From the sequence record PQ850617.1: a stretch of 64,000 bases of DNA. One strand, 5' to 3'. The translations under genes and the position numbers were made by a program. The stretch comes from Escherichia phage ManiMatter_Bas94. Shown one piece after another: positions 1 through 64,000 of the stretch. The notes below the pieces were generated by a model. The model did not search any database and was not told where the DNA came from. It was given only the letters and a program-made list of their open reading frames with translations. Position 1 is the first letter of the stretch. Every line of letters begins with the position of its first letter.

Positions 1-456
1 GCTTCTAACCCGACCACTAACGTTGGTTTTGATGAAGCTGATATCTTTGATATGACTCTGCAACTGTACACCGCTGGTTCTGAAGCAGACATCATCATGA
101 TTAACCCGGCTCATGCTAAGATCTTCGCTGGTCTGCAAGAAAACACTCAGGGTTCACGTAAGCGTATCTTTGAGAACACCAAGCAGTTCATCTACGAAGT
201 TAACAGCATCACTGACCCGCTGGGCCAGAACTACAAAATCATCGTTAACCGTTGGATGCCTACCGATGCAGTTTACTTCTTCCGTAGCGCTGACTGGACT
301 CAGATGGTCCTGCGTGCTCCGAAACGTACTGAACTGGCAAAAGATGGTTCTTATGAGAAGTGGATGATTGAAATGGAAGTTGGTCTGCGTCACCGCAACC
401 CTTATGCTTCCGGAGTTCTGTTCACTGCTGCGGGAAAGTTGGATCCGCAACAGTAG
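1..456 (+). CDS. Major capsid protein, C-terminal part (5'-partial at window edge)
   Basis: Frame open from nt 1; ends ...RNPYASGVLFTAAGKLDPQQ; followed by frameshift-accessed Ig-like extension and a rho-independent terminator, the arrangement known for T7 gene 10. Confidence 0.6.
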   Translation, partial: ASNPTTNVGFDEADIFDMTLQLYTAGSEADIIMINPAHAKIFAGLQENTQGSRKRIFENTKQFIYEVNSITDPLGQNYKIIVNRWMPTDAVYFFRSADWTQMVLRAPKRTELAKDGSYEKWMIEMEVGLRHRNPYASGVLFTAAGKLDPQQ

Positions 457-974
457 ACAGTGTGACTGTTAGCCCTGCGTCTGTAGAAAGTCTAGAGACA
501 GGGGCTACTCAGCAGTTTACTGCAAGCGCTGAGAAGAGTGACGGCTCTACCGAAACAACTGGCTTTACTTGGTCAGTAACAGGAGGCGGTTCTATCACTC
601 AGTCTGGTTTGTATACTGCTCCGAGTGCGGCTCAATCCACTGATGTATCCATTACTGCGACTTTAGAGGGTGTTTCTGGTACAGCAACCATTTCTGAAAT
701 TGTTGATCCTGCCCCTACTATTGTAGCTAAGGGTCCAATTACAGGTAAAACTGGTGGTTCTTCCACTAACTTCACTACCATGTTTACTGTAACTAATTCT
801 ACTGCTGCGGATTACACGTTTGTTGTAACCCCTACAGAAGCTGGTACAGTAAGCGCCGCTGGTGCGTTAACCTTAGATGATGCTGCAAGTGGCGAAGTTA
901 CTGTTCAAGCAAGTTTGACAGCTGACCCGTCCATCAATGCAACATGCACTTTTACTGGTGTAACACCTGCTTAA
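432..974 (+). CDS. Capsid C-terminal extension reached by programmed -1 frameshift (Big_2-type Ig-like domain)
   Basis: Slippery heptamer G_GGA_AAG at 432-438, zero-frame stop 454-456, -1 frame open to 974; product VTVSPASVESLETGATQQFTASAEKSDGSTETTGFTWSV... has typical bacterial Ig-like pattern. Confidence 0.6.
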   Translation, partial: GKVGSATVDSVTVSPASVESLETGATQQFTASAEKSDGSTETTGFTWSVTGGGSITQSGLYTAPSAAQSTDVSITATLEGVSGTATISEIVDPAPTIVAKGPITGKTGGSSTNFTTMFTVTNSTAADYTFVVTPTEAGTVSAAGALTLDDAASGEVTVQASLTADPSINATCTFTGVTPA

Positions 975-982
975 AATTAGAC

Positions 983-1008
983 CCTGCCTTCGGGCGGGGT
1001 TTTTTCGT
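983..1008 (+). terminator. Rho-independent terminator after capsid gene
   Basis: Hairpin CCCTGCC-TTCG-GGCGGGG followed by TTTTTT. Confidence 0.7.
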
Positions 1009-1033
1009 TTTAAGACCTATACAAGCCAGCGTG

Positions 1034-1042
1034 TAATGTATA
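1034..1042 (+). promoter_or_regulatory. TAATGTATA promoter-like element
   Basis: Exact TAATGTATA 34 nt upstream of ATG 1076; same 9-mer recurs upstream of genes on both strands. Confidence 0.4.
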
Positions 1043-1075
1043 TTCTTTGTCTACATATAACAAGGAGGACAACCT

Positions 1076-1828
1076 ATGGCAATGCCAGATGTTCAATACC
1101 CCATCAATACCTATGGGTGGCTAAAGAAGGCCGTGGCCCTCTGGGCAGATAGGGACGATGATGAATTTGTTAATCAAATTCCAAACTTTATTAACTTTGC
1201 AGAGAAAGAGATTTATCGTAACTTACGTATCCCTCCTCTGGAAAAAGAAGTGTATTTAGATATTAAAGATGGAGTAGCTTACATTCCTCCTGATTACTTA
1301 GAAGCTCAATGGATGATGAGAGCCAAAGATGGTACAATCTTCCAAGTAACATCTCCTGAAGAGATTAGCTATCGTAGACAGCACGGAACAATTAATCCAT
1401 CTCATTGGAATAACCAACCTGTTAACTTTGCTCGTTTCGGTAGTCGTTTCATTTTCTACCCTAGCATCGAAGCAGATACTCCGTACTACCCTGATGATGG
1501 AAGCCCTTTGATTCCAGCAGAAAACTCAGTGATTCTTAGTTATTATGCAGACCCACCGGAGTTCCATGAAGATACAGACACTAGTGCTATTCTTACTATC
1601 GCACCAGAGCTTCTTCTGTATTTCACCCTACGTCATGCTTGTCTGTTTGTTCAAGATGATAACGGTGTTCAGAAATGGTCAGCATTAGGAAAAGCTATCC
1701 TTGATGAAATGGTAGAACAGAATAAGAAACAAGAGTACTCAGGTTCACCTATCGCAATTCCGAATAACATGACCCGACTTCAGAGCAGCTTGCCTGATAT
1801 TTATGGTATTCGTACTTCTCGTGTATAA
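1076..1828 (+). CDS. Hypothetical virion protein (250 aa)
   Basis: ORF with SD AAGGAGG; position between capsid and tail-fibre genes. Confidence 0.5.
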   Translation: MAMPDVQYPINTYGWLKKAVALWADRDDDEFVNQIPNFINFAEKEIYRNLRIPPLEKEVYLDIKDGVAYIPPDYLEAQWMMRAKDGTIFQVTSPEEISYRRQHGTINPSHWNNQPVNFARFGSRFIFYPSIEADTPYYPDDGSPLIPAENSVILSYYADPPEFHEDTDTSAILTIAPELLLYFTLRHACLFVQDDNGVQKWSALGKAILDEMVEQNKKQEYSGSPIAIPNNMTRLQSSLPDIYGIRTSRV

Positions 1829-1837
1829 GGAGATAAT

Positions 1838-4486
1838 ATGATCGTTTATAATAACCAAGCACCTGATGCAGTGAATAACGTTGGGCAGTTTGGTGCTACT
1901 GAAGGCTCTATCGGAGCTTACAAGCAAGCGGCAGAATATGCAGCTGATTCTAAGTATTGGTCACTGTTGGCAGAGGCTAAGTTTGGTACAGTTGATGACT
2001 TGATTGCTCAGGTTGAGATTCTATACAAACAAGGTGTTCTATTAAGAGAAGATATTGAAGACTTAAAACAAGACTTCATTGCACAAGATGCTCGTTTGAT
2101 GAACCTCATTGCTCAAACTAACGCAGCTGTAGCTGATGCAAATAATGCAGTTGCTCTGATTAATCAGAAACTTGTAGAAGTTCAGAATCAACTCGACGTT
2201 CTGTTGGGAATGTCTGTTGACGTAACTACACTTCCTCCGGGAACTCCGGCTACTGGCTCTTTTAATCCGAACACTGGTGTAATCTCTCTGGGTATCCCAG
2301 AAGGTGATCCCGGAAAGGATGGTTCTGTTACTGACCTATCTGCTGCTCCTACCGGTACACCGGAGCTGGGGGACATCGGTTTCTATGTTGACAAAGATGA
2401 TAACATTGTTCACAAAACAACTCTCGAAGATATTGCAAACCTGATCCCATCTGTTCGTTCTGTTTCAGTTAACGATGGCCCTGCGCTTGACGGAGAAGTT
2501 GCTCTAACGCTTAACAAAGAGACGGTAGGTTTAGGGAATGTTCTGAACGTGGCTCAGTACAGCCGCCAAGAGATTAATGATAAGTTTGACAAAACAACTA
2601 AAACCTACCAATCGAAAGCCGAAGCTGATGCGGATGCTCAATACCGACAGGTAGGAGAAAAGGTTTTGGTGTGGGACTCAACGAAGTATGAATTCTATAC
2701 TGTTGCAGCGAATAAAACCCTTACTCCGGTTAAAACAGAAGGTCGTATCCTAACTGTTAACTCCCGTTCTCCTGATTCAACTGGTAACATCGATATCGTA
2801 ATCCCAACAGGAAACCCATCTTTGTATTTAGGGGAGATGGTAATGTTCCCTTATGACCCAGCTAAAGCTGTCTCCTATCCGGGCATTCTTCCTGCGGACG
2901 GTCGTTTGGTGTCAAAAGAATCTGCTTTGGATTTAGGCCCATCCCTTATCAGTGGACAACTCCCTGTTGTTTCTGAAACAGAGTGGCAAGCTGGTGCTAA
3001 GCAATATTTCTCTTGGGGTAAATTAGCCGATGGCATCACTGATGCAGATTCTACTAACTATATCAATATCCGTCTTCCTGATTGGACAGGCGGTGAGGCT
3101 ATTCGATCCCCTGATTCTGTAAAAGATAGTGCATATAAAGGTAATGTTCAAAGTCAGGTCCCTTATGTAGTCACTGTAAATAACCAAGCTCCTGATGAGA
3201 TTACAGGTAACGTCAATATCTCCAGATCTATCTTAGGTGCTGCTGCTGCTGGTGCAAACTCTGATATAACATCTCTCGCAGGGCTTACAACAGCGCTTTC
3301 TGTCACTCAGGGTGGAACAGGTGCAAAGAATTCCAATGATGCTAAGGTAAATTTAGATTTAGACAGAATAGAGCAAGGTTCTGGAGAGACTAAGATCCTA
3401 TCTCCAAATAAAGAAACCTACATGTTTGTTGATAATGACGGGTGGGGTTGTTACCGTACCACGGCTGGGTTGGTCGGTACTGTAGCTTTGTCAGTTGAGA
3501 GAGGGGGCACTGGAGCAACAGATGTTGCTAGTGCAAGAGATAATCTAGGACTTAAATCTCTTTCTACATTAGATACTGTTCCAGTAACAAAAGGTGGGAC
3601 AGGTGCTATCACTGCTGCGGAGGCTAGGTCTAATTTAGGTCTTGGTTCTGTTGCTACTCTTAGTAACGTACCAATCGCTAGTGGTGGTACAGGTGCTAGT
3701 GATGCTGCCGGTGCAAGGTTTAATTTGGGGTTGGGAAATGTTTCTACTCTGGACAACGTACCAGTTGCTAGTGGTGGTACAGGTGCTAGTGATGCTGCCG
3801 GTGCCCGAAGCAACCTCGGAGCGCTGAGTAACACTCCAGCAAACACAGGTGCAGGTAATACTGGTGCGCGAGTCCAACATGCCACCGGAAGAGGTCTGTT
3901 TACTTTAGACATGTTTAACTGCTACTGGTATATGCAGCCAGAGGATACTAACTTCTGGGTTGCCCACGGTGTGTCATATGCAGGGCCTAATGGCGAAGCC
4001 TCAGAGTATGGTCGTATATCTTACGCAATAAAGATTGCAGATGGAACAACAAAATATGTCCATTGTCTTACAAACAAAAACACCATCATTGATACAGGCG
4101 GATTTATCAAAGCGGCATCTCCGGTAGTTAACATTTATGCCAACGGTCGGTATGAAACGAACGATGAGTCTGAGGGGGTTAGTGTCATCCGGCAGGGTAT
4201 TGGTGAATATCTGATTACCGGTTGCCTCGGTCTTAACTCTGATGCAAGATGGGGTGGGGTGGATGGGGGGTTTGAAATCCCAACAGATCGCAACAAGCAA
4301 CCTAGGATTTGGCTGGACTATGAGGTTAAAGAAGATGGTTCTATTTTAGTTAAAACCTATCACAGAACTCACCCAACCTCTCCAGTTTTTGCTAGAAACG
4401 AGATAGAAGGTTTTTCTGATGGGGACCCTATTGATATTCCAAGTGATGCTTTTATCTCAGTTCGTGTAGAGATGCCAGCTGAGTAA
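1838..4486 (+). CDS. Tail fibre protein with GGTGA/ARxNLGL repeats
   Basis: Repeated motif ...GGTGA(S/T)DAAGAR(S/F)NLGLG... about 5 times (aa ~480-640), N-terminal coiled coil. Confidence 0.7.
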   Translation: MIVYNNQAPDAVNNVGQFGATEGSIGAYKQAAEYAADSKYWSLLAEAKFGTVDDLIAQVEILYKQGVLLREDIEDLKQDFIAQDARLMNLIAQTNAAVADANNAVALINQKLVEVQNQLDVLLGMSVDVTTLPPGTPATGSFNPNTGVISLGIPEGDPGKDGSVTDLSAAPTGTPELGDIGFYVDKDDNIVHKTTLEDIANLIPSVRSVSVNDGPALDGEVALTLNKETVGLGNVLNVAQYSRQEINDKFDKTTKTYQSKAEADADAQYRQVGEKVLVWDSTKYEFYTVAANKTLTPVKTEGRILTVNSRSPDSTGNIDIVIPTGNPSLYLGEMVMFPYDPAKAVSYPGILPADGRLVSKESALDLGPSLISGQLPVVSETEWQAGAKQYFSWGKLADGITDADSTNYINIRLPDWTGGEAIRSPDSVKDSAYKGNVQSQVPYVVTVNNQAPDEITGNVNISRSILGAAAAGANSDITSLAGLTTALSVTQGGTGAKNSNDAKVNLDLDRIEQGSGETKILSPNKETYMFVDNDGWGCYRTTAGLVGTVALSVERGGTGATDVASARDNLGLKSLSTLDTVPVTKGGTGAITAAEARSNLGLGSVATLSNVPIASGGTGASDAAGARFNLGLGNVSTLDNVPVASGGTGASDAAGARSNLGALSNTPANTGAGNTGARVQHATGRGLFTLDMFNCYWYMQPEDTNFWVAHGVSYAGPNGEASEYGRISYAIKIADGTTKYVHCLTNKNTIIDTGGFIKAASPVVNIYANGRYETNDESEGVSVIRQGIGEYLITGCLGLNSDARWGGVDGGFEIPTDRNKQPRIWLDYEVKEDGSILVKTYHRTHPTSPVFARNEIEGFSDGDPIDIPSDAFISVRVEMPAE

Positions 4487-4495
4487 ATAAAACAT

Positions 4496-4514
4496 GCTCC
4501 CTTCGGGGAGCTTT
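4496..4514 (+). other. Intergenic stem-loop (GCTCCC-TTCG-GGGAGC), weak U-tract
   Basis: Perfect 6-bp hairpin between genes; possible attenuator or RNA processing site. Confidence 0.3.
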
Positions 4515-4528
4515 ATGGAGGATTATAA

Positions 4529-6673
4529 ATGTCTAGAGAATTAATGCCCAAATCTGGGATAATGATGCCTCATGTGGTAGTTACTAGAGATGCCGCAGTT
4601 GTGGGTGTGTCTACAGTTGATGGCGTGGCAGGTGCTGTTAATTTAACAGATAAATATCTACAAAAGTCTGATGCTGAAGCAACATATCAAACGAAAGCAG
4701 AAGGGGCTACTAAGCAATATGTAACCGATGCTATTAACCCTATTATGACAAATGCTCTGTTTAAAGATGACCCTTTTGTCAATAATGATACACCTATCCG
4801 CTCTGGTGGTGGTAATGGTGTTGAATCAGTGGATATGATTAAAGTTACCCCCGAGAACTCTATCAAACTAGGGAGTTATGCTTCTTCTGTTCAGGGGGTT
4901 GAGATTCACTCTGCTGGTCGTGTTCAGGTTGTTGATCAGAATGATGGTGGGGTAGAAACTAAATACCCTATCTATTCTAAGCGTTTCCGTCCTGAGATTG
5001 AAGATTTACCTTTTGCTGCAATCGGTTCTTATGTTAAGGATTCTCAAGGTCGTACTGTTGGTGTAACCCGTACTGGTATTAACTCTGATATCAAACAACT
5101 CACACAGAAGGTGACTTTCACTCAACCAGTTACTGTTCCTGATGCGGTTGGTGACTATGATGCAGTTACTTTGAGACAGCTTCGTAACAGTGGTGGCTCT
5201 GGCGGTCCTACCATGAGTGGTATCTCTAACTTTGGTATTGGTGATTTCCACTTACGTGATAGTCGAGCTTTCATCCCAGCTTTTGAAGTTCCCTCAGATG
5301 GTCAGCTTTTAAATCGTGCTGATTATCCTGACCTGTGGGCTTATGCTCAACTATTAACCCCTATTAGTGATTCTCTTTGGGTAGGAGATATTACCCAAAG
5401 AGGTAGATACTCCACAGGCGATGGCACCACCACTTTCCGTGTCCCTGACCGAAATGGTATTCAGCTTAACTCCCTTGCAGCTCTTTATGGACGAGGTGAT
5501 GGGGGTGCTTCCGCAGCTAATGGTATGGTTTTTGACTCTGCCGCTCCTAACATCTACGGTGACATTGGTGGTGTTGTAGCCTATGGTCAGACTGGTGCTA
5601 TTATGCGAGGTCAGGAAGAAACTGCACTAGCTCCACAACCAGTTACAGGAAACGGTGTATTAAGGGTAAGCTTGGATGCTTCCAAATCAAGTCCGATATA
5701 CGGTCGCAGTAACTCAGAAATCATGGGTCGTAACTTTGTAGGTGTTTGGACTATTCGTGCTCATGGTGGTTTTACTGCTGCTAACACATCTTGGTCAGTT
5801 ATTAATAGTGATGCAAACCGTCCTGCTGGTGGAACTCGAGCAACTAGTGGTTCTGTTGTTGCTGAATATAAAATAGGTTCAGAAGTAGAAGCCTCTACTA
5901 CGCTCCAAACTGATGCTTATATCGACGGAGCTTATTATGGGATTATCAATGTTTATAATAAAACCAAAGGAGTTACCAAGCAATTAGCTTTTGATGATTC
6001 TGGAACCCTGAACTCTGATAGGTATGCTGCTCGGTTTGGGACAATGATGGCTTGGAGCCAAACAGGAAGTCGCAGAGGGACGTTTTCTACAGACAACCAA
6101 GGGATCGGTGCTAACTACTCTTTTAACTCTATACTGAGTGCTTCCCAAGCATCCCAAGGTGGATACAAAACTACTACCCATGTAGGGATGATTCACAACG
6201 ATGCTGGAACTTTTGCTGATTCTTGTTGGCACGTAGCTGGGGATGAAGACAACAAATATGGTTGTCGTTTAACTCTTCGACCAAACAGAAATGAGCTTTT
6301 CTATTACACTTGGCAGCCTGGCGCATCAGGAGTTTACACTCTTGCTATGAATCCTGTGTCAGATGAAAGGTTGAAACACAACATTCAAGATCTCTCGCCT
6401 GATGAAGCAATTCGTGCGATTAAAGGTTTGGATTTCAAATCGTTTGTATATAACAACGACGAACAAGGAAGAACTCGTCGTGGTGTTATCGCACAGCAAG
6501 CAGAAAAGGTAGAACCTCTTTATGTTAAGACTCGTAGGTTCCATGACAACGACGGCGTAGAGCAAGAACAGAAAGAGCTGGACTCAGCTCCTATGCTCCT
6601 CGATACTATGCAAGTTGTTCAAGACCTGTTGAAACGTATTGAAGTTCTAGAAGCGAAGTTAGCAGAGAAGTGA
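4529..6673 (+). CDS. Tail fibre/spike with collar-like domain and C-terminal intramolecular chaperone (peptidase S74-like) domain
   Basis: GDGTTTFRVPDRNG collar-type motif; C-terminus SDERLKHNI...GVIAQQAEKVEPLYV matches the self-cleaving chaperone domain signature. Confidence 0.75.
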   Translation: MSRELMPKSGIMMPHVVVTRDAAVVGVSTVDGVAGAVNLTDKYLQKSDAEATYQTKAEGATKQYVTDAINPIMTNALFKDDPFVNNDTPIRSGGGNGVESVDMIKVTPENSIKLGSYASSVQGVEIHSAGRVQVVDQNDGGVETKYPIYSKRFRPEIEDLPFAAIGSYVKDSQGRTVGVTRTGINSDIKQLTQKVTFTQPVTVPDAVGDYDAVTLRQLRNSGGSGGPTMSGISNFGIGDFHLRDSRAFIPAFEVPSDGQLLNRADYPDLWAYAQLLTPISDSLWVGDITQRGRYSTGDGTTTFRVPDRNGIQLNSLAALYGRGDGGASAANGMVFDSAAPNIYGDIGGVVAYGQTGAIMRGQEETALAPQPVTGNGVLRVSLDASKSSPIYGRSNSEIMGRNFVGVWTIRAHGGFTAANTSWSVINSDANRPAGGTRATSGSVVAEYKIGSEVEASTTLQTDAYIDGAYYGIINVYNKTKGVTKQLAFDDSGTLNSDRYAARFGTMMAWSQTGSRRGTFSTDNQGIGANYSFNSILSASQASQGGYKTTTHVGMIHNDAGTFADSCWHVAGDEDNKYGCRLTLRPNRNELFYYTWQPGASGVYTLAMNPVSDERLKHNIQDLSPDEAIRAIKGLDFKSFVYNNDEQGRTRRGVIAQQAEKVEPLYVKTRRFHDNDGVEQEQKELDSAPMLLDTMQVVQDLLKRIEVLEAKLAEK

Positions 6674-6677
6674 GATA

Positions 6678-6695
6678 AGCCCCTTCGGGGGCTTT
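6678..6695 (+). other. Intergenic stem-loop (AGCCCC-TTCG-GGGGCT)
   Basis: Perfect hairpin after tail fibre gene, weak U-tract. Confidence 0.3.
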
Positions 6696-6744
6696 AGTAG
6701 TAAGTACCCTTAGTAAGTAATGAAACTAATATATCCCAAGAGGT

Positions 6745-6753
6745 TAATATATA
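6745..6753 (+). promoter_or_regulatory. TAATATATA variant of the TAATGTATA element
   Basis: One-mismatch copy 13 nt upstream of ATG 6766. Confidence 0.3.
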
Positions 6754-6765
6754 GGAGACACTCAA

Positions 6766-6984
6766 ATGAAAATGATGAAACAAGCTGCATATGGTTTAGT
6801 TTGTTTAGGTGCAGGTGTTGTGGTGTCAACCGCAGTTCCTGTAGGCGCAGTTCTTCCATTAGTAACTGTCCCTGCTCCAGTAGAGAAACTTAGTTCTCAA
6901 TGTAAGCAGCGAACCATTCAAAATAATCTAGTTGTTATTTGTCCTGATGCTGAATCTAACGCTCTGAGAAAGATACTACCTTAA
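6766..6984 (+). CDS. Small membrane protein, holin candidate
   Basis: 72 aa, long N-terminal hydrophobic stretch, immediately upstream of lysozyme gene. Confidence 0.4.
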   Translation: MKMMKQAAYGLVCLGAGVVVSTAVPVGAVLPLVTVPAPVEKLSSQCKQRTIQNNLVVICPDAESNALRKILP

Positions 6985-7013
6985 TTTAAAGGGACCACAA
7001 AAGGAGGTTAGAA

Positions 7014-7505
7014 ATGGATAACGCCGCATTGCCACCTGTACAACTAAACTTAAGTCCAGCTGGAATGGAATTCATCATGAAGCATGAGGGTATGAGAACC
7101 AAGGCTTATAAAGATTCCGCAGGTATCTGGACGATATGTGTAGGGGCTACGCGCGATATGAATGGTTATCCGGTTAGACAAGGATTAACGTATTCTATAG
7201 AGGATTGTCTAGCTCTGCTAGATAGAGACACACAAGACTCTGTTCGTGCTACTCAGAAGAACATAAAGGTTCCTTTACTAGTTCATGAGTTTGATGCACT
7301 CACTTCTTTCAGCTTCAATGTTGGCAGTGGTGCTTTGAGCACATCTAAGTTAAGGAAGGTTATCAATGGAGAGGTCAAAGGTGATGTATACTCAGAGTTT
7401 CTTCGTTGGGATAAAATTACGGTGAATGGAGAGAAGCAGAGGAGTCAGGGTCTTCATAACAGAAGGGTTGCAGAAGCTGATCTTTACACCGAAGGTAAAT
7501 ATTAA
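7014..7505 (+). CDS. Endolysin, T4-type lysozyme (GH24)
   Basis: FIMKHEGMRTKAYKDSAGIWTICVGAT places the Glu/Asp/Thr catalytic triad as in T4 lysozyme. Confidence 0.8.
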   Translation: MDNAALPPVQLNLSPAGMEFIMKHEGMRTKAYKDSAGIWTICVGATRDMNGYPVRQGLTYSIEDCLALLDRDTQDSVRATQKNIKVPLLVHEFDALTSFSFNVGSGALSTSKLRKVINGEVKGDVYSEFLRWDKITVNGEKQRSQGLHNRRVAEADLYTEGKY

Positions 7506-7517
7506 TGGAGGTGCCTT

Positions 7518-8321
7518 TTGGCTATCGAAACTAATGCGGTAGTTGTTACCGATTTAAACCCGCTCTATCCTAGAGACAGGGATTACATCTACGAAGGGGC
7601 GGCTCAAATCCGCCTCATTAAACAAACATTACAGAACACATTCCCAAATGTTACAGAGCCAGTTCAGTTGGACTCAGATTCTCTCAATATTCTGGCTAGC
7701 AAAGTTACCTTTACTGGTGACTCTATGGATGTTGGTGGGTTGATGATCAAGAATGCCACTCCGGGTACAGGTGATAGCGATGTTGTCACTAAAGGCCAGA
7801 TGGAAGCTTTCATGCAGAACTGGATGGCTAATAAACTTTACAGGATTGGCTCTTACTATATCACTGAAGAAGATATTAACCCCGGTGATAGTTCTTCTCT
7901 TGGTTTTGGCTCTTGGGCTAAAGTGACTGGTGTTATCATGGGTACTGGTGTAGTAAACCCTGATGGCTCTGTTCCTAATGCTCAGAGGGTTGAATTCCAA
8001 GCAGGTGGTACTGGTGGTCGTGTATTCAATACCATTCGTACAGAGAACATACCTTTGATGACAGTTAATGGCTCCAGCTTCTCTTTATCCAGCAACACCC
8101 ACAGTCACAACATGGTATTTGGTCGTGGAGATGCTAGCGGTCATAACAGCTCACCTAATTGGTATAGTCCGGGTGGTGGTTACAGTCAGAGAACGGAGAA
8201 TGATACACACTCTCATACAATCTCTGGTAGTGTGAGTCTTGGTCGTGACGATATCTCTCGTCAACCTATCAACACTTTGCCACCATTCAGAGCGGCTCAC
8301 ATTTGGAGACGTATTAGCTAA
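7518..8321 (+). CDS. Tail fibre-like protein with HxH motifs
   Basis: THSHN...SGHN...THSHT His-x-His motifs of the kind seen in fibre tips; N-terminal fibre-like region. Confidence 0.45.
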   Translation: MAIETNAVVVTDLNPLYPRDRDYIYEGAAQIRLIKQTLQNTFPNVTEPVQLDSDSLNILASKVTFTGDSMDVGGLMIKNATPGTGDSDVVTKGQMEAFMQNWMANKLYRIGSYYITEEDINPGDSSSLGFGSWAKVTGVIMGTGVVNPDGSVPNAQRVEFQAGGTGGRVFNTIRTENIPLMTVNGSSFSLSSNTHSHNMVFGRGDASGHNSSPNWYSPGGGYSQRTENDTHSHTISGSVSLGRDDISRQPINTLPPFRAAHIWRRIS

Positions 8322-8330
8322 GGAGGAATT

Positions 8331-11300
8331 ATGGCGCTGTATCCAATAAAGTCACTAGGTGCTGTAGGCGTTATCGCTGATCAGGCTCCGACAGACTTAG
8401 CTCCTAATGCTTTCACTAATGCTATAAATGCTCGATTTGTTGAGCAGAGAGTGTTTAAGACGGGGGGCAATGCCCCTCTTTCTTATGTAGATGAAGATAA
8501 GGATTTAACCCCTCTGTCTTTCGTGTCTATGCCTTTCGATTATTATAGCGCAGGTAATAGCTTTCTTGTTGTAGGTACGAATAAGAAGTTATATAAACTG
8601 ACAGATGAAAGCTTGACTGACATTAGCCGTAAGGTTGCTACAGTCACTAAGAAGGCTTCTGCCTCAATTAAGATCTATCCAGTTGTTTCTCAAATCGTTC
8701 CTAAAGAATCAACTATTTCAATGAACTTCAATCAGACTAAGAATCTAGAAGTTTCTCTTCTTCCTGCTGATGCTAACAATACCGACCTTGTTTGGGAGGT
8801 TAGTAATTCAACCTATGGAAGTATTGCAGTAGACCCTAATGATTCTAAACTTGCTACTCTAACATCTTTTGAGAGAGAGGGGAATCTTGTAGTAACCATC
8901 TCTACTGCTGATGATTCTGTAGTGGCTCAGATTGCTGTGAACATTATAGATGGTGATTCGGGAATCTTCTTGAGTCAGGACACTGTTACTATCCGTAAAG
9001 GAGGGACTACCACTCTTACGGCTGTTACTGGTAAAACCCCTGTTACTTGGTCTAGCAGTAATGCTTCTATTGTATCCGTAACCCCTAACGCTAATTCTCT
9101 AACTGCTGTTATTACTGCTAATGGTGAGGGCAACGTAACAATCACTGCCGATAATGGAACGAAGACTGCTTCTTGTGAGGTTGTTTCTATACCTCAGATT
9201 GATAGCATCTCTTTAAGCCAGTCGGATGTTATTGTAAGCAGAGGTTCTCAGTACATCTTAACTGCTACCCTTTCTCCTGCTGATGCCCCTAATCAAAACA
9301 TTACTTGGACCTCTTCTAATCCAAATATTGCAACAGTATCAGGGACTAGTACACAAGGGACGATCAATGCCTTACTTGCTGGATTTACTGAGATTACGGC
9401 TACCACTGAAGAAGGTAACAGAGTTGCTGTCTGTACTGTACGAGTAGATTTAGCTGGAAGGGCGATGAGAACAAGTGCTATGGCATTTGCTGCACCTGCA
9501 TCAGAACCAATTGAATCACAAGAGGAAGAAGTAGTAACTTCTCCTGAAAGTGAAGAGACGGTTTATTTTGCTGATCCTGTGTCTGGTATCGATACGTCAG
9601 GGATGTATGAAGGTAATAACTTCTACGACTACTCTAACGTGAACGACATTGAAGGTTTTGCAAGAGCTTCTTTACTAGAAACCCCTTTGTCATCCGTAAC
9701 CTTGGATGTTGTCAGTGCTTCTCTTGATGTTGGTGAGGAAATAGTTATTACAGCTACAGCTTCTCCAGAAGGTGAGTATTCCTATCAGTGGTCTGTCGAT
9801 AAGACTGGTTATGTTTCTACAACTTCAGTTACTGGTAAATCTATCAAACTGGTTGCTCTTCGTAAAGGAGAGATTAACGTAACATGTACTGTCAGTCAGA
9901 TGACTCAGAAAGATTACGATGCTTTTGATGATTACCCTTGGTATCACGCTGTTATCTCTAACTGTGCAGTTGCTACAACTCACTATGAAACTCCTCAGGT
10001 AAAAGAGTTCGAATCAGAATACTTTGTAGACCTTCCGGGGTGGGGTGAGCAAACAGTTGTTGATAGTGATGGAAACCCTTCAGTCAAAAAGTTTAACTGG
10101 AAATGTGAGAGAGTAAGATCTTTTAACAACCGTCTTTTTGCTCTGAATATGAGAGAGGCTAATGCTTCTGGTGTTACCACTAACTACCCTCTTCGTCTTC
10201 GTTGGTCTAATTTTGCCAACGAGAACAAAGCTCCTACTTTATGGGATGACTTTGCCTATGATCGAGTTGTGTCTTCGGACTTGGCTTCTAACATCGTAGG
10301 ACAGACTCAGGCTTTAGAAAATGGATATGCTGGTTACATCGACTTAGCTGACTCTAACGGCAGCTTGATTGATATCCTACCTCTTAAAGATTACTTGTTC
10401 GTTTATACAGAGTTTGAAACGTACATTGGTTCTCCAACTAATAACACGTACCAACCTCTGATGTTCAAGAAACTCTTTAACGATTCCGGTATCCTTGCTC
10501 CTGAGTGTGTAGTAGAAGTTGAAGGTAGTCATTTCGTAGTTACTCAGAACGATGTAATCTTACACAATGGTGCAACTAAGAAGTCAATCGCTTCTAACCG
10601 TGTTAAGAATATGCTAATTAATGAAATATGTCTGGTTAACCCTTTAGCTACTCGAGTACATTTGCATCAGGATAAGAAAGAAGTTTGGATTCTGTACGTA
10701 GGTCCGGGAGAACCAAAAGAAAGCTTCGCTTGTACTAAAGCTGCTGTATGGAACTACGAGTTTGATACTTGGTCCTTCCGTACTATTCCTTATGCTCAGT
10801 GTATCGGTCTAGTTGACCCTCCTGTTTTAGAGAGAGGTCCAATCTGGTCTGACTTCCAAGAGATCACTTGGGATGACCAATCTATCAAAGAACTCGTTTG
10901 GAGAAAGGATGCAACAAACTTTAGACAGAGGGTTACGATAGTAGGTTCGTTCTTGAGGGGGTTCTATCAAGTGGATGTAGGTGCTCTTGATTATTTCTAT
11001 GATAGGCTTAATGATAAGATTATAGAAAAACCACTGGAGATGAGGTTAGAGAGAACTGGCATTGATTTTGATAACATCACTAATGAGTGGAATCAAAAGC
11101 ATATCAATAGGTTCAGACCTCAGACGACAGGTTCTGGTACGTATACTTTTGAGGCGGGTGGTAGTCAATTCTCTAACGAGTATGGTCATCCACATACATC
11201 CAAGACGTATACGATTGGTGTTGATAGGCATGTCTCGGTGAGACTGAACCATCCATACCTTTTCTATAATGTTATAGATAATGATGTTAACAGCAATGCT

Positions 11301-11348
11301 GCTATCAATGGATTAACGATAGAGTTTGCTGTTGGCGGGCGGAGATAA
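8331..11348 (+). CDS. Large structural protein with several Ig-like (Big_2-type) domains
   Basis: Repeated ~80-aa segments such as TVTIRKGGTTTLTAVTGKTPVTWSSSNASIVSV... Confidence 0.55.
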   Translation: MALYPIKSLGAVGVIADQAPTDLAPNAFTNAINARFVEQRVFKTGGNAPLSYVDEDKDLTPLSFVSMPFDYYSAGNSFLVVGTNKKLYKLTDESLTDISRKVATVTKKASASIKIYPVVSQIVPKESTISMNFNQTKNLEVSLLPADANNTDLVWEVSNSTYGSIAVDPNDSKLATLTSFEREGNLVVTISTADDSVVAQIAVNIIDGDSGIFLSQDTVTIRKGGTTTLTAVTGKTPVTWSSSNASIVSVTPNANSLTAVITANGEGNVTITADNGTKTASCEVVSIPQIDSISLSQSDVIVSRGSQYILTATLSPADAPNQNITWTSSNPNIATVSGTSTQGTINALLAGFTEITATTEEGNRVAVCTVRVDLAGRAMRTSAMAFAAPASEPIESQEEEVVTSPESEETVYFADPVSGIDTSGMYEGNNFYDYSNVNDIEGFARASLLETPLSSVTLDVVSASLDVGEEIVITATASPEGEYSYQWSVDKTGYVSTTSVTGKSIKLVALRKGEINVTCTVSQMTQKDYDAFDDYPWYHAVISNCAVATTHYETPQVKEFESEYFVDLPGWGEQTVVDSDGNPSVKKFNWKCERVRSFNNRLFALNMREANASGVTTNYPLRLRWSNFANENKAPTLWDDFAYDRVVSSDLASNIVGQTQALENGYAGYIDLADSNGSLIDILPLKDYLFVYTEFETYIGSPTNNTYQPLMFKKLFNDSGILAPECVVEVEGSHFVVTQNDVILHNGATKKSIASNRVKNMLINEICLVNPLATRVHLHQDKKEVWILYVGPGEPKESFACTKAAVWNYEFDTWSFRTIPYAQCIGLVDPPVLERGPIWSDFQEITWDDQSIKELVWRKDATNFRQRVTIVGSFLRGFYQVDVGALDYFYDRLNDKIIEKPLEMRLERTGIDFDNITNEWNQKHINRFRPQTTGSGTYTFEAGGSQFSNEYGHPHTSKTYTIGVDRHVSVRLNHPYLFYNVIDNDVNSNAAINGLTIEFAVGGRR

Positions 11349-11353
11349 CAACA

Positions 11354-11382
11354 AGGGGCTTCGTGCCCCTTTTATTGTTTTT
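11354..11382 (+). terminator. Rho-independent terminator
   Basis: Hairpin AGGGGC-TTCGT-GCCCCT followed by TTTATTGTTTTT. Confidence 0.6.
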
Positions 11383-11392
11383 GGAGGAACTT

Positions 11393-12361
11393 ATGGGTGC
11401 AGGTGGTTTTCGTAAGAACACTGGTCGCAATAACACCACACTCCCGTACAACGTTGGGTTTCTCAATAATGTACAGGACACAGAAACTTATAACGTAGCT
11501 GTTTATGATGAACTACAGAAAGTCAGCACAGCTACTAACCAAATGTTCCAAGCTATAGATGAAATTCACGAAGAGATTGACGTTCGTATCAAAGCTCTTC
11601 ATGCGATGAATCTACAATTTGATGAGCTTGAGAATAGAATTACTACAGAGATAGAGACAGCTATTGCCGATATCCAAACACAGATGGGGAATCTCTCCAC
11701 TGAAGATATTTGGGATAATTCTGTTCAACCTCCTGTAAAATTAGAAAGCACTGTATCTGGCTTTAAGACGAGTATTGAAGGTAACACGACTAAGATTCAA
11801 ACGGTAGAAGGTATTGTCAACGACCAAGGTCAAGAGATTGCTTTAGTTCAGACAGAGATTCAAAACATTAATGGAAGCCTATCTCAGTATATGAAGCTCT
11901 CTGAGTATGAAGCTACGTGGGGTGTTAACTCTTCTGTTAATGGTCAGTACGCTGGAGTTAAGCTAACTAACAATGGAACAAACAGTCAATTCCAAGTAAC
12001 CGCTAACAAGTTTGTTGTCGGTGATGGTACGACAGGGAATACACCATTTGTGTTTGAGAATGGAAGAGCTAGGATGGAGTTCGCTGATATAAAGAACGTC
12101 AACATCACAACAGCTCAGGTTGCCAACGCTAGGATTCAGTGGGCACAGATTGATAACGTATCCATCTCCAACGCCCAAATTCAGAACTTGTCAGCGGATA
12201 AAATCACTGCTGGTTCTATGTGGGGTTCTAACTGGAGACTTACTGTTGGGGGTGACTTTGTTATGGGCGGCACAGGTGGGGCACAATTGTGGATGAATGG
12301 GAACAGGATAGACTTCTATGATGGAAGTGGTGCTCTGAGAATTAGGATAGGGAGTTGGTGA
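11393..12361 (+). CDS. Hypothetical structural protein (coiled-coil rich)
   Basis: ATG 11393 preceded by GGAGGA; product has extended heptad-like region. Confidence 0.45.
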   Translation: MGAGGFRKNTGRNNTTLPYNVGFLNNVQDTETYNVAVYDELQKVSTATNQMFQAIDEIHEEIDVRIKALHAMNLQFDELENRITTEIETAIADIQTQMGNLSTEDIWDNSVQPPVKLESTVSGFKTSIEGNTTKIQTVEGIVNDQGQEIALVQTEIQNINGSLSQYMKLSEYEATWGVNSSVNGQYAGVKLTNNGTNSQFQVTANKFVVGDGTTGNTPFVFENGRARMEFADIKNVNITTAQVANARIQWAQIDNVSISNAQIQNLSADKITAGSMWGSNWRLTVGGDFVMGGTGGAQLWMNGNRIDFYDGSGALRIRIGSW

Positions 12362-12362
12362 T

Positions 12363-13382
12363 ATGGCATATGGAATATGGTGTCAACCGGTAGGTCCGGG
12401 GCCAGCCGCCCCTGCCTCTCTTTTTATAGATAGTAATTTAACATTTCCACAATATCTAGGAGCATACAATATATCTCCTTCGTGGAGTGCTAGAAATGCT
12501 TCTTTTAACGTAGGCTCTTTTGATGGTCAAGGTGAGTTATTAATTGTCCCGACTAGTAGACTTATTCAAGATTATTATGTAGGGACAGATTTAATGCCTA
12601 GTTTTAGTTATGTAACAGGTATAGGGACTTCTGGACAAACAGTAAATATTAACATAGAGCCTGCTGGAGCTAGTGGTAACAATAACAGAAACTTCCCAAT
12701 GTCTTTCCAAGCATATAAACTCTGGCCTAGAGGTAATAGAAGCTACGGAATAACTTTCTCAAACTCAGCAGATTTCTTTTCTATCTCTGATAGTGGGGTT
12801 GTTGGTCAGTGTGTTTGGGCGTACAGAGGGGCTGTAGGAGACGGTTTTACTGTCCCTAATGCTGGCCCCAACGCTCTAGTATTTGCCAACTGGAATCAGG
12901 GTGGGGTGTGTGCTTCTTACAACGCAAGCAACGGTCAAATGATCATAACCCACGATAGATCAAACCAGTCTGGCAGTAACAGAGGTGCAGTAATATATGA
13001 TATGAGAATTGCTGTTTTTGCTAGTGGTGTGGGTGTACCAGAACATAATGGAGGTCTGAATATATACTCTCCCGGAACTACAACTTGTGTATTCTCTACT
13101 TACAGGACTCCGTTTGCTATCAGCAGGTTCTTCCCATCTAGTGGGGGTTATACAGGTCTAGGCATTCCTATGATGTGTATGAATGTCACTAATGGAGCCA
13201 TAACAGCGCAAGGTGGTGGATGGATGTGGGTTCATGAAAGATCTCATACAATGAGTGGTACGTCAGTAGGAACAGGCTTTGGCCCACTCGTGGCTAACTG
13301 GACTGACCGATACCCAATCAACGTTAACATAAACCTAGGATTCAATTACCCAATGTTGGAAGGTTCTTTAATTTATGCATAA
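12363..13382 (+). CDS. Hypothetical structural protein
   Basis: 339-aa ORF tightly coupled to upstream gene. Confidence 0.45.
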   Translation: MAYGIWCQPVGPGPAAPASLFIDSNLTFPQYLGAYNISPSWSARNASFNVGSFDGQGELLIVPTSRLIQDYYVGTDLMPSFSYVTGIGTSGQTVNINIEPAGASGNNNRNFPMSFQAYKLWPRGNRSYGITFSNSADFFSISDSGVVGQCVWAYRGAVGDGFTVPNAGPNALVFANWNQGGVCASYNASNGQMIITHDRSNQSGSNRGAVIYDMRIAVFASGVGVPEHNGGLNIYSPGTTTCVFSTYRTPFAISRFFPSSGGYTGLGIPMMCMNVTNGAITAQGGGWMWVHERSHTMSGTSVGTGFGPLVANWTDRYPINVNINLGFNYPMLEGSLIYA

Positions 13383-13391
13383 GGAGATATT

Positions 13392-14174
13392 ATGGCAATT
13401 AGAATGGGTATCGAAGAACTAGACCCAATGGTGCAACAGGCTTCAAAGAAGTATGGAATACCAGCTGCTTTGATTCATGCTGTAATCCAAAGGGAGTCTA
13501 GCGGTCGTCCTACGGTGGCCTCCGGAACTGGTCCTGTAGGTTTAATGCAGATCAGTAAAGGAGTAGCCAAAGATTATGGTTACAAACTAGAAGATAGACT
13601 TGACCCGGCAAAGAACATTGATATGGGTGCTCGTTACATCAGAGACAATCTGAAAGCTTTTAATGGTGATGTTAAGAAAGCGATGGTTGGTTATTCAGAA
13701 GGTATTAGTGGTGCTAAGCAGATGTTCGCTGGTAAAAGAGGTTTTACTTCTCAGGCTCTTGACTCAATGAATAACAAACACTTTCTCCCTTTCTATGGTG
13801 ACGCATCTTCTCAGATTGCTAACCCTATTGGAGCTTTACAAGCTGTTCAGCCCGTCAACCAGTTCAGTTCGGACTATTTAGACAGAGAGAAGGCTGCACA
13901 AGCTCCAACTCAGGCAGAGATTGCTGTTTCTAAGACAGGTGCTTTAGGTGGTAATCCTGTAGAGTTTTACTCTGATGAAGTGCAGGAAGGTGAAGACCAG
14001 AAGCCCCAACAGAACTTTGGTAATGCAGTATTAGGGGTGGCTGCTATGCTTGCTGGTAAACCTCCTACCTCTCAAACAGTTCAGAGGGCAAGTGCACCTC
14101 ATGCAGCAGGTTCTCAGTACAGCCCACAAACACAAGCAGTGCTTAGACGTCTGGCTAGCATTGGTGTTAAGTAA
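13392..14174 (+). CDS. Lytic transglycosylase domain protein (probable virion-associated)
   Basis: AVIQRESSGRPTVASGTGPVGLMQIS soluble lytic transglycosylase-type motif with catalytic Glu. Confidence 0.7.
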   Translation: MAIRMGIEELDPMVQQASKKYGIPAALIHAVIQRESSGRPTVASGTGPVGLMQISKGVAKDYGYKLEDRLDPAKNIDMGARYIRDNLKAFNGDVKKAMVGYSEGISGAKQMFAGKRGFTSQALDSMNNKHFLPFYGDASSQIANPIGALQAVQPVNQFSSDYLDREKAAQAPTQAEIAVSKTGALGGNPVEFYSDEVQEGEDQKPQQNFGNAVLGVAAMLAGKPPTSQTVQRASAPHAAGSQYSPQTQAVLRRLASIGVK

Positions 14175-14193
14175 TAATCGTTAAGGAGGACTT

Positions 14194-15246
14194 ATGTCTT
14201 TATTTGGAAAATCAGCTTCTAGCAAAACCACAGTGGCTCCTTCCTCTCAGGTTGATGCCCTGCTGAAGCAGATTGTTGCTAATGCTCAGAATATGCAGAA
14301 CAACGATCAGGGATTCATTTCCCAACAGCTGGCTGGGTTTAATGGCAACCAACAAGGTGCTCTGAACAACTTAGCAGCTTCTACTACTCAAAAGCAATTG
14401 GCTGATATGTACACACCTCGTACACAGCAAGGGCTAGACCAACTGAATTCTCTTGCCCAGCAGTATCAGAATATTGTTAATGGTGGTGGCCTGACTGCTG
14501 ACGGTGTTAATAACTTTAGTAGAGGTTTAAACAACTCAGCTCTTGCTCAAGCTACCAGTAAAGCAGCTTCCAATGTATCTCTTGGAAATGGTTCTGACTC
14601 AGGCTCTCTTCGTAGAGCTGCTGCTCAGGGTGCTGCTCTTAATGGTGCTAATACAAACCTCTCTCGTACCATCAATGGTAAGAACATGGGAATTAGTGCT
14701 CTTCAACAAGATCAAAACTTCCAGAGGGGTTTGCTTGGTGCTCAGTCTGGTTTAGCTGGACAGAACCTCAATCTCGGTGCACAAGGTGTTCAGGCAACTC
14801 AGCAAGCTATCCAGAATCAACTCATGGCTGGTAATTTACAACAGCAACAAGCTCAAGCTCAAGCAGATATCAATTGGCAGAATGCTATTGGTTCTCGGCA
14901 GTATGGGTGGAATCAGCTTAACAATCAGCTTAATGTACTAAACAGTGTAAGCCCGATGGCTGGATATACGATTAAGAATGCTGCTCCGGGTATTAGTACA
15001 GGACAACAGCTCCTAGGTGCTGGTATTACTGGTTTAGGTATTGCAGGTCGTTTGGGTGCTTTCTCTCCTGACCAACAGACTCAGAATGCTTGGAGTTCCT
15101 ATAACAATTCAGGCGGGCAATCTGGAATGGCTGGTCCTATGATTGGGGGTTCTAATCTTTCTCAACAGAAAGGTCAGTCTAACTGGTTATCCACAATGGG
15201 TAATAATATCTTAGGTGGTGTCTTAGGGGCATTCGGAGCAAACTAA
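14194..15246 (+). CDS. Gln/Asn/Gly-rich protein, putative internal virion protein
   Basis: Low-complexity Q/N-rich; N-terminus MSLFGKSASSKTT paralogous to next ORF. Confidence 0.45.
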   Translation: MSLFGKSASSKTTVAPSSQVDALLKQIVANAQNMQNNDQGFISQQLAGFNGNQQGALNNLAASTTQKQLADMYTPRTQQGLDQLNSLAQQYQNIVNGGGLTADGVNNFSRGLNNSALAQATSKAASNVSLGNGSDSGSLRRAAAQGAALNGANTNLSRTINGKNMGISALQQDQNFQRGLLGAQSGLAGQNLNLGAQGVQATQQAIQNQLMAGNLQQQQAQAQADINWQNAIGSRQYGWNQLNNQLNVLNSVSPMAGYTIKNAAPGISTGQQLLGAGITGLGIAGRLGAFSPDQQTQNAWSSYNNSGGQSGMAGPMIGGSNLSQQKGQSNWLSTMGNNILGGVLGAFGAN

Positions 15247-15258
15247 AGGAGATTTGAT

Positions 15259-16227
15259 ATGGCTTTATTTGGAGGAGGGAATAGTAAAACTACTTCCCAA
15301 ATGATTCGCCCTGAATACATTCAACAGTATATTGACCAGCTTAGCCAACAGATTGGTAATACTAGTTCAGGGGATTATGTTTATCGTGACAACGTAGGGT
15401 TTAATAATAACCAGATAGAAGCTCTTAACAACTTAGCACAATCTGGTGCTCTAGGGACTCTCTCGCAGCAATATATGGATGCAGCAGGTCAAGGGTTAGG
15501 TTATCTAGATAATGCCTATAAAGGTTATCAGAGCCTTTCTGGACAGGGTGGGATTACTGGGGAGCAGATTGGTGCTCTTGCTGGTCAACTATATGATAAC
15601 GATGCTGTGCAAGCAGCTATTACAGCTAATAATGAACAAGTTCAACAAAACCTAGCACGTAATGCTCTTCCTCAGCTAGCTCAACAGTATGCTGGTCAGC
15701 AGGGTTCAGGTGCTCGTATGGCTAAATCTTTTGCTCAAGGCGATGCTCTGAATCAGATGCAAGGACAAGCAACAGATATTACCAACAGTGCCTATAATTC
15801 GGCTATCAGTCAAGCTGAAAGCATTCTCTCTGGTAATAGACAGAATCAGGCAGCTGCTCTCTCAGGTCTTTCCAATATTGGTTCTAACCTTTCTAACTTA
15901 GGTCAGCAAGGTGCTAATTTGTCTCAACAGCAAATGTTGAATCAATGGAATGCAGGGTTGCAGCAACAACAGCAACAACAGAATGAATATGATAATGCCT
16001 ACCAGAATGCCCAGAATGCAGCTAACTGGGGATGGCAGGATATCAATAACCAACTCGGTGCAGCAGGTGTACTTAACGGTGCTCTTGGACAAACTACAAC
16101 TACCAAAACATCTGGTGGTGGCGGTGGCTTCTTAGGTGGAGCTATGAGTGGTGCAGCGGCAGGTTCTTCCTTTGGACCTTGGGGTGCATTGGCAGGGGGC
16201 GTAATCGGTGGGTTGGCTAGTAATTAA
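15259..16227 (+). CDS. Gln/Asn/Gly-rich protein, paralog of 14194-15246
   Basis: N-terminus MALFGGGNSKTT; QQQQQQQ tract; Gly-rich C-terminus. Confidence 0.45.
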   Translation: MALFGGGNSKTTSQMIRPEYIQQYIDQLSQQIGNTSSGDYVYRDNVGFNNNQIEALNNLAQSGALGTLSQQYMDAAGQGLGYLDNAYKGYQSLSGQGGITGEQIGALAGQLYDNDAVQAAITANNEQVQQNLARNALPQLAQQYAGQQGSGARMAKSFAQGDALNQMQGQATDITNSAYNSAISQAESILSGNRQNQAAALSGLSNIGSNLSNLGQQGANLSQQQMLNQWNAGLQQQQQQQNEYDNAYQNAQNAANWGWQDINNQLGAAGVLNGALGQTTTTKTSGGGGGFLGGAMSGAAAGSSFGPWGALAGGVIGGLASN

Positions 16228-16240
16228 TTAGGAGACAAAT

Positions 16241-17896
16241 ATGCAACAGACAACTTACGCTCAGGTCAGAAGTCGTGACCCGAGAAATACTTTCTATGGT
16301 GTTAATCCGGGAGCGGCTTCGGCCTCTCCTTATATGGCTAGACCTATTCAGACAGCAGATGTTTCTATGTACCGACGTCCTTCTGTACCTCCATCTCTCG
16401 CAGGTCTTATCTCTCAGGCAGAAGAAGATCAGAATGCTATGGTGAATCCGGGATTTCAGCAACGTCTTATGGAACAACAGAATCGAGGAACCCCAACAAG
16501 TCTTCAGGGTATTGATATTGGAGCACCAGCCCCTGTAGCAGCTAATCCTGATTTATCCACTGATCAGGGTTTACAAGATGCTGGACTTATGCCTAGCGAC
16601 CCTCTTCCGGTAACGCCTCCTACTAAACCGCTAGAAGATGGCCCTATGGAGTTTACTCCTTCTCAAGTGGAACAGGCACAAGGTGTTGTTACTACTCTTG
16701 CTCAAGGTCAGGACACTGGAGACGGAATGGCTGGGGCTACTCGTATTAAAGATCAGGAACGTGTTAATAATGATATCATGCAAATTGCTAAAGCTAAAGA
16801 CCCTTCCGAAGCTTGGAATAAACTACAGAAAGAACCTTTCTATCAGAATTCCAGTTTCTATACAGGTTTGATGGGTGTAGGTCTTTCTATCATGTCAGGT
16901 AAATCTCCTATCGAAGCATTCCAAATTGGTCAGGGAATGGCTAATCAAGATGAGACTAAGAAGCAACTAGAAGCTAACCGTGATGCTCTGATTGAACAAG
17001 GTTTCTCTCAAGACTCAATTGCAGCTGCTATTGCTAACGGAGATCCATCTCTTCTGAAGATGAAAACTATAGACCCTGCTCAAAAAGAAGCATGGTATGA
17101 GGAGCGTGAAAGACGTCAGAATGCGGAGTGGGATAGACGTCAACAGATTCAAGAGAAATCTATGCGTGAGCGTGCTGAGGAAACTCGTCGTGCTGCTGAA
17201 GAGAGGACTAACATGAACCTTGAACGTCAGAAAAAGTTGATTGACTATCGTGATAAGGTTAAGGCTGAACGTGCCGAACAAGCTGCTCAGAGTTTTAACT
17301 TCTCCCCTAAAGAGACTCGTAACGCTCAGAATACAGCTGAAGGTAAAGTTGCCACTCAGTGGGCAGAGAAAGGTGGCCTGTTTAACCAATCCAATAAAGA
17401 CTTGGACTTGGCTGATAAAGCTATTAAGGACAAGGATTACCAGACGGCCCGTTCTGCTTACATGCAGGCTATCATGAACTCCGCAAGGGCTGAAATCGGT
17501 TCTACTCGTTCTCTTACTGAAGAAGACTTGGGACATTTTGCAGAAGATCCATCAATCTTCATCCGTGTAGGTAACAAGTTCGCTCTGAAGTCGGGATGGC
17601 GTCCTACTGATTCTGCTCTTGCTTATGCTCGTAAACAAGCGAACGTCGGTTACACCTCTGCTATGAAGGGTGTTGCTGATGCTAAGAAAGCTGTTATCGA
17701 AGCGTACATCGGCTCTAAGATGGATAAGAAGAGAGCTACTGCATTGGTTAACCGTGCAATCCCTTCTGGCGGTTTCTATGATCCTCTCGGTGTTTTCTCT
17801 GAGGAAGCAGAAGAGTCAGTTGGTGGTGCAGCAACCAATCCTAAACTGAATGGTGCTTTATCTGGTTCTTCAGATACTAGCTGGTTCACTGAGTAA
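16241..17896 (+). CDS. Hypothetical virion protein (551 aa)
   Basis: ORF in structural block; charged coiled-coil middle region. Confidence 0.45.
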   Translation: MQQTTYAQVRSRDPRNTFYGVNPGAASASPYMARPIQTADVSMYRRPSVPPSLAGLISQAEEDQNAMVNPGFQQRLMEQQNRGTPTSLQGIDIGAPAPVAANPDLSTDQGLQDAGLMPSDPLPVTPPTKPLEDGPMEFTPSQVEQAQGVVTTLAQGQDTGDGMAGATRIKDQERVNNDIMQIAKAKDPSEAWNKLQKEPFYQNSSFYTGLMGVGLSIMSGKSPIEAFQIGQGMANQDETKKQLEANRDALIEQGFSQDSIAAAIANGDPSLLKMKTIDPAQKEAWYEERERRQNAEWDRRQQIQEKSMRERAEETRRAAEERTNMNLERQKKLIDYRDKVKAERAEQAAQSFNFSPKETRNAQNTAEGKVATQWAEKGGLFNQSNKDLDLADKAIKDKDYQTARSAYMQAIMNSARAEIGSTRSLTEEDLGHFAEDPSIFIRVGNKFALKSGWRPTDSALAYARKQANVGYTSAMKGVADAKKAVIEAYIGSKMDKKRATALVNRAIPSGGFYDPLGVFSEEAEESVGGAATNPKLNGALSGSSDTSWFTE

Positions 17897-17916
17897 GACC
17901 TAAGTCCTGCCTTCCA

Positions 17917-17925
17917 TAATGTATA
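17917..17925 (+). promoter_or_regulatory. TAATGTATA promoter-like element
   Basis: Exact 9-mer 38 nt upstream of ATG 17963. Confidence 0.4.
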
Positions 17926-17962
17926 TAGGAGGTAGGACATTTTATTTATAAAAGGAGACGTT

Positions 17963-20900
17963 ATGGCTAACATTAAACCGTGGGAAGAAGCTTCCAAAGC
18001 TCCTGCGTATCTGAATGCCTCTCCGGAGCAACAGGCTCAAATGAGAGAACAATATAAGGCAGCAGGTGGCTTTATTCCTGAGGAACAACCAGTAGCACAA
18101 CCACAACAAGAAGAACGTGGTGTTATAGGTGAGGTTGCTCAAGGTGTGTCAAATGCTCTTCAATCTGGTGGTGCAAACATTGCAGCTAGTGCTGCTAAAG
18201 GTATTGGTGGTTTAGTTGAGATTGGTGAAGATCTAATTGGAGCACAAACTAGTTATGGTAAGCGTATCCAAGAGAACTCTCAGAACCTTCTGAAAGAACG
18301 TATGGATAAGATTGAGGATGGGATTGGTAAAACTGCTGGTCAGTATGCTGGCGTTGTTGGTGATATTGGTTTGACAGTTACTAACCCGTTAGCTGCCGCT
18401 GCTATCATCGCAGGTCGTGAGACAGGTCGTGCATATGCAGACCAAACCCCTAAAGAGGGAGAAGACAAGTCTGTTCTGGATGCAGCCTTAGTTGGTGGTG
18501 CTAACTATGCAGCTCAGAGAATTCTTCCGGGTGCTGTTGGTACAGCTGAATCTACACTTGGTCGTATCGGTCAGAACGTTGTTACTAACGCAGTGGCTGG
18601 TGCTAAAGGCGGTGCTCTTGTAGGTGCTGCTGAAGCTCAGAACAAATATGGTGATGACACAACCTTTGCTAATGTCTTAGAAGGCGCTATTGAAGAAGGT
18701 GCTATTGGTGCTGCATTCGGTGGTGCAGTTGGTGGTGTTCATGGCTTAATTAGCCGTCCAGATTCTGCTGTCTTCAAGAATACTCCAGAATATGCAAAGA
18801 CTGACATTGCTGCTGACGATGAGCTGATTCGTAGTGCTAAGACTGTTGATGAACTGAAAGAAGCCTACTCTAAAGCTGAAACTGCTAACGCCGCTTCCGC
18901 TCTTAATCTTCTGGATGAGAATGGATTCCGTATTACTGATGCTGTTGCTTTAGATTCTCCTGCTGCTCAGCGTATTCTTAATACAGACCAAGCCAGTGCT
19001 GAGAAAGCTGCTTCTGCTCAGAAAGAGCATTCTAACATTCCGGGCCTCAATCCTTTGGCTCCTCCTGCTAAGACTCGTGGTAAAGCATTCGCTGATAACG
19101 AGCACAACCAGAAGAAAGCTGTCGCTATGAAAGATGCAATGGCTGACTACACCAAGGATAACACGAAAGTTCTTACAGATGTTCTAGATAACCTAGACCG
19201 TGAATTAACTGCTTACCGAGCTGCTGATGATTTTACTGGCAATCCACTTGATGTCAAGAATCGCACACAAGCTGACCGTGACTTCGTTGATGCTTATAAG
19301 ACTTTCTATAATGAAGCAAATCGATTCAAAGCTCGTGATGGTGAAGACTTTAACAACTTTGTAGAGAAAGCTACTGAGCTACGGAAGATGGCTGATAACG
19401 TTTCTCCAGAGATGAAGAAAGCTATTAGTGGGTTGAAGAAACTGAAAGGTATGCCTGAAGGTTTTAACCCTATTCAAGATGCTTATACTCTGAACAATGC
19501 AGCTAAGTTCATGAGCAACCAAGACCGTGGTTGGACTTCCCTGACCGATGATGGATTCCGTGAGGCTTCTTCTCCTAGTCTGGTTATGAACACACTCGGT
19601 GCTGCTAAGTATGCTCTGAATCGCTTCTCTTCTCAGCGTGCTCGCTCTCAACGTGTTAAGCAACAAGAAGCTAACAGCGAAGCTATCCGCTCTCTGGCTC
19701 GTGGTGATTTGGAAGTTGCTCGTGCTAAATCTACTGCTGATGAAGCTCGTGCTAAAATGGAAGAAGAACCAGTTGTTGATGACATTAAATTTAAGACGCA
19801 AAATGACGTGGAAACCGAACCGGTTCGGGAGCCTTCTTCTAGTACTGTGACGGAAGAAAATCTTCCTTCTTCCACTCCTCAAGAAGCCCCTCTTACAGCT
19901 CGCGATTTAGTTGCTCAAAGACGTGCAGTTAAACAGGCAGAACAGCGTCGCGCTCAAGAAGAGGCCGCACAGGCTCCAGAACCCACTGTAGAGGAACCAA
20001 CGGTTAAAGCTGAGCCATTACCTGCCCGTGCTCCTAAAGCTCCTAAGGAGTCTATACAGGACGTTAAACCGGCAAGTGGTGTAGAACGTTTAGCTGCCAT
20101 GTCTAGTGCTGCTCGTCAGGCTACTATAGATCGTGCAGAACGTTTTGCTCGTTCTCTGTACTCTCAGACTGCTAAGGCTAAGGCCACTGCTGAAAACTTC
20201 TTGGCTTACAAGGGAAGTTATAGGGAGTTGATGCGTCGGATTCGTCAGGAAGATAATGCTATCAACACTGAGCGTCATGAAGAGATGGCTCGTAATCAGC
20301 TAGCTTCTCAGCAAGGTATTGCTACTGCTAAGAACAACACTGTACGAACTAACTTTGCTGAATGGGTTAAGGAACGTGGTCTGCCAGAAGACATTGCTAC
20401 TAAGGCATTACGTGCTGAAGAGAAGGGTTTAGGTGGGAACGTGACTAACTTAGATAGTCTGAAACGTCGTGCTGAAAGGTTGTATCAGAAGCAGCGTGAG
20501 GACGAGTTTGATAGACTGTATCAACAGGCTCTGGAAGAGAATAAAGCTTTTGATAAGAAGAATGCTCCTAAACTGGCTGACCAGAAGAAAGAACTTCAAT
20601 CTGAGATTGATACTTTGATTGATTCAGAACCTTTACGTCCTGCTCAGAAAGATGCTATGCGTAAACTGATGAATGACTTTGTAGATGAGAAGTTTAAATC
20701 TTCAGAGAAGGCTGGTAGGGAAGAAGCTTTGGAAGTAGGTCAGATGAAGGATATTTGGGATGGGTTTATTAACACCTATAACAGAGAAGTGAATGCCTTC
20801 AACAAAGCTAACAAGAACTCTCAGTACGAAGCTTTTGCTAAACACATACAGGCTCGTGAAGAACGTCTTGCTACTCTGAAAAATAAAGCTCAGGCTCGTG

Positions 20901-22270
20901 CTCAAGCGAAAGCTACAGCAGAAGCTGAACGTCAGTTACTCGAAGCTATTGCAGCTCAGAAGAGTGAGATTGAGAAGATGTTTGATGAGTTACCTAAACC
21001 TGTCCGCGAGGCTCAGGAAAGCCGTACTCTGAAACAGCTTGCAGCTCACCATGATAAGAACTCCCCTGTTCCTCCAGAACGTTTCCGTAGTATTATCGAA
21101 CGTATCCACAACGCCGAGTCAGATTACCTTGATCGTCAGCGTCGTTTAACTGATGCAGAAGAAGATGCTCGTCAGGCTAAGTGGAACAAAATGTATGAGC
21201 AAGCGGAAGAGATGGACCGTAAGTTTGAGATAGACAAAAGGGTTAAGCGCAGTGAAGAGCTTAAAGCGGCTCAGAAGCGTGAGAATGACCTTATGGCGGT
21301 ACAACGTCAACGTGACGACATCCATCGTCGCCTGATGCATACTTTGGAGGATAGGGGCATATCTAAAGAGGATGCTGAAGCATTTGCTGGTTCCTACATG
21401 GATAACCGTTATGCACTTCTTGATAAGCCTATGACTCCTACTGAACATCAGAATGCTCGTTCTCGTATTGAGGCTGATGTTGAGAAGTTTGCTAAGAAGT
21501 ACGAATCAATGACTCCTATTGAGAAAGAGATTGTTAAGGTTACTGGAGATACTGAAGGTAAGCTTGATAACTTGGATTCGGATACTAGGAAGGCTATTGA
21601 AGAGGCTCGGAAGGTAGACTCTGATATTAAGAAACTGCAAGAGGAAGAGATGGAGATGGAGAAGATTCGTTCTGCTCTGCCTGATGATGAAAGATCTCAA
21701 GCAAATTCTGATATCTTGGAAAGCATTAAACAGCAGGAAGAAGCCTTTGCTGATAAAGCAGAGAAAGCTTTCTTGAATGGGAAGAGCTTGGATGAGTTGG
21801 CTAGTGTGGCTGAAGTTTTAGACAGGGTTCATGGTGCAGACAAGGCTGGTAACAACCGTCGCTTTGTACGTGCATTGCAGACTGCTGCTGAAAACAAGAA
21901 GAAGTATGGTGATAATCCGGTAGCTTGGTTTAGTGCTGATGATTATTCTGCTATTGCTAAACTTGGTGCTTCTTCCGCAGGTGGTAACAAATCTAGAGCA
22001 CTGGAGAAAATCTTTGGTTCTACAGCTGAACAAGCTAAGAGTAAGTTGCTTGGCAGGGATGATGTAGCGAAGATGAGACGTGTAATTGAAGAGAACCCTG
22101 ATATTAAGATTCCTTCTTACAAGACAACGAATCGTACTGAGTACTTGCAGTTCTTGGAGAAGTTTAATGACGAAGGGAAGCCGAAGATTAAACGTGGCTC
22201 ATTGTCAGAGAAGCTTGAACGCAGTAAGCGTCAATCGAGACTCCGTGTAAGAGTTCGATCTAAGGAGTGA
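17963..22270 (+). CDS. Large internal virion/ejection-type protein (1,435 aa)
   Basis: Gly/Ala-rich amphipathic N-terminus, long charged coiled-coil body; last gene of plus block. Confidence 0.5.
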   Translation: MANIKPWEEASKAPAYLNASPEQQAQMREQYKAAGGFIPEEQPVAQPQQEERGVIGEVAQGVSNALQSGGANIAASAAKGIGGLVEIGEDLIGAQTSYGKRIQENSQNLLKERMDKIEDGIGKTAGQYAGVVGDIGLTVTNPLAAAAIIAGRETGRAYADQTPKEGEDKSVLDAALVGGANYAAQRILPGAVGTAESTLGRIGQNVVTNAVAGAKGGALVGAAEAQNKYGDDTTFANVLEGAIEEGAIGAAFGGAVGGVHGLISRPDSAVFKNTPEYAKTDIAADDELIRSAKTVDELKEAYSKAETANAASALNLLDENGFRITDAVALDSPAAQRILNTDQASAEKAASAQKEHSNIPGLNPLAPPAKTRGKAFADNEHNQKKAVAMKDAMADYTKDNTKVLTDVLDNLDRELTAYRAADDFTGNPLDVKNRTQADRDFVDAYKTFYNEANRFKARDGEDFNNFVEKATELRKMADNVSPEMKKAISGLKKLKGMPEGFNPIQDAYTLNNAAKFMSNQDRGWTSLTDDGFREASSPSLVMNTLGAAKYALNRFSSQRARSQRVKQQEANSEAIRSLARGDLEVARAKSTADEARAKMEEEPVVDDIKFKTQNDVETEPVREPSSSTVTEENLPSSTPQEAPLTARDLVAQRRAVKQAEQRRAQEEAAQAPEPTVEEPTVKAEPLPARAPKAPKESIQDVKPASGVERLAAMSSAARQATIDRAERFARSLYSQTAKAKATAENFLAYKGSYRELMRRIRQEDNAINTERHEEMARNQLASQQGIATAKNNTVRTNFAEWVKERGLPEDIATKALRAEEKGLGGNVTNLDSLKRRAERLYQKQREDEFDRLYQQALEENKAFDKKNAPKLADQKKELQSEIDTLIDSEPLRPAQKDAMRKLMNDFVDEKFKSSEKAGREEALEVGQMKDIWDGFINTYNREVNAFNKANKNSQYEAFAKHIQAREERLATLKNKAQARAQAKATAEAERQLLEAIAAQKSEIEKMFDELPKPVREAQESRTLKQLAAHHDKNSPVPPERFRSIIERIHNAESDYLDRQRRLTDAEEDARQAKWNKMYEQAEEMDRKFEIDKRVKRSEELKAAQKRENDLMAVQRQRDDIHRRLMHTLEDRGISKEDAEAFAGSYMDNRYALLDKPMTPTEHQNARSRIEADVEKFAKKYESMTPIEKEIVKVTGDTEGKLDNLDSDTRKAIEEARKVDSDIKKLQEEEMEMEKIRSALPDDERSQANSDILESIKQQEEAFADKAEKAFLNGKSLDELASVAEVLDRVHGADKAGNNRRFVRALQTAAENKKKYGDNPVAWFSADDYSAIAKLGASSAGGNKSRALEKIFGSTAEQAKSKLLGRDDVAKMRRVIEENPDIKIPSYKTTNRTEYLQFLEKFNDEGKPKIKRGSLSEKLERSKRQSRLRVRVRSKE

Positions 22271-22279
22271 TAAAAGAAA

Positions 22280-22322
22280 AGCCCTCAAGGAGAAAACCTC
22301 TTTGAGGGCTTTATTTGTTTTT
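22280..22322. terminator. Bidirectional rho-independent terminator at convergence point
   Basis: 9-bp stem AGCCCTCAA/TTGAGGGCT flanked by A-tract upstream and T-tract downstream. Confidence 0.65.
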
Positions 22323-22482
22323 AGAGGTTATTGATGAAATTAATCAGACGTTCTTCACTATCATCAAAAGCTTTTCCAGCTGCTTCCATGTCCCAAGTAT
22401 TGGCATTGTCAATAAAGCTCTGAGCTTCTAATAGATCGTGGATTAAGTCGAAGAGTTTATTTTTATCTGATTGTGTGATCAT
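22321..22482 (-). CDS. Small acidic hypothetical protein (53 aa)
   Basis: ORF below track threshold: MITQSDKNKLFDLIHDLLEAQSF...; last minus-strand gene. Confidence 0.3.
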   Translation of the reverse strand: MITQSDKNKLFDLIHDLLEAQSFIDNANTWDMEAAGKAFDDSEERLINFINNL

Positions 22483-22490
22483 GTAAGTTC

Positions 22491-22718
22491 CTAGATTAAA
22501 TCGTAATATTGAATAATGTCAGAGAGTTTGAACTCTCGAATCTCGTCTTTCTCTACATCTATCGCTGTCATAATCCAACAAGGTTTGCCACAGTTATGAA
22601 AACGGGAGCTAGCAACGGAGGTTCGGAGTGGAATAACGGACCGGTCAGCAACCTCGCCTCTCCAATTGCGATAGCGAAAGCGAAGCACTTGTTGCGTAGA
22701 TTTTTGATCATCACTCAT
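22491..22718 (-). CDS. Hypothetical protein
   Basis: Track ORF 22491-22859 probably starts at internal Met (MSDDQK...) to avoid overlap with HNH gene. Confidence 0.3.
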   Translation of the reverse strand: MSDDQKSTQQVLRFRYRNWRGEVADRSVIPLRTSVASSRFHNCGKPCWIMTAIDVEKDEIREFKLSDIIQYYDLI

Positions 22719-23112
22719 TTCCTTTTTTGAATTGTTTTCTTGCATCATTCTCTTCTTTTGTTTTAATCTTATGACAAGGATCTTTACACAGAACCTGAAA
22801 ACCTTCTTTCTCACACAGAGCACGAGAGATGATTTCATCCCAAGTAGCTTCATGGTCAAGAGGTACTATAGGCTCTATGTGGTCAATAGCCATATCTTTT
22901 ACAGGGTGGTCAGAACCACACATGGCACACTTAAAGTGCATTGCCAGTCTACCTGTCTTTGGATTAATCTTCTGTTCTGTCTTGGCTTCTGCTAGTGCAT
23001 CGAACATGGGCTTCCACTTTCTAGTCAGAGAACGAATCCCTGACTTGATGAAAGAGTTGTAACGAGCTTCAGTCCAAGTTCCACTACATCGTGTCTTCTC
23101 AGACTTCGCCAT
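22711..23112 (-). CDS. HNH endonuclease
   Basis: CAMCGSDHPVKDMAIDHIEPIVPLDHEATWDEIISRALCEKEGFQVLCKDPCH HNH/zinc motif. Confidence 0.65.
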   Translation of the reverse strand: MAKSEKTRCSGTWTEARYNSFIKSGIRSLTRKWKPMFDALAEAKTEQKINPKTGRLAMHFKCAMCGSDHPVKDMAIDHIEPIVPLDHEATWDEIISRALCEKEGFQVLCKDPCHKIKTKEENDARKQFKKGNE

Positions 23113-23278
23113 AATCAGCTTCTTCCCAAACTCGTTTGTTTACACGATGACTCACTTTGCCCTCACGAGGAATACGACCTGTCCGCTGATCAAACAGTTG
23201 ATGTTTAATCTTTTGATCTTTACGAGATTCACGATTGGAAGAGTTTTCATCATATGAACGATAATCAAATTTACCCAT
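23099..23278 (-). CDS. Hypothetical protein (59 aa from MGKFDY...)
   Basis: SD AAGGA 9 nt upstream of internal ATG. Confidence 0.3.
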   Translation of the reverse strand: MGKFDYRSYDENSSNRESRKDQKIKHQLFDQRTGRIPREGKVSHRVNKRVWEEADYGEV

Positions 23279-23291
23279 TATAATATCCTTA

Positions 23292-24110
23292 TCACCAAAT
23301 TTTTTCGAGCCACGACCAATCAAATAGGTCTTCCGGAGCCTGACCAACAAAGAGCAGCCGAGCATTCTCAAGCATTTTCTCTTCATCTTCAGTATCGAAC
23401 TTCTTATAATATTCCATTCGTACTATATGATACATGGTCCACTTATCTGTAACCCCAGCCAACAACTTAGCTGCTGCTTTCTTCCCTATTCCTTGACGTC
23501 GAAGCTGGAGCTTACCGCCCCACATCACTTCTTTACGTTCACCACATCCGGGAATATTATCTGTTCCATCTCCAATCAGCATCTGATAGAAGAAATTTTG
23601 CCATGAAACTAAATCAGATACGTAGTGAGGAGGAACCTCTTTTTGTCTTTCTCCACAAGCCCAACGGTAATGCCATCCGGGAGTTATTAACAAATCTTTG
23701 TCTCTAGTACAGATGATAGTGTTCTTATCTCTACGTTGCCTTTCAGCTAGTGCATCATCAGCCTCTCTCCCAAATACATCTATGTATTCATACTTACCTT
23801 TAATATAATCACCGACATTTTGCCAGTGAAAAGGTCTTTCTCCGGGAGGTCTGTTTGCTTTGTAGTCTTGCTGCTTAGCAACATCGAAACGGAAGTTACC
23901 GCCTTCGCTGAAGTAGAACACAACCTTGCTGCAACCTGAGCGAGCAATGATAGTATCTATCTTGTACTGAAGTCGTTCAATCATGAAATTATAATCAACT
24001 GGAACACGTCCTGTGTCAAGAAAGGGATGCTCCTGAGTAAGAGCACCCACTTCATATCGAAGAACGTCAGCATCCACTATAGCTACTTCAGGGAGCTTAA
24101 CGTCTTCCAT
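23292..24110 (-). CDS. 5'-3' exonuclease (T7 gene 6-like / FEN family)
   Basis: DYKANR and GDGTDNIPG motifs typical of 5' nucleases. Confidence 0.65.
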   Translation of the reverse strand: MEDVKLPEVAIVDADVLRYEVGALTQEHPFLDTGRVPVDYNFMIERLQYKIDTIIARSGCSKVVFYFSEGGNFRFDVAKQQDYKANRPPGERPFHWQNVGDYIKGKYEYIDVFGREADDALAERQRRDKNTIICTRDKDLLITPGWHYRWACGERQKEVPPHYVSDLVSWQNFFYQMLIGDGTDNIPGCGERKEVMWGGKLQLRRQGIGKKAAAKLLAGVTDKWTMYHIVRMEYYKKFDTEDEEKMLENARLLFVGQAPEDLFDWSWLEKIW

Positions 24111-24111
24111 A

Positions 24112-25282
<1,171 letters not shown>

Positions 25283-25528
25283 AATGCATCTCTTTATAAA
25301 TAGTTTCCGTGTTCTTCTTCCAGTTAGATAAACCGGTAAGAACTCTCTGAGCAACTTCATCAGCTGCCTTGCTTCTTTCAATCTCTAACTCTTGTTGATG
25401 CTTTTCTTTATCCAGATTGTTACTATCTGTTCTGTACTCATTAAACTTCATTCCGCCAAAGAACACCAGAGCAGAGAAGATAACAAATCCTAGATTATCA
25501 CTTAAAGTGCTTTGCATATTGACCCCAA

Positions 25529-25553
25529 CGAAAAAAGCCACCCGAAGGTGGCT
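25529..25553 (-). terminator. Rho-independent terminator (minus strand)
   Basis: Perfect hairpin AGCCACC-CGAA-GGTGGCT followed on minus strand by TTTTTT. Confidence 0.6.
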
Positions 25554-25574
25554 AAGCTATAACAAGGAGAGTTA

Positions 25575-26321
25575 TTAGAATGGGCTGTCGTTGTCGTCTT
25601 CGTAGGTAGAAGCAGGCTCTTTATCAATCGTAGGGATTGAAGGAGTAGCTTCTTTCTGTTCTGTTTCAGAAGCACGAGTAATTTCACGACCAGCCAGAGG
25701 TATGTTCTTAGCGTCATTAGCTTGAGTAAGCAGGTTGCGCTGGAACGGGAACATCAGTTGATAAGATGCTACGTTCTCATCGGTTTCAGCATACGGTTCG
25801 AAGAATACCAGAGGACTACGAGCTTCACCAACTGCTGCACGATATTTGGTTGGGATTGGAGAAATGGTTTTGATGGAGTTTTTAACTTCACCAGCTTTGT
25901 TAGTGTAGGAGTTAACCAGAATGTTAACAGGCTGACCTAACAGCACATCCTTAAACCAAGACAGATCACCTTTCAGTGCTTGAATGCTTGGGTCAATCAT
26001 CTTGCAAAGATCAAGGATACCAGAGTTCTTAGCTCGTGGGTTTACATCATAACTCTTGAACTGGCAAGCAGGACGTGGTTCTAATGCCTTACCATCGGAA
26101 TCTTTACCCGTAGCATCAACACCAATCAGCTCGAAAGCCAAATCCATACGGAAAGCTGGATTCTTAGGAGTTACTGCTTTGGTCTTCGGGTCAATCCAAG
26201 GGTCACGATTGTGAACACCCAAACCTACTACACGAACAATACGTGCTTCGTATTCACCATCAGGGATTACATCGTAGTTGGATTTACGAGAAGAAGTTGC
26301 GATAGTTGGAATCATAGACAT
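25575..26321 (-). CDS. ssb: Single-stranded DNA-binding protein
   Basis: Acidic C-terminal tail ...YEDDNDSPF ending in Phe as in SSB proteins; sits in replication block. Confidence 0.55.
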   Translation of the reverse strand: MSMIPTIATSSRKSNYDVIPDGEYEARIVRVVGLGVHNRDPWIDPKTKAVTPKNPAFRMDLAFELIGVDATGKDSDGKALEPRPACQFKSYDVNPRAKNSGILDLCKMIDPSIQALKGDLSWFKDVLLGQPVNILVNSYTNKAGEVKNSIKTISPIPTKYRAAVGEARSPLVFFEPYAETDENVASYQLMFPFQRNLLTQANDAKNIPLAGREITRASETEQKEATPSIPTIDKEPASTYEDDNDSPF

Positions 26322-26380
26322 ATTTTAATTTCCTTATTTAATTTGAAAGATTGTTGCTCTCTTTGAGCGGTTATGTATAA

Positions 26381-26389
26381 TATACATTA
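26381..26389 (-). promoter_or_regulatory. TAATGTATA promoter-like element (part of a near-palindrome)
   Basis: Minus-orientation TAATGTATA ~60 nt upstream of SSB start; plus-strand TTATGTATA abuts at 26371-26379. Confidence 0.4.
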
Positions 26390-26452
26390 CGCTTATACCG
26401 ATAAGAGTACTATATAATATAAGTGTCTTTGGTAGTAGATATAACACACTAG

Positions 26453-26461
26453 TAATGTATA
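26453..26461 (+). promoter_or_regulatory. TAATGTATA element, plus orientation, in 400-bp intergenic region
   Basis: Exact 9-mer; no obvious plus-strand gene downstream. Confidence 0.3.
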
Positions 26462-26742
26462 TATTGTATAGCTGATAAAGTTATTGCAGGCTTGTATATT
26501 GGGCAATTCATAGAATCCCTTGCAAGTACCGAAGGGCAGGAGCCACCTGCGAGATAAAAATAGAGAATTAAGGAATCCTTGATTTAGGTTGTAGGGACTC
26601 CTAGGGACTTTGATTCTCTATTTAAAAGAATAAATAATTACTATATCTAATACTAAACAGACTGAAACAAAGATAAGAAACTTCTTATAAATACTCATTA
26701 CTTATCATCTAAATAGTTAACTAATCTCTGATATAAAGAAGT

Positions 26743-26931
26743 TTAAATCAAGCATCCATCACAAACATAGTCTCCACTAAGAGACTCTTGTAACAAACGA
26801 TTTTGTTCCTCTGAATATAGAGAATTTACTAATTCTTTTAACTCTGAAAGAGTGATGAAATCAATAGTATTTCCATTATCTAAAATAGAAGAGTTAAGTA
26901 AATATTCATTGTCTTTAATTTTATTAATCAT
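26743..26931 (-). CDS. Hypothetical protein
   Basis: 62-aa ORF. Confidence 0.35.
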   Translation of the reverse strand: MINKIKDNEYLLNSSILDNGNTIDFITLSELKELVNSLYSEEQNRLLQESLSGDYVCDGCLI

Positions 26932-27228
26932 TCTTCATTTCCTTTTACTTCAGCGTAGACTTTGATAATGCCCTTAAGAACTTCCTTAGAAGCAATAGCA
27001 CTTTCTTCAGAGGTGTGAATAGTAGAAAACTCTTTCTTTCCAATCTTGTAAGTGTGAACCCAAATCATACTTATTCCTCGTATTCCCAATTTCTTTCATA
27101 ATATCCAGAGTTATAATTTAGAGCGCATCTCTCAGCCTCTTCTATGTCATCAGTGTTTAGGATATTTACCCACCCACCAACTTCATCAAAACCTTCTTCC
27201 TCTTCGTTAAACCATACACTATACTTTT

Positions 27229-27621
27229 TCATCGAATCACCAAAGGCTCTTCAGAGTACACAGGAGCGGCTATTTCTACAGGAGGTGCTGCCCTAAGGTC
27301 ATTAAGTCTTACACCCTTCAGCATCCCATCTAGGTGGTCCTTTTTGGGTATTCCAACAGGGAAGTCGTCAATCCAGATATCTACAAAGAAACCTAACTGG
27401 CGACATACGTCATCTTTCTGAACACCATTGCAAAAGATGATAGGAATCTGCAAACGCTCTGCATCAATCTTAATGTCGTGATTATCATACCCATTAGGCT
27501 CTGCAAAGCGGTAAGTTACAAAACGTACATCATAACCTTTGGCTTGCATTAATGCCACCACAGATCGCCACAGCTCTTTATCTGAGGTGTAAGTATCATC
27601 GTAATCTAAACCAATATTCAT
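27229..27621 (-). CDS. HAD-like phosphatase candidate
   Basis: N-terminal MNIGLDYDDT contains DxDxT motif. Confidence 0.4.
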   Translation of the reverse strand: MNIGLDYDDTYTSDKELWRSVVALMQAKGYDVRFVTYRFAEPNGYDNHDIKIDAERLQIPIIFCNGVQKDDVCRQLGFFVDIWIDDFPVGIPKKDHLDGMLKGVRLNDLRAAPPVEIAAPVYSEEPLVIR

Positions 27622-27668
27622 GTTGAATCCTTTTAGACAAGAAAAGCCGCCCTAAGGCAGCTTCTTAT

Positions 27669-27845
27669 TTAACTATTCACTTTAGCTTCAAGTGTTTCAT
27701 TTTCAATACTCAAGTCAATCACTACGCCAGTAAGCTCAACGACTGCTTGGCGAAGGGCGTCTTTACCCATAGAATGTACTTGAGATAAGAAGAAAGCTTT
27801 ACCTTCTTCCGTGGATAGGGTTTCTTTTAATTCAGAAGCAGTCAT
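27669..27845 (-). CDS. Small hypothetical protein (58 aa)
   Basis: ORF below track threshold, MTASELKETLSTEEGK... Confidence 0.3.
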   Translation of the reverse strand: MTASELKETLSTEEGKAFFLSQVHSMGKDALRQAVVELTGVVIDLSIENETLEAKVNS

Positions 27846-27859
27846 TGATATTCCTTATT

Positions 27860-28051
27860 TTACATTGTATAAATTCGCATGATTGTACCACCATCAGCTT
27901 CAATAGCAGAAACAACTTCATCTCGTTCTTCATCCGTGTACACTAGTACGCTTTTAAACGAGCCAGTCACATCTGTGTACAAAATGTTGTACTTGGGAGG
28001 TGGTTTACGGTAAATACCTTCCATCATTCTTTCTCCTCTCGTTCTTTCCAC
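27860..28051 (-). CDS. Hypothetical protein
   Basis: 63-aa ORF. Confidence 0.35.
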   Translation of the reverse strand: MERTRGERMMEGIYRKPPPKYNILYTDVTGSFKSVLVYTDEERDEVVSAIEADGGTIMRIYTM

Positions 28052-28221
28052 AGTTCAGCAAGCTCTAGGTAGAACTCAGCTTCATCAGGACGTCCTTGTT
28101 CATTACAGATGGCGCTTTGACGATAACACCAATCTGATGGCATCTCTTCCACTTCAATCTCCTTATTATGAACTAATCAATAAGACTAGTTCATTTGTAT
28201 TTCAATCTTTCAGTTCTGAAT

Positions 28222-28715
28222 TTAGTGTGTATGCATCCAGTTTAACCCAATCTGACAATCAGAAGCCAGAGGACACTCCATGTTCAAGTACTCACCAGCC
28301 TTCTTAACACAAAGCTCGGTGTACTCTTTGAGTTTCTGTACATCATTACGGTTCACTGAGAACTGGCCCTCATCGTGCATATCAATTACCTTAGCACAAC
28401 GAACTCCATCTTTCTCAATCCACTTGTTAAGGAACATCATAGCATATTTCATAACAACAGCACCAGCACATTGCAGGAGTGTGTTAAGGGCTTTATGAAC
28501 CATAACCTTACCAGTGGCATCCCGTCTCATTGTAATCTTACGACCATCAACGCCAATCAAATACCCTTGAGCAGCTTTCTCTGTCATACGATCAATGAGG
28601 ATTGCAATACATGGGTTCTCTGCCAAGAAGCGTGCTCGCATCACTGAACCTTCGTCAGCTCCACCACCTACGATTGAACCAAGCTTAGCATCACCAGCAC
28701 CATAGTTAAACGCAT
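28222..28715 (-). CDS. DNA polymerase (family A, T7 gp5-like), exon 2
   Basis: Frame open upstream of track ORF to 28716; encodes ...FNYGAGDAKLGSIVGGG...VHKALNTLLQ...VIDMHDEGQF (motif C HDE) ...GLNWMHTH. Confidence 0.75.
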
Positions 28716-29421
28716 CTCATATATTCGACAAGAGCCGCAACACTCTCGCCCGTTCTCTTATGAACTGCTACATGTCGCCATGTAGGATAGACTATATCAT
28801 CACCCTCTGTCGAGGGGTTGGGCGCTTCCACCGGCATTAGCTTCCGGTGTACTCCTTTCGGATAGTCGTTGCACCTTCAAGTATTCTATAGCTGTTTCTA
28901 ATCGGCTAACATCATCTTTCAATAGCCCTAAAGCTCTGTTGCAGTTGTGACACAACAGACCGCGTATTACTCCGGATTCATGGCAATGATCAACCACAAG
29001 TTTAATTCTGTGATGTGTTGCCATTGCAAACCCTTCGCCCTTACAGATAGCACACTTCCCATCCTGATCAGCGTACATCTTTTCGTAATCGCTGGCTGTG
29101 ATTCCATAAATTCGTTTGAAGTAGGAATTTCTCCAGCCCCTATCTTTGCATTCATCAGAGCAATAATGTTCAGATGGTGCATTTGGTTGAAAATCTTTTG
29201 AGCAATTACGACAAGGTTTTGGATTGAACCGACCTTGAGGGTATTTACTTGCCTCAGCAGTCTGTTCTTCTTTAGTTTTAGTTACAGTTGTATATTCCAT
29301 AAGCACCTCCATGTTGAGTTGCTATAGAATACTTGCTTGGCTCAGGATTGTCTACTAGAGAGTTTCCCTGAGTTCACCCAATTTAATCGACGAGATTACT
29401 CTCGAAGTATCCATTTACGTC
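28716..29421 (-). mobile_element. Group-I-like intron in DNA polymerase motif B, carrying a homing endonuclease ORF
   Basis: 706-nt interruption; upstream exon ends in U, intron ends in G; joining restores TFI-Y-AFNYGAGD in frame. Confidence 0.6.
28800..29312 (-). CDS. HNH homing endonuclease, endonuclease VII-like
   Basis: KCAICKGEGF...VVDHCHESGVIRGLLCHNCNRALG signature. Confidence 0.75.
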   Translation of the reverse strand: MEVLMEYTTVTKTKEEQTAEASKYPQGRFNPKPCRNCSKDFQPNAPSEHYCSDECKDRGWRNSYFKRIYGITASDYEKMYADQDGKCAICKGEGFAMATHHRIKLVVDHCHESGVIRGLLCHNCNRALGLLKDDVSRLETAIEYLKVQRLSERSTPEANAGGSAQPLDRG

Positions 29422-30772
29422 AGATAAACGTTTTAGCGTTGTCACGAGTAGGAAGACCAGCAAGTTTCTGGTTGTGGGAGTGGATATCACCTTCAAGAAG
29501 GATATCACGATACATAATAGCAGAAGCTAAACCACGTTCTGCCAGAGCTTTCTTAGCTGGATTATTCTCTTCGATTGCTTCAGCAAGCATATCCCTACAT
29601 TCTTTAATGAGGTAGTGAGCGAGCATACGAAGTTCAAGTCCAGAACCATCATACCCTAAGAATACTTCTTTACCAGCGGGTATGTAATATTTGTAAGCAC
29701 CTACAGGCTTATCTTTCTTCCCCGGCTTACCTTTCTCGTAAATTACGTTAGTACCTTTTCGTATATAACAACCATCAGGAACAACGTTAGTAATAACGAA
29801 AGGACGAGAGTGATCACTGTCTGAATTATAGTCAGACTCAAACAAACTGCGACACTCATGACCAAACAAACCACGGGAGGGAATATTAACCACGATACGA
29901 TGTTTGAATCGAAAAGTTGGCGTAGCGCAGCTGTTAGCTTCTGCCGAAAGTTTACCATCTTCGCGTTCCTTTGCTATGAGTCCACTGATAAGACCTAGCC
30001 TGTGAGCCGCTACAACGCGCCTCTTAAGCAAACTTCCAACACTCCCTAGCTCGCCCCCTAACCCTTCTTCAAGAGTCTCCTCGAGGTTTGTAGGAGCTGT
30101 AGGCCACTTGTTTGAGGTAGCTAGTGCTATCTTAATCTCATCAAACGTGATAGGTCTACGTCGGTTAGGGTTTAAACCTAAACCAAACACATAAGCCTTC
30201 ATATAGTTCTTAGTCTTAAACCTAAAATGCTTCTCTAAGAACCTCCTAATATCTGCGTCAACCATCTCGGCTGTCTGCTTCTGTTTAGCATTACCTCGAA
30301 TCCAAGCTGAATACCACGCTTGGTATGTTCCATACTTTCGTATATCTTTCTTGATTTCAAAAGTATTCCAAGGTTTCTTTGATACGTTAAACTCTGGAGG
30401 AAGAAAACCCTCATCCATAAGGGCTTCTTTAACTCGTGCATCTTTCGATGGGTCAAAGTCCACGTATTCAACACAGGTGAATGCTCCACCAATGTCTTCT
30501 CTCTTAAGGCCAACTCTATCACAATAGGCTTGAGGCCACTTCTGTAAAGCTCCAGACTTCTTAAATGGCTTCATATAAGTAGAGCCATCTAATCTCATCT
30601 TAGGTAAGAGAGGGATCAGTTCTTTGTCGATATTAACAATAATCTCTTTAAGGAGGTGAACATACCACCGAGCATTTCTTCGGTTGAAACTCACTCCGTG
30701 CTTCGCTTGCTTAGAGATTATATCAGCGACAGTCATCTCTGTCAAAAATGGGAGAGCGTCCGGGTTGCTCAC
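29422..30772 (-). CDS. DNA polymerase (family A, T7 gp5-like), exon 1
   Basis: LGYDGSGLELRMLAH (motif A) and PTRDNAKTFI (start of motif B); no 3'-5' exo domain in this ORF. Confidence 0.8.
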
Positions 30773-30788
30773 TTTATACTCCTTTAAA

Positions 30789-31211
30789 TTATTGGTAAAG
30801 TAAATCTGTAAATGCTTGGTTGTCTTCTACTACATCTAGCAAGGTTGCTTCGTTACTATAAGACCTAACCGTCCCGTTGACAACTGTCCGAGTAGGAGAG
30901 GGAGGTGGTGTATGGTTAGCTCTAGCTTCGCGAGGTTGCTCTCGTACTAAATGAGCCATAGCCATTTGGTTAGCGACTTCTTCTCTTTCTCGAATAGCTC
31001 TCTGAATATAAGCTAGCTTCATGCCCCAAGCTTCTTCAAATTCTTGAGGATGTTTGTCACTGATAACCACATATTGACGTTCAGGGATACCAGAGCGAAT
31101 CTCTGATAAGAGTTCACAGAACAAATCCAGTTCGTGTTCAGTGAGATTCATTTCGATATCATCCCACTTGAGAACTAGGAAACGGTTTTGATATCTAGTC
31201 GGTAATGGCAT
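30789..31211 (-). CDS. Hypothetical protein
   Basis: 140-aa ORF. Confidence 0.4.
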   Translation of the reverse strand: MPLPTRYQNRFLVLKWDDIEMNLTEHELDLFCELLSEIRSGIPERQYVVISDKHPQEFEEAWGMKLAYIQRAIREREEVANQMAMAHLVREQPREARANHTPPPSPTRTVVNGTVRSYSNEATLLDVVEDNQAFTDLLYQ

Positions 31212-31214
31212 AGC

Positions 31215-31469
31215 TTAACCTTTAGGGAATGGGATGAGGTTTTCTACTGCAACACGGAATTCTTTCTCTACATCTTTATTCTTATAAGAAATGAATTTCC
31301 CATCAGCACCACGGAGGATTACGTTAGTGCGAGCTGTTTTTGGGTTATGACTGATTTGGTTTGCAATGAGACTAATGTTGAGTTTAGTGTTGTGGTTATT
31401 GGTGAATTTCCACTTAGCCAGACGATTAGTCATTACATCAATGATAGTTACAGTTTTTACAATAGACAT
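31215..31469 (-). CDS. Hypothetical protein
   Basis: 84-aa ORF. Confidence 0.4.
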   Translation of the reverse strand: MSIVKTVTIIDVMTNRLAKWKFTNNHNTKLNISLIANQISHNPKTARTNVILRGADGKFISYKNKDVEKEFRVAVENLIPFPKG

Positions 31470-31500
31470 AGTTATTACCTAAGAAGTTTAGTTTGGTTTA

Positions 31501-31532
31501 TATAAAAGAAAAGGCCACCCATTTGGGTAGCC
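31501..31532 (-). terminator. Rho-independent terminator (minus strand)
   Basis: RNA hairpin GGCUACCC-AAAU-GGGUGGCC followed by UUUUCUUUUAUA. Confidence 0.6.
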
Positions 31533-31537
31533 TCATA

Positions 31538-31855
31538 TTACGATGAGCTTAAAGCTCCTTTGCGTGCTCCAGCTGCCTTCCCAGTTCGATCTCCACTTTT
31601 GCCGCCAGCTGAACGATTTCCGCTGACTGTTTCAACACGTAAGTTGCTTGACGCATTAGAGCCTCCTGACTTGATAGCTCGTTTGTGTCCAACGTCTTTA
31701 CCTCTGACAGCAGCTTTTCCATCGCGCTTTTCAACGATGCGACGTGCACGGTGGCGCTGAGCATCTCCGCTCTTGCTACCAATTCCCGTTTCACCCCTTG
31801 CGATGGCGGTACGTCTTTCTTGTGCATAATCTCTCTTTCCTACATGGTCTGCCAT
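31538..31855 (-). CDS. Basic Gly-rich protein (105 aa)
   Basis: Perfect SD AAGGAG 8 nt upstream; preferred over overlapping 31549-31827 frame. Confidence 0.45.
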   Translation of the reverse strand: MADHVGKRDYAQERRTAIARGETGIGSKSGDAQRHRARRIVEKRDGKAAVRGKDVGHKRAIKSGGSNASSNLRVETVSGNRSAGGKSGDRTGKAAGARKGALSSS

Positions 31856-31891
31856 TTAGAACTCCTTAATATATCAGTGTACACTAAGGAG

Positions 31892-31900
31892 TATACATTA
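31892..31900 (-). promoter_or_regulatory. TAATGTATA promoter-like element
   Basis: Minus-orientation exact 9-mer ~37 nt upstream of ATG 31855. Confidence 0.4.
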
Positions 31901-32090
31901 TGAATGATGTTAAAACTCTGCTAAGTATTTAATATCAGAGGCATATACCTCATCAAAGGAAATAATTTCTCCATTGTAAAGAAGTTCTATCTTCAATATA
32001 CCAGAGCATTTGGTGTCTTTAGAATCAACCCTGATAGAGAGCTTATCAACTATCTAAGCTTTAATCTCTTCTATCATTAACTCTTGAGTG

Positions 32091-32276
32091 TTATTCACTC
32101 CACCCTCCCGGTGGTACAAAATCATCAGGAACGTCAATGATAGTAGGTTCTCCATTATTCATGCAGGTGTCTTCATTGAACTCTTCACACTCAAAGCATG
32201 CTCGTTCGATATTTTTGTAGAAGTCGATGGTTGCTGAACCATCACCACAATCTCGGATAACTAGAGCTACTTTCAT
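32091..32276 (-). CDS. Hypothetical Cys-rich protein
   Basis: 61-aa ORF. Confidence 0.35.
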   Translation of the reverse strand: MKVALVIRDCGDGSATIDFYKNIERACFECEEFNEDTCMNNGEPTIIDVPDDFVPPGGWSE

Positions 32277-33016
32277 TTCTCTTGTCCTTTTTCCATTGCT
32301 TTAACAATAGCTTTACAGAAACCAGAACGAACAATGTCATCTGATTCACCATCTACAATCTCAGCGAACTCATACAGATCATGTTCATCAATAAAGTTAG
32401 TAGCCCAAGTAAGACCACTCTCACGACCACGCATGTCATGCTGGTTAGTATCACCCATGCAGAACAGTTGAGAGGTTTCTCCCAATCGAGTCATGATTGA
32501 GAAGGCTTCATCTTTAGTGGTGTTCTGGAATTCATCAACAATAACAACAGCATCATTGAAAGAACGACCACGGAGATATTCCAGAGGTACAAATTCAATG
32601 TTCCCATTACCAAGCTGGCATTCATAAAAACCCTTACCGTATCGCTGAGTGATTACGTCAACAATAGGCATCAGATATGGTTCGAACTTATCACGAAGCC
32701 CACCCGGAAGTAATCCGAGAGAATTACCCATGCCAACAGAAGGTCGGCTAATGATAATCTTTTGAATCTTACCACTCTTCAGTGCATCAATGACAGTAGA
32801 GGTGATGACGAACGTCTTACCACAGCCCGCAGGAGCGTCTGTGAACACCACTTGTTTAGTCTTGATAGCATTGAGTAGCTCAGATTGAAACTGATTCTGA
32901 GGGACCACTGGCTTCGCTAAAACAACCTCTTCATACTCACGCTTACCTTTCTTAGTGACCAAGGCTTCACGACGTAAATCTTTACGAGATTCTCTACGGG
33001 ACTGTCTACGGCTCAT
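32273..33016 (-). CDS. phoH: PhoH-like ATPase
   Basis: Walker A DAPAGCGKT; ISRP...LGLLPG...GDTNQHD pattern of PhoH family. Confidence 0.75.
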   Translation of the reverse strand: MSRRQSRRESRKDLRREALVTKKGKREYEEVVLAKPVVPQNQFQSELLNAIKTKQVVFTDAPAGCGKTFVITSTVIDALKSGKIQKIIISRPSVGMGNSLGLLPGGLRDKFEPYLMPIVDVITQRYGKGFYECQLGNGNIEFVPLEYLRGRSFNDAVVIVDEFQNTTKDEAFSIMTRLGETSQLFCMGDTNQHDMRGRESGLTWATNFIDEHDLYEFAEIVDGESDDIVRSGFCKAIVKAMEKGQEK

Positions 33017-33198
33017 TTGCGCTCTCCTAGCTCTTCGTAATTAAATACAGAGGTTCGACAATCTTTACATGTTGTTGTATAGACTCGAACATTAATGTAC
33101 TTCTTGTTCTTCCCTTTGGTGGGTGAGCCTTTAGCAAGCTCACTGATAACTTTAGAACTTAAGTTTAGGTTTGTGCCTTCGCATTTAGAGCACTTCAC
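33013..33198 (-). CDS. Zinc-ribbon protein
   Basis: CSKCEG...CKDC pairs. Confidence 0.4.
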   Translation of the reverse strand: MKCSKCEGTNLNLSSKVISELAKGSPTKGKNKKYINVRVYTTTCKDCRTSVFNYEELGERK

Positions 33199-33419
33199 TC
33201 AGGCTCACCAACAGTAACTTCCCATACAACTTGAGAGATGATATTGTTGATCTGTTTGATTTGCTCGTAAGTCAGTTGCATACCTTTCATCTTCCGAGAG
33301 GCATTGCTTCGTGCTCTTCGCTGACGATAGAAGTTATTCTTTTTAGTAGAGTGTAATCTACTCATTTCACAAGCTCCACTTCTTCAATACTGTACCCTTC
33401 AAAATACTCACCATCTTGA

Positions 33420-33776
33420 TCATACTGGTTGATTGCTCTTGTTAGTACCCACACTTTCATTATTCTTCTCTTTATGAAGTCTATAAACAGCTGTCGCCAT
33501 GCAAGCAACAGCTTCATTGTGTGGGAGATGCATCCCTGTAGAACCATCCCAATCTTTGAACTCATTGTCAAAGACTCCGGTAGGCTCTGGATACAGAGCT
33601 TGCAGCTCAACCAAATCATTAGCAACTTGTTGCCATTTATCATCAGACCAGATAGGGTCATCCAACCAGTAATACAAATAGGAATGGATGATTAATTGCC
33701 TTCTGTGCCGATTAATTACTTCAGCGGGACTTATCTCACTTCCATTTGAAGTCCTAAATGTATTACTGTCAATCAT
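33420..33776 (-). CDS. Hypothetical protein
   Basis: 118-aa ORF. Confidence 0.4.
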   Translation of the reverse strand: MIDSNTFRTSNGSEISPAEVINRHRRQLIIHSYLYYWLDDPIWSDDKWQQVANDLVELQALYPEPTGVFDNEFKDWDGSTGMHLPHNEAVACMATAVYRLHKEKNNESVGTNKSNQPV

Positions 33777-33778
33777 GA

Positions 33779-34435
33779 TTAATTATTCCAAGTAGTTGAT
33801 AAGGCTTTCCAAGAGATAGGATAAAGTTTCTTCATTTCTTCATCAATAGTTTGTGCAAACAGTCGGACCTCATACTGAGCGTGCTCTGACAGACGTTGAC
33901 GGCACACATCTGACCAGCCATATAGAGAGCCAGTCCACACCCACTCAGTGATCATCCCCTGAGGAAGAACAAATCGAGCTTGCTCTGGTGCAACAAATTC
34001 AATCAACTTATCATATGCTGCTAGAGAGGATTCATATGCATCGTTAATCAGCATTAATGCTTCAGCTCGTTCTCCATCGATGAGTTGAACCCCTGAACCT
34101 GCATGGAGGTCCGAAGGTCTCGCAAAAATCTCTTTAGGGATGAAGACTTCAACTGCTCCATCTTTATACCGACGGGACATTTCGTTCCACGAGAATCCAA
34201 CCTGATGCTTGCCCAGCTGTCTCGCAATTGCGATAGGTGCTTTGCATCGGAAACTGACTTGTGGGTGTCGGAATGGAGTAACATGCTTTTCTCTTGCGAG
34301 GAAGTTGATGAGACGTTCATCACGTTCATTTAAATCACCTTCACGGGTTACGCCAAAGGAAACTCGAGCTGCGTTTACTACGCTACGATCGCTTCCCATA
34401 GCTTCGATTAATGTTGCTTGTAGTTGTTCATTCAT
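33779..34435 (-). CDS. thyX: ThyX-like protein (flavin-dependent thymidylate synthase family), variant signature
   Basis: AARVSF...HVTPFRH...KHQVGFSWNEMSRRY resembles the ThyX RHR-x7-S...RY motif but with KHQ in place of RHR. Confidence 0.6.
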   Translation of the reverse strand: MNEQLQATLIEAMGSDRSVVNAARVSFGVTREGDLNERDERLINFLAREKHVTPFRHPQVSFRCKAPIAIARQLGKHQVGFSWNEMSRRYKDGAVEVFIPKEIFARPSDLHAGSGVQLIDGERAEALMLINDAYESSLAAYDKLIEFVAPEQARFVLPQGMITEWVWTGSLYGWSDVCRQRLSEHAQYEVRLFAQTIDEEMKKLYPISWKALSTTWNN

Positions 34436-34450
34436 CCGTGAATATCCTTA

Positions 34451-34726
34451 TTATTTATTGCTCAGTGCTGTGTCCAAAAATGCTTTCAGGTTTGCTTCAG
34501 TCTGCATACCAGAGAGGCTGTAATGTGCGCCACTATTCCGGTCAGGCACAACGAAAGCAGGAATGCTTCGTACACCATACTTAACAGCTTGTTCACGACC
34601 GTCACCCTCAAGGATATTAATCTCTTCCACTTCTACATCGAACTCCTTAACAACCTTCTCAAAGATAGGAGCCATTGCTTTACATGGAGCACACTGATCA
34701 CTATAAAACTTAATTACTTTAGACAT
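34451..34726 (-). CDS. Thioredoxin
   Basis: FYSDQCAPCKAMAP active site (CxxC, here CAPC), ~90 aa thioredoxin-size. Confidence 0.8.
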   Translation of the reverse strand: MSKVIKFYSDQCAPCKAMAPIFEKVVKEFDVEVEEINILEGDGREQAVKYGVRSIPAFVVPDRNSGAHYSLSGMQTEANLKAFLDTALSNK

Positions 34727-34735
34727 GTAAATCCT

Positions 34736-34914
34736 TATGCAGTCAGGAGGTGAAGCAGGAATGGGATAACAACAGCTACGACAACCATGATAGTTGATGC
34801 TGTTTGAATCTCACCTTTCTTGTCAGGGGTTTCTTCGATAAGCTTACCAGAAGCCCAATAGATACCACCACCAATAAAGATAGCCCAAATACCCCATACG
34901 ATAGCTGATAACAT
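34736..34914 (-). CDS. Small two-TM membrane protein (59 aa)
   Basis: ORF below track threshold: MLSAIVWGIWAIFIGGGIYWASGKL... Confidence 0.35.
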
Positions 34915-34972
34915 ATATCTATATCCTTATAAAGAGAAAACCCCGTCTATTCCTAGACAGGGCTTGAGTTTT

Positions 34973-35536
34973 TTAGTAAGACACATCACCACTTGAGTGG
35001 GACATGTTGCTCTTGACAAAGTAGCAATACTTGCCAAGACCTTCATTAATTTCTTGAAGCATACTTTGATCGACTGGATAAGTGGCTAAATCGCCATCAA
35101 ACTCATCCATCTTCTCAATAATACACAACAAGGTCATGCACATATCAGAGAGCATACCGTCCATGTCTAGATCAGCGTTACCCTCTGAGAACCAAGCATG
35201 AGAGAGGTAGTTAGCTGCTGTAGCATCCACTTTAACACAGTGGTAACGCATACGTTCAGCAATACGATCTCCTACTTGTCGTGCGTAATCTTCCAGCTCG
35301 TCAAACATACCATGAACACCCTGAAATCCTGCACCAGAGACGTTCCAGTGGTAGTTTTTAGCTTTGATGTGCAAGAGTTCCATATTAGCTTGTAAGCAGC
35401 TCAGGATGTGTTCTAGGCTGTTTCCACTAATCATACCCTGCATCGTTTCAAGGCGAGAGATTGATAGGTCGGACCGGTCTAACATGCTATAACTGTCACG
35501 ACCAATATCAGGTAAATCAAAGACATTCTTATGCAT
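34973..35536 (-). CDS. Dps/ferritin-like protein
   Basis: KNYHWNVSGAGFQGVHGMFDELEDYARQVGDRIAERM matches the Dps signature. Confidence 0.55.
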   Translation of the reverse strand: MHKNVFDLPDIGRDSYSMLDRSDLSISRLETMQGMISGNSLEHILSCLQANMELLHIKAKNYHWNVSGAGFQGVHGMFDELEDYARQVGDRIAERMRYHCVKVDATAANYLSHAWFSEGNADLDMDGMLSDMCMTLLCIIEKMDEFDGDLATYPVDQSMLQEINEGLGKYCYFVKSNMSHSSGDVSY

Positions 35537-36023
35537 TATATTCCCTCCAAGTTTGATTAAGTAGAACTTTTGATATCACTTGCTGAGAGACACCAAAACG
35601 TCTTGCAAGGGCAGAGCCTCCAAACTCTTTATCTCGAGGAATATAAACTCTCCTACAGTACTCTACATCTTTTAGAGTAAGTTTAGACTGCGGATTGTCT
35701 TCTCCAAACCTCTGTACCATCAAACCTAGTGATGATGCATGTTGAGAGTTTTCTCGGTGGGTACACCATTCAAGATTATCTTTATGATTATTAAGTTTAT
35801 TGCCATCCTTATGGTTGACACACGGAAGATTATCAGGGTTCGGTATGTATTTACTAGCAACCAACCTGTGGACATAGAAATTTTTTAATCCGTCAGGAAA
35901 GTAAATAGTAACTCTATAATAGGCACCATTAGTGCGGAGGGTTAAAAACCTCCCACTCTTTACAGTAAATACTCTACCATCTTCTGTTACATCAATCTTC
36001 CCTTCCAATTCCTTTGGAATCAC
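35529..36023 (-). CDS. Free-standing HNH homing endonuclease
   Basis: CVNHKDGNKLNNHKDNLEWCTHRENSQH motif plus C-terminal HTH-like region. Confidence 0.7.
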   Translation of the reverse strand: MIPKELEGKIDVTEDGRVFTVKSGRFLTLRTNGAYYRVTIYFPDGLKNFYVHRLVASKYIPNPDNLPCVNHKDGNKLNNHKDNLEWCTHRENSQHASSLGLMVQRFGEDNPQSKLTLKDVEYCRRVYIPRDKEFGGSALARRFGVSQQVISKVLLNQTWREYNA

Positions 36024-36346
36024 TTAGGGTCTTCTCCTTCTAACTCAGTAGAGTTTGCTACATTTCTTTCTAGATTACTTAGGATCTGCTGGGTAATTAC
36101 GATGCAGTTCTGTGGGTCTACTGACTTAGAACGCCCCATTTCTGGGTCATACACCTTAACACGCTTAGCAGTTGAACCTGTAACCTGAAGAACCTTCAAC
36201 AGATATCCCTGATTACCGATAGACCAAGCAACAACATCACGATTCTTGATAAAGCGACCAAGCATATCACGATGATAAAACTGTTGCATCACCTTGGATT
36301 TTGTAATCTCTTCAGTGGGCGGGGCCACTTTACTCAAATCTAACAT
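36020..36346 (-). CDS. Hypothetical protein
   Basis: 108-aa ORF. Confidence 0.4.
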   Translation of the reverse strand: MLDLSKVAPPTEEITKSKVMQQFYHRDMLGRFIKNRDVVAWSIGNQGYLLKVLQVTGSTAKRVKVYDPEMGRSKSVDPQNCIVITQQILSNLERNVANSTELEGEDPK

Positions 36347-36385
36347 AACTCTCTCCTGTAAAATACAAACTCTTATTGTACTCTA

Positions 36386-36393
36386 TATACATT
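36386..36393 (-). promoter_or_regulatory. AATGTATA promoter-like element
   Basis: Minus-orientation AAATGTATATAG ~40 nt upstream of ATG 36346. Confidence 0.4.
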
Positions 36394-36418
36394 TGAGAGT
36401 TACCATATCTACTACCAA

Positions 36419-36628
36419 TCAGTAGTGAACTTTTCCGCTAATATAAACACGACCAGAGGAATACTCTTTGGCCTTATGGATACTGATACTCTTAGTTAAA
36501 TCTGTATTGAACATAGACTTTTTAAAATCTCGAGCCTGTTGACGAGTAGGAAGTGCAGTCATGGTCATACCACCTGATGCCCACTTAATCTTTGCTAACC
36601 AAAACTGTCTCATAGCGATTGGTCTCAT
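36419..36628 (-). CDS. Hypothetical protein
   Basis: 69-aa ORF. Confidence 0.35.
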   Translation of the reverse strand: MRPIAMRQFWLAKIKWASGGMTMTALPTRQQARDFKKSMFNTDLTKSISIHKAKEYSSGRVYISGKVHY

Positions 36629-36825
36629 TAATAGTAAACCTTGCTGTTGGCAAAAAGAGCACCTTCGTTATTCACAATAGCTTTCCCTATTGTAACCTTA
36701 TTGAGTCTAAAAGTAGACTTGTATTGGTTTTTGACCCTACGAGCGTGCTCTCGAGTGTCAATAAAATCTACAGCTACCAAGTCTCCAGTCGTGTTATCGT
36801 GTACACGAACAATCCATTTTTTCAT
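36628..36825 (-). CDS. Hypothetical protein
   Basis: 65-aa ORF. Confidence 0.35.
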   Translation of the reverse strand: MKKWIVRVHDNTTGDLVAVDFIDTREHARRVKNQYKSTFRLNKVTIGKAIVNNEGALFANSKVYY

Positions 36826-36839
36826 TGTTCCAAACTCCG

Positions 36840-37040
36840 CTATCTGTCAACCGATTCAGGGACAAACTGCATTACACAGACCTGATTACGAGGAAGGTTT
36901 ATTTCACAAGCAGCTTTTCTATCAGCAACCTTAGATGACGAGTTAGGGCCAATTTGAGCCATCATTAATCCCATAGCGAACATGCCGAGGCTTACACCAA
37001 TTACTAAAGATGCTATAATTTCTTGTTTCATTTTGATCAT
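36840..37040 (-). CDS. Small membrane protein
   Basis: 66 aa, central hydrophobic segment. Confidence 0.35.
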   Translation of the reverse strand: MIKMKQEIIASLVIGVSLGMFAMGLMMAQIGPNSSSKVADRKAACEINLPRNQVCVMQFVPESVDR

Positions 37041-37570
37041 ACCCCTTTAGATGCAACTACACCATTACTGCCGTTATAACGACCCTTCACCGCATAGGAA
37101 TCATCACCAGCGTGAGAGTGCTCAAACATAACCATCTGACCAACACGCATACCAGCACGAACTCGTAAGCTATGATGCTTGGTTACGTTATGGAACTCAA
37201 ATGTCAGCTTACTACTGTTAAACCCTGCGTCTGCCCATCCGGCGTGGAGGTGGTTCAAACCACAACGAGCCATAGATGAACGCAGGACAAACAGGCTTGA
37301 AATGTTATCTGGAAGGTTAAACTCCTCCATAGAGTGAGCCAAGAAGAACTGACCCGGAGTGATAACCAAACCCTCTTCAGGAATTTTTACTTCCTTCCAC
37401 TGAAGATTCTCTTTCGCATCAATATCAACGATGCCATCAGCCTGTTCTTCAACAAGGATAGTATCACCAATACGGATATCCACACTAGCAGCGTTAACAT
37501 ACTTATGCTCCGCATCCAGATAGCCATTGTCAATTACATCATGCAGTTCAATACTTCCTAGTAAACTCAT
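37037..37570 (-). CDS. dcd: dCTP deaminase
   Basis: VDIRIGD, LRSSMARCGL, AGWADAGF and C-terminal GVVASKGV match the Dcd family. Confidence 0.8.
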   Translation of the reverse strand: MSLLGSIELHDVIDNGYLDAEHKYVNAASVDIRIGDTILVEEQADGIVDIDAKENLQWKEVKIPEEGLVITPGQFFLAHSMEEFNLPDNISSLFVLRSSMARCGLNHLHAGWADAGFNSSKLTFEFHNVTKHHSLRVRAGMRVGQMVMFEHSHAGDDSYAVKGRYNGSNGVVASKGV

Positions 37571-37579
37571 TCTTATTCC

Positions 37580-38878
37580 TTAGTTATTTGTTTCTATGTC
37601 AAAAGAGAATCCACGACCCGCTTCATCGGCAAACCGAACTGTATGGGTTTGAGGCTCTAATACTTCAGGGTTGTTAGCAATAAAGCGATCAGCGAGACTA
37701 CGACTGACAGTCTCAGCTAACTCTCCATGAGAAGGGATATCAAGATCACCAGCAGCAAAACCCTGACCAGAGAACTGACGTGCGCTAACAGTTAAACCAT
37801 TTGGTCGACCATTAGAACGTCTAGACAACCACTGCTCAAATGAATCACTAGTAACACCAAGAGCCTCTTCAAAAGATGTTCTACGAGTAGGGCTTACTCT
37901 TCGTGACTCTTGTGCTCGACGCATTGCAGGGGCTACAAACACCCCTTCAATTGCATTGTGTCGGTTAGGTTCGTCTTCTCGACCAAGCAGATCACCGCCT
38001 GTGTTAGTCGTTAAGTTTGTTAACCCTTCAGACCAATACGCACGAATCTGGCTAGAGCCATAAATGCTTGACATTAACTGAATCTCTTCATAAGGTATAT
38101 CAAAGAATCGACTCATATCTCGGTTAACACAATACTGAGCACTTGTTGTATCCTCAATAAGAGCAACCTGACCCCGTTCGTTGACCAGATGACTAACCGG
38201 CTGAGGTGTGGGAAGGTGTCGAGTTTGGGCCATGTATTGATATGCAGCTGCTGGAGAGGAAAATCTCAACACTTGCGAGTTAGGCCACTTCTTGTGAACA
38301 TACCTGATTTCACGACTAGAAACAACCACTGGACAAGGGGCGGTCATAGCCAAGTATCCATGAGGGGTCATGAATAAGTTATCAAGAGTCATCGCACCAC
38401 GGCACATCATAGGAAAATTATCCAATACCTCTTCAATAGAAGTAGGATAATTAAACATGAATTGGATACGAACACCATTCCACTGAAACTCAATAATATC
38501 AGTGAATGTTAATTGAGAACCCCCAGCATATGGCTCATCTGTAGCTTCAACAAGAAGAGATGAATACTCAATATCTTGTGATTCAAGCCATTCCTTCACA
38601 TTGCTTTCAATCTCCCGTCCAAGCATTTGCCACTGCTCGGCTGGGATAAAGGTATTTCGAGTTCTTGGTGTTTGTCCTCTGACAATAAAGATATCAATGT
38701 CATGTGGAGCTATGTTATTAAGAACAGCATCACGAATAGCTCCACCAGTAATGATAGGGCAAATACCATCTGGAATCAAGTTGTTGTTAATCAACTGTTC
38801 AATGAAGTGACGACCAACAGTGATATCAGGTTGTTGAGCAACCTTATCTTCAATTCGGTTAATCGGGATAACAATCAT
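37580..38878 (-). CDS. Nucleotidyltransferase with CCA-adding/poly(A) polymerase-type head, Ser/Arg-rich C-terminus
   Basis: PIITGGAIRDAVLNNIAPHDIDIFIV (GGxxRD...DxD); likely start at Met 38878 just after exo stop. Confidence 0.5.
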   Translation of the reverse strand: MIVIPINRIEDKVAQQPDITVGRHFIEQLINNNLIPDGICPIITGGAIRDAVLNNIAPHDIDIFIVRGQTPRTRNTFIPAEQWQMLGREIESNVKEWLESQDIEYSSLLVEATDEPYAGGSQLTFTDIIEFQWNGVRIQFMFNYPTSIEEVLDNFPMMCRGAMTLDNLFMTPHGYLAMTAPCPVVVSSREIRYVHKKWPNSQVLRFSSPAAAYQYMAQTRHLPTPQPVSHLVNERGQVALIEDTTSAQYCVNRDMSRFFDIPYEEIQLMSSIYGSSQIRAYWSEGLTNLTTNTGGDLLGREDEPNRHNAIEGVFVAPAMRRAQESRRVSPTRRTSFEEALGVTSDSFEQWLSRRSNGRPNGLTVSARQFSGQGFAAGDLDIPSHGELAETVSRSLADRFIANNPEVLEPQTHTVRFADEAGRGFSFDIETNN

Positions 38879-38879
38879 T

Positions 38880-48841: not shown

Positions 48842-49805
48842 TGTAATACTCCACTAGTTCAGAAAAGAGAGATGAGATTGTGTTACCGATTTCTTCAGGA
48901 TTAAGACCAGAATCTATTCCAGTACGCTGAATTATTCGTGCTGTAAAGTTTTGTACTGTAATGTTTTCCAACTTATTGTCTATTGCTTCACGTTTGTGAC
49001 CATAACAGTTGGACCAGAGTTTTAACCACTCTGACATTGTTTCATACTCATCCGGATCTTGATCTTTAGCACGAGCAAATCTTCGTAAGACATCTGTGTT
49101 GTGGTTACGAACATAACCATTCTCGTTGTCACCAACACCGAAGGGGTTTTGAACCCATACTTGCTTCGTGTATTCATCAGAGTCAACAACCAAAGGAAGG
49201 AATGCTGCTGCTGACATATTGTTGTCAATAACAACAGACGTGCTTTCACTACTCCCATTGGAAGCTCCTCGTTGAGACCACCTACCAAAGAAGTCACGAC
49301 CCAACCCAGCTAACAATAGAGCGATGCCAATGCGTTTACGCTTCAGCCACTCTTCCCTGTCTTCAATTCCTTCTGCTAGGAAATCCATTCCACGATACTG
49401 CCCTTCCAAAATGCTACGGAAGAGCATAAGTCCTGTGAAGATTTGATCTGCTGGATGCTCACGGAGGTTGACAGCTACGCTATTCGCTGAAGTGATTGTG
49501 AATACATCGCGATAGCAAGACATGGAGTTCATAATATCTGCTGTTTCAACCAAGTTCTTTTCAATATAAGATGCATCATGACCGTGAAAAGAGTGAGTCC
49601 AGTAATTCAGCATCTCCAGTTGCAAGTTGATATCACGGTTGAAGCGTCTATAACGCCCCTCTTCCATGATAACTTCGCCATTAATATCGCTTACGCATTG
49701 GCCTTGCATGTAGTTGTGAATACCGAAGCACCCACGACCTAAGAACTTCTGTTCCCCTAAATCTTGTTGAAGATTCAGAGGTACGATCGTTGTGGAGATT
49801 GACAT
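48834..49805 (-). CDS. Hypothetical protein
   Basis: 323-aa ORF. Confidence 0.4.
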   Translation of the reverse strand: MSISTTIVPLNLQQDLGEQKFLGRGCFGIHNYMQGQCVSDINGEVIMEEGRYRRFNRDINLQLEMLNYWTHSFHGHDASYIEKNLVETADIMNSMSCYRDVFTITSANSVAVNLREHPADQIFTGLMLFRSILEGQYRGMDFLAEGIEDREEWLKRKRIGIALLLAGLGRDFFGRWSQRGASNGSSESTSVVIDNNMSAAAFLPLVVDSDEYTKQVWVQNPFGVGDNENGYVRNHNTDVLRRFARAKDQDPDEYETMSEWLKLWSNCYGHKREAIDNKLENITVQNFTARIIQRTGIDSGLNPEEIGNTISSLFSELVEYYND

Positions 49806-49815
49806 AACTAACCTT

Positions 49816-51012
49816 TTATTTTCCTAAAAATAATCCGCTCATAATACCATCCCACTCAGAGGATGGGATCACTGAATACTCCGAACTTTGGTCCAGAGTT
49901 CCACTACTAAATCGCTGAACAATGTTATAGATGTTGAACAGGTCTTTAGCCTCAGTACGGATACCGTAGACTAATTTATCAGATGTTCTTTCATCTTTAG
50001 ATACCCGACGAGCAAAATTAACCAGAAGGTTGTCACATTTAAGCGTTTCTGACCCACTCTCTACCAAATCAGGGTGCATCACAGGCAAGAACATCGAGTT
50101 ATTGACTCGCAACTCTGCTGTTTCGTCATTCTCATAATGAATCCACTTAAAGTCTTCATCACGGAAGTGACCACAACCATCTCTGTACGACTGCTGACGC
50201 CAAGGCACTTGAAATGCTTCAGCGTATTTATCAGCCATGCCGACTGTAAACAGCGACGCTGGGAAGATACAAGCATCCCAATCATTACCAACCAGAGTTG
50301 CTTTAGTTTCCCCCAAGAGGTTAGTGTAAGTGCTAACCATTCGGGAGTAAATGTAAGCCTGAAGAATTGTCCAGCCTTCAATCAACCATTTATGAAGGAA
50401 GGTTTCAACTTGACTCTCTTCGTCTTCGCAATAGAAGGTTCGGTCTAGCATTAAATAGAACAGACAACGATCAGCAGGGATGTTCTCAGTTGCTACACCC
50501 ATAAAACCTTTCTCGTGCCAGCGTAAACAGGAGGGACGATCTTTGTCCACAAATGCTTCCATAGCTTCCAGTACAGCACGAGGTGAGGTTTGGTATTCAG
50601 GGTTTTTACTATTCCAACGATCAATGTTGTTCTTAGGAGGTGTGTCTTCATCTTCATACGAACACCAACTTAAAGCTTCGGATACATGCTCTGCGTCATG
50701 CCAACGTCTAAAACCTAACATCTTCATGTGAGTTCCGGAGTTCCAGATATGCTTGATTTTACACATATCCATCTCTCGGCTTAACAGGAACTCTTCCCCA
50801 TCAGCACTACGAACGTTAGCTTCTTCATGCCACACTCGAACGTGCATATTCCACCCATGAGTTGCCTCATACATATTAGGGTCGAAGTATTCATATTCGT
50901 CGTCATCTTCATCAACGCCACCATTATAGTTGCGAAGCTGAAGGAATCCATAACAAGGAGGGTTAACCGTTAAAACATTACCTTCAGTATCTTCTAATGT
51001 TACTGGAAACAT
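49816..51012 (-). CDS. Hypothetical protein
   Basis: 398-aa ORF. Confidence 0.4.
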   Translation of the reverse strand: MFPVTLEDTEGNVLTVNPPCYGFLQLRNYNGGVDEDDDEYEYFDPNMYEATHGWNMHVRVWHEEANVRSADGEEFLLSREMDMCKIKHIWNSGTHMKMLGFRRWHDAEHVSEALSWCSYEDEDTPPKNNIDRWNSKNPEYQTSPRAVLEAMEAFVDKDRPSCLRWHEKGFMGVATENIPADRCLFYLMLDRTFYCEDEESQVETFLHKWLIEGWTILQAYIYSRMVSTYTNLLGETKATLVGNDWDACIFPASLFTVGMADKYAEAFQVPWRQQSYRDGCGHFRDEDFKWIHYENDETAELRVNNSMFLPVMHPDLVESGSETLKCDNLLVNFARRVSKDERTSDKLVYGIRTEAKDLFNIYNIVQRFSSGTLDQSSEYSVIPSSEWDGIMSGLFLGK

Positions 51013-51023
51013 TATACCAACCT

Positions 51024-51386
51024 CTATTGGTTTTTAATCAACTCAATAGACTTACGGATATAAAGAATATCTCGGAAGTTTCTGTAGTTGTTCATAAATT
51101 GATGCTTCTGGAACTCAGCTTCTTCCAGAGCTTTCTTTGCGTCTGCGTAGTTTTTACGGGCAAGACATACAACCCGCTCTGGTAACATGTTTGCACGATG
51201 GATTAGATACTTGTGAGCTTTCATATTGCTTTGCTCACGAGCAATCTTACCTTTAGCAACTTTGATACCATTTGCAATCCAAGCAAGTTCTTGCTCAAGC
51301 TCATCGTTGGACATTCCACCGAGGTTTGATGCAACCTTGTTCAGAGTTTCAATATTAACGTTGCCCTTAATGGGACGTGTATTCAT
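51024..51386 (-). CDS. Hypothetical protein
   Basis: 120-aa ORF. Confidence 0.4.
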   Translation of the reverse strand: MNTRPIKGNVNIETLNKVASNLGGMSNDELEQELAWIANGIKVAKGKIAREQSNMKAHKYLIHRANMLPERVVCLARKNYADAKKALEEAEFQKHQFMNNYRNFRDILYIRKSIELIKNQ

Positions 51387-51772
51387 ACTTACTCCTGTTG
51401 TTTACACTCGTCAATAACCCACTGATAAGTGGATTGCCCAGAAAAGAAACACTGAATAAATCCAGATGTTCTCTGCGTTACCAGTGCTAGTGCACATATC
51501 ACTACCGCTGCTGCTAGCAGTTTCATATCTAATTTAGACATATTTCCTCTCTTTGAATTTAAAAAAGGACTCTCCGAAAAGAGCCAAACTTTAAATCCAA
51601 AAAAAGATATTACCCAATATCTGTGGATAACCTGCTCTTAAAATATCTATCCGACGGATGTTTGAGGAACACTCCTCGCCCTAGCATCGGCCCCATACGG
51701 GAAATAAATTAAGATTAGGTTAGTTGAGTCAGAATAACTCACATAGCCTTCTCCGGAAGAAGGCTATAGATG

Positions 51773-52006
51773 TTACTCGCCTTTCTTAGCACGATCTTTG
51801 GCAGTTTTGCCAGTGCGGATGCGGTGTGAAACGTTAACCAGAGTGCCACCATCAACTACGGTAACGCTCTTGTTTTTAGCCAGATCAAACACAGCCTTCT
51901 CTGTGCCACCCAAGCGAATTTGCTTAGGTTCACTGAAGGTTTGGGTTGATTTAGATTGGAACTGGAACGGTTGACGGATTGCATCAATTGCACTTACTTT
52001 AGACAT
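51773..52006 (-). CDS. Hypothetical protein
   Basis: 77-aa ORF. Confidence 0.35.
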   Translation of the reverse strand: MSKVSAIDAIRQPFQFQSKSTQTFSEPKQIRLGGTEKAVFDLAKNKSVTVVDGGTLVNVSHRIRTGKTAKDRAKKGE

Positions 52007-52232
52007 AGGGGAAATTCCTTAAAAAATCATGGCTGCGTAGAGGGAATTCCCTACGCAAATTAGGCCGCCTAAAAAGAGGCGTCATAGTACTAAAAGGAGG
52101 AGAGAAGAGGGCTTATTTAGCTACCTTTTTCTGTCCGTTTACGAACCAGATAATTGTTCCATCAGGTTGTCGTTGACCAAAGCCTTTCTGGTTAATCATA
52201 TCGTCATAAGAATATGCTTTACGTCTCATCTG

Positions 52233-52478
52233 TCACTCCTGAACAACTGACATACGAATCATTTCTACCGGAGTGTCACCTTTCATAACACCCAGCACAC
52301 CAGTCAGAAGATTAACTGTAGTAATCCAGTCTTTTTCTACAGAGATTTTGCTGGATACATTGGCAACACGCATATGATACTGAGGTGATGCTGTTCCTCT
52401 CTGAACTACGAAAGGGTTTCCGGGAATAATTGTAGCCAGCGAAACTGTGTTATCTTTAATCTTTGGGATGATTTTCAT
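52233..52478 (-). CDS. Hypothetical protein
   Basis: 81-aa ORF. Confidence 0.35.
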   Translation of the reverse strand: MKIIPKIKDNTVSLATIIPGNPFVVQRGTASPQYHMRVANVSSKISVEKDWITTVNLLTGVLGVMKGDTPVEMIRMSVVQE

Positions 52479-52486
52479 CTTGATTC

Positions 52487-52798
52487 CTATTTAAGTTTAA
52501 GGCTAACATTAAGGTGCATACACGCCCTGTTCTGTACAGCGGCATAACTTCTACCGAGCATGTCTGCCATTCTCTGAATAGGCATGAACCCAGCATTACG
52601 AATAACAAACTGATCTTCTTCTTCCGTCCACTTGACACGTAGAGAAGCCCTTGATATACCAAACTTGGTACAGGCTGTGTTAACAGCATTCTCTGTAACA
52701 TTCATAATCTGAGCAACTTCTTGAACCGAATACTCTTTGATTAGTCTCCGAAGATTTTCAATCTGCATCGGAGTCCATATAGTTCTTCGTGCTTTCAT
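52487..52798 (-). CDS. Hypothetical protein, possible HTH
   Basis: 103-aa ORF. Confidence 0.35.
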   Translation of the reverse strand: MKARRTIWTPMQIENLRRLIKEYSVQEVAQIMNVTENAVNTACTKFGISRASLRVKWTEEEDQFVIRNAGFMPIQRMADMLGRSYAAVQNRACMHLNVSLKLK

Positions 52799-53093
52799 AT
52801 ACCCTCCAATTAAACATTTATATAAGACTTGCTTAGATAAAGATTCAATAAAATAGGGGGAGGGGACGAATCCTCCCTTATCCTATTAATTAGTATTGCA
52901 TGTAAGATCTAACAATCGGTTTCCTTTGTAGGAATAAGCGTTATGCTCATCCAGCACTAAACTCCCGCCCCCTTAGTGGGCTGGGTTATTAAAGGGTAAC
53001 GCCCTTATGGGCTAGTTACGTGAATGTTAGTTTGATAGGAGATCTGAAGTCCTATCTCAAAGGACTCTCGTAAGAATCCTTCACGATAAGCTC

Positions 53094-53381
53094 TTAATAT
53101 ACTAATCCGTGTAAGAGAAACACTCTATTAGTTAACTCTGCTTTAGCTCTGTAATAAGCCTTAGAACCTAACAGGCGGCTCTTAACAAAGAACTTGATGT
53201 CATTGCTTACGTCTTGTATTAAACGCTCCTGTACAGCTTCTGAGGAGCTATTAATTGAATCAATTAACACCTTTGTAGATGTGTAATTCACATCACCACT
53301 CCTTACCGGTTGTAGTTGTAGAGCCACCACACCACTGTGCATCAGATAAGGTTTTAGTCTCCTCATCCATTGCTGCACCAT
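53094..53381 (-). CDS. Hypothetical protein
   Basis: 95-aa ORF. Confidence 0.35.
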   Translation of the reverse strand: MVQQWMRRLKPYLMHSGVVALQLQPVRSGDVNYTSTKVLIDSINSSSEAVQERLIQDVSNDIKFFVKSRLLGSKAYYRAKAELTNRVFLLHGLVY

Positions 53382-53574
53382 TCATGCATGAGATACCATT
53401 GTAACGCATATCAATTTCGCCAGAAGGAACCTTCTCACCTTTATGCCAGCGAGATACACAAATACCTTCCACTGCTACTGCACACCATCCATCAGGACGG
53501 CTCTGTACGCAGCCTGTAAGGGCCACACAGACAATGAAGATACAGATTAAGGATATTACACCACTCCAACTCAT
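53293..53574 (-). CDS. Cys-rich lipoprotein candidate
   Basis: From internal Met: MSWSGVISLICIFIVCVALTGC with lipobox-like LTGC. Confidence 0.35.
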   Translation of the reverse strand: MSWSGVISLICIFIVCVALTGCVQSRPDGWCAVAVEGICVSRWHKGEKVPSGEIDMRYNGISCMNGAAMDEETKTLSDAQWCGGSTTTTGKEW

Positions 53575-53597
53575 AACACACCTCCAAGAGCTTCTAG

Positions 53598-53676
53598 TGA
53601 GGATGACAGGATTTGAACCTGCATACTCCAATTACTTCTTTAACGACCGCTTAGAAGGCGGGGAAGATACATCCTC
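53598..53676 (-). other. tRNA-like element (perfect acceptor stem and T-arm, non-canonical body)
   Basis: Minus strand GAGGATG...GCAGG-TTCAAAT-CCTGT-CATCCTC-A; no 5-bp anticodon stem found by hand. Confidence 0.25.
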
Positions 53677-53717
53677 ATTAAGAATTCTCGTTAAAGCTGG
53701 TTTAAATCACATCAACC

Positions 53718-53969
53718 TCAAGCACAAGCAGGGAGAGTGATGATTTTATACTTGCCATCAAATTCTCCAAACAAACCTAAGAATGTAGGACTATAAGTAC
53801 CAGTACAAACAAACTCATCAAACAGTTCGTTATAGCTAGGCTTAATCTTCCAAGCCCATACATAACCCATCTTGTCAATTGCAATGTAACGAGTGTTTAG
53901 AGGAACAGTCATCATCACACCATCAACTTCGACCACTTTAGTGATTGGTGCAGCTTGGAAGTTTTTCAT
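53718..53969 (-). CDS. Hypothetical protein
   Basis: 83-aa ORF. Confidence 0.35.
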   Translation of the reverse strand: MKNFQAAPITKVVEVDGVMMTVPLNTRYIAIDKMGYVWAWKIKPSYNELFDEFVCTGTYSPTFLGLFGEFDGKYKIITLPACA

Positions 53970-53993
53970 ACTTTACCTTTAATTAAAACAACA

Positions 53994-54018
53994 AAGGCCA
54001 CCCAATCGGGCAGCCTTT
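53994..54018 (-). terminator. Rho-independent terminator (minus strand)
   Basis: RNA hairpin AGGCUGCCC-GAUU-GGGUGGCCU then U-rich; near-identical to hairpin at 31501-31532. Confidence 0.5.
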
Positions 54019-54021
54019 CTT

Positions 54022-54273
54022 TTATTGACTCACACCACGAATCAAATGATTCTGTAGCATTTCATCTTCTGCATTATAAAGGAATGCGAACATCAATTCC
54101 TTAGCCACATCTCTTGAGCAGTTAAGACACTTAGAGATTTGAGCTAGTTGCATATTACGTTCGGTGTGCTCCACTAAGGCAATGCGAATGATCTCTCGCA
54201 TACCTATTACATGGGCTGTTTTAACCGGCATAGGTCCAATTACCTTGCTTGTCACGGATAGTGGACATTGCAT
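54022..54273 (-). CDS. Hypothetical protein
   Basis: 83-aa ORF. Confidence 0.35.
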   Translation of the reverse strand: MQCPLSVTSKVIGPMPVKTAHVIGMREIIRIALVEHTERNMQLAQISKCLNCSRDVAKELMFAFLYNAEDEMLQNHLIRGVSQ

Positions 54274-54661
54274 GAACCCAGAAGCCTTCCAGTTTCAGAG
54301 CACCATTAGTTACTGCATCCATACGTTCAGGGCGGTTCATACGTTTGGTTGATACTTTCATACCTATCTCTCTTTGTTAGTGAAGGCATTATTGCCAGTT
54401 GATATAGCAGATAGCCCTATTAAAAAGGACTACCGACTATCTAAACTGGTGAAGACTCCCTACCCCTAGGAAGTCTCCTGAATCCCAAACCAATATGTAC
54501 CCCTACATATCGGAAAGTCTACCGAAAATTAACAGGTTTTAGTCTAACACCGGATGTTCGAGCAAGCTCTCCCTAGCGGTGTGGCATATGCCTGATTTAA
54601 TAAGTTAATGAGGAACACCCTCACATAGCCCTCTGATAAGCACAAGGGCTATAAGTCGGTG

Positions 54662-54958
54662 TTACTTGTCGGCTTCAATCTCTTGATGCTTAGCTATAGC
54701 TACTCGCAAGTCCTCATTAGCACGAGTAAGGCGTAATACTTCATGGTTGAGATTCTGAAGACGCTTGTTTCTATCTTCAACTTGCGTAATAAGATCATTA
54801 AGAGTTGCTTTAACTTTCTCATTATACATCTCATCCACTCGGACTAGAGATTTGTACATTCTCTCCCAGCTTGCTGCTTTGTTCCTAAGGATAATAAATC
54901 CTATAACGCTGATAGTTAAACAGCTTACAAAAAGGAATTTATATATCTCTAAAGTCAT
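54662..54958 (-). CDS. Membrane-anchored coiled-coil protein
   Basis: N-terminal TM FLFVSCLTISVIGFIIL then heptad-rich region. Confidence 0.4.
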   Translation of the reverse strand: MTLEIYKFLFVSCLTISVIGFIILRNKAASWERMYKSLVRVDEMYNEKVKATLNDLITQVEDRNKRLQNLNHEVLRLTRANEDLRVAIAKHQEIEADK

Positions 54959-55157
54959 ATTATTTACCCTTTATCAGAGATTAAAAGTAATATTATTTAA
55001 GTAAGTTATATTTAGTAAACTTATTTTCTAAGAAATTTTCAAAGGGTCTATATACAGAGCATTACCCATAGTCCCAGAACACTACCATCTTTTTCAATAA
55101 ATTTACTAAGTGGTTGGTTTATAAAGGAATTTAGTTTGTCAAATCTGGCACTAGTGA

Positions 55158-55547
55158 TTATTCCCTAGAGCTATTATCGAACACTAAATCACCACAATAC
55201 ATAGGATTGGCATACCATTTTGGCACCCCTTCGCTCTTACTCTGAAAGTAAGTCCCACTGTACAGCGGAACATAATTCTTCTTAAGGGCACGTTTAGCAA
55301 GTCTCTCGCTTTCTCCAATGGCTTGCTTAGTCATCGGATTTTTATCACGAATCAGCTTTACATAACGTTTATAAGGTTTCTCCTGTTTTAATAGTACCGG
55401 AATCCACTCAAACTGGTTCTTTTGTCTTATCACCTGTTCAGCGGTCAGTTTTCGTTGGGCCATTCTATTTATCACGGTATCCGCAACCATAGCCTTACAT
55501 GCGGTTGGCTGATTCCCTGCCTCATAATAAATAGTCAATGTCAACAT
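55158..55547 (-). CDS. Cell-wall hydrolase-like protein (SleB/CwlJ-type)
   Basis: TIYYEAGNQPTACKAMVADTVINRMAQ resembles the family's N-terminal signature. Confidence 0.45.
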   Translation of the reverse strand: MLTLTIYYEAGNQPTACKAMVADTVINRMAQRKLTAEQVIRQKNQFEWIPVLLKQEKPYKRYVKLIRDKNPMTKQAIGESERLAKRALKKNYVPLYSGTYFQSKSEGVPKWYANPMYCGDLVFDNSSRE

Positions 55548-55801
55548 TAGCTGGGCCGTTGTTATCAGAACTTGCTACCTCCTCTCAGGATAAAACACCT
55601 TTCATGTATGCCTTACTCGAAGCCCTCCTTGTGGCTTTTAGTATGGATTGCTTAGCCTTATTCTTAGCTTCTTCTGTCATTCCATCAAAAACACCGAGCT
55701 TAGTTAGCTCCTTACTAGGAGGCTTATAGGAAGGGTTTAAAGCATTAGATAAATTATGACCATAGGCATGACCACGGCACAATAAAGAAGAAAGATTAAG
55801 C

Positions 55802-56167
55802 CTATGGATTTACACATTGACCGTTACCGGATGCGATTTCATTCATTGACTCATCAAACAAGGTTAGGGATGAGCGCATCAAGTGATCGACCGTGATTTG
55901 TTTACCGGTAGTTTCATTTACCAGTTGAATAGTTTTATCATATGATTGCACATGATCGAAATCATTTACATGCAAAATAATAACTTTAGGTGACTTTTTA
56001 CCAGTCGAATAGTTTTCTATCAAATAGGTGCACTGTAAACCTTCCACCGTATCAGGGGAAAATGTTGCAGCCTTTACACTACCCATAGCCGATAGGAGAA
56101 CGCCCAGCAGTAGAACGACCAGAAAAAAACCTACAACCATTTTAATGATGAATTTAATAAACCACAT
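55802..56167 (-). CDS. Membrane-anchored protein
   Basis: N-terminal TM VVGFFLVVLLLGVLL. Confidence 0.4.
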   Translation of the reverse strand: MWFIKFIIKMVVGFFLVVLLLGVLLSAMGSVKAATFSPDTVEGLQCTYLIENYSTGKKSPKVIILHVNDFDHVQSYDKTIQLVNETTGKQITVDHLMRSSLTLFDESMNEIASGNGQCVNP

Positions 56168-56269
56168 AACTATAAACCTTTTAATCAGAGGATGTAAGAA
56201 TAAAGCATATCAGCGACGAATAACGCCACTGTAACGACGAATAAGCAACGCCAGAAAAATCATTAAGCA

Positions 56270-56515
56270 TCATTTTAATCCGTGATTCAGTAGGTTCGCC
56301 AGTGATAGCCCACCGTCAAAATAAATTGAACGGAAGTCATCGCGGGTAATTTCAATCCCTACAGCAGATAACCAATCTTTGGCCTTTTTAAAATCCATGA
56401 CGCAGAAAGTAACGGTCGGGATTATTACATCACCAGCTTGCAAGCTAAACGCAATAAAAGTATCACACACAAAACAAGAAAAGCCGCTAGACAATTTAAC
56501 TTCTTTGATAGCCAT
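56270..56515 (-). CDS. Small Cys-containing protein, paralog A
   Basis: MAIKEVKLSSGFSCFVCDTFIAF...RDDFRSIYFDG; paralog at 61304-61555. Confidence 0.45.
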   Translation of the reverse strand: MAIKEVKLSSGFSCFVCDTFIAFSLQAGDVIIPTVTFCVMDFKKAKDWLSAVGIEITRDDFRSIYFDGGLSLANLLNHGLK

Positions 56516-56529
56516 AATTCTAACCCTTA

Positions 56530-57018
56530 TTATTTAGCACTGATGCAATTAGCTAGGTTGATGTGTACGGTATAAACCGCATTATTCTCACTATTGTAAA
56601 CCGTGGTGGCAAGCATTGATTCGTTTATCGGGCCATAACTGACTAGATTTGTAACAGCTTTCGCATGTTTGTAACGTTGTACAGTGCCAAATGTAACTAG
56701 TTCGGGATCGTTATCAGTGCGCTTTAATAGCAAATCATCATTGCCCTGATTATCTAGTGTTTTGGTACTAACGACCAGACCATCACGGGAAACGTTACTA
56801 AATTTAACCTTTAAGACGATTTGATTGGTGTCACTATCCGCACCGTTACAGATTAACCATTTGTTAGGTGCATCCTTCACGAACAAACTAGCGGCATTAT
56901 TAGCAGAAGCAGAACTAGCGATAGCGTTGTCAGAAAAAGAAGTTACCAGTGCACTGACACCGATGGCTGTAACCAGTGCATAACTTGCCAGATTAATAGT
57001 CTGCATTACTTTCGCCAT
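56530..57018 (-). CDS. Secreted protein candidate
   Basis: Signal-peptide-like INLASYALVTAIGVSALVTSFS. Confidence 0.4.
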   Translation of the reverse strand: MAKVMQTINLASYALVTAIGVSALVTSFSDNAIASSASANNAASLFVKDAPNKWLICNGADSDTNQIVLKVKFSNVSRDGLVVSTKTLDNQGNDDLLLKRTDNDPELVTFGTVQRYKHAKAVTNLVSYGPINESMLATTVYNSENNAVYTVHINLANCISAK

Positions 57019-57120
57019 TTTTGCTACCCCTTAGATAGAATCAATTAACTATTGCCACTTCTATAATACAAAGACGGTATTCAAGGTTACTACTCATACT
57101 TATACCTCCTGTTTTACGGG

Positions 57121-57148
57121 CATAAAAAAGCCCCAGCCGTAGCCGGGG
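57121..57148 (-). terminator. Rho-independent terminator (minus), distal of a tandem pair
   Basis: RNA hairpin GCCCCGGC-UACG-GCUGGGGC followed by UUUUUUAU. Confidence 0.65.
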
Positions 57149-57210
57149 CAAACCTGAAAGCAACGCATGACCGTTGCTATAAATACACTCGCAAATGCAC
57201 TTACAGCAAC

Positions 57211-57234
57211 GCAAAAAGCCGCTCAAAGGCGGCT
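57211..57234 (-). terminator. Rho-independent terminator (minus), proximal of a tandem pair
   Basis: Hairpin AGCCGCC/GGCGGCT followed by UUUUUG. Confidence 0.5.
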
Positions 57235-57314
57235 ATGTGGAAGCTTCAAATGGGGAGAGGGCACGACGCGGCAGAAAGAGCGTCATAGTACTAAAAGAGG
57301 GGGCTGCATTCCTA

Positions 57315-57758
57315 CTACTTAACCCTTGCTTCTTTGATGGGGTCAATATATTTTTCAACTCCCCACTTATGTTTGCTGTCTGCGTAGAATACATCAGGTG
57401 CGCATTGGCTTGTTTTAGGGAAGGCTTGCGGATCTTTGGTGCTCCCTTTAAACTTCTGTTTACCACGGGTGCGACCATTACAGAAGATTTCTAGTTTCTT
57501 CTCCTCTTCTGTTTTAGCTCCCCCGCTCTTTAATAGTGAACGTTTATGATCAGCTAACAGCAACGCATCAGCACGATGGGTACGATGGCCTACACGCTTG
57601 GGCACACTAGAAGGAATATGAGATTCAGCCTCAGCCCTTGCAGCACGACGCTTTAAACTACGCTTGCTAACATGATTAGTTGCCTTTGGTTTCTCTTTCT
57701 CCAATTCAGAAATAGAAAAACAACGCCCGCCCTTCATGCTGATTTTAGATTTAGCCAC
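57315..57758 (-). CDS. Basic hypothetical protein (early region)
   Basis: 147-aa Lys/Arg-rich ORF; preferred over overlapping 57233-57478. Confidence 0.4.
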   Translation of the reverse strand: MAKSKISMKGGRCFSISELEKEKPKATNHVSKRSLKRRAARAEAESHIPSSVPKRVGHRTHRADALLLADHKRSLLKSGGAKTEEEKKLEIFCNGRTRGKQKFKGSTKDPQAFPKTSQCAPDVFYADSKHKWGVEKYIDPIKEARVK

Positions 57759-57827
57759 TATCTTATTCCTTTCAGTGATAAGTTATATCGGGCAAGCCCA
57801 TCAAGGCGATAGGCTTGAACAAATAAC

Positions 57828-58037
57828 TCAACCAAGTAAACCAAATGATTTCCAACTACGCAGTAAGATCGTACCATCATCCATAGTTACGCATAATTTT
57901 AGTAGTCGCTTACTGGTACTGCTCACCGTTGTGATTCGTCCGGTTGTACATTTACCTTTATTGCTATAAAGATATATAACACGATGGCCTAACAAACGAG
58001 ATGGCGCTTTCTTAAATTCTGAAATGTTAGTGATCAT
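57828..58037 (-). CDS. Hypothetical protein
   Basis: 69-aa ORF. Confidence 0.35.
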   Translation of the reverse strand: MITNISEFKKAPSRLLGHRVIYLYSNKGKCTTGRITTVSSTSKRLLKLCVTMDDGTILLRSWKSFGLLG

Positions 58038-58255
58038 TATCCATATACCTTAACATGATTGATTCGACGTGAATGATGATAAGAAGACTCAACAGCCATT
58101 GCCTTTAATTCTTCTTTTCGTTGGTTAGTGTGTACAATATCCCAATGATTATGATCGTGTTGGCGCTGTAATATCTTACTACATTTGCGATGGTTTCCCG
58201 TGCTGCGACGTTTCTCACAAATAGGACACTTACCAAAATCATTACTGAATATCAT
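58037..58255 (-). CDS. Zinc-finger-like small protein
   Basis: CPICEKRRSTGNHRKC plus His cluster. Confidence 0.35.
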   Translation of the reverse strand: MIFSNDFGKCPICEKRRSTGNHRKCSKILQRQHDHNHWDIVHTNQRKEELKAMAVESSYHHSRRINHVKVYG

Positions 58256-58479
58256 TTTCTCAATCCTAACTTTCTTAAGACACGGCCTAACGTTGTTTCT
58301 TGGGTGATAATATACCTGACCGCTTCACGTTCCAACGTTTCAATCTTCATTGGCGACGGATACCATTCACCGGTAAGCATACACCTATACTCAACGCCAT
58401 ACTTTTTAGATAGGCGGTAATGTTGACCGTTGACAAGGTTCCTATAAATCGTGGTATGCGTCGTTAACATAATCGTCAC
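58252..58479 (-). CDS. Hypothetical protein
   Basis: 75-aa ORF. Confidence 0.35.
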   Translation of the reverse strand: MTIMLTTHTTIYRNLVNGQHYRLSKKYGVEYRCMLTGEWYPSPMKIETLEREAVRYIITQETTLGRVLRKLGLRK

Positions 58480-58582
58480 CTTTGATTAGATTCTTTGATT
58501 AGTACACTGAATCAATGCACTGATAAAAGAAAAGGCGCTACCCGTTAAAGATAGCGCCTCATGTTTATTTAGATTGTCTTAC

Positions 58583-59491
58583 TTATGCCGCCTGACGTGC
58601 CGCCATAATTTCAGCCGCTTTGCGCAATACTTCTTCCTCTTCTGCTTTCGCCGCTTGTTCGGTACGGGTAGCAACCGTTGAAGAGATACGACCGCGCAGA
58701 CTTTCTAACTTCTCTTGCATAGCTGCGATGGTCTTTTCCATTTCATCAGCGTATGAGTCCAGTGATTCTAGTTCCTTGCTCGATGCGTTCATCAGATAAT
58801 CATCAGAGATCGCTACCGTTGAGGCCGTCACTTTCTTGATGAGTGAGTCGAATGACTTCTTAACCTTGCCGACTTCTTCACTTAAGGCAATAGTGTTATC
58901 ACTGGTAGCGCCGTTGCGCTCATCGGCCAACAATTTTGCTTCAATACGGATTGCATTCAAGCGTTCAACTAAAGCGTAAATATCCTGATTAAAATCTTCC
59001 TTGTTTTTCGCCGGTATTTGAAGGTGTGCCGCCACGTTGTCATTGCAACCTTTGTAGAAGTTAGGATTATCCACTTCAATTGCACGACCTAAAGCAAAAT
59101 TCTCGAAAGCATTCGACCAGCGAGCGCGGTTTTGTTCCATTTTGGCCTTAATTTGCGCTTCTTTCGCATCTTCTTTCGCTTTCGCTTCACCTTCCAGATT
59201 AATCCATTTTTTACGACCGTTCGCCGCCTCGGTATTAAACTTGATTGGAGTAAGGAAAGTAATTGCAGTGGCAATAACATCCATATCGCGGAAACGTTCA
59301 GTTAACAGAAAATCGACCGCCGACTGCAATACATCTAATTTCTTGCCGTTGCTGCGGAAGTGCTGCAAATGACCTAACAGAAAGTTAGAAACATCTTGCT
59401 TAATCGCCGCGTTATTGCTACGGATGTTGTTTGCCAGTGCATTGAAACCGGATTCTTTTACCAGATTAAAAACTTTAGCCATGATATTCAC
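58583..59491 (-). CDS. Hypothetical early protein (302 aa, helical)
   Basis: First long ORF downstream of the consensus promoter cluster. Confidence 0.45.
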   Translation of the reverse strand: MNIMAKVFNLVKESGFNALANNIRSNNAAIKQDVSNFLLGHLQHFRSNGKKLDVLQSAVDFLLTERFRDMDVIATAITFLTPIKFNTEAANGRKKWINLEGEAKAKEDAKEAQIKAKMEQNRARWSNAFENFALGRAIEVDNPNFYKGCNDNVAAHLQIPAKNKEDFNQDIYALVERLNAIRIEAKLLADERNGATSDNTIALSEEVGKVKKSFDSLIKKVTASTVAISDDYLMNASSKELESLDSYADEMEKTIAAMQEKLESLRGRISSTVATRTEQAAKAEEEEVLRKAAEIMAARQAA

Positions 59492-60303
59492 CTTTCAATT
59501 ATAAGGGCACTATTGCCCCGCTCGCTATGAGCTTTCAAGCCATTATTGACTTAACTATAAACGCTCACTATAAACGCTTATAGGTAAGCGGAGCGGTCTT
59601 ATCAGGAGTTAACCTTGCCGCTCCCTTATCCGTGATGTTTCATCTGGTATCTTTAATTAGTCGCTATAAATAAAGCCGACTTGATAGCGATGATCAATCA
59701 TCACAATAAGGCCAGTGTGTCCGACTCAATTTAATTACATTACTGTAACCGTCGGCAATATCGTTTACTCTGCTTTCGCTCCCGCCTATCCTTTTGTATC
59801 AGCTCTTTATCGCTAGTCATCGCCCACTACGGGATACTATTGCGAAAAAGTCACTAACCGCCTAATATTCCGGCGTTTTATATCTTTCGGCAAGTTTACT
59901 ACACAACACGACTATGTACTTTCATCCTAAGACGAATATCAAGCCGCTCACGTCGTAAACGTTCACACTAAAACCTTATTGTTAAATAGCAATTTGCCAC
60001 TTTTTAACCGTTCGCCGCCGCCCTCAATTGGGCGTTAATTCGTCGGGATTGTCTACCCTGATCAGTTTCTTTCATTGTAGCGCCTTTTTAGCTAGGCCGC
60101 CGCTACCCATTAACCGTGGGCGATTAGTTTTAGCCTTGCGTGCACTCAATGATTCCGCTTACCAGTGGTGACGTTTCCAGTTAAGGGATTGTAAAGCTGT
60201 TTACCCTGATAATTTAGGGAGCTTTACGCCGTTTTATCTGGTATGTTTTCCGATGGTCATTATCATCCAACATATGCAACCGATATAGGGGAACGTTTAA
60301 ATT

Positions 60304-60315
60304 ATTAAAGAGCGG
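60304..60315. repeat. TTTAAAGAGCGG motif, copy 1 of 5
   Basis: Others at 60542-60555, 60677-60690, 60789-60801, 61009-61022. Confidence 0.6.
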
Positions 60316-60573
60316 TAAATCTGTCAGTGTGCTTTCTCACACTACGCAACTGTTAGCCGTTGTGTCGCTTTTTCACTGAAGCGGTGATTTGCTTAGTGAC
60401 TTGTGCTTATTATGAATCATTTTGCTTCCGCCGTCAATCACTTTTTTAATCTTTTTTCATCGTTCCCGCTGTTGGGAAGATATATCAATCAGCTATATTT
60501 GATTGAAGATTAAGCGATCAGGCTTGAACTTATGATTCATATTTTTAAAGAGCGGTTTTTCTGACTTGTGATC

Positions 60574-60602
60574 AGTATAAACTTACTTTCTCACGTTGTC
60601 AA
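60574..60602 (-). promoter_or_regulatory. Sigma70-type promoter P1
   Basis: Minus strand TTGACA-N17-TATACT. Confidence 0.55.
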
Positions 60603-60721
60603 TCTCTTTTTTATCGTCTTCTTTGATTCTCTTCCCTTATCTCGCGTGAATCTATGCGAAAGGGCAAGACGATAAATTTTTAAAGAGCGGGATTTTTTAA
60701 GTCATCGCTGACCTTGTACAC

Positions 60722-60801
60722 TCATTATAGGTTAGGCTTTTTCCGGTGTCAATATTCTTTTTCAGAATATTTTCACTTTCTAGCCTGATTTTTAAAGAGC
60801 G
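60722..60801. repeat. ~80-bp direct repeat, copy 1
   Basis: CATTATAGGTTAGGCTTTT...TTTTCACTTTCTAGCCT..TTTTTAAAGAGCG, ~90% identical to 60942-61022. Confidence 0.7.
60724..60752 (-). promoter_or_regulatory. Sigma70-type consensus promoter P2
   Basis: Minus strand TTGACA-N17-TATAAT, AT-rich upstream; inside 80-bp repeat. Confidence 0.65.
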
Positions 60802-60941
60802 TTTAAAGCTGTATGGCTCCCATAACACCACTTGATGATCAGTTAACCTACGATCATTCAGGACTATAGTACCCGCTTAGTTGCGTCTGACTTGCTTCAC
60901 TCACTAGGGAGTTACTTGAGCGGTCATCTTGTCTTTCTAAG

Positions 60942-61022
60942 CTCATTATAGGTTAGGCTTTTCAGTTGTCAAATACTTTTTCAAGTATTTTTTCACTTTC
61001 TAGCCTACTTTTTAAAGAGCGG
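60942..61022. repeat. ~80-bp direct repeat, copy 2
   Basis: See copy 1. Confidence 0.7.
60945..60972 (-). promoter_or_regulatory. Sigma70-type consensus promoter P3
   Basis: Minus strand TTGACA-N16-TATAAT; second copy of 80-bp repeat. Confidence 0.65.
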
Positions 61023-61303
61023 GGCAATTTCTTGCCTTGTATGTTTTACATCGTACCCGATGGAAATGAGTATACGCGAGCCTTTAGAAAGTGCAATAGG
61101 GGAAAGCAAATTATTTTAAACTTTTTCACTGTAGGGAAGATAGAAGAGCGGGCTGACGTGGTACACCATAGGAAACGGCTTGTAAAGCGATAATAGGCGG
61201 CCTAAAACGCACCACAATGAGCTAAAAGGGGATAAGGTATATAATCACCTTAGAAAAGAAAAAAGCGCCTTTATTGGCGCTTATAGGGATGATTTAAAGT
61301 TTT

Positions 61304-61555
61304 TCACCATTTAGGCAAATCTGCATCAAGTAGGCCAGCAAGTGACAATTCACCGTCAACATATATCGATCTGAAATCGTCCCGATTGATATCAATGCGT
61401 ACCATTTGCAGCCATTTTTTGGCCTCGTTAAAGCTCATTGAGCAAAAAGAAACCGTGGGCAATATTACGTCACCATTTTGCAAGCCGAACGCGATAAAAG
61501 TATCGCACACGCAGCAAGAAAGACCGTTCGACAATTTAATCTCTTTGATACTCAT
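61304..61555 (-). CDS. Small Cys-containing protein, paralog B
   Basis: MSIKEIKLSNGLSCCVCDTFIAF...RDDFRSIYVDG; ~55-60% identical to 56270-56515. Confidence 0.45.
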   Translation of the reverse strand: MSIKEIKLSNGLSCCVCDTFIAFGLQNGDVILPTVSFCSMSFNEAKKWLQMVRIDINRDDFRSIYVDGELSLAGLLDADLPKW

Positions 61556-61582
61556 GTTTTTACACTCCCAAAGATAGGTTAT

Positions 61583-61729
61583 TTATTTGCTGAATTTAGC
61601 GCCATAAAACTTACTAATCTTGTTTTTCGGGCTTAACTTGCTATCAGTGAGCGCTTCAATCACTTCACAAACGATCAGGGCAAGTAAAGGAAAAACTACA
61701 GCCATAAACATCATTACCAGAATAATCAT
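61583..61729 (-). CDS. Small hydrophobic protein (48 aa), tentative
   Basis: MIILVMMFMAVVFPLLALIV...; below track threshold. Confidence 0.25.
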   Translation of the reverse strand: MIILVMMFMAVVFPLLALIVCEVIEALTDSKLSPKNKISKFYGAKFSK

Positions 61730-62172
61730 TTCTATCACTCCAATCACTCAATCCGTAGGCTTCAATTTACTACTACTTAATAAGGAAAGCAATCACCACG
61801 GGCAAAATACTACCCGCAGAACAGACCACGGGGGAACGTGCCAGATAATGCGGTAATAATATTCCACTTAAATAATTAGTTAACTATTAATAACATTACT
61901 CAAACATCAAACGTTAAAAGAAAAGAATAACAGAACGCTGAAAAAGAAAAGAATAAAAAGAAATATAATAAACATCAAACATAATCTTTCCACTTAATTA
62001 ATGCATATATCATTATTGCACTCATAATTATCACCATTGAAACTATTTACATTCAAACTATGGGGGATGGCGATAGTTGCTATCCGGTATTAATAGCCTC
62101 AATATAATCAAGCATTAACAATGGCTAGCCTTTCCCATACTCTTTTAAGGGGCACTAAATAAACGGGTATTA

Positions 62173-62180
62173 AATGTATA
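62173..62180 (+). promoter_or_regulatory. AATGTATA element, plus orientation
   Basis: TAAATGTATAGG in divergent intergenic region. Confidence 0.3.
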
Positions 62181-62411
62181 GGATGTTATACACGGGGCAA
62201 TAACTGCACGGGATAGGGCACGGGAAAAGTGGAACGTTGAAAAAGAAGGTAAAGGCATTGCCAATACCCATTTTTTAAATGAGGACTCCCCCTTTTTAAC
62301 AATTCGTCGCGGAGCGCCTAGCCCCACTCGGTCAAATCAGAATTTTAAACCCTTATATATAAGCATATGCCCCAACTTTATGTTGTGGATTTAAGCTTGA
62401 GGAACTATTTA

Positions 62412-62576
62412 ATGAATCTAATTAAAGTGTTTAGACGAATGAAATGTAAGCACAATTACTATCCTCTTCGTAAAGCTTACGGGGATGAAAGAATACACGG
62501 GCTATACTTATCAACATGGAGGTGTAGGGAATGTGGTAAGTTAAAGTTTAGTGAATGGGTAGACAGACCGGGATGA
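62412..62576 (+). CDS. Zinc-ribbon small protein
   Basis: ATG 62412 with SD GAGGAA; CKHNY...CRECGK. Confidence 0.4.
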   Translation: MNLIKVFRRMKCKHNYYPLRKAYGDERIHGLYLSTWRCRECGKLKFSEWVDRPG

Positions 62577-62747
62577 TAGTGCCTTAACGTGACATAGCCT
62601 TTATGAAGTCCCCTTTATGACATGCCCTTTACTTCAGCGTACACGGGTTGTCAATGATGACATGGCCTTTACGGGTAGGTCTTATGATGTGCCCTTTATA
62701 CTTCAGAGACAGCTACTACGTAGCGTCGTATTCAGAGGAGAAGAATT

Positions 62748-62969
62748 ATGAATTTAGTATTAGACTTTTTATCAGAGGTTGTGCCTCGCTTTCGTACGGA
62801 GACTTGTGCCTTCGTTAAAATATCCCCTGAAGAATTAGAATGCATTGGTCGTCTGGTTGACTTGGATGACGATGAAGAATTTGATGCAACGATGGAAGTT
62901 AGTAGCCTAGGATGGTTATTCTTCCGAGCGTTCACCACTATCAAACCACACACTTATAAGGAATACTAA
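62748..62969 (+). CDS. Small acidic hypothetical protein
   Basis: SD AGGAG; 73 aa. Confidence 0.4.
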   Translation: MNLVLDFLSEVVPRFRTETCAFVKISPEELECIGRLVDLDDDEEFDATMEVSSLGWLFFRAFTTIKPHTYKEY

Positions 62970-62972
62970 TTT

Positions 62973-63404
62973 ATGTTAGATTGTAAATATCAAGGAGATG
63001 ATATGTTAGATTTAATCCACACTACTCGCCCTAATTCTAAAACTAAAACACAACCATCTACTCTGGAAGTAATTGAATACGAATCTACTAAACATGATCA
63101 CCTCCCTGACTATGCTCGTGCAATGATTGAGATGATTGAAGAAGCTGAATATGAAATGCTCCATGATTACATCACCTCCAAAGATGAATGGCATCGTGAT
63201 GTTCGAATCGAAGAAGATGGTACAGAAACAATTACGTGGATTCACAAGAGTGAGTTAGTAGACGACGCACTGCGAGACTACGAAAAATTTTTGGTCGACG
63301 GCTCTATTCTTTTAGAGGAAGAGAAGGGTGTAGAACTTCCGTGGGAGGGTGAGACAGTTGCTTTAGGTAAGATGTTTAACCTGTCCGTTGGTGATTGTAA
63401 GTAA
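62973..63404 (+). CDS. Acidic hypothetical protein (start probably ATG 63003)
   Basis: Strong SD AAGGAG before second ATG; Glu/Asp-rich. Confidence 0.4.
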   Translation: MLDCKYQGDDMLDLIHTTRPNSKTKTQPSTLEVIEYESTKHDHLPDYARAMIEMIEEAEYEMLHDYITSKDEWHRDVRIEEDGTETITWIHKSELVDDALRDYEKFLVDGSILLEEEKGVELPWEGETVALGKMFNLSVGDCK

Positions 63405-63440
63405 TGTTTGCCTCCTTTGGGAGGCTTTTTGTGTTGTTGA

Positions 63441-63449
63441 TAATGTAGA
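63441..63449 (+). promoter_or_regulatory. TAATGTAGA variant of TAATGTATA element
   Basis: Directly upstream of SD/ATG 63461. Confidence 0.3.
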
Positions 63450-63460
63450 AGGAGTATAAA

Positions 63461-63931
63461 ATGTTTGGAGAAAACGGAGGACTCACACCTGCACAGGTAG
63501 CTGAGATTACAGGAAGATTACCCGGAGTAACGGAAGAACTTGAATCCAAGGGTATGAACCCAAGCAATGGGAAGTTTCAAAAGGGAAATAAATTCGGACG
63601 ACCCAAAGGTAGTAGAGGTAAACTGACACAATTAATGTTGGACCGTGTTGCTGCAAGTCATTTGTCTCCTGATGAAGTGTTAATTCAAATTTACGAAGAT
63701 CCTAATATTCCACCTGATCTTAGATTCAAGGCTGCATCAAAAGTTGCAGATCTGGTATATCCTAAGGCGGCCTCTGTTGAAGTTAAGATTGAGGAAGAGA
63801 ATGTAGTCAACGAAGAATCACTGAATGCACAAATCAAGGACTTCTTGACTGGAGCACTTGGTATCGACGTTATGCCTCCAGAAGACAACTCCGAGGACGC
63901 TGAAAAGGGGGAGGAAGCGGACGAGAGTTAA
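63461..63931 (+). CDS. DNA-binding protein, possible terminase small subunit
   Basis: Basic N-terminal KGNKFGRPKGSRGK, acidic C-terminus; sits where packaging genes would begin. Confidence 0.3.
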   Translation: MFGENGGLTPAQVAEITGRLPGVTEELESKGMNPSNGKFQKGNKFGRPKGSRGKLTQLMLDRVAASHLSPDEVLIQIYEDPNIPPDLRFKAASKVADLVYPKAASVEVKIEEENVVNEESLNAQIKDFLTGALGIDVMPPEDNSEDAEKGEEADES

Positions 63932-64000
63932 TTAAAGGAAAGAAGGGGAGGTTCTTTGACGAAGGGACTTTCCCTTTTCTATTTTTAAACTGGAGGAAGT

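Follow-up and report, generated by a model that had tools for sequence, protein, structure and literature searches.

The gene at positions 37580-38878 of the window (the whole 64,000-nucleotide stretch analysed, from Escherichia phage ManiMatter_Bas94, record PQ850617.1) very probably encodes an active nucleotidyltransferase (NTase) of the Gad2 superfamily, judging from its profile homology and conserved motifs. Its product has a Pol-beta-like fold with intact GG..RD and DxD motifs, is under purifying selection, and lacks the parts that give CCA-adding enzymes their specificity. The NTase is thus only distantly like tRNA CCA-adding enzymes and is a candidate counter-defence gene rather than a tRNA repair gene. 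Taken as a whole, the reading that we favour, a Gad2-like active NTase with a possible counter-defence role, is tentative and falls a little short of an even chance. The gene and its upstream boundary are laid out as follows.

37580-38878, minus strand: complete NTase coding sequence, orthologue of phiEco32 gp73 (phi32_73); stop codon TAA at 37580-37582; PHROG 12715.
38876-38882, minus strand: junction TAA-A-ATG, with the exo stop at 38880-38882, a spacer base at 38879 and the NTase start at 38876-38878.
38880-39434, minus strand: upstream gene (exo), encoding a 184-aa DnaQ-like 3'-5' exonuclease subunit of a split family-A DNA polymerase.

The genome is that of a Kuravirus (phiEco32-like). 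Translation of the stretch gives an NTase of 432 amino acids followed by a TAA stop, which matches PHROG 12715 over residues 1-379 (profile positions 1-380, E = 3.2e-240) and is 79-93% identical to its Kuravirus orthologues. Many GenBank records already carry the label 'nucleotidyltransferase' on gp73 orthologues, and our literature search found no functional study on phiEco32 gp73 or its orthologues. The mechanical ORF extends upstream to a GTG at 38935 (451 amino acids). However, MI.IP forms the N-terminus in all 45 close homologues and in about 30 distant family representatives, placing the start at the ATG at 38878 and not at the GTG. The N-terminal domain has a dN/dS of 0.10-0.14 against five relatives, indicating purifying selection, and the SU10 orthologue was detected by mass spectrometry through one peptide (PMC4281155). 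On both counts, the ORF is a genuine gene and not a chance ORF.

The upstream product matches Pfam DNA_pol_A_exo1 (E = 3.8e-9) and PHROG 38876/403, 'DNA polymerase exonuclease subunit'. The 3' end of exo reads TGG AAA ATG TAA, with the NTase ATG following 1 nt after the stop as originally predicted, a layout compatible with translational coupling. phiEco32, Bas86, Bas89 and distant metagenomic relatives share this abutting order, annotated or directly visible, with 0-18 nt between the two genes. A scan for promoter and terminator consensus sequences returned chance-level counts and nothing between exo, the NTase gene and dcd.

The N-terminal half of the protein contains the conserved features.

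38264-38878, minus strand: NTase head domain, residues 1-205, the sole part common to the whole family.
38687-38746, minus strand: motif A GGAIRDAVLNNIAPHDIDIF, residues 45-64, with the nucleotide-binding GG..RD and the catalytic D60-x-D62.
38450-38473, minus strand: beta-strand VRIQFMFN, residues 136-143, with the nearly invariant Gln139.
38411-38416, minus strand: Phe155-Pro156, in place of the Gad2-type invariant Phe-Asp; P156 is nearly invariant.
38282-38314, minus strand: conserved helix REIRYVHKKWP, residues 189-199, with the pattern R-[DE]-x-x-Y-x-x-K-K-[WYF]-P.

The original prediction had described an ORF whose head motif was of the class II (PolyA_pol) type found in Pol-beta-superfamily NTases, and both ORF and motif lie where it placed them (residues 41-66, PIITGGAIRDAVLNNIAPHDIDIFIV). 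It was to be abandoned if the protein lacked a nucleotidyltransferase fold or if the active-site aspartates were not conserved. An AF2 model of residues 1-300, made with a family-wide alignment, has the alpha-beta-alpha-beta core fold of the Pol-beta-like superfamily together with its hG[GS] and [DE]h[DE]h motifs, and structural matches likewise recover the fold. No homologue found departs from GG..RD or from either DxD aspartate; in 30 family representatives, with identity down to 23%, the invariant residues are G45, G46, R49, D50, D60, D62 and F64. The prediction of a class II-type head motif in a Pol-beta-type NTase therefore withstood both tests. Within the helix at residues 189-199, Y193 and K197 hardly vary and an acidic residue always occupies position 190; this helix is the counterpart of the '..KYP' or 'LRVxKY' helix in Gad2-type proteins.

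The third catalytic position departs from the superfamily pattern. Gln139 occupies the site of the third carboxylate (h[DE]h), and no family-wide conserved acidic residue lies on the same face, where E130 is variable. A Glu two residues before Gln139 (compare 'YEVQ' in DU_RP_I) was considered as the third carboxylate and rejected, as the position is unconserved in both families. As the third acidic residue is unconserved, nucleotidyltransferase activity is not guaranteed, which counts against the favoured reading. Together with the loss of an Asp at motif B (see below), it also gives some ground for a catalytically dead scaffold kept for binding. We regard such a pseudoenzyme as highly improbable, since GG..RD and DxD remain invariant at below 30% identity, a degree of conservation that would be difficult to account for if the protein neither catalysed a reaction nor bound nucleotide, and Gln or Glu is normal at the third position in Gad2-type families (Q/E/D/N in PF26128-type proteins, Q/E in Gad2 relatives).

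Assignment of the protein to the CCA-adding/poly(A) polymerase family was not supported. Pfam PolyA_pol scored 16.7 bits against the NTase (E = 0.0098), below the 23-bit cut-off, and 20.2-21.5 bits against close homologues. A clean profile comparison with class II enzymes aligned just 34 columns, all in motif A. That motif does take the class II form, GGAIRD(x9)DID at residues 45-62, but by transitive profile alignment P156 takes the place of the motif B (RRD) Asp, which is D92 and invariant in the class II set, and the positions of motif D (EDxxR) fall on P183, V184 and S187. Searches of PDB sequences with the protein and with the family profile gave no significant match (the best were chance hits to bL28 and polybromo), and CCA enzymes appeared only at E values of 0.4-1, over motif A. 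NCBIfam and PADLOC searches with the NTase gave no matches. The original prediction was thus right about a Pol-beta NTase with a class II-type motif, unsupported in its CCA-adding/poly(A) polymerase label, and missed the closest family, Gad2.

The same prediction had proposed tRNA 3'-end repair, RNA tailing or nucleotide-signal production as possible roles. A minimal CCA-adding enzyme countering tRNA-targeting defence nucleases would agree with the class II-type motif A (GGAIRD..DIDIF), with CCA-adding enzymes being the top structural matches of the model, and with the CCA label in the GenBank records of NJ01, SU10 and O18-011. Those structural matches, however, align only 139-165 residues of 344-517-residue enzymes, and residues 272-432 are predicted to be disordered, in keeping with the earlier remark that the canonical neck and body are missing. 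Identity to class II tRNA NTases and PAP I (PF01743) is 12-17%, and the neck, body and tail domains with which these enzymes hold tRNA or RNA are absent. An exhaustive family-profile search recovered no canonical single-copy CCA-adding enzyme at E <= 1e-3; it did return one 1455-aa tandem CCA-like protein, matching motif A only. With the sub-threshold PolyA_pol score, the 34-column alignment, Pro156 in place of the motif B Asp and a 64-kb window that has no tRNA genes, we consider tRNA repair very unlikely.

By profile comparison, the nearest family is instead Pfam PF26128, the Gad2-type phage NTases. With hhalign, the NTase family matched a set of 28 PF26128-annotated proteins, small phage NTases, at 98.1% (E = 7e-14) over 159 columns and residues 23-202, and these small NTases in turn matched a set anchored on SPbetaL7 Gad2 at 98.5% (E = 4e-15). 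Directly compared, the NTase family and the Gad2 set gave 68.5% (E = 4.6e-5); the 139 aligned columns keep the motifs in register. Pairwise BLASTP between the NTase and Gad2 gave E = 0.004 over 45 residues; the weakness of this direct link to the tested protein tells against the favoured reading. A local Pfam search gave no Gad2 match, and Kuravirus orthologues (87-89% identity) carry the precomputed annotation 'PF26128:Gad2 (weak)'. Many phage 'PolyA pol head' proteins of 170-230 aa are structural neighbours of the NTase. Where the NTase has F155-P156, the PF26128 set has invariant F112 and D113 and the Gad2 set invariant D106 and F107; an Asp invariant in both Gad2-type sets is thus Pro here, a further point against our reading. 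In the window, tblastn found no second, closer Gad2 gene at E <= 10. A Gad2 match in a 77-kb Escherichia phage belongs to a Vequintavirinae scaffold and not to a Kuravirus.

Knockout of gad2 renders phage SPbetaL7 sensitive to Gabija, a homologue inhibits Gabija, an NTase domain was predicted in the protein, and its expression is toxic (bioRxiv 10.1101/2023.05.01.538930). As recently as 2026, the mechanism of Gad2 against Gabija was still described as unknown (PMC12904381). Finding a Gad2-type family therefore shifts the likeliest role of the NTase from tRNA 3'-end repair toward interference with DNA-targeting host defence. We treat counter-defence or host interference as a real possibility, somewhat less than probable, and a specifically anti-Gabija role, which would follow from analogy with Gad2, as rather unlikely.

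Alternatively, the NTase could tail the 3' ends of host mRNA or tRNA during host take-over, like PAP I or MenT/AbiEii, and thereby promote decay or block aminoacylation. The closest solved structures to the NTase are RNA 3'-end transferases; Gp22 of fHe-Kpn01, a distant relative that matches the PF26128 set at 97.3% by hhalign, is toxic in E. coli (PMC7291057), as SPbetaL7 Gad2 is on expression; and the Arg-rich segment of the tail recalls the basic C-terminus of E. coli PAP I. We judge this alternative unlikely, and were the NTase merely a dispensable RNA-tailing enzyme, its identification would amount to routine annotation.

Beyond the head lie three less conserved segments.

38009-38263, minus strand: helical extension, residues 206-290, loosely conserved (W282 region).
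37763-37936, minus strand: Arg/Ser-enriched basic part of the tail with RRVS and RRTS, residues 315-372.
37583-37762, minus strand: acidic C-terminal segment, residues 373-432, net charge -7, ending GFSFDIETNN.

In the model of residues 1-300, helices occur at 209-220, 247-259 and 263-269 (pLDDT 66-93). A full-length AF2 model, made from a shallow alignment and with an overall pLDDT of 52, falls below 50 over residues 272-432, and the tail is predicted to be disordered from about residue 291. The tail had been described as low-complexity and Ser/Arg-rich; it is moderately enriched (15% Arg and 14% Ser over residues 315-380, versus 7-8% in the whole protein), but does not form a low-complexity repeat. 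A basic stretch at residues 301-372 (net +2, 11 Arg) gives way to the acidic segment, and an indel hotspot follows residue 378, with homologues varying in length. The C-terminus is acidic and contains aromatic residues, and W, F or Y is the last residue in many family members. We considered the terminal 'FSFDIETNN' as a copy or mimic of the upstream Exo I motif (FDIES) and rejected the idea, as phiEco32 has 'ISFEIDENN' and the ends of distant relatives are unrelated.

The NTase gene was found in 97 database phages, all of Escherichia or Shigella. In the 50-odd of these listed with annotation it lies beside exo and the dCTP deaminase gene, and the metagenomic relatives examined keep the same slot; it has the look of a core gene fixed in the lineage. 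More distant NTase relatives recur beside replication or recombination genes: the order is primase-NTase-DNAP in Ralstonia phage DU_RP_I, DNAP-NTase with a 4-nt overlap in Klebsiella phage fHe-Kpn01, exonuclease-NTase-SSB in Streptococcus phage 9873 and repair protein-NTase-exonuclease in a Sulfitobacter phage. This recurrent placement is in line with the favoured reading. Anti-defence genes, however, are typically located in variable accessory loci, and the fixed core-gene pattern, being unlike this, weighs against it.

In two comparisons the NTase domain is 38% and 29% identical; the corresponding values are 93% and 77% for primase-helicase, 94% and 78% for dCTP deaminase and 80% and 57% for exo. 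Overall, the domain ranges over 29-40% identity versus 57-94% for the flanking replication genes. This divergence appears arms-race-like, though dN/dS is about 0.10. Constraint loosens toward the C-terminus, with dN/dS values of 0.14-0.35 for residues 206-290 against four relatives (0.05 against the closest, Bas93) and 0.36-0.56 for the tail.

This genomic setting bears on two further alternatives. The NTase could be a core replisome accessory, a template-independent transferase acting on primer or genome 3' ends in normal replication or end protection, whose acidic tail would tether it to the phage polymerase, helicase or SSB with no defence target involved. The constant slot in the replication block throughout the lineage, the start codon abutting the exo stop, the proximity of relatives to DNA polymerase or primase in unrelated podophages and the acidic C-terminus, with the W/F/Y ends common in the family, are all consistent with such a role. 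So is the loss of the class II ribose-sensing Asp: with P156 in its place, use of dNTPs would be permitted. A core factor, however, would be expected to match the pace of its neighbours, and no DNA-binding domain is detectable in the NTase. In addition, Escherichia and Shigella phages were the only records in which tblastn, run with three family members, detected the gene. Relatives such as Salmonella phage 7-11 therefore appear to be without it, and the NTase is probably dispensable for the replication system. We therefore hold a core replisome function to be a minority possibility.

The second alternative is a nucleotide-metabolism or DNA-modification enzyme partnered with the adjacent dCTP deaminase; such a role was suggested for Gordonclarkvirinae in the BASEL paper. 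The two genes adjoin in every relative examined, and these phages strongly resist restriction-modification systems, an unusual resistance to host restriction, with no known mechanism (PMC11990801), that also speaks for the counter-defence reading. Yet the phage has an ordinary route of dTTP supply as well, in the form of ThyX, a dNMP kinase and thioredoxin, and the NTase and dCTP deaminase differ greatly in evolutionary rate. We know of no base-modification pathway with a class-II-like head-only transferase, which adds to the case against, and we find this alternative improbable.

In the reading that we favour, the protein is a stand-alone Pol-beta-type NTase of PHROG 12715, a branch of the phage Gad2/PF26128 superfamily that is small and evolves fast. 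Encoded immediately after the exonuclease subunit of the DNA polymerase, it would be produced along with the replication proteins. Using D60 and D62, with Gln139 replacing the third carboxylate, it would transfer a nucleotide from an NTP or dNTP to a hydroxyl. Its target, a host protein or the 3' end of a nucleic acid, would most likely be tied to phage DNA undergoing replication, and the transfer would weaken a host defence directed at DNA; the analogy with Gad2 makes Gabija the first candidate. Through its tail, predicted to be disordered and running from basic to acidic, the enzyme would be anchored to that target or to the replisome. More specifically, with the ribose-sensing Asp lost and the gene in a replication operon, the NTase could act as a DNA-directed transferase, capping or extending the 3' ends of linear phage DNA during replication, or could nucleotidylate a host nuclease such as GajA. 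Either action would hide the DNA ends sensed by Gabija-like systems, although we think this particular version a long shot.

Gad2 is a proven anti-Gabija factor and a predicted enzyme, unlike inhibitors that merely bind their target. The NTase is a divergent relative in phages with members that infect E. coli K-12 (BASEL Bas86-93), and thus offers a genetically tractable system for learning what such transferases modify. It combines a fixed slot in a highly conserved replication operon with far faster divergence than its neighbours, an unusual pattern. Should the DNA-directed reading be true, it would reveal the mechanism of the whole Gad2 family and help to account for how broadly Gordonclarkvirinae resist DNA-targeting immunity.

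Among known systems, Gad2 of SPbetaL7 (WIT28108.1) is, like the NTase, a stand-alone phage head-type NTase of about 400 aa. The two proteins have GG, DxD, the 'hQhM/I' strand and the 'R..KY' helix in identical order, Gln at the third position, and an N-terminal NTase domain followed by C-terminal halves that are non-homologous. Gad2 lacks the R-D after GG ('GGAITS') that the NTase keeps, and has an invariant F-D where the NTase has F-P; with this Asp lost and the C-terminal halves unrelated, the substrate of the NTase may differ from that of Gad2. Furthermore, the C-terminal half of Gad2 aligns with its relatives as an apparent domain, whereas the NTase tail is predicted to be disordered. Their genomic settings differ too: Gad2 comes from a temperate Bacillus phage, where its anti-defence locus is variable, and the NTase from a lytic coliphage, where its place in the replication block is fixed.

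The small PF26128/PHROG 1614 NTases, such as DU_RP_I gp11 and fHe-Kpn01 Gp22, provide the best profile match and have GGA(L/V)RD, DxD, the Q/E strand and the KYP helix in common with the NTase. Unlike the NTase, they are 170-230 aa long, end without an extended tail and retain the F-D motif. They are also widespread in Autographiviridae and other phages, whereas the NTase branch is confined to phiEco32-like phages and metagenomic kin. Finally, the MenT/AbiEii toxins are likewise small Pol-beta-fold enzymes that target the 3' ends of nucleic acids in conflicts between phage and host, and they offer a possible functional analogy for the toxicity of NTase relatives.

A total of 98 phage records matched positions 37000-39500 (megablast), and every named one is a phiEco32-type phage (Kuravirus, Gordonclarkvirinae) of Escherichia or Shigella. 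The closest were the BASEL phages Bas93 (97.7%) and Bas92 (96.4%) and LAMP (96.0%). The nucleotidyltransferase (NTase) encoded here is the orthologue of phiEco32 gp73 (phi32_73). In both Bas93 and phiEco32 the gene order runs gamma-glutamyl cyclotransferase, primase/helicase, DNA polymerase exonuclease (exo) subunit, nucleotidyltransferase, dCTP deaminase, small ORFs, Dps-like, thioredoxin and ThyX. A longer mechanical ORF begins at GTG 38935; because every homologue has the N-terminus MI.IP, we place the start at ATG 38878.

37580-38878, minus strand: NTase ORF (translation, 432 residues)
38880-38882, minus strand: exo stop codon TAA, one base from the NTase ATG

The single-base spacing agrees with the original prediction, and the motif quoted there was found at residues 41-66. 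The abutting layout recurs in phiEco32, Bas86 and Bas89, and gaps of 4 and 18 nt occur in two relatives with NTases only ~30% identical. No terminator-like site was found between exo, NTase and dCTP deaminase. One peptide of the orthologue in phage SU10 has been seen by mass spectrometry (PMC4281155), and the gene is established as real. The promoter consensus of the phage sigma factor, TAATGTATA (PMC8948821), has five exact occurrences in the window compared with 0.74 expected (1034, 17917, 26381, 26453 and 31892). None lies upstream of the minus-strand primase-exo-NTase-dCTP deaminase block, so its transcription probably starts at more distant upstream promoters, in the early class; SU10 lists its NTase among early products, in agreement with this assignment.

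Other features of the window include a split family-A DNA polymerase, with the exo subunit adjoining the NTase and the polymerase body 8 kb downstream, and a phiEco32-type ligase cluster (41438-51012, minus strand), predicted to be a peptide- or metabolite-modification pathway.

38880-39434, minus strand: exo subunit
29420-30772 and 28222-28644, minus strand: polymerase body in two pieces (Pfam DNA_pol_A, E=5e-14)
28800-29312: endonuclease VII ORF between these pieces (PF02945, E=1e-23)
34973-35536: Dps/ferritin-like gene, adjoining the HNH endonuclease
35529-36023, minus strand: HNH endonuclease (PF13392, E=7e-9), between the Dps/ferritin-like gene and a 108-residue ORF
41438-41857, minus strand: gamma-glutamyl cyclotransferase, ligase cluster
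44198-45889, minus strand: glutamine amidotransferase, ligase cluster
46308-47411, minus strand: amidoligase, ligase cluster
48035-48841, minus strand: COOH-NH2 ligase, ligase cluster
within 41438-51012, minus strand: ATP-grasp-like protein, ligase cluster

The polymerase pieces form one joined CDS in the Bas93 annotation, and the endonuclease VII ORF interrupting them resembles an insertion of an intron or homing endonuclease. Where the HNH endonuclease sits, Bas93 and phiEco32 have no annotated gene, so this gene is probably a mobile homing-endonuclease insertion.

AlphaFold2 with a family-wide alignment gave a confident model of NTase residues 1-300 (pLDDT 86.6, pTM 0.84). In a Foldseek search of all PDB chains, class II enzymes (CCA-adding enzymes and bacterial poly(A) polymerase) made up the top 37 matches without exception and 42 of the top 44 (E from 6e-5). 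The protein is established as a Pol-beta-fold nucleotidyltransferase with its metal- and nucleotide-binding motif intact. The predicted CCA-adding/poly(A) polymerase identity was not borne out. Pfam PolyA_pol scored 16.7 bits against a 23-bit cut-off, PDB sequence searches returned nothing significant, and when the family profile was compared with that of a class II set (E. coli CCA, PcnB and, from a tandem CCA-like protein, three units), only the 34 columns of motif A aligned (probability 83.4%). Transitive alignment through a small sister family annotated PF26128 places the class II motif-B Asp at Pro156, and the EDxxR positions at P183, V184 and S187. In the RRD motif, the former residue senses the ribose 2'-OH; EDxxR is motif D, which serves base selection. 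As originally noted, the canonical neck and body are missing, in that the tRNA-holding neck, body and tail domains are all absent, and there are no tRNA genes within the 64-kb window. With a sub-threshold Pfam score, a profile match confined to motif A, a lost motif-B Asp and no tRNA-holding domains, we rejected assignment to the CCA-adding enzymes or poly(A) polymerases. Separately, a 1455-residue metagenomic protein from the family search (P0076) matched motif A weakly; its four tandem class II CCA-enzyme-like units are an unusual architecture, unrelated to the NTase.

The family is narrow. Word-indexed searching brought up 45 proteins, almost all of them at least 74% identical; when 1.84 billion cluster representatives were searched exhaustively by HMMER with an N-terminal-domain profile, only 34 came out at E<=1e-3. 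Beyond the first 205-220 residues, which these 34 have in common, their tails (60-270 residues) are unrelated and rich in Ser, Thr, Asn and Arg; an aromatic residue ends many of them. Among 50,697 database phages, 97 records carry the family, all from Escherichia or Shigella phages, and in the 50-odd listed with annotation its neighbours are exo, dCTP deaminase and primase/helicase, the phiEco32 arrangement. More distant members lie on metagenomic viral contigs of 82-90 kb; gene order is exactly kept in the two read in detail, and tblastn shows an identical set and order of genes in the third. Across 30 representatives, with identity down to 23%, M1, G45, G46, R49, D50, D60, D62 and F64 are invariant, so the active-site aspartates, whose variability would have spoken against the original prediction, are fixed. 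G22, P41, I43, I63, W97, E99, S107, L108, Y117, I128, Q139, M141, P156, Y193 and K197 are nearly invariant, and positions 127 and 190 are always acidic.

Around this core the protein changes rapidly. Identities of the window's proteins to Suseptimavirus-type and metagenomic relatives (tblastn) were, respectively, 93-94% and 77-78% for primase/helicase, 93-94% and 75-81% for dCTP deaminase, 80% and 56-59% for the exonuclease subunit, and 38% and 29-32% for the NTase domain. Within Kuravirus, the dN of this domain (0.04-0.06) exceeds that of primase/helicase (0.001-0.002) more than 20-fold and is roughly double the values for exo and dCTP deaminase, with dN/dS staying near 0.10. The NTase is a functional protein with a fixed active site and a surface that turns over fast, a combination that suits engagement with a changing partner, although relaxed constraint outside the active site would give the same pattern.

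The predicted low-complexity Ser/Arg-rich tail exists (Arg 15% and Ser 14% over residues 315-380) but is better termed a disordered, indel-prone extension. pLDDT in the full-length model is <50 from residue 272 on, an insertion hotspot follows residue 378, and dN/dS is 0.36-0.56 compared with ~0.10 in the N-terminal domain. A basic stretch (301-372, net +2) precedes an acidic one (373-432, net -7). The otherwise unalignable tails of distant members (P0049-P0064) have the short, helix-like motif R-x-S-[FML]-[ED]-[ED]-[AV] in common, present in the window as RRTSFEEAL (residues 332-340; tail 37583-38008, minus strand). Many family tails finish in W/F/Y behind acidic residues, reminiscent of the docking tails of SSB-type proteins.

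A precomputed match to PF26128, named 'Gad2' in contig look-ups, is on record for most Kuravirus homologues; the match of one orthologue is marked weak, and the model did not come up in our Pfam search of the NTase and homologues. Gad2, in which AlphaFold predicts a nucleotidyltransferase domain, is the second anti-defence protein against Gabija encoded by SPbeta-like Bacillus phages; its deletion leaves SPbetaL7 fully Gabija-sensitive, a Brevibacillus prophage homologue abolishes Gabija defence, and expressed SPbetaL7 Gad2 is toxic (bioRxiv 10.1101/2023.05.01.538930). A 2026 review still gives its mechanism as unknown; according to the same review, Gabija responds to DNA ends and to inhibition of RecBCD (PMC12904381). 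Profile-profile comparisons used 28 PF26128-annotated small phage proteins and a Gad2 set of SPbetaL7 Gad2 (WIT28108.1) plus eight relatives.

NTase family with small PF26128 proteins: 98.1%, E=7e-14, 159 columns
Small PF26128 proteins with Gad2 set: 98.5%, E=4e-15, 135 columns
NTase family with Gad2 set, direct: 68.5%, E=4.6e-5, 139 columns, every motif in register
Small PF26128 proteins with class II set: 97.0%, E=8.4e-11, 153 columns

Membership of the NTase in the Gad2-type superfamily, rather than among CCA-adding enzymes, is established. The picture suggested by these profiles is that stand-alone head-type transferases of phages form a superfamily branching from class II enzymes, with PHROG 12715, the NTase family, a divergent offshoot.

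Relatives of the NTase recur in similar company.

Ralstonia phage DU_RP_I (T7-like): between primase and DNA polymerase
Klebsiella phage fHe-Kpn01, 4894-5442: gp22, overlapping the DNA polymerase gene end by 4 nt
Streptococcus phage 9873, 832-1476: gp36, flanked by an exonuclease and SSB
Sulfitobacter phage NYA-2014a: between a repair protein and an exonuclease

Gp22, a 97.3% match to the PF26128 set, is toxic in E. coli (PMC7291057). These placements, in unrelated phages, indicate a recurrent association with replication and recombination genes, which seems not to have been discussed for Gad2. A target linked to replicating DNA would account for it, and so, just as well, would a housekeeping role at the fork. 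In the best-supported reading, the NTase may be a transferase for counter-defence or interference with the host, acting in connection with phage DNA replication; Gabija would be the first candidate system. Speaking against this, the direct link to Gad2 is weak, Asp has given way to Pro at a site that is otherwise invariant, and the gene is core and syntenic in nature. The BASEL authors, whose test panel did not include Gabija, remarked on the dCTP deaminase-nucleotidyltransferase pair and speculated about DNA modification, which would explain the marked restriction resistance of Gordonclarkvirinae (PMC11990801). ThyX and a dNMP kinase are present, so the deaminase is more simply read as part of an ordinary dTTP pathway.

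Because 'nucleotidyltransferase (class II CCA-adding-like)' already stands in GenBank and PHROGs, the original prediction rediscovered a known annotation. Beyond it lie the placement of the NTase next to Gad2, its fixed operon position set against rapid divergence, and its specific departures from Gad2 and from class II enzymes; its chief use is as an E. coli-tractable way into the mechanism of Gad2-type enzymes. The NTase family, small PF26128 proteins and Gad2 set have in common the GG and DxD motifs, a strand h-Q/E-h-M/I and a helix ending K-[YW]-P or K-Y. The third-carboxylate position is Gln139 in the NTase, Q/E/D/N in small PF26128 proteins and Q/E in Gad2 relatives. Phe-Asp, invariant in the latter two sets, is Phe155-Pro156 in the NTase; the Arg-Asp after GG is kept in the NTase family and lost in Gad2 proper. 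The C-terminal halves are unrelated.

Follow-up and report, generated by a model that had tools for sequence, protein, structure and literature searches.

The 64,000-nt stretch of Escherichia phage ManiMatter_Bas94 analyzed here (PQ850617.1, the window) probably carries three conserved predicted nick sites, located at 52080-52091 and 57281-57292 on the minus strand and at 19841-19852 on the plus strand. The repeat found at the first two positions likely marks recognition sites for site-specific DNA nicking, of the kind mapped at 5'-TACT/RTGMC-3' in the phages tf, Ab22 (LUZ24-like) and Rembedalsseter. Its core matches the nick-site consensus exactly and persists from genus to genus as the flanks diverge, and sister phages carry it on one strand far more often than chance predicts. 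Nick sites of this type are already known from Pseudomonas phages and have apparently gone unreported in coliphages; the literature search returned no report of nicks in any Kuravirus. The phage belongs to the phiEco32-like coliphages (Kuravirus, 97% identity to Bas92), and the minus strand of the window is the sense strand of its early genes.

The first-pass annotation had pointed to a near-identical 25-nt repeat at two loci, each just downstream (in minus sense) of a gene end, and both observations are correct. The exact 18-mer GCGTCATAGTACTAAAAG is found on the plus strand at 52079-52096 and 57280-57297, which on the minus strand reads CTTTTAGTACTATGACGC, and shuffled sequences give a chance expectation of 0.02 matches at three mismatches or fewer. 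The likeness of the two copies extends a few bases beyond the 18-mer, into a minus-strand pyrimidine-rich run. The first copy follows the ORF 52113-52229 (38 aa, a phi32_94 homologue) and the second follows the ORF 57315-57758 (147 aa, a phi32_120 homologue). That annotation overlooked a third copy, on the plus strand at 19836-19853, which looks weaker but is a conserved member of the same family. The features of the three sites are:

52080..52091, minus strand: site 1 core AGTACTATGACG, intergenic, between the phi32_94 and phi32_93 homologues
between 52086 and 52085, minus strand: site 1 predicted nick, TACT/ATGAC
52079..52100, minus strand: extended repeat at site 1 as first annotated, Kuravirus-specific (core, CTTTTAG and the upstream pyrimidine run)
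57281..57292, minus strand: site 2 core AGTACTATGACG, intergenic, after the phi32_120 homologue, with the first terminator 48 nt downstream
between 57287 and 57286, minus strand: site 2 predicted nick
57280..57301, minus strand: extended repeat at site 2, Kuravirus-specific
19841..19852, plus strand: site 3 core AGTACTGTGACG, inside the phi32_26-like late ORF 17963-22270, on the sense strand of the ORF
between 19846 and 19847, plus strand: site 3 predicted nick

The comparison of related phages indicates which part of the repeat is maintained, and conservation is found at all three sites. Absence from relatives had been named at first as part of what would refute the reading of the repeat as a signal; the repeat is present and conserved in them. 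Across their whole genomes, phiEco32 and KBNP1711 each have three sites and no others, all orthologous to those of the window. SU10, NJ01, ECBP2, Bas87, Bas89 and myPSH1131 also have sites 1 and 2, and SU7, Bas88 and EP335 have site 3. The core TACTRTGACG is invariant in SU10, NJ01, phiEco32, myPSH1131, KBNP1711, ECBP2 and Bas87; flanks and loop are variable. Its R position switches between A and G among relatives, just as in the tf consensus. Both early-site flanks differ in Nieuwekanaalvirus (KBNP1711, Bas89) and in the ECBP2/Bas87 lineage, where only (A)(C/G)TACTRTGACG is invariant; the extended flank of site 1 is replaced there by ...CAAC or ...AGC. The subfamily alignment of the site 2 spacer has as invariant blocks only A.TACT.TGACG and the terminator. 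In many relatives the homology to the window at site 2 begins only at TTTTAGTACT (query position 35), which indicates that the gene upstream was swapped and the motif kept. Site 3 behaves in the same manner: TACTGTGACGGAAG is unchanged in phiEco32, Bas88, SU7, EP335 and KBNP1711, leaving 14 identical bases within a stretch of DNA that is 71-79% identical and contains indels. The conservation of site 3 is thus at the level of the nucleotides. The functional unit is best explained as the core of about 12 nt, A(C/G)TACTRTGACG, rather than as the 25-nt repeat.

These observations bear on the alternative that the repeat is an intergenic segment duplicated by chance or as a relic, with no function. 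There are just two long copies, and the TACTRTGMC 9-mer occurs in the window at chance level (3 observed, 2.15 expected). Against this stand the low expectation for the 18-mer, the persistence of the core through flank divergence in three genera and at three loci, and the number of 12-mers ASTACKRTGACG in the window, 3 versus 0.04 expected (0 of 100 shuffles reach 3), a motif defined largely from other phages (7-11, Privateer and GAP52). A chance or relic origin is already disfavoured and very unlikely. With three sites the bare 9-mer is not enriched. The argument for nick sites is built on the conservation and the extended consensus.

Physical nicks, termed localized single-chain interruptions, have been mapped at this sequence in three phages. 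In tf, 14 nicks lie at TACT/RTGMC (PMC3517423); those of Ab22 lie at GTACTATGAC or GTACTGTGAC (PMC4482731), and in Rembedalsseter 13 of 13 lie at WACTRTGAC (PMC11780129). The exact TACTRTGMC matches in the window are three, at 52081-52089 and 57282-57290 on the minus strand and at 19843-19851 on the plus strand, and the two Ab22 sequences are exactly those of the window. A scan of tf places a G after 12 of the 14 sites, giving TACTRTGMCG, and the same G is invariant in the window phage and its relatives. Mapped sites also share an extended context, with this G behind the 9-mer and G or C in front of it (GTACT in Ab22); it is found at all three window sites, which read AGTACTRTGACG. The window sites are distributed over both strands, two on the minus and one on the plus, and all three occupy the local sense (non-template) strand.

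The sister phages carry the motif in larger numbers. The minus strand of 7-11 contains TACTRTGMC 12 times where 1.16 occurrences are expected (P = 4e-9), and Privateer has seven on the minus strand and none on the plus strand, with 1.1 expected (P = 1.6e-4). GAP52 contains the variant ACTACGGTGACG in seven minus-strand copies and one plus-strand copy. The lone plus-strand copy of 7-11, like that of GAP52, lies in the late arm. The pooled consensus of the sister phages is ACTAC(T/G)RTGACG.

The window phage is related to the lineage with mapped nicks. Protein comparison identified about 15 proteins common to the window and tf, with gene order kept, among them the primase/helicase (47% identity), the DNA polymerase, both exonucleases, the amidoligase module and head and tail proteins. 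The nearest primase/helicases are those of 7-11, GAP52, Privateer and TacPo2, followed by the LUZ24/tf group.

The first-pass annotation had also proposed that the terminators after the second copy mark the early/middle boundary and that the repeat could be a promoter for a non-sigma70 holoenzyme. Neither proposal was supported. The phiEco32 counterparts place site 1 between genes 94 and 93 and site 2 after gene 120, and by homology to phiEco32 and SU10, whose early cluster comprises CDS 69-125 (PMC4281155), both sites are inside the early cluster. The early/middle boundary lies about 16-21 kb further downstream of the copies, near 36.4 kb, where a gp36-type promoter of the phi32_68 homologue is found at 36386-36394. 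The promoters of the phiEco32 gp36 sigma factor have one element, tAATGTAtA, and transcription starts 6-8 nt downstream of it (PMC8948821). This element occurs in the window at 1034, 17917, 26381, 26453 and 31892, and as AAATGTATA at 36386; no match within one mismatch was found at or near site 1 or site 2. Like the repeat, the gp36 promoters are short, conserved, phage-specific DNA signals of the same genome, but they differ from it in sequence and position. A sigma-70 scan of 51500-58000 (-35/-10 with a 16-18 nt spacer, or extended -10) yielded nothing at 52060-52110 or 57260-57310. That the early copies are intergenic and upstream of genes, and that TACTAT loosely resembles a -10 element, would fit a promoter of some holoenzyme, be it gp36, sigma-70 or other. 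However, the early sites have no -35 element and no TG extension, a transcript from site 2 would run directly into two terminators, and genes enclose site 3 as well as most of the copies in relatives. A promoter is extremely unlikely.

Several hairpins lie close to the early sites:

52066..52081, minus strand: small hairpin CGCCT-CTTTTT-AGGCG, its 5' arm overlapping the 3' end of the site 1 core
52033..52058, minus strand: terminator-like hairpin downstream of site 1, T-run apart from the stem (context)
57263..57286, minus strand: small hairpin (AT)GACGC-TCTTTCTGCC-GCGTC(GT), overlapping the site 2 core
57217..57234, minus strand: intrinsic terminator AGCCGCCTTTGAGCGGC with T-run, within the early operon and conserved across the subfamily (context, outside the repeat)
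57130..57149, minus strand: second intrinsic terminator GCCCCGGCTACGGCTGGGGC with T6 (context)

The two terminators noted earlier after the second copy are both good intrinsic ones, at 57234-57217 and 57149-57130. The site 1 hairpin has an MFE of -8.6, at about the 9th percentile of the background; its stem is kept with differing loops in SU10, IMG/VR 3300045988, KBNP1711 and ECBP2. The stem at site 2 persists in phiEco32, NJ01 and myPSH1131, where the loop varies, is lengthened to 7 bp and joined by a T-run in ECBP2/Bas87, and is lost in KBNP1711 and Bas89. A lambda-type nut site, in which boxA CGCTCTT(T)A is followed by a conserved boxB hairpin, was considered and rejected: the sequence is CGCTCTTTC at site 2 but CGCCTCTTTTTA at site 1 and CGTTTCTCT at site 2 of KBNP1711, and the hairpin loop is not conserved. 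The lineage-specific conserved flanks of the early sites and the adjacent small hairpin are features that nicking does not require. At these two intergenic sites they could reflect an additional or different role.

The motif might act in RNA, as a processing or cleavage site, or as an element that modulates stability or termination in early and late mRNAs together with the following hairpin, just upstream of terminators. Each of the three copies is transcribed, being on the sense strand, and the copies in 7-11, GAP52 and Privateer follow local transcription, including the single plus-strand ones, with a weak GCC variant as the lone exception. Each early copy is intergenic and is followed by a hairpin and then by a terminator-like hairpin within about 20-50 nt, and at site 2 of ECBP2/Bas87 and site 1 of KBNP1711 the hairpin plus T-run resembles a small terminator. 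On the other hand, selection against breaks in the template strand would account for the sense-strand placement too, and two tf copies are antisense to late genes. ORFs without special RNA context enclose site 3 and the majority of copies in 7-11, Privateer, GAP52 and tf. The small hairpins are not general at motif copies in tf or 7-11, where downstream hairpins are not enriched, and hairpins are lost at sites 2 and 3 of KBNP1711. No Rfam match was obtained. The RNA processing site suggested in the first-pass annotation has less support than a nick in DNA, which is the sole experimentally demonstrated property of the sequence, and a function in RNA is distinctly unlikely.

The motif might instead be a DNA recognition site without a persistent virion nick, such as a replication or primase start, a recombination hotspot or an operator for an early regulator, the Pseudomonas nicks being a side product. 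T7-type gp4 primases recognize a GTC core; the complement of the motif contains 5'-CGTC-3', which resembles it, and a gp4-like primase/helicase is common to the clade. The cut mapped in tf (TACT/RTG), however, falls elsewhere than the predicted primer start. Site 2 coincides with a mosaic junction, with homology starting at the 5' edge of the motif in at least 10 of the 40 records listed, which suggests recombination nearby, although a mosaic junction beside a selected element is expected anyway. Sites 1 and 2 share their flanks within each lineage (TTTTAG in Kuravirus, CAAC in Nieuwekanaalvirus), as fits a longer protein footprint or gene conversion. This explanation is unlikely. The operator of the first-pass annotation was loosely right as a protein-recognized DNA site, here read as a predicted nick site. 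From that annotation as a whole, the conserved signal after gene ends and the terminators stand, and the boundary and the promoter do not.

The favored explanation is site-specific nicking, by which the DNA of the window phage is probably cut at the three positions. Late in infection or during packaging, a putative phage-specified nickase would cut the motif-bearing strand between T4 and R5. The cut would leave a ligatable 3'-OH/5'-P nick that would persist in the virion DNA, and placement on the sense strand would avoid breaks in the transcribed template. The presence or absence of proteins across four genomes (window, tf, 7-11 and GAP52) gave no nickase candidate, and public contigs were searched for breaks at site 1 without a hit, an outcome uninformative on nicking. 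Two ORFs of the window encode nuclease domains:

28800-29312: Endonuclease_7 protein ORF
35529-36023: HNH_3 protein ORF

The predicted sites resemble known systems to different degrees. The nicks of coliphage T5/BF23 and of phiKMV-like phages (CGACxxxxxCCTA/CTCCGG) are, like the predicted ones, fixed, strand-specific and ligatable, and are present in virion DNA; their recognition sequences and lineages are unrelated to those of the window. The relatives 7-11, Privateer and GAP52 (C3-morphotype, Grimontviridae) resemble the window in the 12-nt consensus, in having the motif on the sense strand and concentrated toward the early end, and in the single copy in the oppositely oriented late arm. Their copies number 7-12 per genome and are mostly within ORFs, and in GAP52 TACT is shifted to TACG. 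The closest match is with the nick sites of tf, the LUZ24-like Bruynogheviruses (PaP3, Ab22) and Rembedalsseter, whose core is identical down to the A/G choice at position 5 and the G that follows the motif. In the Pseudomonas phages, too, most copies are in the early region on the sense strand, and several tf sites (sci1, 2, 4 and 11) are at gene boundaries, like the early sites of the window. The differences lie in the host (E. coli versus Pseudomonas), in the number of sites (three per 68-78 kb genome in window-type phages versus 8-14 per 45 kb) and in their strand, since all tf sites are on one DNA strand and those of the window follow gene orientation on both. The two early sites of the window also have the additional flanks and the small hairpin, and the nicks of the tf type are physically mapped whereas those of the window phage are predicted from sequence. 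The replication, amidoligase and structural modules are common to both groups, which makes the common descent of the window phage and the nicked Pseudomonas phages plausible.

The exact 18-mer GCGTCATAGTACTAAAAG occurs at 52079-52096 and 57280-57297, and its minus (transcribed) strand reads CTTTTAGTACTATGACGC. Shuffles give 0.02 expected matches at up to three mismatches, and the two-locus repeat described in the first-pass annotation is therefore real. The same annotation had placed each copy downstream, in the minus sense, of a gene end, and this holds: copy 1 follows the stop of ORF 52113-52229 and copy 2 that of ORF 57315-57758. The two minus-strand terminators that it reported after copy 2 also exist. 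A third match, with three mismatches, was returned by this search at 19836-19853 (+), within ORF 17963-22270. The 12-mer ASTACKRTGACG, derived largely from the sister phages and phage Ab22 and then searched in the window, is present three times (0.04 expected by shuffles; 0 of 100 shuffles reach three). The three sites and their neighbouring signals are:

52080-52091, minus strand: 12-mer at site 1
52058-52033, minus strand: terminator-like hairpin after copy 1
57281-57292, minus strand: 12-mer at site 2
57234-57217, minus strand: intrinsic terminator after copy 2
57149-57130, minus strand: intrinsic terminator after copy 2
19841-19852, plus strand: 12-mer at site 3

The core of these copies matches the nick sites mapped in Pseudomonas phages. 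Pseudomonas putida phage tf carries 14 localized single-strand interruptions, which all read 5'-TACT/RTGMC-3', are found in >90% of the molecules and can be sealed by ligase (PMC3517423). They are annotated as sci1-14 in the tf sequence record, and our own scan of this genome shows that a G follows 12 of the 14 sites, by which the match with the kuravirus core reaches ten bases. The interruptions of the LUZ24-like Ab22 are marked by read pile-ups at GTACTATGAC and GTACTGTGAC (PMC4482731), and those of Rembedalsseter by strand-specific nanopore coverage drops at 13/13 WACTRTGAC sites (PMC11780129). The motif is enriched in sixty Pseudomonas phages related to Rembedalsseter; the 2025 survey found no enrichment outside this 61-phage Pseudomonas cluster, and such nicks have no established purpose in any phage that carries them (PMC11780129). 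At tf positions 2099, 5264 and 20791, as well as at position 83748 of the 7-11 record, the RTG of TACT/RTGAC is annotated as the start of the following gene, and the predicted nick would fall immediately 5' of this codon.

The sequence identity, the conservation, the excess of the motif in relatives and the common descent are all observed; judged from them, the three cores are most likely the recognition sites of a site-specific nicking activity. The motif strand would be cut between T4 and R5, which predicts cut points at 52086/52085 (-), 57287/57286 (-) and 19846/19847 (+), and the nick would be left in the packaged DNA, like in tf, Ab22 and Rembedalsseter. The equivalent phiEco32 positions are 63070 (-), 70592 (-) and 27941 (+), respectively. 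We infer such a physical nick in the phage of the window. Another role of the cores at the DNA level, as a replication or recombination signal or as a protein binding site, is considered unlikely.

The nicking interpretation links phages that are related by descent. About 15 proteins are common to the window and tf, in the same order, including the primase/helicase (47% identity), both DNA polymerase halves, the 3'-5' and 5'-3' exonucleases, a COOH-NH2 ligase/amidoligase/glutamine amidotransferase/ATP-grasp module, the major head protein and tail proteins. Because of these shared proteins, an accidental motif match between unrelated phages seems unlikely. Ranked by primase/helicase, Privateer, GAP52 and 7-11 are the closest outgroups (56-58%), followed by TacPo2 and then by the LUZ24/tf group (about 45-47%). 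A 105-aa protein encoded at 31538-31855 (-), homologue of phi32_58 of phiEco32, is 57-64% identical to the tf, 7-11 and GAP52 proteins and is better conserved than the polymerase or the primase. Neither this protein nor the neighbours of the sites have a Pfam match, and a nickase search that compared the gene content of tf, 7-11, GAP52 and the window gave no discriminating gene. We know of no enzyme identified for TACTRTGMC-type nicks.

Three intermediate genomes were scanned for the motif: 7-11 (HM997019), Privateer (MT028297) and GAP52 (NC_019402). Salmonella phage 7-11 contains 13 TACTRTGMC copies, 12 of which lie on the minus strand (31799-88039) versus 1.16 expected (Poisson P = 4e-9); seven of them are placed in the early end. 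Proteus phage Privateer has seven copies on the minus strand versus none on the plus strand (P = 1.6e-4), as well as three copies of ACTACGGTGAC. Cronobacter phage GAP52 has one TACT site, but eight copies of ACTACGGTGACG (seven minus, one plus), and its motif appears to be a one-position specificity shift. Pooling the copies gives the consensus ACTAC(T/G)RTGACG, in which the A at -2 and the G at +10 hardly vary. In these three phages the copies follow the sense strand of the genes around them, as does the lone plus-strand copy in the late arm of 7-11 and of GAP52; only a weak GCC variant of 7-11 departs from this. This placement may reflect the avoidance of template-strand breaks.

The region 51500-58000 matches 109 phage records by megablast, nearly all of them Escherichia phages of the phiEco32 group (Kuravirus and allies, Gordonclarkvirinae), with Bas92 as the top match (97% identity). 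Base-by-base reading covered a sample of the roughly 100 kuravirus records. The orthologous positions in phiEco32 are between genes 94 and 93 for copy 1 and after gene 120 for copy 2, and both early copies are also found in SU10, NJ01, myPSH1131 and one IMG/VR contig. In KBNP1711 and Bas89 (Nieuwekanaalvirus), ECBP2 and Bas87 the flanks read ...CAAC or ...AGC instead, and the stretch that follows the motif differs too. The core of the repeat is present in all these named relatives; invariant among those compared is TACT-R-TGACG, with either A or G at R. In the site-2 spacer alignment, A.TACT.TGACG and the downstream terminator are the sole invariant blocks across the subfamily, and the site-1 alignment retains the same core. 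Many kuravirus records align with the window from exactly TTTTAGTACT onwards, with the upstream gene swapped and the motif retained. In these records other small ORFs take the place of the phi32_120-like gene, so that a mosaic junction abuts the motif at 57296, the 5' edge of site 2.

Over their whole genomes, phiEco32 (77.6 kb) and KBNP1711 (76.2 kb) both have TACTRTGMC at the same three orthologous sites and nowhere else. Site 3 lies inside a phi32_26-like late gene, where TACTGTGACGGAAG is identical in phiEco32, Bas88, SU7, EP335 and KBNP1711 despite poorly conserved surroundings (71-79% identity) rich in indels, which points to selection on the nucleotides and not on the peptide. IMG/VR adds just five kuravirus contigs, and a 153-kb contig that encodes a distant gp93 homologue is devoid of the motif there. 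Public contig ends at site 1, looked for as indirect physical evidence of a nick, were not found, an outcome that is uninformative for the prediction; the protein adjoining site 2 is not on record.

The late genes of the window occupy the plus strand from 1 to ~22.3 kb, and the middle and early genes the minus strand. The transcription signals and the tRNA are:

60296-61021, minus strand: early promoter cluster with 3-4 consensus sigma-70 promoters at 60409-60972
60972-60945, 60752-60724, 60602-60574 and 60437-60409, minus strand: sigma-70 promoters, three matching 11-12/12 consensus positions and the fourth 10/12
61282-61263, minus strand: terminator near the early promoter cluster
1034, 17917 and 26453, plus strand: matches to tAATGTAtA, the element of the phage sigma gp36
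26381, 31892 and 36386, minus strand: matches to the same element, the last reading AAATGTATA
53598-53676, minus strand: tRNA (Rfam 33.4 bits), counterpart of the tRNA-Arg annotated in relatives

The early cluster published for phiEco32 and SU10 agrees with this placement of the promoters (PMC4281155; PMC8948821), and the repeat copies therefore fall 3-9 kb into a leftward early operon. By homology with the same two phages, the early/middle transition is located at ~36.4 kb, at the phi32_68/69 boundary, with a P68-like element at 36386. The first-pass annotation had tentatively assigned this boundary to the terminators after copy 2, which are internal to the early cluster, as both early sites are; the assignment is thus abandoned. 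Its suggestion of a promoter for a non-sigma70 holoenzyme does not stand for the phage sigma either: phage-sigma promoters of phiEco32 consist of the single element tAATGTAtA (PMC8948821), which is found elsewhere in the window and not at the repeat. The gp36 elements precede the homologues of genes 13, 26, 40, 58 and 68, in agreement with the literature.

Other candidate functions were rejected. The scan gives no sigma-70 promoter at either early site, and the resemblance of site 2 to a nut-like boxA/boxB antitermination site is not kept in relatives. A micro-ORF starting at the motif RTG, as annotated at some tf and 7-11 sites, stops after 5 codons at site 2 in phiEco32 and NJ01 and has no upstream Shine-Dalgarno sequence there. 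The AAGGAGG within the repeat is not followed by a start codon for a plus-strand gene. Rfam returns nothing at the sites, its only hits being the tRNA and one sub-threshold match elsewhere. The upstream half of the 7-11 late-promoter element GTAAtg-N16-aCTA is absent at the two 7-11 copies checked by eye (88039 and 87012).

The region has further peculiarities. The early promoters are embedded in repeats ~135-240 nt apart with the common sequence TTTTTAAAGAGCGG, and a 151-nt direct repeat (75% identity) links 56372-56522 with 61412-61562. A second, diverged phi32_125-127-like gene set is placed at 55802-56515, downstream of the site-2 terminators; phiEco32 carries these genes solely beyond its early promoter region. 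The DNA polymerase gene, uninterrupted in phiEco32, is split into two ORFs (28222-28644 and 29420-30772, minus strand) with an Endonuclease VII-domain ORF between them (28800-29312; Pfam E = 1e-23), which looks like a homing-endonuclease insertion. In Bas92, the tRNA-Arg has an HNH endonuclease gene beside it, encoded by the other strand.

Some local features extend beyond the nick model. Both early sites are intergenic, which it does not account for, and it gives no reason for their shared, lineage-specific flanks (TTTTAG in Kuravirus, CAAC in Nieuwekanaalvirus). A small hairpin, constant in its stem and variable in its loop, also overlaps each early site with its 5' arm. A role at the RNA level, in processing or in the modulation of termination ahead of the terminators, retains some weight because the early sites are intergenic and carry such flanks and hairpins. 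Each hairpin reaches only the ~9th percentile of background stability, KBNP1711 sites 2 and 3 are without one, and the tf and 7-11 sites show no enrichment; a downstream hairpin is thus rejected as a general part of the motif, and we consider the RNA-level role quite improbable. The hairpins are possibly a local addition, outside the definition of the motif family.

Because the searchable, freely accessible literature confines the motif in phages to the tf, Ab22 and Rembedalsseter papers and the survey confines its enrichment to the Pseudomonas cluster, the nick sites predicted from sequence in phiEco32-like coliphages, the strong enrichment in 7-11 and Privateer and the GAP52 variant appear to be unreported. 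No paper in that literature combines Kuravirus with nicks. Nick sites produce strand-specific coverage drops and read-start pile-ups that can be mistaken for genome termini.

A broader, rather unlikely reading is that the motif constitutes a clade-inherited, strand-aware 'punctuation' system with co-evolving specificity and three fixed landmark positions in Kuraviruses. It would range from the Pseudomonas Bruynogheviruses and tf to the enterobacterial C3 podophages, and would use TACT in most of them and TACG in GAP52. The Kuravirus landmarks would lie just before the early-operon terminators and within late gene 26, in each case on the non-template strand. If this were true, the nicks would have a positional and not an incidental function (e.g., staged genome entry, recombination/replication priming or transcription coupling), and a genetically tractable E. 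coli phage could serve in the search for the nickase and for what the nicks do.

Fixed nicks were recognised in the T5 genome about 50 years ago; those of the phiKMV-like and tf/LUZ24-like phages followed. The copies described here widen the range of the motif past the 61-phage Pseudomonas cluster of 2025, and the apparent GAP52 specificity shift could help to identify the recognition protein through co-variation. The phiEco32-like phages grow on E. coli K-12, several belong to the BASEL collection, and a map of phiEco32 transcription already exists. If they carry the same signal at just three conserved positions, they are a small workable system, in which the sites can be mutated singly and candidate nucleases knocked out, namely the Endonuclease VII-domain ORF at 28800-29312, an HNH ORF at 35529-36023, the phi32_30/31 HNH genes and the FEN exonuclease.

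What the first reader, a model, noticed from the sequence alone, without database searches (positions are those of the whole stretch)
53293..57018. Cluster of envelope-directed proteins in the early/middle region, including a SleB-like hydrolase
Within ~4 kb are a Cys-rich lipoprotein candidate, a TM coiled-coil protein, a membrane-anchored protein, a signal-peptide protein and a SleB/CwlJ-like cell-wall hydrolase lacking a signal peptide. Early expression of envelope-targeted proteins suggests superinfection exclusion, receptor masking or entry-associated wall remodelling rather than end-stage lysis.
Basis: inference. Interest (0 to 1): 0.35.

Follow-up and report, generated by a model that had tools for sequence, protein, structure and literature searches.

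The report
Kuravirus LptD-blocking lipoprotein among early genes
The gene "cluster" is a loose mix of early accessory genes of an E. coli Kuravirus phage, but its lipoprotein is a clear relative of a protein that blocks the outer-membrane LPS exporter LptD against reinfection, and the phage also carries the matching LptD-binding tail protein, which suggests an unrecognised receptor for this phage group.

Summary
The window is a Kuravirus (phiEco32/SU10 group) E. coli podophage, 97% identical to Bas92. All five described proteins exist at the stated coordinates on the minus strand, in the arm that is early in phiEco32/SU10.

The grouping is weak. It is not significant after scan correction (p≈0.11–0.17), and in SU10 the same genes lie in two transcription units.

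- **Lipoprotein (53293–53574):** an end-to-end homolog of Rtp45, the superinfection-exclusion lipoprotein solved bound to the periplasmic face of LptDE (PDB 9RPS, E=3e-16; Pfam PF24052).
- **Matching receptor-binding protein:** the late tail module holds a DUF6453 protein (12363–13382). It matches the Oekolampad LptD-binding protein (9RPT, E=1e-10) and the Pfam family of Rtp44. It sits just after a tail needle carrying the GpJ tip domain.
- **Inference:** the lipoprotein masks LptD, and Kuraviruses may use LptD as a receptor. No paper in the searched library says this.
- **SleB-like protein (55158–55547):** it keeps the catalytic Glu and has no leader. Its homolog is the only endolysin identified in Privateer, so an auxiliary holin-dependent endolysin is the likelier role.
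- **Other three proteins:** two are secreted small β-proteins and one is a membrane-anchored coiled coil. Their functions are unassigned.

The parts
53293..53574 (-). Rtp45-family superinfection-exclusion lipoprotein precursor. 93 aa, lipobox LTGC with lipidated Cys22, Val at +2 (outer-membrane sorting), C31-C39 disulfide pair. Carries an extra Cys-containing insert at about residues 61-86.
   Evidence: PF24052 1.1e-35 and phrog_4281. PDB 9RPS chain D E=3.3e-16. Alignments with Rtp45, TheodorHerzl gp26, a Webervirus lipoprotein and 14 cluster representatives.
12363..13382 (+). DUF6453 protein (SU10 gp19 by gene order). Homolog of the LptD-binding receptor-binding proteins Rtp44 and RBP-Oekolampad, and the inferred partner of the lipoprotein.
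   Evidence: PF20051 4e-26 covering 18-290 of 291 profile positions; phrog_1265 full length. PDB 9RPT/9RPW/9RQI chain C E=9.9e-11. BLASTP against Rtp44 E=8e-11. Reciprocal tblastn hits in Kuraviruses.
11363..12361 (+). Tail needle (SU10 gp18). Its C-terminal half carries the Phage_Tail_Tip domain found at the distal end of GpJ-like central fibres of LptD-targeting siphophages.
   Evidence: PF09327 3.3e-26. The same domain lies at the C-terminus of Rtp43 and TheodorHerzl gp24. BLASTP against Rtp43 residues 905-1107, E=8e-7.
54662..54958 (-). Inner-membrane protein with one N-terminal TM helix and a coiled-coil domain predicted to face the cytoplasm. SU10 gp115. Mis-named 'DNA helicase' in PHROG-based annotation. 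Function unknown.
55158..55547 (-). Leaderless SleB/CwlJ-type cell-wall hydrolase domain (Hydrolase_2). Catalytic Glu9 is retained. SU10 gp116. Translation may start at an in-frame CTG (or the adjacent ATA) just upstream of the ATG.
   Evidence: PF07486 6.9e-8. Profile hit to SleB structures 4F55/4FET with the Glu aligned. Invariant E-A-G, N-R and QxNQFxW motifs. 99-100% amino-acid identity in 57 phage records. Ribosome-binding-site position.
55802..56167 (-). Secreted small all-beta protein. Signal peptide residues 1-33 with cleavage at VKA|A, mature protein about 88 aa, invariant Cys46 and Cys118. SU10 gp121. Mis-named 'terminase'. Function unknown.
56530..57018 (-). Secreted protein. Signal peptide with cleavage at ...AIA|S, a variable Pro/Ala/Thr linker, then an 8-stranded lipocalin-like beta-barrel with invariant Cys57 and Cys158. 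The family diversifies (64-98% identity). Function unknown.
56270..56515 (-). 81-aa protein with no hydrophobic segment or signal (predicted cytoplasmic), mis-named 'polymerase'. Paralog of 61304-61555 (69% identity). Part of the translocated early operon.
55585..55782 (-). Small basic ORF (65 aa from TTG, or 31 aa from ATG). Annotated in Bas92. Its 5' part matches the segment downstream of SU10 gp121, under that operon's annotated terminator. Coding status uncertain.
53718..54361 (-). Small ORFs with no hydrophobic segment or signal (predicted cytoplasmic): 53718-53969 (83 aa), 54022-54273 (83 aa) and the overlapping 54221-54361 (46 aa). No envelope signals. Function unknown.
53598..53676 (-). 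tRNA-like remnant with anticodon-loop TCT, immediately upstream of the lipoprotein gene.
   Evidence: Rfam RF00005, 33.4 bits. Not called by ARAGORN. Aligns to a tRNA remnant in Bas92 and SU10.
60574..60972 (-). Three near-perfect sigma-70 promoters (12, 12 and 11 of 12 positions) that head the leftward early transcription unit.
   Evidence: They match the three early promoters described between SU10 genes 120 and 121.
6766..7505 (+). Canonical late lysis genes: holin (6766-6984) and T4-type lysozyme endolysin (7014-7505). Shown here because they argue that the region under study is not the lysis cassette.
   Evidence: phrog_11161 holin; PF00959 1.9e-32.
25022..25517 (-). Overlapping spanin pair: Rz-like i-spanin (25167-25517) and o-spanin (25022-25282, lipobox TSAC).
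   Evidence: phrog_1152 and phrog_2425. Translation of both frames.

Best explanation
The stretch 53293-57018 is part of the leftward early (host-takeover) arm of a Kuravirus. It is a mosaic of accessory genes, not one functional module.

One gene can be assigned a mechanism: the lipoprotein at 53293-53574.
- Shown: it is an end-to-end homolog of Rtp45.
- Inferred pathway: it is made early, exported by Sec, lipidated at Cys22, sorted by Lol to the inner leaflet of the outer membrane (Val at +2), and oxidised to a C31-C39 disulfide.
- Inferred action: it binds LptDE from the periplasm and pushes its conserved beta-hairpin (residues about 40-60) into the LptD lumen. Extracellular loop 4 is then displaced, and DUF6453-type receptor-binding proteins can no longer dock.

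The same genome encodes such a DUF6453 protein (gp19, 12363-13382) directly after a tail needle whose C-terminus is homologous to the GpJ tip. The most economical reading is that the lipoprotein masks the phage's own terminal receptor on infected cells and on lysis debris. It would also exclude competing LptD-dependent siphophages.

The SleB-like protein is a leaderless, catalytically intact muralytic enzyme. It is most likely an auxiliary or ancestral holin-dependent endolysin, not an entry or exclusion factor.

The other three proteins are genuinely envelope-directed but unassigned. Two are Sec-secreted, disulfide-bearing beta-proteins: 55802-56167, and the lipocalin-like 56530-57018. The third is the N-terminally anchored coiled-coil protein at 54662-54958.
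For: Identity of the phage and early position.

Lipoprotein:
- PF24052, 121.9 bits.
- phmmer hit to PDB 9RPS chain D (Rtp45), E=3.3e-16 over residues 6-74.
- Invariant lipobox Cys, the C31/C39 pair equivalent to the Rtp45 C30-C38 disulfide, the hairpin segment V..W..G..VP.GE.D.RY.G, and the C-terminal G-K-E-W.
- Rtp45 structure and exclusion mechanism.

Partner receptor-binding protein:
- PF20051, 92.5 bits, and phrog_1265, the same families as Rtp44.
- PDB 9RPT chain C, E=9.9e-11 over residues 22-316.
- Tail needle with PF09327, as in the C-termini of Rtp43 and TheodorHerzl gp24.
- The taxon breakdowns of lipoprotein hits and Rtp44 hits across 50,697 phage records are closely parallel.
- Klebsiella Weberviruses also carry both genes unlinked.

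Hydrolase:
-.
- Separate complete lysis set: holin, PF00959 lysozyme, Rz/Rz1.
- Its homolog is the only endolysin identified in Privateer.

Secreted proteins.
Against: - No experiment links any Kuravirus to LptD. Published models give O-antigen (long fibres) and LPS core (short fibres) as receptors.
- gp19 was not among the 34 proteins detected by mass spectrometry of SU10 particles, although the 3-copy tail needle was. It is not mentioned in the SU10 cryo-EM paper.
- gp19 is only 22-28% identical to the siphophage LptD binders, below the 30% used in the literature to define receptor-specific families.
- The lipoprotein has a 17-33-residue insert absent from Rtp45, and its signal peptide has no basic residue in the n-region.
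- The lipoprotein is 91% identical between this phage and SU10 while gp19 is 45% identical, so the two do not co-vary.
- Early expression is inferred from homologs. Terminator-like hairpins lie between the promoters and the region.
Confidence: 0.6

Rival explanations
1. Heterotypic exclusion only. The lipoprotein blocks LptD solely to keep competing LptD-dependent siphophages out of the infected cell. Kuraviruses themselves do not use LptD, and gp19 has another receptor or a non-adsorption role.
For: gp19 was not detected in SU10 virion proteomics. Published receptor data point to O-antigen and LPS core. Lipoprotein and gp19 do not co-vary. gp19 is a distant family member at 22-28% identity.
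Against: It does not explain why all sampled Kuraviruses keep a full-length DUF6453 gene directly after a tail needle with a GpJ-tip domain, in the late structural operon. The two families co-occur across phage taxa, even where they are unlinked.
Confidence: 0.2
2. LptDE inhibition. The lipoprotein is a host-takeover factor that plugs the LPS translocon. This would stop export of new LPS and O-antigen, or weaken the outer membrane, rather than prevent adsorption.
For: In the Rtp45 complex the hairpin protrudes into the LptD lumen and sits between LptE and LptM. The phage depends on O-antigen.
Against: Rtp45 could be co-overexpressed with LptDE to good yield, which argues against strong toxicity. 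Blocking new export would not remove existing O-antigen within one lytic cycle, an argument made. This reading leaves the DUF6453 gene unexplained.
Confidence: 0.08
3. The five genes form a concerted early envelope module in which the SleB-like enzyme remodels the wall for entry or exclusion, together with the membrane and secreted proteins.
For: Four proteins with export signals and one peptidoglycan-hydrolase domain lie within 3.7 kb of an early arm. The naive Fisher test gives p=0.005.
Against: The scan-corrected p is 0.11-0.17. In SU10 the genes lie in two transcription units, up to 9 kb apart. The hydrolase has no export signal. A virion SLT transglycosylase already serves entry. The hydrolase homolog is the annotated endolysin in Privateer.
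Confidence: 0.05
4. The SleB-like protein has a second, non-lytic role, in the way T7 lysozyme also regulates T7 RNA polymerase. This would explain its unusual conservation.
For: It is 99-100% identical at protein level in 57 records. It is 98.5% identical at nucleotide level to SU10 (pS 0.06), where neighbouring genes are 83-94% (pS 0.16-0.56). It sits in the early arm, although a dedicated late endolysin exists.
Against: Catalytic and fold motifs are all intact. Low synonymous divergence can equally reflect recent recombination. No partner has been identified.
Confidence: 0.15

Closest known systems
Rtp45 of phage Rtp (PDB 9RPS), and the superinfection-exclusion lipoprotein of Oekolampad/Bas18. 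Both belong to Pfam PF24052.
   Same: Same Pfam and PHROG family. Lipobox, conserved disulfide pair, hairpin segment and C-terminal KEW motif are shared. Same host species, and therefore the same LptDE target.
   Different: Here the gene sits in a podovirus. It is 41 kb from the DUF6453 gene, not adjacent and divergent to it downstream of gpJ. It lies in the early arm, carries a 17-33-residue insert with two extra Cys, and has no basic residue in the signal peptide's n-region.
Rtp44 and RBP-Oekolampad (PDB 9RPT/9RQI). Pfam DUF6453, LptD-binding receptor-binding proteins of small siphophages.
   Same: gp19 (12363-13382) matches over nearly the full length. It follows a gene whose product ends in the GpJ tail-tip domain.
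   Different: Only 22-28% identity. It is encoded on the same strand as the needle gene. It is not shown to be in the virion. It is hypervariable within Kuraviruses, at 45% identity to SU10.
Llp of phage T5 (blocks FhuA) and Cor of T1/phi80.
   Same: A small lipoprotein, made early by a virulent phage, that disables the phage's own outer-membrane receptor from the periplasmic side.
   Different: No sequence similarity: nothing but 9RPS was found in the PDB at E<=0.1. The target differs, and the mechanism is steric loop displacement rather than allostery.
SleB/CwlJ spore-cortex lytic enzymes (PDB 4F55, 4FET), and the Hydrolase_2 endolysin of phage Privateer (homolog annotated 'putative endolysin' in 7-11).
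   Same: PF07486 catalytic domain with the conserved Glu. The protein is leaderless, like canonical endolysins.
   Different: It lacks the N-terminal peptidoglycan-binding domain of SleB. In Kuraviruses it coexists with a late holin and a T4-type lysozyme.
Two-component spanins (Rz/Rz1).
   Same: A TM coiled-coil protein plus an outer-membrane lipoprotein superficially resemble an i-spanin/o-spanin pair.
   Different: The two genes are 1.1 kb apart with other genes between them. The predicted topology of the TM protein is reversed. A genuine overlapping Rz/Rz1 pair exists at 25022-25517.

Membership tests
Rtp45-type superinfection-exclusion lipoproteins (Pfam PF24052) | Scores above the Pfam gathering threshold over the full profile | tested here: met
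   121.9 bits against a cut-off of 27, profile positions 1-80 of 80. Rtp45 itself scores 128 bits.
Rtp45-type superinfection-exclusion lipoproteins (Pfam PF24052) | Signal peptide ending in a lipobox, with non-Asp at +2 (outer-membrane lipoprotein) | tested here: met
   LTGC at residues 19-22, then Val. The Cys is invariant in 16 family members. Caveat: there is no basic residue in the n-region.
Rtp45-type superinfection-exclusion lipoproteins (Pfam PF24052) | Conserved disulfide pair (Rtp45 C30-C38) and the hairpin segment that enters the LptD lumen | tested here: met
   C31 and C39 are invariant. The segment V40-G60 shares W, G, VP, GE, D and R with Rtp45. Which Rtp45 residues form the hairpin is my inference from the description.
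Rtp45-type superinfection-exclusion lipoproteins (Pfam PF24052) | Encoded next to the cognate DUF6453 receptor-binding-protein gene, downstream of gpJ | tested here: not met
   The DUF6453 gene is at 12363-13382, 41 kb away, in the late operon. Weberviruses also have the two genes unlinked.
Rtp45-type superinfection-exclusion lipoproteins (Pfam PF24052) | Binds the periplasmic face of LptDE and abolishes phage adsorption | not testable with these tools
   Needs expression, plating and binding assays. AF3 is reported to mispredict these complexes.
DUF6453 LptD-binding receptor-binding proteins (Pfam PF20051), for gp19 | Full-length family match, and a match to the solved LptD binder | tested here: met
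   92.5 bits against a cut-off of 25, profile positions 18-290 of 291. 9RPT chain C, E=9.9e-11.
DUF6453 LptD-binding receptor-binding proteins (Pfam PF20051), for gp19 | More than 30% identity to receptor-typed members (the literature criterion for receptor-specific families) | tested here: not met
   22-28% identity to siphophage members. The criterion is quoted.
DUF6453 LptD-binding receptor-binding proteins (Pfam PF20051), for gp19 | Virion component at the distal tip of the central fibre or needle | tested here: inconclusive
   The gene follows a needle gene carrying the GpJ tip domain. But gp19 is absent from the SU10 particle proteome and from the cryo-EM description.
SleB/CwlJ cell-wall hydrolases (Pfam PF07486) | Domain match above threshold, with the catalytic Glu conserved | tested here: met
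   33.5 bits against a cut-off of 27. Glu9 is invariant in 7 diverse homologs and aligns with the Glu of the YGESRGE motif in 4F55/4FET. That this Glu is the catalytic residue comes from prior knowledge of SleB.
SleB/CwlJ cell-wall hydrolases (Pfam PF07486) | N-terminal peptidoglycan-binding domain and export signal, as in SleB proper | tested here: not met
   The protein is the catalytic domain alone. At most 8 extra codons are available upstream.
Two-component spanin (for the TM coiled-coil protein plus the lipoprotein) | Adjacent, overlapping or embedded gene pair. N-in/C-out i-spanin. The only such pair in the genome. | tested here: not met
   The genes are 1.1 kb apart. The charge bias predicts a cytoplasmic coiled coil. 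A separate Rz/Rz1 pair is present.
T5 Llp / Cor lipoproteins | Sequence homology to Llp | tested here: not met
   No PDB chain other than 9RPS matched at a meaningful E-value. The resemblance is functional only.

The most novel reading that the evidence does not exclude
Kuraviruses (Gordonclarkvirinae) use the essential LPS translocon LptD as their terminal receptor. gp19, a DUF6453 protein, would sit at the tip of the tail needle, whose C-terminus is a GpJ tip domain. It would dock into LptD after O-antigen binding by the long fibres. The early lipoprotein would be the cognate receptor mask.

On this reading, the three-part host-recognition cassette of small siphophages (J tip, receptor-binding protein, exclusion lipoprotein) has been transplanted onto a podovirus and split between late and early transcription units.
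Probability: 0.45. Interest if true: 0.7.

Novelty: new variant of a known kind. Interest (0 to 1): 0.55.

Why it matters
Kuraviruses are common, broad-host-range coliphages that resist restriction-modification systems, and they are considered for therapy. Their terminal receptor is currently thought to be the LPS core.

A matched pair of genes, an LptD-type receptor-binding protein and an LptD-blocking lipoprotein, gives a concrete alternative that existing strains can test. The needed tools are the lptD loop mutants and a plasmid-borne lipoprotein. LptD is essential and conserved, so a receptor there bears on resistance evolution and on phage steering.

The finding would also show that the receptor module of small siphoviruses moves between tail morphotypes. 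It would show that the exclusion gene can be uncoupled from the receptor-binding-protein gene and placed under early control. That counters the recent suggestion that O-antigen-dependent virulent phages lack receptor-disabling factors.

On the ordinary side, the result corrects misleading annotations carried in many Kuravirus records: 'membrane protein/moron', 'DNA helicase', 'terminase' and 'polymerase'.

Tried and rejected
- **Lysis cassette.** Rejected: holin, PF00959 lysozyme and an overlapping Rz/Rz1 pair lie elsewhere.
- **TM coiled-coil protein plus lipoprotein as a spanin pair.** Rejected on gene arrangement and predicted topology.
- **SAR or hidden signal on the hydrolase.** Only 8 upstream codons are available, and the hydrophobic residues belong to the catalytic helix.
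- **First test for a receptor-binding-protein partner.** A local tblastn of the window with TheodorHerzl gp25 found nothing. The partner appeared only when Rtp44 was searched against all phages, and it was then confirmed by Pfam and PDB.
- **Single-sequence PDB search with the hydrolase.** Nothing found; a profile was needed.
- **Structure prediction and fold search for the two secreted proteins.** Models were confident, but matches were generic: lipocalin-like at TM about 0.4 for one, none for the other.
- **NCBIfam.** Nothing useful.
- **Word-indexed homolog searches.** These returned only Kuravirus-group relatives for the hydrolase and both secreted proteins.
- **Lipoprotein structure prediction.** Not attempted, because the Rtp45 paper reports that AF3 mispredicts these proteins and their complexes.
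- **phiEco32 middle/late promoter motif TAATGTATA.** No hit within the 53293-57018 region, and not enriched window-wide (21 hits found against 20.3 expected).
- **ARAGORN.** It called no tRNA; Rfam found a remnant.

Full report
**What the window is**

A megablast of 52000-58500 finds 109 phage records. The best is Escherichia phage JacquesWildberger_Bas92 at 97% identity, followed by SU10, phiEco32-like phages and other Gordonclarkvirinae/Kuravirus records. Genes from about 22.3 to 62 kb run on the minus strand.

The stretch under study corresponds to SU10 CDS 104-125. The SU10 genome paper assigns these to the early class by analogy with phiEco32. The phiEco32 temporal classes were determined experimentally. 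Three near-perfect sigma-70 promoters lie upstream on the minus strand at 60574-60972. They match the three early promoters described between SU10 genes 120 and 121.

**Checking the observation**

All five proteins are present.

| Protein | Coordinates | Evidence |
|---|---|---|
| Lipoprotein | 53293-53574 | ATG behind GGAGG; lipobox LTGC at residues 19-22, then Val; four further Cys in the mature part |
| TM coiled-coil protein | 54662-54958 | One hydrophobic helix (3-27); clear heptad pattern; flanking charges put the coiled coil in the cytoplasm |
| 121-aa protein | 55802-56167 | Hydrophobic N-terminus; A33-A34 after V-K invariant; relatives carry classical short signal peptides such as MKIKFAVCAALFAVSSVSHA\|A |
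| 162-aa protein | 56530-57018 | Conserved signal peptide ending AIA\|S, a variable Pro/Ala/Thr linker, invariant Cys57/Cys158 |
| SleB-like protein | 55158-55547 | PF07486 above threshold; no TM segment; at most eight more in-frame codons upstream |

The 121-aa protein is therefore more likely a secreted 88-aa protein with invariant Cys46/Cys118 than a membrane anchor.

Is the clustering more than chance?
- With rough gene calls, about 4 of 9 genes here have hydrophobic N-termini, against about 6 of 91 elsewhere. Fisher's test gives p=0.005.
- A permutation that allows for picking the best 9-gene window gives p=0.17 genome-wide and p=0.11 within the early arm.
- The arrangement is not conserved. 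In SU10 the homologs of 55585-57018 form the separate far-upstream early operon (gp125-gp121 plus terminator). The lipoprotein (gp104) lies 3 kb from gp115/gp116.
- In this phage and in Bas92 that operon has been moved to between gp117 and gp116. A diverged paralog of the 81-aa gene stays at 61304-61555.

So the individual predictions hold. The 'cluster' is a lineage-specific juxtaposition.

**Not the lysis cassette**

The phage has a late holin (6766-6984) and a T4-type lysozyme (7014-7505, PF00959). It has an overlapping Rz/Rz1 spanin pair (25022-25517; o-spanin lipobox TSAC). It also has a virion SLT transglycosylase (13392-14174).

**The lipoprotein**

Pfam places it in PF24052 'Phage lipoprotein family' at 121.9 bits. 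A search of PDB sequences gives one real hit: 9RPS chain D, E=3.3e-16. That chain is Rtp45, the superinfection-exclusion lipoprotein of siphophage Rtp.

What the Rtp45 structure shows:
- It was solved by cryo-EM bound to Shigella LptDE. It sits at the periplasmic outer-membrane interface, between LptE and LptM.
- It has a C30-C38 disulfide and sends a long hairpin up the LptD lumen.
- It displaces extracellular loop 4 by up to 20 Å, so the phage receptor-binding protein cannot bind.

Alignments with Rtp45, the Dhillonvirus TheodorHerzl gp26 and a Webervirus lipoprotein show homology from the lipobox to the C-terminal G-K-E-W. The RPDGWCA motif, the second Cys and V..W..G..VP.GE.D.R..G are conserved. 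With 14 further cluster representatives added, the lipobox Cys, G29, both disulfide Cys and G60 remain invariant.

The Kuravirus proteins differ by a 17-33-residue insert with two more Cys, and by lacking a basic residue before the hydrophobic core.

The family is small. Only 17 representatives reach E<=1e-3 among 1.84 billion 50%-identity clusters.

In Rtp and Dhillonviruses the gene lies next to the receptor-binding-protein gene downstream of gpJ. That locus was linked genetically to LptD.

**The partner**

A tblastn of Rtp44, the Rtp receptor-binding protein, against all phage records unexpectedly returned Kuraviruses (E down to 5e-11), at about 18-21 kb in records that start at the same genome end as Bas92.

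In the window this is 12363-13382 (339 aa; Bas92_0015, annotated 'membrane protein, moron').
- It matches Pfam DUF6453 at 92.5 bits over almost the whole profile, and phrog_1265 end to end. These are the families of Rtp44 and TheodorHerzl gp25.
- It hits the solved LptD-binding protein of Oekolampad (PDB 9RPT/9RPW/9RQI chain C) at E=9.9e-11 over residues 22-316.
- By gene order and product sizes it is SU10 gp19. It lies between the tail needle gp18 (11363-12361) and the ejection-protein transglycosylase gp20.

The tail needle itself carries PF09327 Phage_Tail_Tip. That domain ends the GpJ-like fibres of Rtp and TheodorHerzl. The needle also aligns with the last ~230 residues of Rtp43, E=8e-7.

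All three parts of the small-siphophage recognition cassette are therefore present: J tip, DUF6453 receptor-binding protein, and PF24052 lipoprotein. The lipoprotein has been moved to the early arm.

Across 50,697 phage records, the taxon breakdowns of the two families are closely parallel:

| Taxon label | Lipoprotein hits | Rtp44 hits |
|---|---|---|
| Escherichia | 271 | 277 |
| Klebsiella | 53 | 64 |
| Shigella | 25 | 30 |
| Campylobacter | 7 | 7 |
| Dhillonvirus | 4 | 4 |
| Veterinaerplatzvirus | 4 | 4 |

Klebsiella Weberviruses also carry both genes unlinked.

**Mechanism proposed**

Shown: homology, motifs and gene positions.

Inferred:
1. The host RNA polymerase transcribes the lipoprotein gene early.
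2. The precursor is exported, lipidated and sorted to the outer membrane.
3. It binds LptDE as Rtp45 does, so DUF6453 proteins cannot dock.
4. Because the phage carries such a protein next to its needle, the simplest reading is that LptD is a terminal receptor of Kuraviruses. The lipoprotein would protect progeny from infected cells and debris, as Llp does for T5. It would also shut out LptD-dependent siphophages.

A podovirus that uses O-antigen first and LptD second has a precedent in Pseudomonas phage DEV.

**Caveats**

- Published Kuravirus models name O-antigen and LPS core.
- gp19 was not among the SU10 particle proteins found by mass spectrometry, although the three-copy needle was.
- gp19 is not mentioned in the SU10 structure paper or its held supplements.
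- gp19 is only 22-28% identical to typed LptD binders.
- gp19 is hypervariable among Kuraviruses (45% identity to SU10), while the lipoprotein is 91% identical.
- No paper in the searchable library connects Kuraviruses with LptD. The library's only mention of DUF6453 is in a gene table for a Drexlerviridae phage.

**The SleB-like protein**

Seven homologs down to 30% identity keep T3, E9-A-G, N-R and QxNQFxW. A profile built from them hits the SleB structures 4F55 and 4FET, with Glu9 aligned to the Glu of YGESRGE. That this Glu is catalytic comes from prior knowledge of SleB.

The protein has no export signal.
- Homologs in the related prolate podophages 7-11 and Privateer sit in a comparable position and are annotated as endolysin.
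- The Privateer paper found no other endolysin. [quoted passage not shown]
- The likeliest role is therefore an auxiliary or ancestral holin-dependent endolysin.

One oddity remains. The gene is 98.5% identical in nucleotides to SU10 (pS 0.06), where neighbours are 83-94%. Fifty-seven records are at least 99% identical in protein. This could reflect recent recombination or an additional constraint.

**The remaining proteins**

AlphaFold models of the two secreted proteins are confident in the mature parts (pLDDT about 90).
- The 162-aa protein is an eight-stranded barrel with only generic lipocalin-like matches (best E=1e-3, TM about 0.4). In the viral library it matches only uncharacterised phage proteins.
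- The 121-aa protein has no significant match.
- Both families are confined to Kuravirus-like phages. The 162-aa family diversifies (64-98% identity).
- NCBIfam adds nothing.

Their functions, and that of the TM coiled-coil protein, stay open.

**Verdict**

Its framing as a functional cluster is not.
It is probably wrong for the hydrolase.
- The lipoprotein is a new variant of a known kind. The inference that Kuraviruses engage LptD is new as far as the held literature shows, and it can be tested with existing strains.

Noticed in passing
window 12363-13382 (+): The gp19-like DUF6453 gene is hypervariable within Kuraviruses. Only 6 phage records are at least 90% identical, and SU10 and most others are 42-46% identical over the full length. 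PHROG-based annotation calls it 'membrane protein / moron', although no TM segment is predicted.
   Followed up: partly
window 53598-53676 (-): A tRNA-like element (Rfam tRNA, 33.4 bits against a cut-off of 29; anticodon loop TCT) that ARAGORN does not call. It lacks a normal D-arm and has a long insert before the T-arm. It aligns to a tRNA remnant in Bas92 and SU10. The intact tRNA-Arg and the HNH endonuclease gene that Bas92 carries here are absent from the window.
   Followed up: partly
window 55548-55600 (-): The strong ribosome-binding site GAGGAGG lies 30 nt before the ATG of the SleB-like gene, but 9 nt before an in-frame CTG (followed by ATA). Relatives at 69-74% identity are 136 aa long and carry the corresponding 7-residue N-terminal extension. 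A non-ATG start seems likely.
   Followed up: partly
window 54678-55584: The TM coiled-coil and SleB-like segment is an island of high nucleotide identity to SU10 (96% for the segment; 98.5% and pS 0.06 for the hydrolase gene). It lies within a region otherwise 70-94% identical.
   Followed up: partly
window 55585-57018 and 61304-61729: The block of signal-peptide protein, 81-aa protein and 121-aa secreted protein, plus the segment that in SU10 carries the operon's annotated terminator, equals the far-upstream early operon of SU10 (gp125-gp121). Here it is inserted between the gp117 and gp116 homologs. A 69%-identical paralog of the 81-aa gene and a 48-aa TM ORF remain at the original site. 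The SU10 counterpart of the 162-aa protein is annotated at 290 aa.
   Followed up: partly
window 51000-64000: Terminator-like hairpins are about three times more frequent than in shuffled sequence (30 found against 10.8 expected). Strong minus-strand examples lie at 58532-58560, 57130-57149 and 53993-54018, inside what is described as one early transcription unit.
   Followed up: no
window 54662-54958, 55802-56167, 56270-56515; L001 8444-8569: Small early proteins carry implausible names in PHROG-derived annotation: 'DNA helicase' (98 aa), 'terminase' (121 aa), 'polymerase' (81 aa) and 'tail protein' (41 aa). These names propagate through many Kuravirus records.
   Followed up: yes
window 51389-51541, 34735-34914, 36840-37040, 61583-61729 (-): Four further very small ORFs (48-66 aa) with strong hydrophobic segments are scattered through the early and middle arms. 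They were not examined.
   Followed up: no

What the first reader, a model, noticed from the sequence alone, without database searches (positions are those of the whole stretch)
53598..53676. tRNA-like element with perfect acceptor stem and T-arm but a non-canonical body
The minus strand has a 7-bp acceptor stem (GAGGATG/CATCCTC), discriminator A and a canonical T-arm (GCAGG-TTCAAAT-CCTGT), but the intervening 47 nt do not fold into standard D and anticodon arms by hand (best local hairpin is CCGC-CTTCTAA-GCGG). It could be a degenerate tRNA, a tRNA with an unusual or inserted body, or a tRNA-mimicking element. Its presence alongside a CCA-type nucleotidyltransferase is suggestive.
Basis: seen in the sequence. 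Interest (0 to 1): 0.4.

Follow-up and report, generated by a model that had tools for sequence, protein, structure and literature searches.

The report
Rewired non-cloverleaf arginine tRNA in phages
The odd tRNA-like element is one member of a large, conserved, phage-only family of arginine (and a few isoleucine) tRNA genes whose D-loop and anticodon arm have swapped places, which matters because bacterial-type tRNAs were thought always to be cloverleaves.

Summary
In detail: window 53598-53676 (- strand) has a 7-bp acceptor stem, discriminator A, a canonical T-arm and a CCGC-CUUCUAA-GCGG hairpin, but no D-arm. ARAGORN misses it. The Rfam tRNA model just passes (33.4 bits against a threshold of 29).

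It is not a decayed tRNA. I found 82 distinct relatives in 114 phage loci (Kuravirus, phi92-like, T5-like, jumbo and Streptomyces phages). Almost all are 79 nt and all share one covarying structure:
- acceptor stem, then UAU;
- a 3-4 bp helix X that encloses the anticodon arm plus a 7-nt bulge;
- a 12-nt strand UAAyyGGAGUAU that reads like a D-loop;
- a T-arm.

The evidence that it decodes:
- All anticodons are Arg (UCU, UCG, CCU, plus ACG and GCG in divergent copies) or Ile (UAU, GAU).
- The base after GG is A in Arg members and U in Ile members, matching the A20 and U20 identity elements.
- No locus carries a canonical tRNA with the same anticodon.
- Sister phages such as LAMP carry a canonical tRNA-Arg(UCU) in exactly this slot.
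- It is absent from E. coli genomes and nearly absent from 185,579 prokaryotic genomes.

Most likely it is a working AGA-decoding tRNA-Arg with a rewired core. Expression, charging and the reason for the rewiring are untested. I found no published description.

The parts
53598..53676 (-). Whole gene: 79-nt non-canonical tRNA-Arg(UCU). No CCA is encoded; the next bases are CTA.
   Evidence: Rfam tRNA model 33.4 bits. Family covariance model R1 96.9 bits. Sequence read.
53670..53676 (-). Acceptor stem 5' strand, GAGGAUG (element positions 1-7).
   Evidence: Pairs perfectly with 53599-53605. All 7 pairs covary in the family and 99.4% of cells are paired.
53667..53669 (-). Junction J1, UAU (positions 8-10). 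U8 and A9 are as in canonical tRNA.
   Evidence: Invariant in alignment A1, which was collected with a pattern that did not constrain this region. The later tallies of 76 and 82 sequences required A9 U10 or UAU in the search expression and so do not test it.
53663..53666 (-). Helix X 5' strand, CUUC (positions 11-14). It runs straight into the anticodon stem.
   Evidence: Pairs with GAAG at 53635-53638. Family pair 12:41 is UA44/GC20/AU12/CG1 and pair 13:40 is CG59/GC9/UA9, with no unpaired cells. Energy-based folding does not predict this helix.
53646..53662 (-). Anticodon arm: stem CCCGC/GCGGU (4 bp plus a C.U at the top) and loop CUUCUAA. The anticodon UCU is at 53653-53655.
   Evidence: All five stem pairs covary. 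The loop has U33 and A37. The C.U at 15:31 is shared by 23 of 77 members.
53639..53645 (-). Conserved 7-nt bulge, CGUUAAA (positions 32-38), between the anticodon stem and the helix X 3' strand.
   Evidence: The consensus is C-[GAU]-U-[UC]-A-A-[ACU] in 76 of 76 members. Its role is unknown.
53635..53638 (-). Helix X 3' strand, GAAG (positions 39-42).
   Evidence: Covaries with positions 11-14.
53623..53634 (-). D-loop-like strand J2, UAAUUGGAGUAU (positions 43-54). Proposed equivalents: A14, R15, Y16, Y17, G18, G19, A20 (at 53627), A21 and Y48.
   Evidence: GGAGUAU stays conserved in members collected with a search pattern that did not constrain it. The base after GG is A in 76 of 77 Arg members and U in 5 of 5 Ile(UAU) members. 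This matches the bacterial identity elements A20 (Arg) and U20 (Ile) in PMC9976931 Table 1.
53606..53622 (-). T-arm: GCAGG, UUCAAAU, CCUGU (positions 55-71).
   Evidence: The T-stem covaries in members found with the 5'-half pattern.
53598..53605 (-). Acceptor stem 3' strand CAUCCUC (53599-53605) plus discriminator A (53598).
   Evidence: The discriminator is A, G or U in 76 of 77 Arg members, within the bacterial Arg identity set.
53293..53574 (-). Downstream flanking gene: phage lipoprotein, with RBS GGAGG at 53581-53585. It defines the conserved tRNA slot.
   Evidence: Pfam Phage_lipoprotein, E=1.1e-35. The homologous gene follows the canonical tRNA-Arg in LAMP and SGF2.
53718..53969 (-). 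Upstream flanking gene: 83-aa hypothetical protein. It defines the other side of the slot.
   Evidence: Same position and 252-nt length as LAMP gp108, and its 3' end aligns with the corresponding LAMP sequence. PHROG 1972, function unknown.

Best explanation
The element is a gene for a functional but structurally non-canonical elongator tRNA-Arg with anticodon UCU, which reads AGA and probably AGG. It belongs to a phage-restricted family with a rewired core.

**Architecture.** After U8-A9, a short helix X corresponds in sequence to a D-stem (C11-U12-C13 / G-A-G in most members). Instead of closing a D-loop, helix X encloses the anticodon arm and a conserved 7-nt bulge. The D-loop sequence (A14 R15 Y Y G18 G19 A20 .. 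A21) follows the 3' strand of helix X and joins the T-stem through a U at the place of Y48. In effect the D-loop and the anticodon arm have exchanged places.

**Inferred consequences.**
- Helix X stacks on the anticodon stem, giving 9 contiguous pairs against about 10 layers in a normal D/anticodon arm.
- The GG still docks on the T-loop, so an L-like shape and the ArgRS determinants A20, C35, U36 and A73 are kept.

**Inferred life cycle in the window phage.**
- It is transcribed with the minus-strand genes around it.
- RNase P cuts the 5' end, using the intact acceptor/T-arm.
- The 3' end is trimmed and given CCA by a CCA-adding enzyme, because CCA is not encoded here.
- Host ArgRS charges it, and it is used on host ribosomes for the phage's many AGA codons.

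**Shown:** the family, the secondary structure, the restriction of anticodons to Arg and Ile, the correlation of position 20 with amino-acid identity, the complementarity with canonical tRNA sets, and the phage restriction.

**Inferred:** expression, processing, charging, decoding and the three-dimensional fold.

**Unknown:** why the core is rewired.
For: 1. **Family and structure.**
   - There are 82 distinct sequences in 114 loci. Among the 76 tallied, 66 are exactly 79 nt.
   - On a 77-sequence alignment, 94.6% of pair cells are paired, against 64% in shuffles and 33-45% when partners are slid. Compensatory changes occur in 19 of 21 pairs. An independent MAFFT alignment gives the same picture.
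   - The two variable helix X pairs are never broken, with 4 and 3 pair types.
2. **Discrete family.** Full-length members, including the Ile ones, score 74-102 bits with model R1. Four divergent copies score 46-64 bits and canonical tRNAs score 42 or less.
3. **Anticodons.** The searches left the anticodon free, yet only Arg and Ile anticodons appear: UCU (74), UCG (2), CCU (1), UAU-Ile (5), plus divergent copies with ACG, GCG and GAU.
4. **Identity elements.**
   - The base after GG is A in 76 of 77 Arg members and U in 5 of 5 Ile(UAU) members. The 4 divergent copies follow the same rule.
   - Bacterial Arg identity is A20, C35, U/G36 and A/G/U73. Bacterial Ile identity includes U20 and A73 (PMC9976931 Table 1).
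   - All 5 Ile members have discriminator A.
5. **Complementarity with canonical tRNA sets.**
   - In 55 loci (32 with at least 10 canonical tRNAs), none has a canonical tRNA-Arg with the element's anticodon, while 21 have other Arg isoacceptors.
   - Where a canonical Arg(UCU) exists, the element carries UCG, CCU or UAU instead.
   - One locus has two copies, with anticodons UCG and UCU.
   - The complete phi92 genome has 15 canonical tRNAs, none for Arg, plus this element.
6. **Same slot in sister phages.** LAMP and SGF2 carry a canonical tRNA-Arg(UCU) between the same two flanking genes. The flanks align and the interior does not.
7. **Gene-like features.**
   - CCA is encoded in 52 of 76 members.
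   - Copies sit inside tRNA arrays.
   - The phi92 copy has an 11-of-12 sigma-70 promoter ending 11 nt upstream.
8. **Codon demand.** AGA makes up 10.7 per 1000 codons and 19.7% of Arg codons in the window's long ORFs. AGA is rare in E. coli (my own knowledge).
9. **Plausibility.** E. coli EF-Tu and ribosomes accept an engineered D-arm-less tRNA without adaptation (PMC11551756).
Against: - There are no expression, processing or aminoacylation data for any member.
- Nearest-neighbour folding does not recover helix X (1 of 66 members). The proposed structure lies 1.6 kcal/mol above the minimum free energy for this copy and a median of 3.25 kcal/mol above it for the family. Helix X therefore rests on covariation alone.
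- In the window copy, the helix X 3' strand (AGAAG) can alternatively pair with the anticodon loop (CUUCU).
- The tertiary mapping cannot be tested by covariation, because the nucleotides involved are invariant.
- Parts of the observed conservation reflect how members were collected. Each search pattern fixed one part of the molecule. I offset this by using three patterns that fixed different parts.
- Most loci are partial contigs, so a canonical tRNA with the same anticodon could lie outside them.
- No promoter-like site was found next to the window copy.
Confidence: 0.75

Rival explanations
1. It is a tRNA mimic that is not used for decoding. It could be a decoy that soaks up a tRNA-Arg/Ile-directed nuclease or a modification enzyme, or a regulator or sequestering ligand of ArgRS. 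On this view it keeps the anticodon loop, the A20-like base and the acceptor/T minihelix only so that a protein can recognise it.
For: - The architecture is non-canonical, and ARAGORN rejects every member.
- A 7-nt bulge with no counterpart in tRNA is highly conserved.
- Nucleases that target tRNA-Arg exist: colicin D (reference 191 in PMC7824862) and retron Eco2, which cuts tRNA-Arg among others (PMC12916289).
- No charging data exist.
Against: - A decoy should accompany the tRNA it protects. Instead the element never co-occurs with a canonical phage tRNA of the same anticodon, and it takes the place of the canonical tRNA-Arg(UCU) in the Kuravirus slot.
- The anticodon varies among Arg isoacceptors and Ile in step with what the local tRNA set lacks.
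- CCA is encoded in two thirds of members.
- The discriminator and position 20 follow synthetase identity rules.
Confidence: 0.13
2. It is a decaying pseudogene of the canonical Kuravirus tRNA-Arg(UCU), or a chance tRNA-like fold.
For: - It has no D-arm and gets no ARAGORN call.
- Its Rfam score is low (33.4 bits, against 48-66 for canonical phage tRNAs).
- It lacks an encoded CCA, whereas LAMP's canonical gene has one.
Against: - The same 79-nt architecture occurs in 82 distinct sequences from unrelated phage lineages, with compensatory changes in 19 of 21 pairs.
- The window copy scores 96.9 bits, near the top of the family.
- Its acceptor stem is entirely different from LAMP's yet perfectly paired. 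This is replacement, not decay.
Confidence: 0.03
3. It is a tRNA gene fragment left by integration (an attP/attR-type partial tRNA), or an intron-containing or permuted tRNA gene that is processed into a canonical cloverleaf.
For: tRNA fragments from mobile-element integration are a common source of odd tRNA calls (PMC9897764). HNH endonuclease genes lie next to the element in Bas93 and Roth37.
Against: - Both acceptor strands are present and covary.
- The phages that carry it are mostly of virulent types, and the element has no match in 5,426 complete E. coli genomes.
- No excision of a contiguous segment from the 79 nt yields a D-arm, because the D-loop-like strand lies 3' of both helix X strands.
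- Length is fixed at 78-81 nt.
Confidence: 0.02

Closest known systems
Canonical phage-encoded tRNA-Arg(UCU), for example Escherichia phage LAMP phiL_107 and Shigella phage SGF2
   Same: It occupies the same genomic slot in sister Kuraviruses and has the same anticodon loop, CUUCUAA. The T-arm is very similar (ACAGG-UUCAAAU-CCUGU). Its D-loop sequence AAUGGAUA resembles the element's AAUUGGAGUA. The presumed job is the same, supplying an AGA decoder.
   Different: It has a normal D-arm and a 5-nt variable loop, encodes CCA, and is called by ARAGORN. The element has the D-loop moved to the 3' side of the D-stem-like helix and the anticodon arm nested inside that helix. Its acceptor stem is unrelated.
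[quoted passage not shown]
   Same: They have no conventional D-arm, the acceptor stem connects to the anticodon arm through a short linker, and they decode AGN codons. The A. suum species even has a UCU anticodon (PMC7609411).
   Different: The mitochondrial species are shortened. [quoted passage not shown] They depend on adapted partner proteins. That they lack a G18G19 elbow contact is my own knowledge. The phage element is full length (79 nt), keeps a canonical T-arm and a GG-containing D-loop-like strand, and must work with ordinary bacterial machinery.
Engineered 'mini HisT' D-arm-less tRNA in E. coli (Edelmann et al. 2024, PMC11551756)
   Same: It is a non-cloverleaf adaptor in a bacterial translation system, and it shows that EF-Tu and the ribosome tolerate loss of the D-arm.
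   Different: It is artificial and simply deletes the D-arm. It needed a pnp mutation to be stable. The phage family is natural, conserved and rewired rather than truncated.
Other natural non-canonical tRNAs (tRNA-Sec, tRNA-Pyl, allo-tRNAs) and permuted or split archaeal/algal tRNA genes
   Same: These are departures from the standard cloverleaf that are still used in translation (PMC7609411).
   Different: They keep the four-arm order: D-arm, then anticodon arm, then variable region, then T-arm. Permuted genes are rearranged at the gene level and are processed back to a normal cloverleaf. Here the mature molecule itself would have the arms in a different order.

Membership tests
tRNA (Rfam RF00005; canonical cloverleaf) | 7-bp acceptor stem plus an unpaired discriminator | tested here: met
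   GAGGAUG/CAUCCUC plus A. The stem covaries in the family.
tRNA (Rfam RF00005; canonical cloverleaf) | T-arm: 5-bp stem and 7-nt loop of the form UUCRANY | tested here: met
   GCAGG-UUCAAAU-CCUGU. The stem covaries.
tRNA (Rfam RF00005; canonical cloverleaf) | Anticodon arm: 5-bp stem and 7-nt loop with U33 and a purine at 37 | tested here: met
   Loop CUUCUAA. The stem has 4 bp plus a C.U in this copy and 5 bp in most members.
tRNA (Rfam RF00005; canonical cloverleaf) | D-arm: a 3-4 bp stem (10-13/22-25) closing a loop that holds G18 G19, placed between the acceptor stem and the anticodon arm | tested here: not met
   The only helix in that region (positions 11-14/39-42) closes the anticodon arm, not a GG loop. 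The GG strand lies 3' of it. The Rfam alignment deletes the D-arm and ARAGORN makes no call.
tRNA (Rfam RF00005; canonical cloverleaf) | Score at or above the family gathering threshold | tested here: met
   33.4 bits against 29. This is much lower than canonical phage tRNAs, which score 48-66 bits.
tRNA (Rfam RF00005; canonical cloverleaf) | 3'-CCA end, aminoacylation and use on the ribosome | not testable with these tools
   CCA is not encoded in the window copy (the next bases are CTA) but is encoded in 52 of 76 relatives. No RNA or charging data are available.
Bacterial tRNA-Arg (ArgRS identity set: A20, C35, U/G36, A/G/U73; PMC9976931 Table 1) | C35 and U/G36 in the anticodon, and discriminator A, G or U | tested here: met
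   The anticodon is UCU and the discriminator is A. Across the family, C35 is present in all Arg members and the discriminator is A, G or U in 76 of 77.
Bacterial tRNA-Arg (ArgRS identity set: A20, C35, U/G36, A/G/U73; PMC9976931 Table 1) | A20 in the D-loop variable pocket | tested here: inconclusive
   There is an A directly after GG (window 53627). It is A in 76 of 77 Arg members and U in 5 of 5 Ile(UAU) members. This fits A20/U20, but its equivalence to position 20 in three dimensions is inferred.
Mitochondrial-type D-arm-less tRNA | D-arm replaced by a short connector, no G18G19/T-loop elbow, shortened molecule, organellar setting | tested here: not met
   The element is 79 nt long, has a full T-arm and keeps a conserved GG strand. 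It is encoded by phages of bacteria.
Other tRNA-like RNAs in Rfam (tmRNA, YrlA, viral TLS, mascRNA and others) | A match to the family's covariance model | tested here: not met
   No Rfam family other than tRNA matches the element, even at E<=10.
tRNA gene fragment at an integration site (att) | Only the 3' part of a tRNA is present, identical to a host tRNA and next to an integrase | tested here: not met
   Both acceptor strands are present and covary. There is no match in 5,426 E. coli genomes.

The most novel reading that the evidence does not exclude
These RNAs are fully functional elongator tRNAs whose D-loop and anticodon arm are transposed. They would be the first natural non-cloverleaf tRNAs to work with ordinary bacterial synthetases, EF-Tu and ribosomes. 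The rewiring would be adaptive: it keeps what ArgRS/IleRS and the ribosome need while hiding the tRNA from host factors that read the normal D-arm/core, such as tRNA-directed defence nucleases, turnover or modification enzymes. That would explain why the design is found only in phages and has spread across unrelated phage lineages.
Probability: 0.25. Interest if true: 0.9.

Novelty: new variant of a known kind. Interest (0 to 1): 0.8.

Why it matters
- **It would challenge a textbook assumption.** The cloverleaf is treated as universal outside animal mitochondria, and a 2024 paper states that all known bacterial tRNAs adopt it (PMC11551756). A conserved, widespread, phage-borne tRNA-Arg/Ile with a different arm order would show that bacterial translation already uses another architecture in nature.
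- **It is directly testable.** Carriers include cultured E. coli phages such as phi92, the BASEL phage Bas93 and several Kuraviruses. Sister Kuraviruses with the canonical gene in the same slot provide a natural isogenic control.
- **It affects annotation.** ARAGORN misses these genes. GenBank records leave them unannotated, or label them 'tRNA-OTHER', 'tRNA-Undet' or even tRNA-Val(aac). Phage tRNA repertoires and codon-supply analyses therefore omit their AGA and AUA decoders.
- **It may be useful.** The scaffold is a candidate natural starting point for orthogonal tRNAs. It is also a probe for which tRNA features synthetases, RNase P, EF-Tu, the ribosome and anti-phage tRNA nucleases really require.

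Tried and rejected
- **ARAGORN** found nothing in the window or at any family member.
- **Single-sequence and family-wide energy folding** do not recover helix X. RNAalifold on the family predicts only the acceptor, anticodon and T stems. I therefore did not use energy as evidence.
- **An alternative pairing of U8-A9-U10 with G51-U52-A53** would make a continuous 12-bp rod. It cannot be tested because all six bases are invariant. One divergent copy (L164:2689-2763) breaks two of the three pairs. I left this unresolved.
- **A cloverleaf with the hairpin as the D-arm** is rejected. The remaining 13-14 nt before the T-stem cannot form an anticodon arm.
- **An intron, a permuted gene or an att fragment** is rejected (see the rival explanations).
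- **Bacterial and archaeal genomes.** A scan of 185,579 species gave 18 pattern hits. Of these, 16 did not match the family model, about what I estimate for chance matches to an 18-base pattern. The other 2 are real members, on 36-kb and 41-kb MAG contigs with tRNA clusters.
- **Pfam and NCBIfam searches for a CCA-adding enzyme** found nothing at default thresholds.
- **Literature.** Seven full-text searches, one of them for the RNA/DNA sequence itself, found no description of this family. The library lacks most subscription journals, so prior description cannot be excluded.
- **Promoter scan.** No promoter-like site was found beside the window copy.
Full report
**1. The observation**

On the minus strand, window 53676-53598 reads:

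GAGGAUG UAU CUUC CCCGC CUUCUAA GCGGU CGUUAAA GAAG UAAUUGGAGUAU GCAGG UUCAAAU CCUGU CAUCCUC A.

- ARAGORN finds no tRNA anywhere in the 64-kb window.
- The Rfam tRNA model hits precisely these coordinates at 33.4 bits (gathering score 29). To do so it deletes the D-arm and inserts 20 nt before the T-arm.
- No other Rfam family matches.
- Folded alone, the RNA gives -21.2 kcal/mol (z = -2.47), but with a body structure that later proved not to be the conserved one.

**2. Genomic setting**

- The window is a Kuravirus-type E. coli podophage. Its closest records are phage LAMP and the BASEL phage Bas93.
- The element lies between an 83-aa ORF (53718-53969) and a phage lipoprotein gene (53293-53574; Pfam E=1e-35).
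- In LAMP and SGF2 the same slot holds an ordinary, ARAGORN-detectable tRNA-Arg(UCU) with encoded CCA.
- An alignment shows that the flanks are homologous while the interior is not. The two genes have unrelated acceptor stems.
- Bas93, 1-6af, 1-6bf and FH3 carry the window's version. TH42 and HC-25922 carry a second version with yet another acceptor stem.
- The genus is therefore polymorphic for a canonical or a non-canonical gene with the same anticodon at one locus.

**3. It is a family**

- BLAST with the 96-nt region found about 144 phage records. They include:
  - phi92-like myophages;
  - Klebsiella and Proteus Mydovirus-like phages;
  - T5-like Klebsiella phages;
  - 350-kb jumbo E. coli and Salmonella phages;
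  - Streptomyces phages.
- Where these copies are annotated at all, the labels are 'tRNA-OTHER', 'tRNA-Undet' or, wrongly, tRNA-Val(aac).
- I ran three IMG/VR pattern scans, each fixing a different part of the molecule: the T-arm side, the 5' half, and the J1/bulge region with the anticodon left free.
- Together with the GenBank loci, these gave 82 distinct sequences in 114 loci. Of the 76 tallied, 66 are exactly 79 nt and the rest are 78-81 nt.
- A covariance model built on the first 32 sequences scores full-length members, including the Ile ones, at 74-102 bits. Four divergent copies score 46-64 bits and canonical tRNAs score 42 or less.

**4. The conserved structure**

On a MAFFT alignment of 32 sequences and on a model-based alignment of 77, the following structure holds:
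- acceptor stem, positions 1-7 with 72-78;
- helix X, positions 11-14 with 39-42;
- anticodon stem, positions 15-19 with 27-31;
- T-stem, positions 55-59 with 67-71.

The supporting numbers:
- 94.5-94.6% of cells are paired, against 64-69% in shuffles and 33-45% when partners are slid by 1-3 columns.
- 16 of 21 pairs (32 sequences) and 19 of 21 pairs (77 sequences) show double changes.
- Helix X is the new feature.
  - C11:G42 is invariant.
  - Pair 12:41 is UA44/GC20/AU12/CG1.
  - Pair 13:40 is CG59/GC9/UA9.
  - No cell in either variable pair is unpaired.
  - Pair 14:39 is mostly A.C or C.A.
- On the 5' side helix X runs directly into the anticodon stem. On the 3' side a near-invariant 7-nt bulge, C-R-U-U-A-A-N, intervenes.
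- After helix X comes a 12-nt single strand, UAA-yy-GGAGUAU, and then the T-stem.
- The GGAGUAU motif stays conserved in the 43 members collected with a pattern that did not include it.

One caution applies. Nearest-neighbour folding does not predict helix X (1 of 66 members). The proposed structure lies a median of 3.25 kcal/mol above the minimum free energy, and 1.6 kcal/mol above it for the window copy. RNAalifold also omits helix X. The helix therefore rests on covariation alone.

**5. Reading the architecture**

- The 12-nt strand matches a tRNA-Arg D-loop base for base. LAMP's canonical gene has AAUGGAUA and the element has AAUUGGAGUA.
- Most members have C11-U12-C13 / G-A-G in helix X, the same D-stem core as in LAMP's canonical gene (GCUC/GAGC).
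- U8-A9 follow the acceptor stem, and a U precedes the T-stem where Y48 normally sits.
- The simplest description is a tRNA in which the D-loop (14-21) and the anticodon arm with its surroundings (26-47) have exchanged places around the 3' strand of the D-stem.
- I infer the following, but cannot show it:
  - helix X stacks on the anticodon stem, giving 9 contiguous pairs against about 10 layers in a normal D/anticodon arm;
  - the GG still docks on the T-loop;
  - U8.A44, A45.U54 and A53 reproduce the U8.A14, R15.Y48 and A21 layers.
- An alternative in which U8-A9-U10 pairs with G51-U52-A53 cannot be excluded, because all of these bases are invariant.

**6. Evidence that it decodes**

(a) Anticodons.
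- The scans left the anticodon unconstrained, yet only Arg and Ile anticodons appear: UCU (74 distinct sequences), UCG (2), CCU (1) and UAU (5).
- Four divergent copies (46-64 bits) have anticodons ACG, UCU and GCG (Arg) and GAU (Ile).

(b) Identity elements.
- The base after GG is A in 76 of 77 Arg members and in all three divergent Arg copies.
- It is U in 5 of 5 Ile(UAU) members and in the divergent Ile(GAU) copy.
- In bacteria, A20 is the main ArgRS determinant, together with C35, U/G36 and A/G/U73. U20 and A73 belong to the Ile set (PMC9976931 Table 1).
- The discriminator is A, G or U in 76 of 77 Arg members and A in 5 of 5 Ile members.

(c) Complementarity with canonical tRNA sets.
- In 55 loci, 32 of them with at least 10 canonical tRNAs, none has a canonical tRNA-Arg with the element's anticodon, while 21 have other Arg isoacceptors.
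- In L011 and L060 a canonical Arg(UCU) is present, and there the element carries UCG or CCU instead.
- L131 carries two copies, with anticodons UCG and UCU.
- Loci with the Ile(UAU) form have canonical Arg(UCU) but no canonical Ile(UAU).
- The complete phi92 genome has 15 canonical tRNAs, none for Arg, plus this element.

(d) Gene-like features.
- CCA is encoded in 52 of 76 members.
- Copies sit inside tRNA arrays.
- The phi92 copy has a TTGACA-17-TATAGT promoter ending 11 nt upstream.

(e) Codon demand. AGA is 10.7 per 1000 codons and 19.7% of Arg codons in the window's long ORFs. AGA is rare in E. coli (my own knowledge).

(f) Feasibility. E. coli EF-Tu and ribosomes accept an engineered D-arm-less tRNA without adaptation (PMC11551756).

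**7. Distribution**

- The family is essentially phage-only.
- A pattern scan of one genome from each of 185,579 bacterial and archaeal species gave two true members. Both are on MAG contigs of 36 kb and 41 kb that carry tRNA clusters.
- The element has no match in 5,426 complete E. coli genomes, prophages included.

**8. Most likely mechanism, and what is not known**

I conclude with about 0.75 confidence that the window element is a working AGA-decoding tRNA-Arg.
- Its 5' end would be cut by RNase P.
- It must receive CCA after transcription, because the gene is followed by CTA.
- Host ArgRS would charge it.

The phage ORF 37583-38959 has a class-II nucleotidyltransferase head-domain signature. 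Nothing here ties it to this RNA.

The reason for the rewiring is unknown. Escape from tRNA-directed nucleases is an attractive idea, since colicin D and retron Eco2 are precedents for attack on tRNA-Arg. It is pure speculation.

The main rival is a non-decoding mimic or decoy (about 0.13). It is disfavoured by the complementarity data but can only be excluded by experiment. Pseudogene, att-fragment and intron explanations are effectively excluded.

**9. Novelty**

- Seven full-text searches found no description of this family. One of them searched for the sequence itself.
- A 2020 review of natural non-canonical tRNAs never mentions phages.
- A 2024 paper states that all known bacterial tRNAs are cloverleaves.
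- The library lacks most subscription journals, so a prior report cannot be ruled out.
- I classify the element as a new variant of a known kind: a tRNA with a new arm order. I score interest at 0.8.

Noticed in passing
L171:3692-3770, L174:2740-2818, L177:1408-1486, L189:5269-5347, L197:9211-9289 (IMG/VR loci): The same rewired scaffold occurs with anticodon UAU (Ile, AUA), with U instead of A after the GG, and with discriminator A. These loci have canonical tRNA-Arg(UCU) but no canonical tRNA-Ile(UAU). The architecture is therefore not specific to Arg.
   Followed up: partly
L164:2689-2763, L079:1232-1310, L160:9061-9137, L189:4121-4197: These are divergent relatives (46-64 bits with model R1). 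They have shorter bulges (3-5 nt), longer or altered D-loop-like strands, and anticodons ACG, UCU and GCG (Arg) and GAU (Ile). They hint at a broader class than the 79-nt core family.
   Followed up: partly
window 37583-38959 (-): A 459-aa ORF matches PHROG 12715 'nucleotidyltransferase'. It has a sub-threshold Pfam PolyA_pol head-domain hit and the motif GGAIRD...DIDIF, typical of class-II CCA-adding enzymes and poly(A) polymerases. Pfam finds nothing at its gathering threshold, and PDB sequences and NCBIfam give no match. Its substrate is unknown.
   Followed up: partly
window about 42560-51010 (-): A phiEco32-type cluster of ATP-grasp-like, glutamine amidotransferase, amidoligase and COOH-NH2 ligase genes, plus three conserved ORFs of unknown function (PHROGs 4877, 13102, 13063).
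   Followed up: no
L165:about 1308-1338 and about 1351-1467 (Kuravirus vB_EcoP_HC-25922): Just downstream of that phage's own rewired tRNA-Arg lie two further odd elements. One is an isolated T-arm-like fragment. The other is a tRNA-like element of about 117 nt, with acceptor GGGCUAG/AUAGUCC, 'UAU' after the acceptor, a long unassigned body, a T-arm and an encoded CCA.
   Followed up: no
L003:2089-2538 (Bas93) and L006:2585-3094 (Roth37): HNH homing-endonuclease genes lie immediately next to the rewired tRNA gene in two unrelated phages. This is a possible vehicle for moving the cassette between genomes.
   Followed up: no
L004:3133-3208 (phi92); also L010:928-997 and 2598-2672, L069:5383-5457: ARAGORN reports 'tRNA-???' with two-base anticodons (tt, gt, ga) for some neighbouring phage tRNAs, for example phi92 tRNA-Lys. 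This implies altered anticodon loops and recalls reports that phage tRNAs evade nucleases through anticodon-loop changes (PMC10264068).
   Followed up: no
L005:2495-2573 (Streptomyces phage Yaboi gene 148): The family member in this GenBank record is annotated as tRNA-Val(aac), apparently by reading AAC out of the conserved CGUUAAC bulge. Its real anticodon loop is CUUCUAA (Arg UCU).
   Followed up: yes
window 53993-54018 (-): A terminator-like hairpin (11 pairs, followed by GUUGUUUUAA) lies upstream of the 83-aa ORF that precedes the tRNA. No sigma-70-like promoter was found between it and the tRNA.
   Followed up: no
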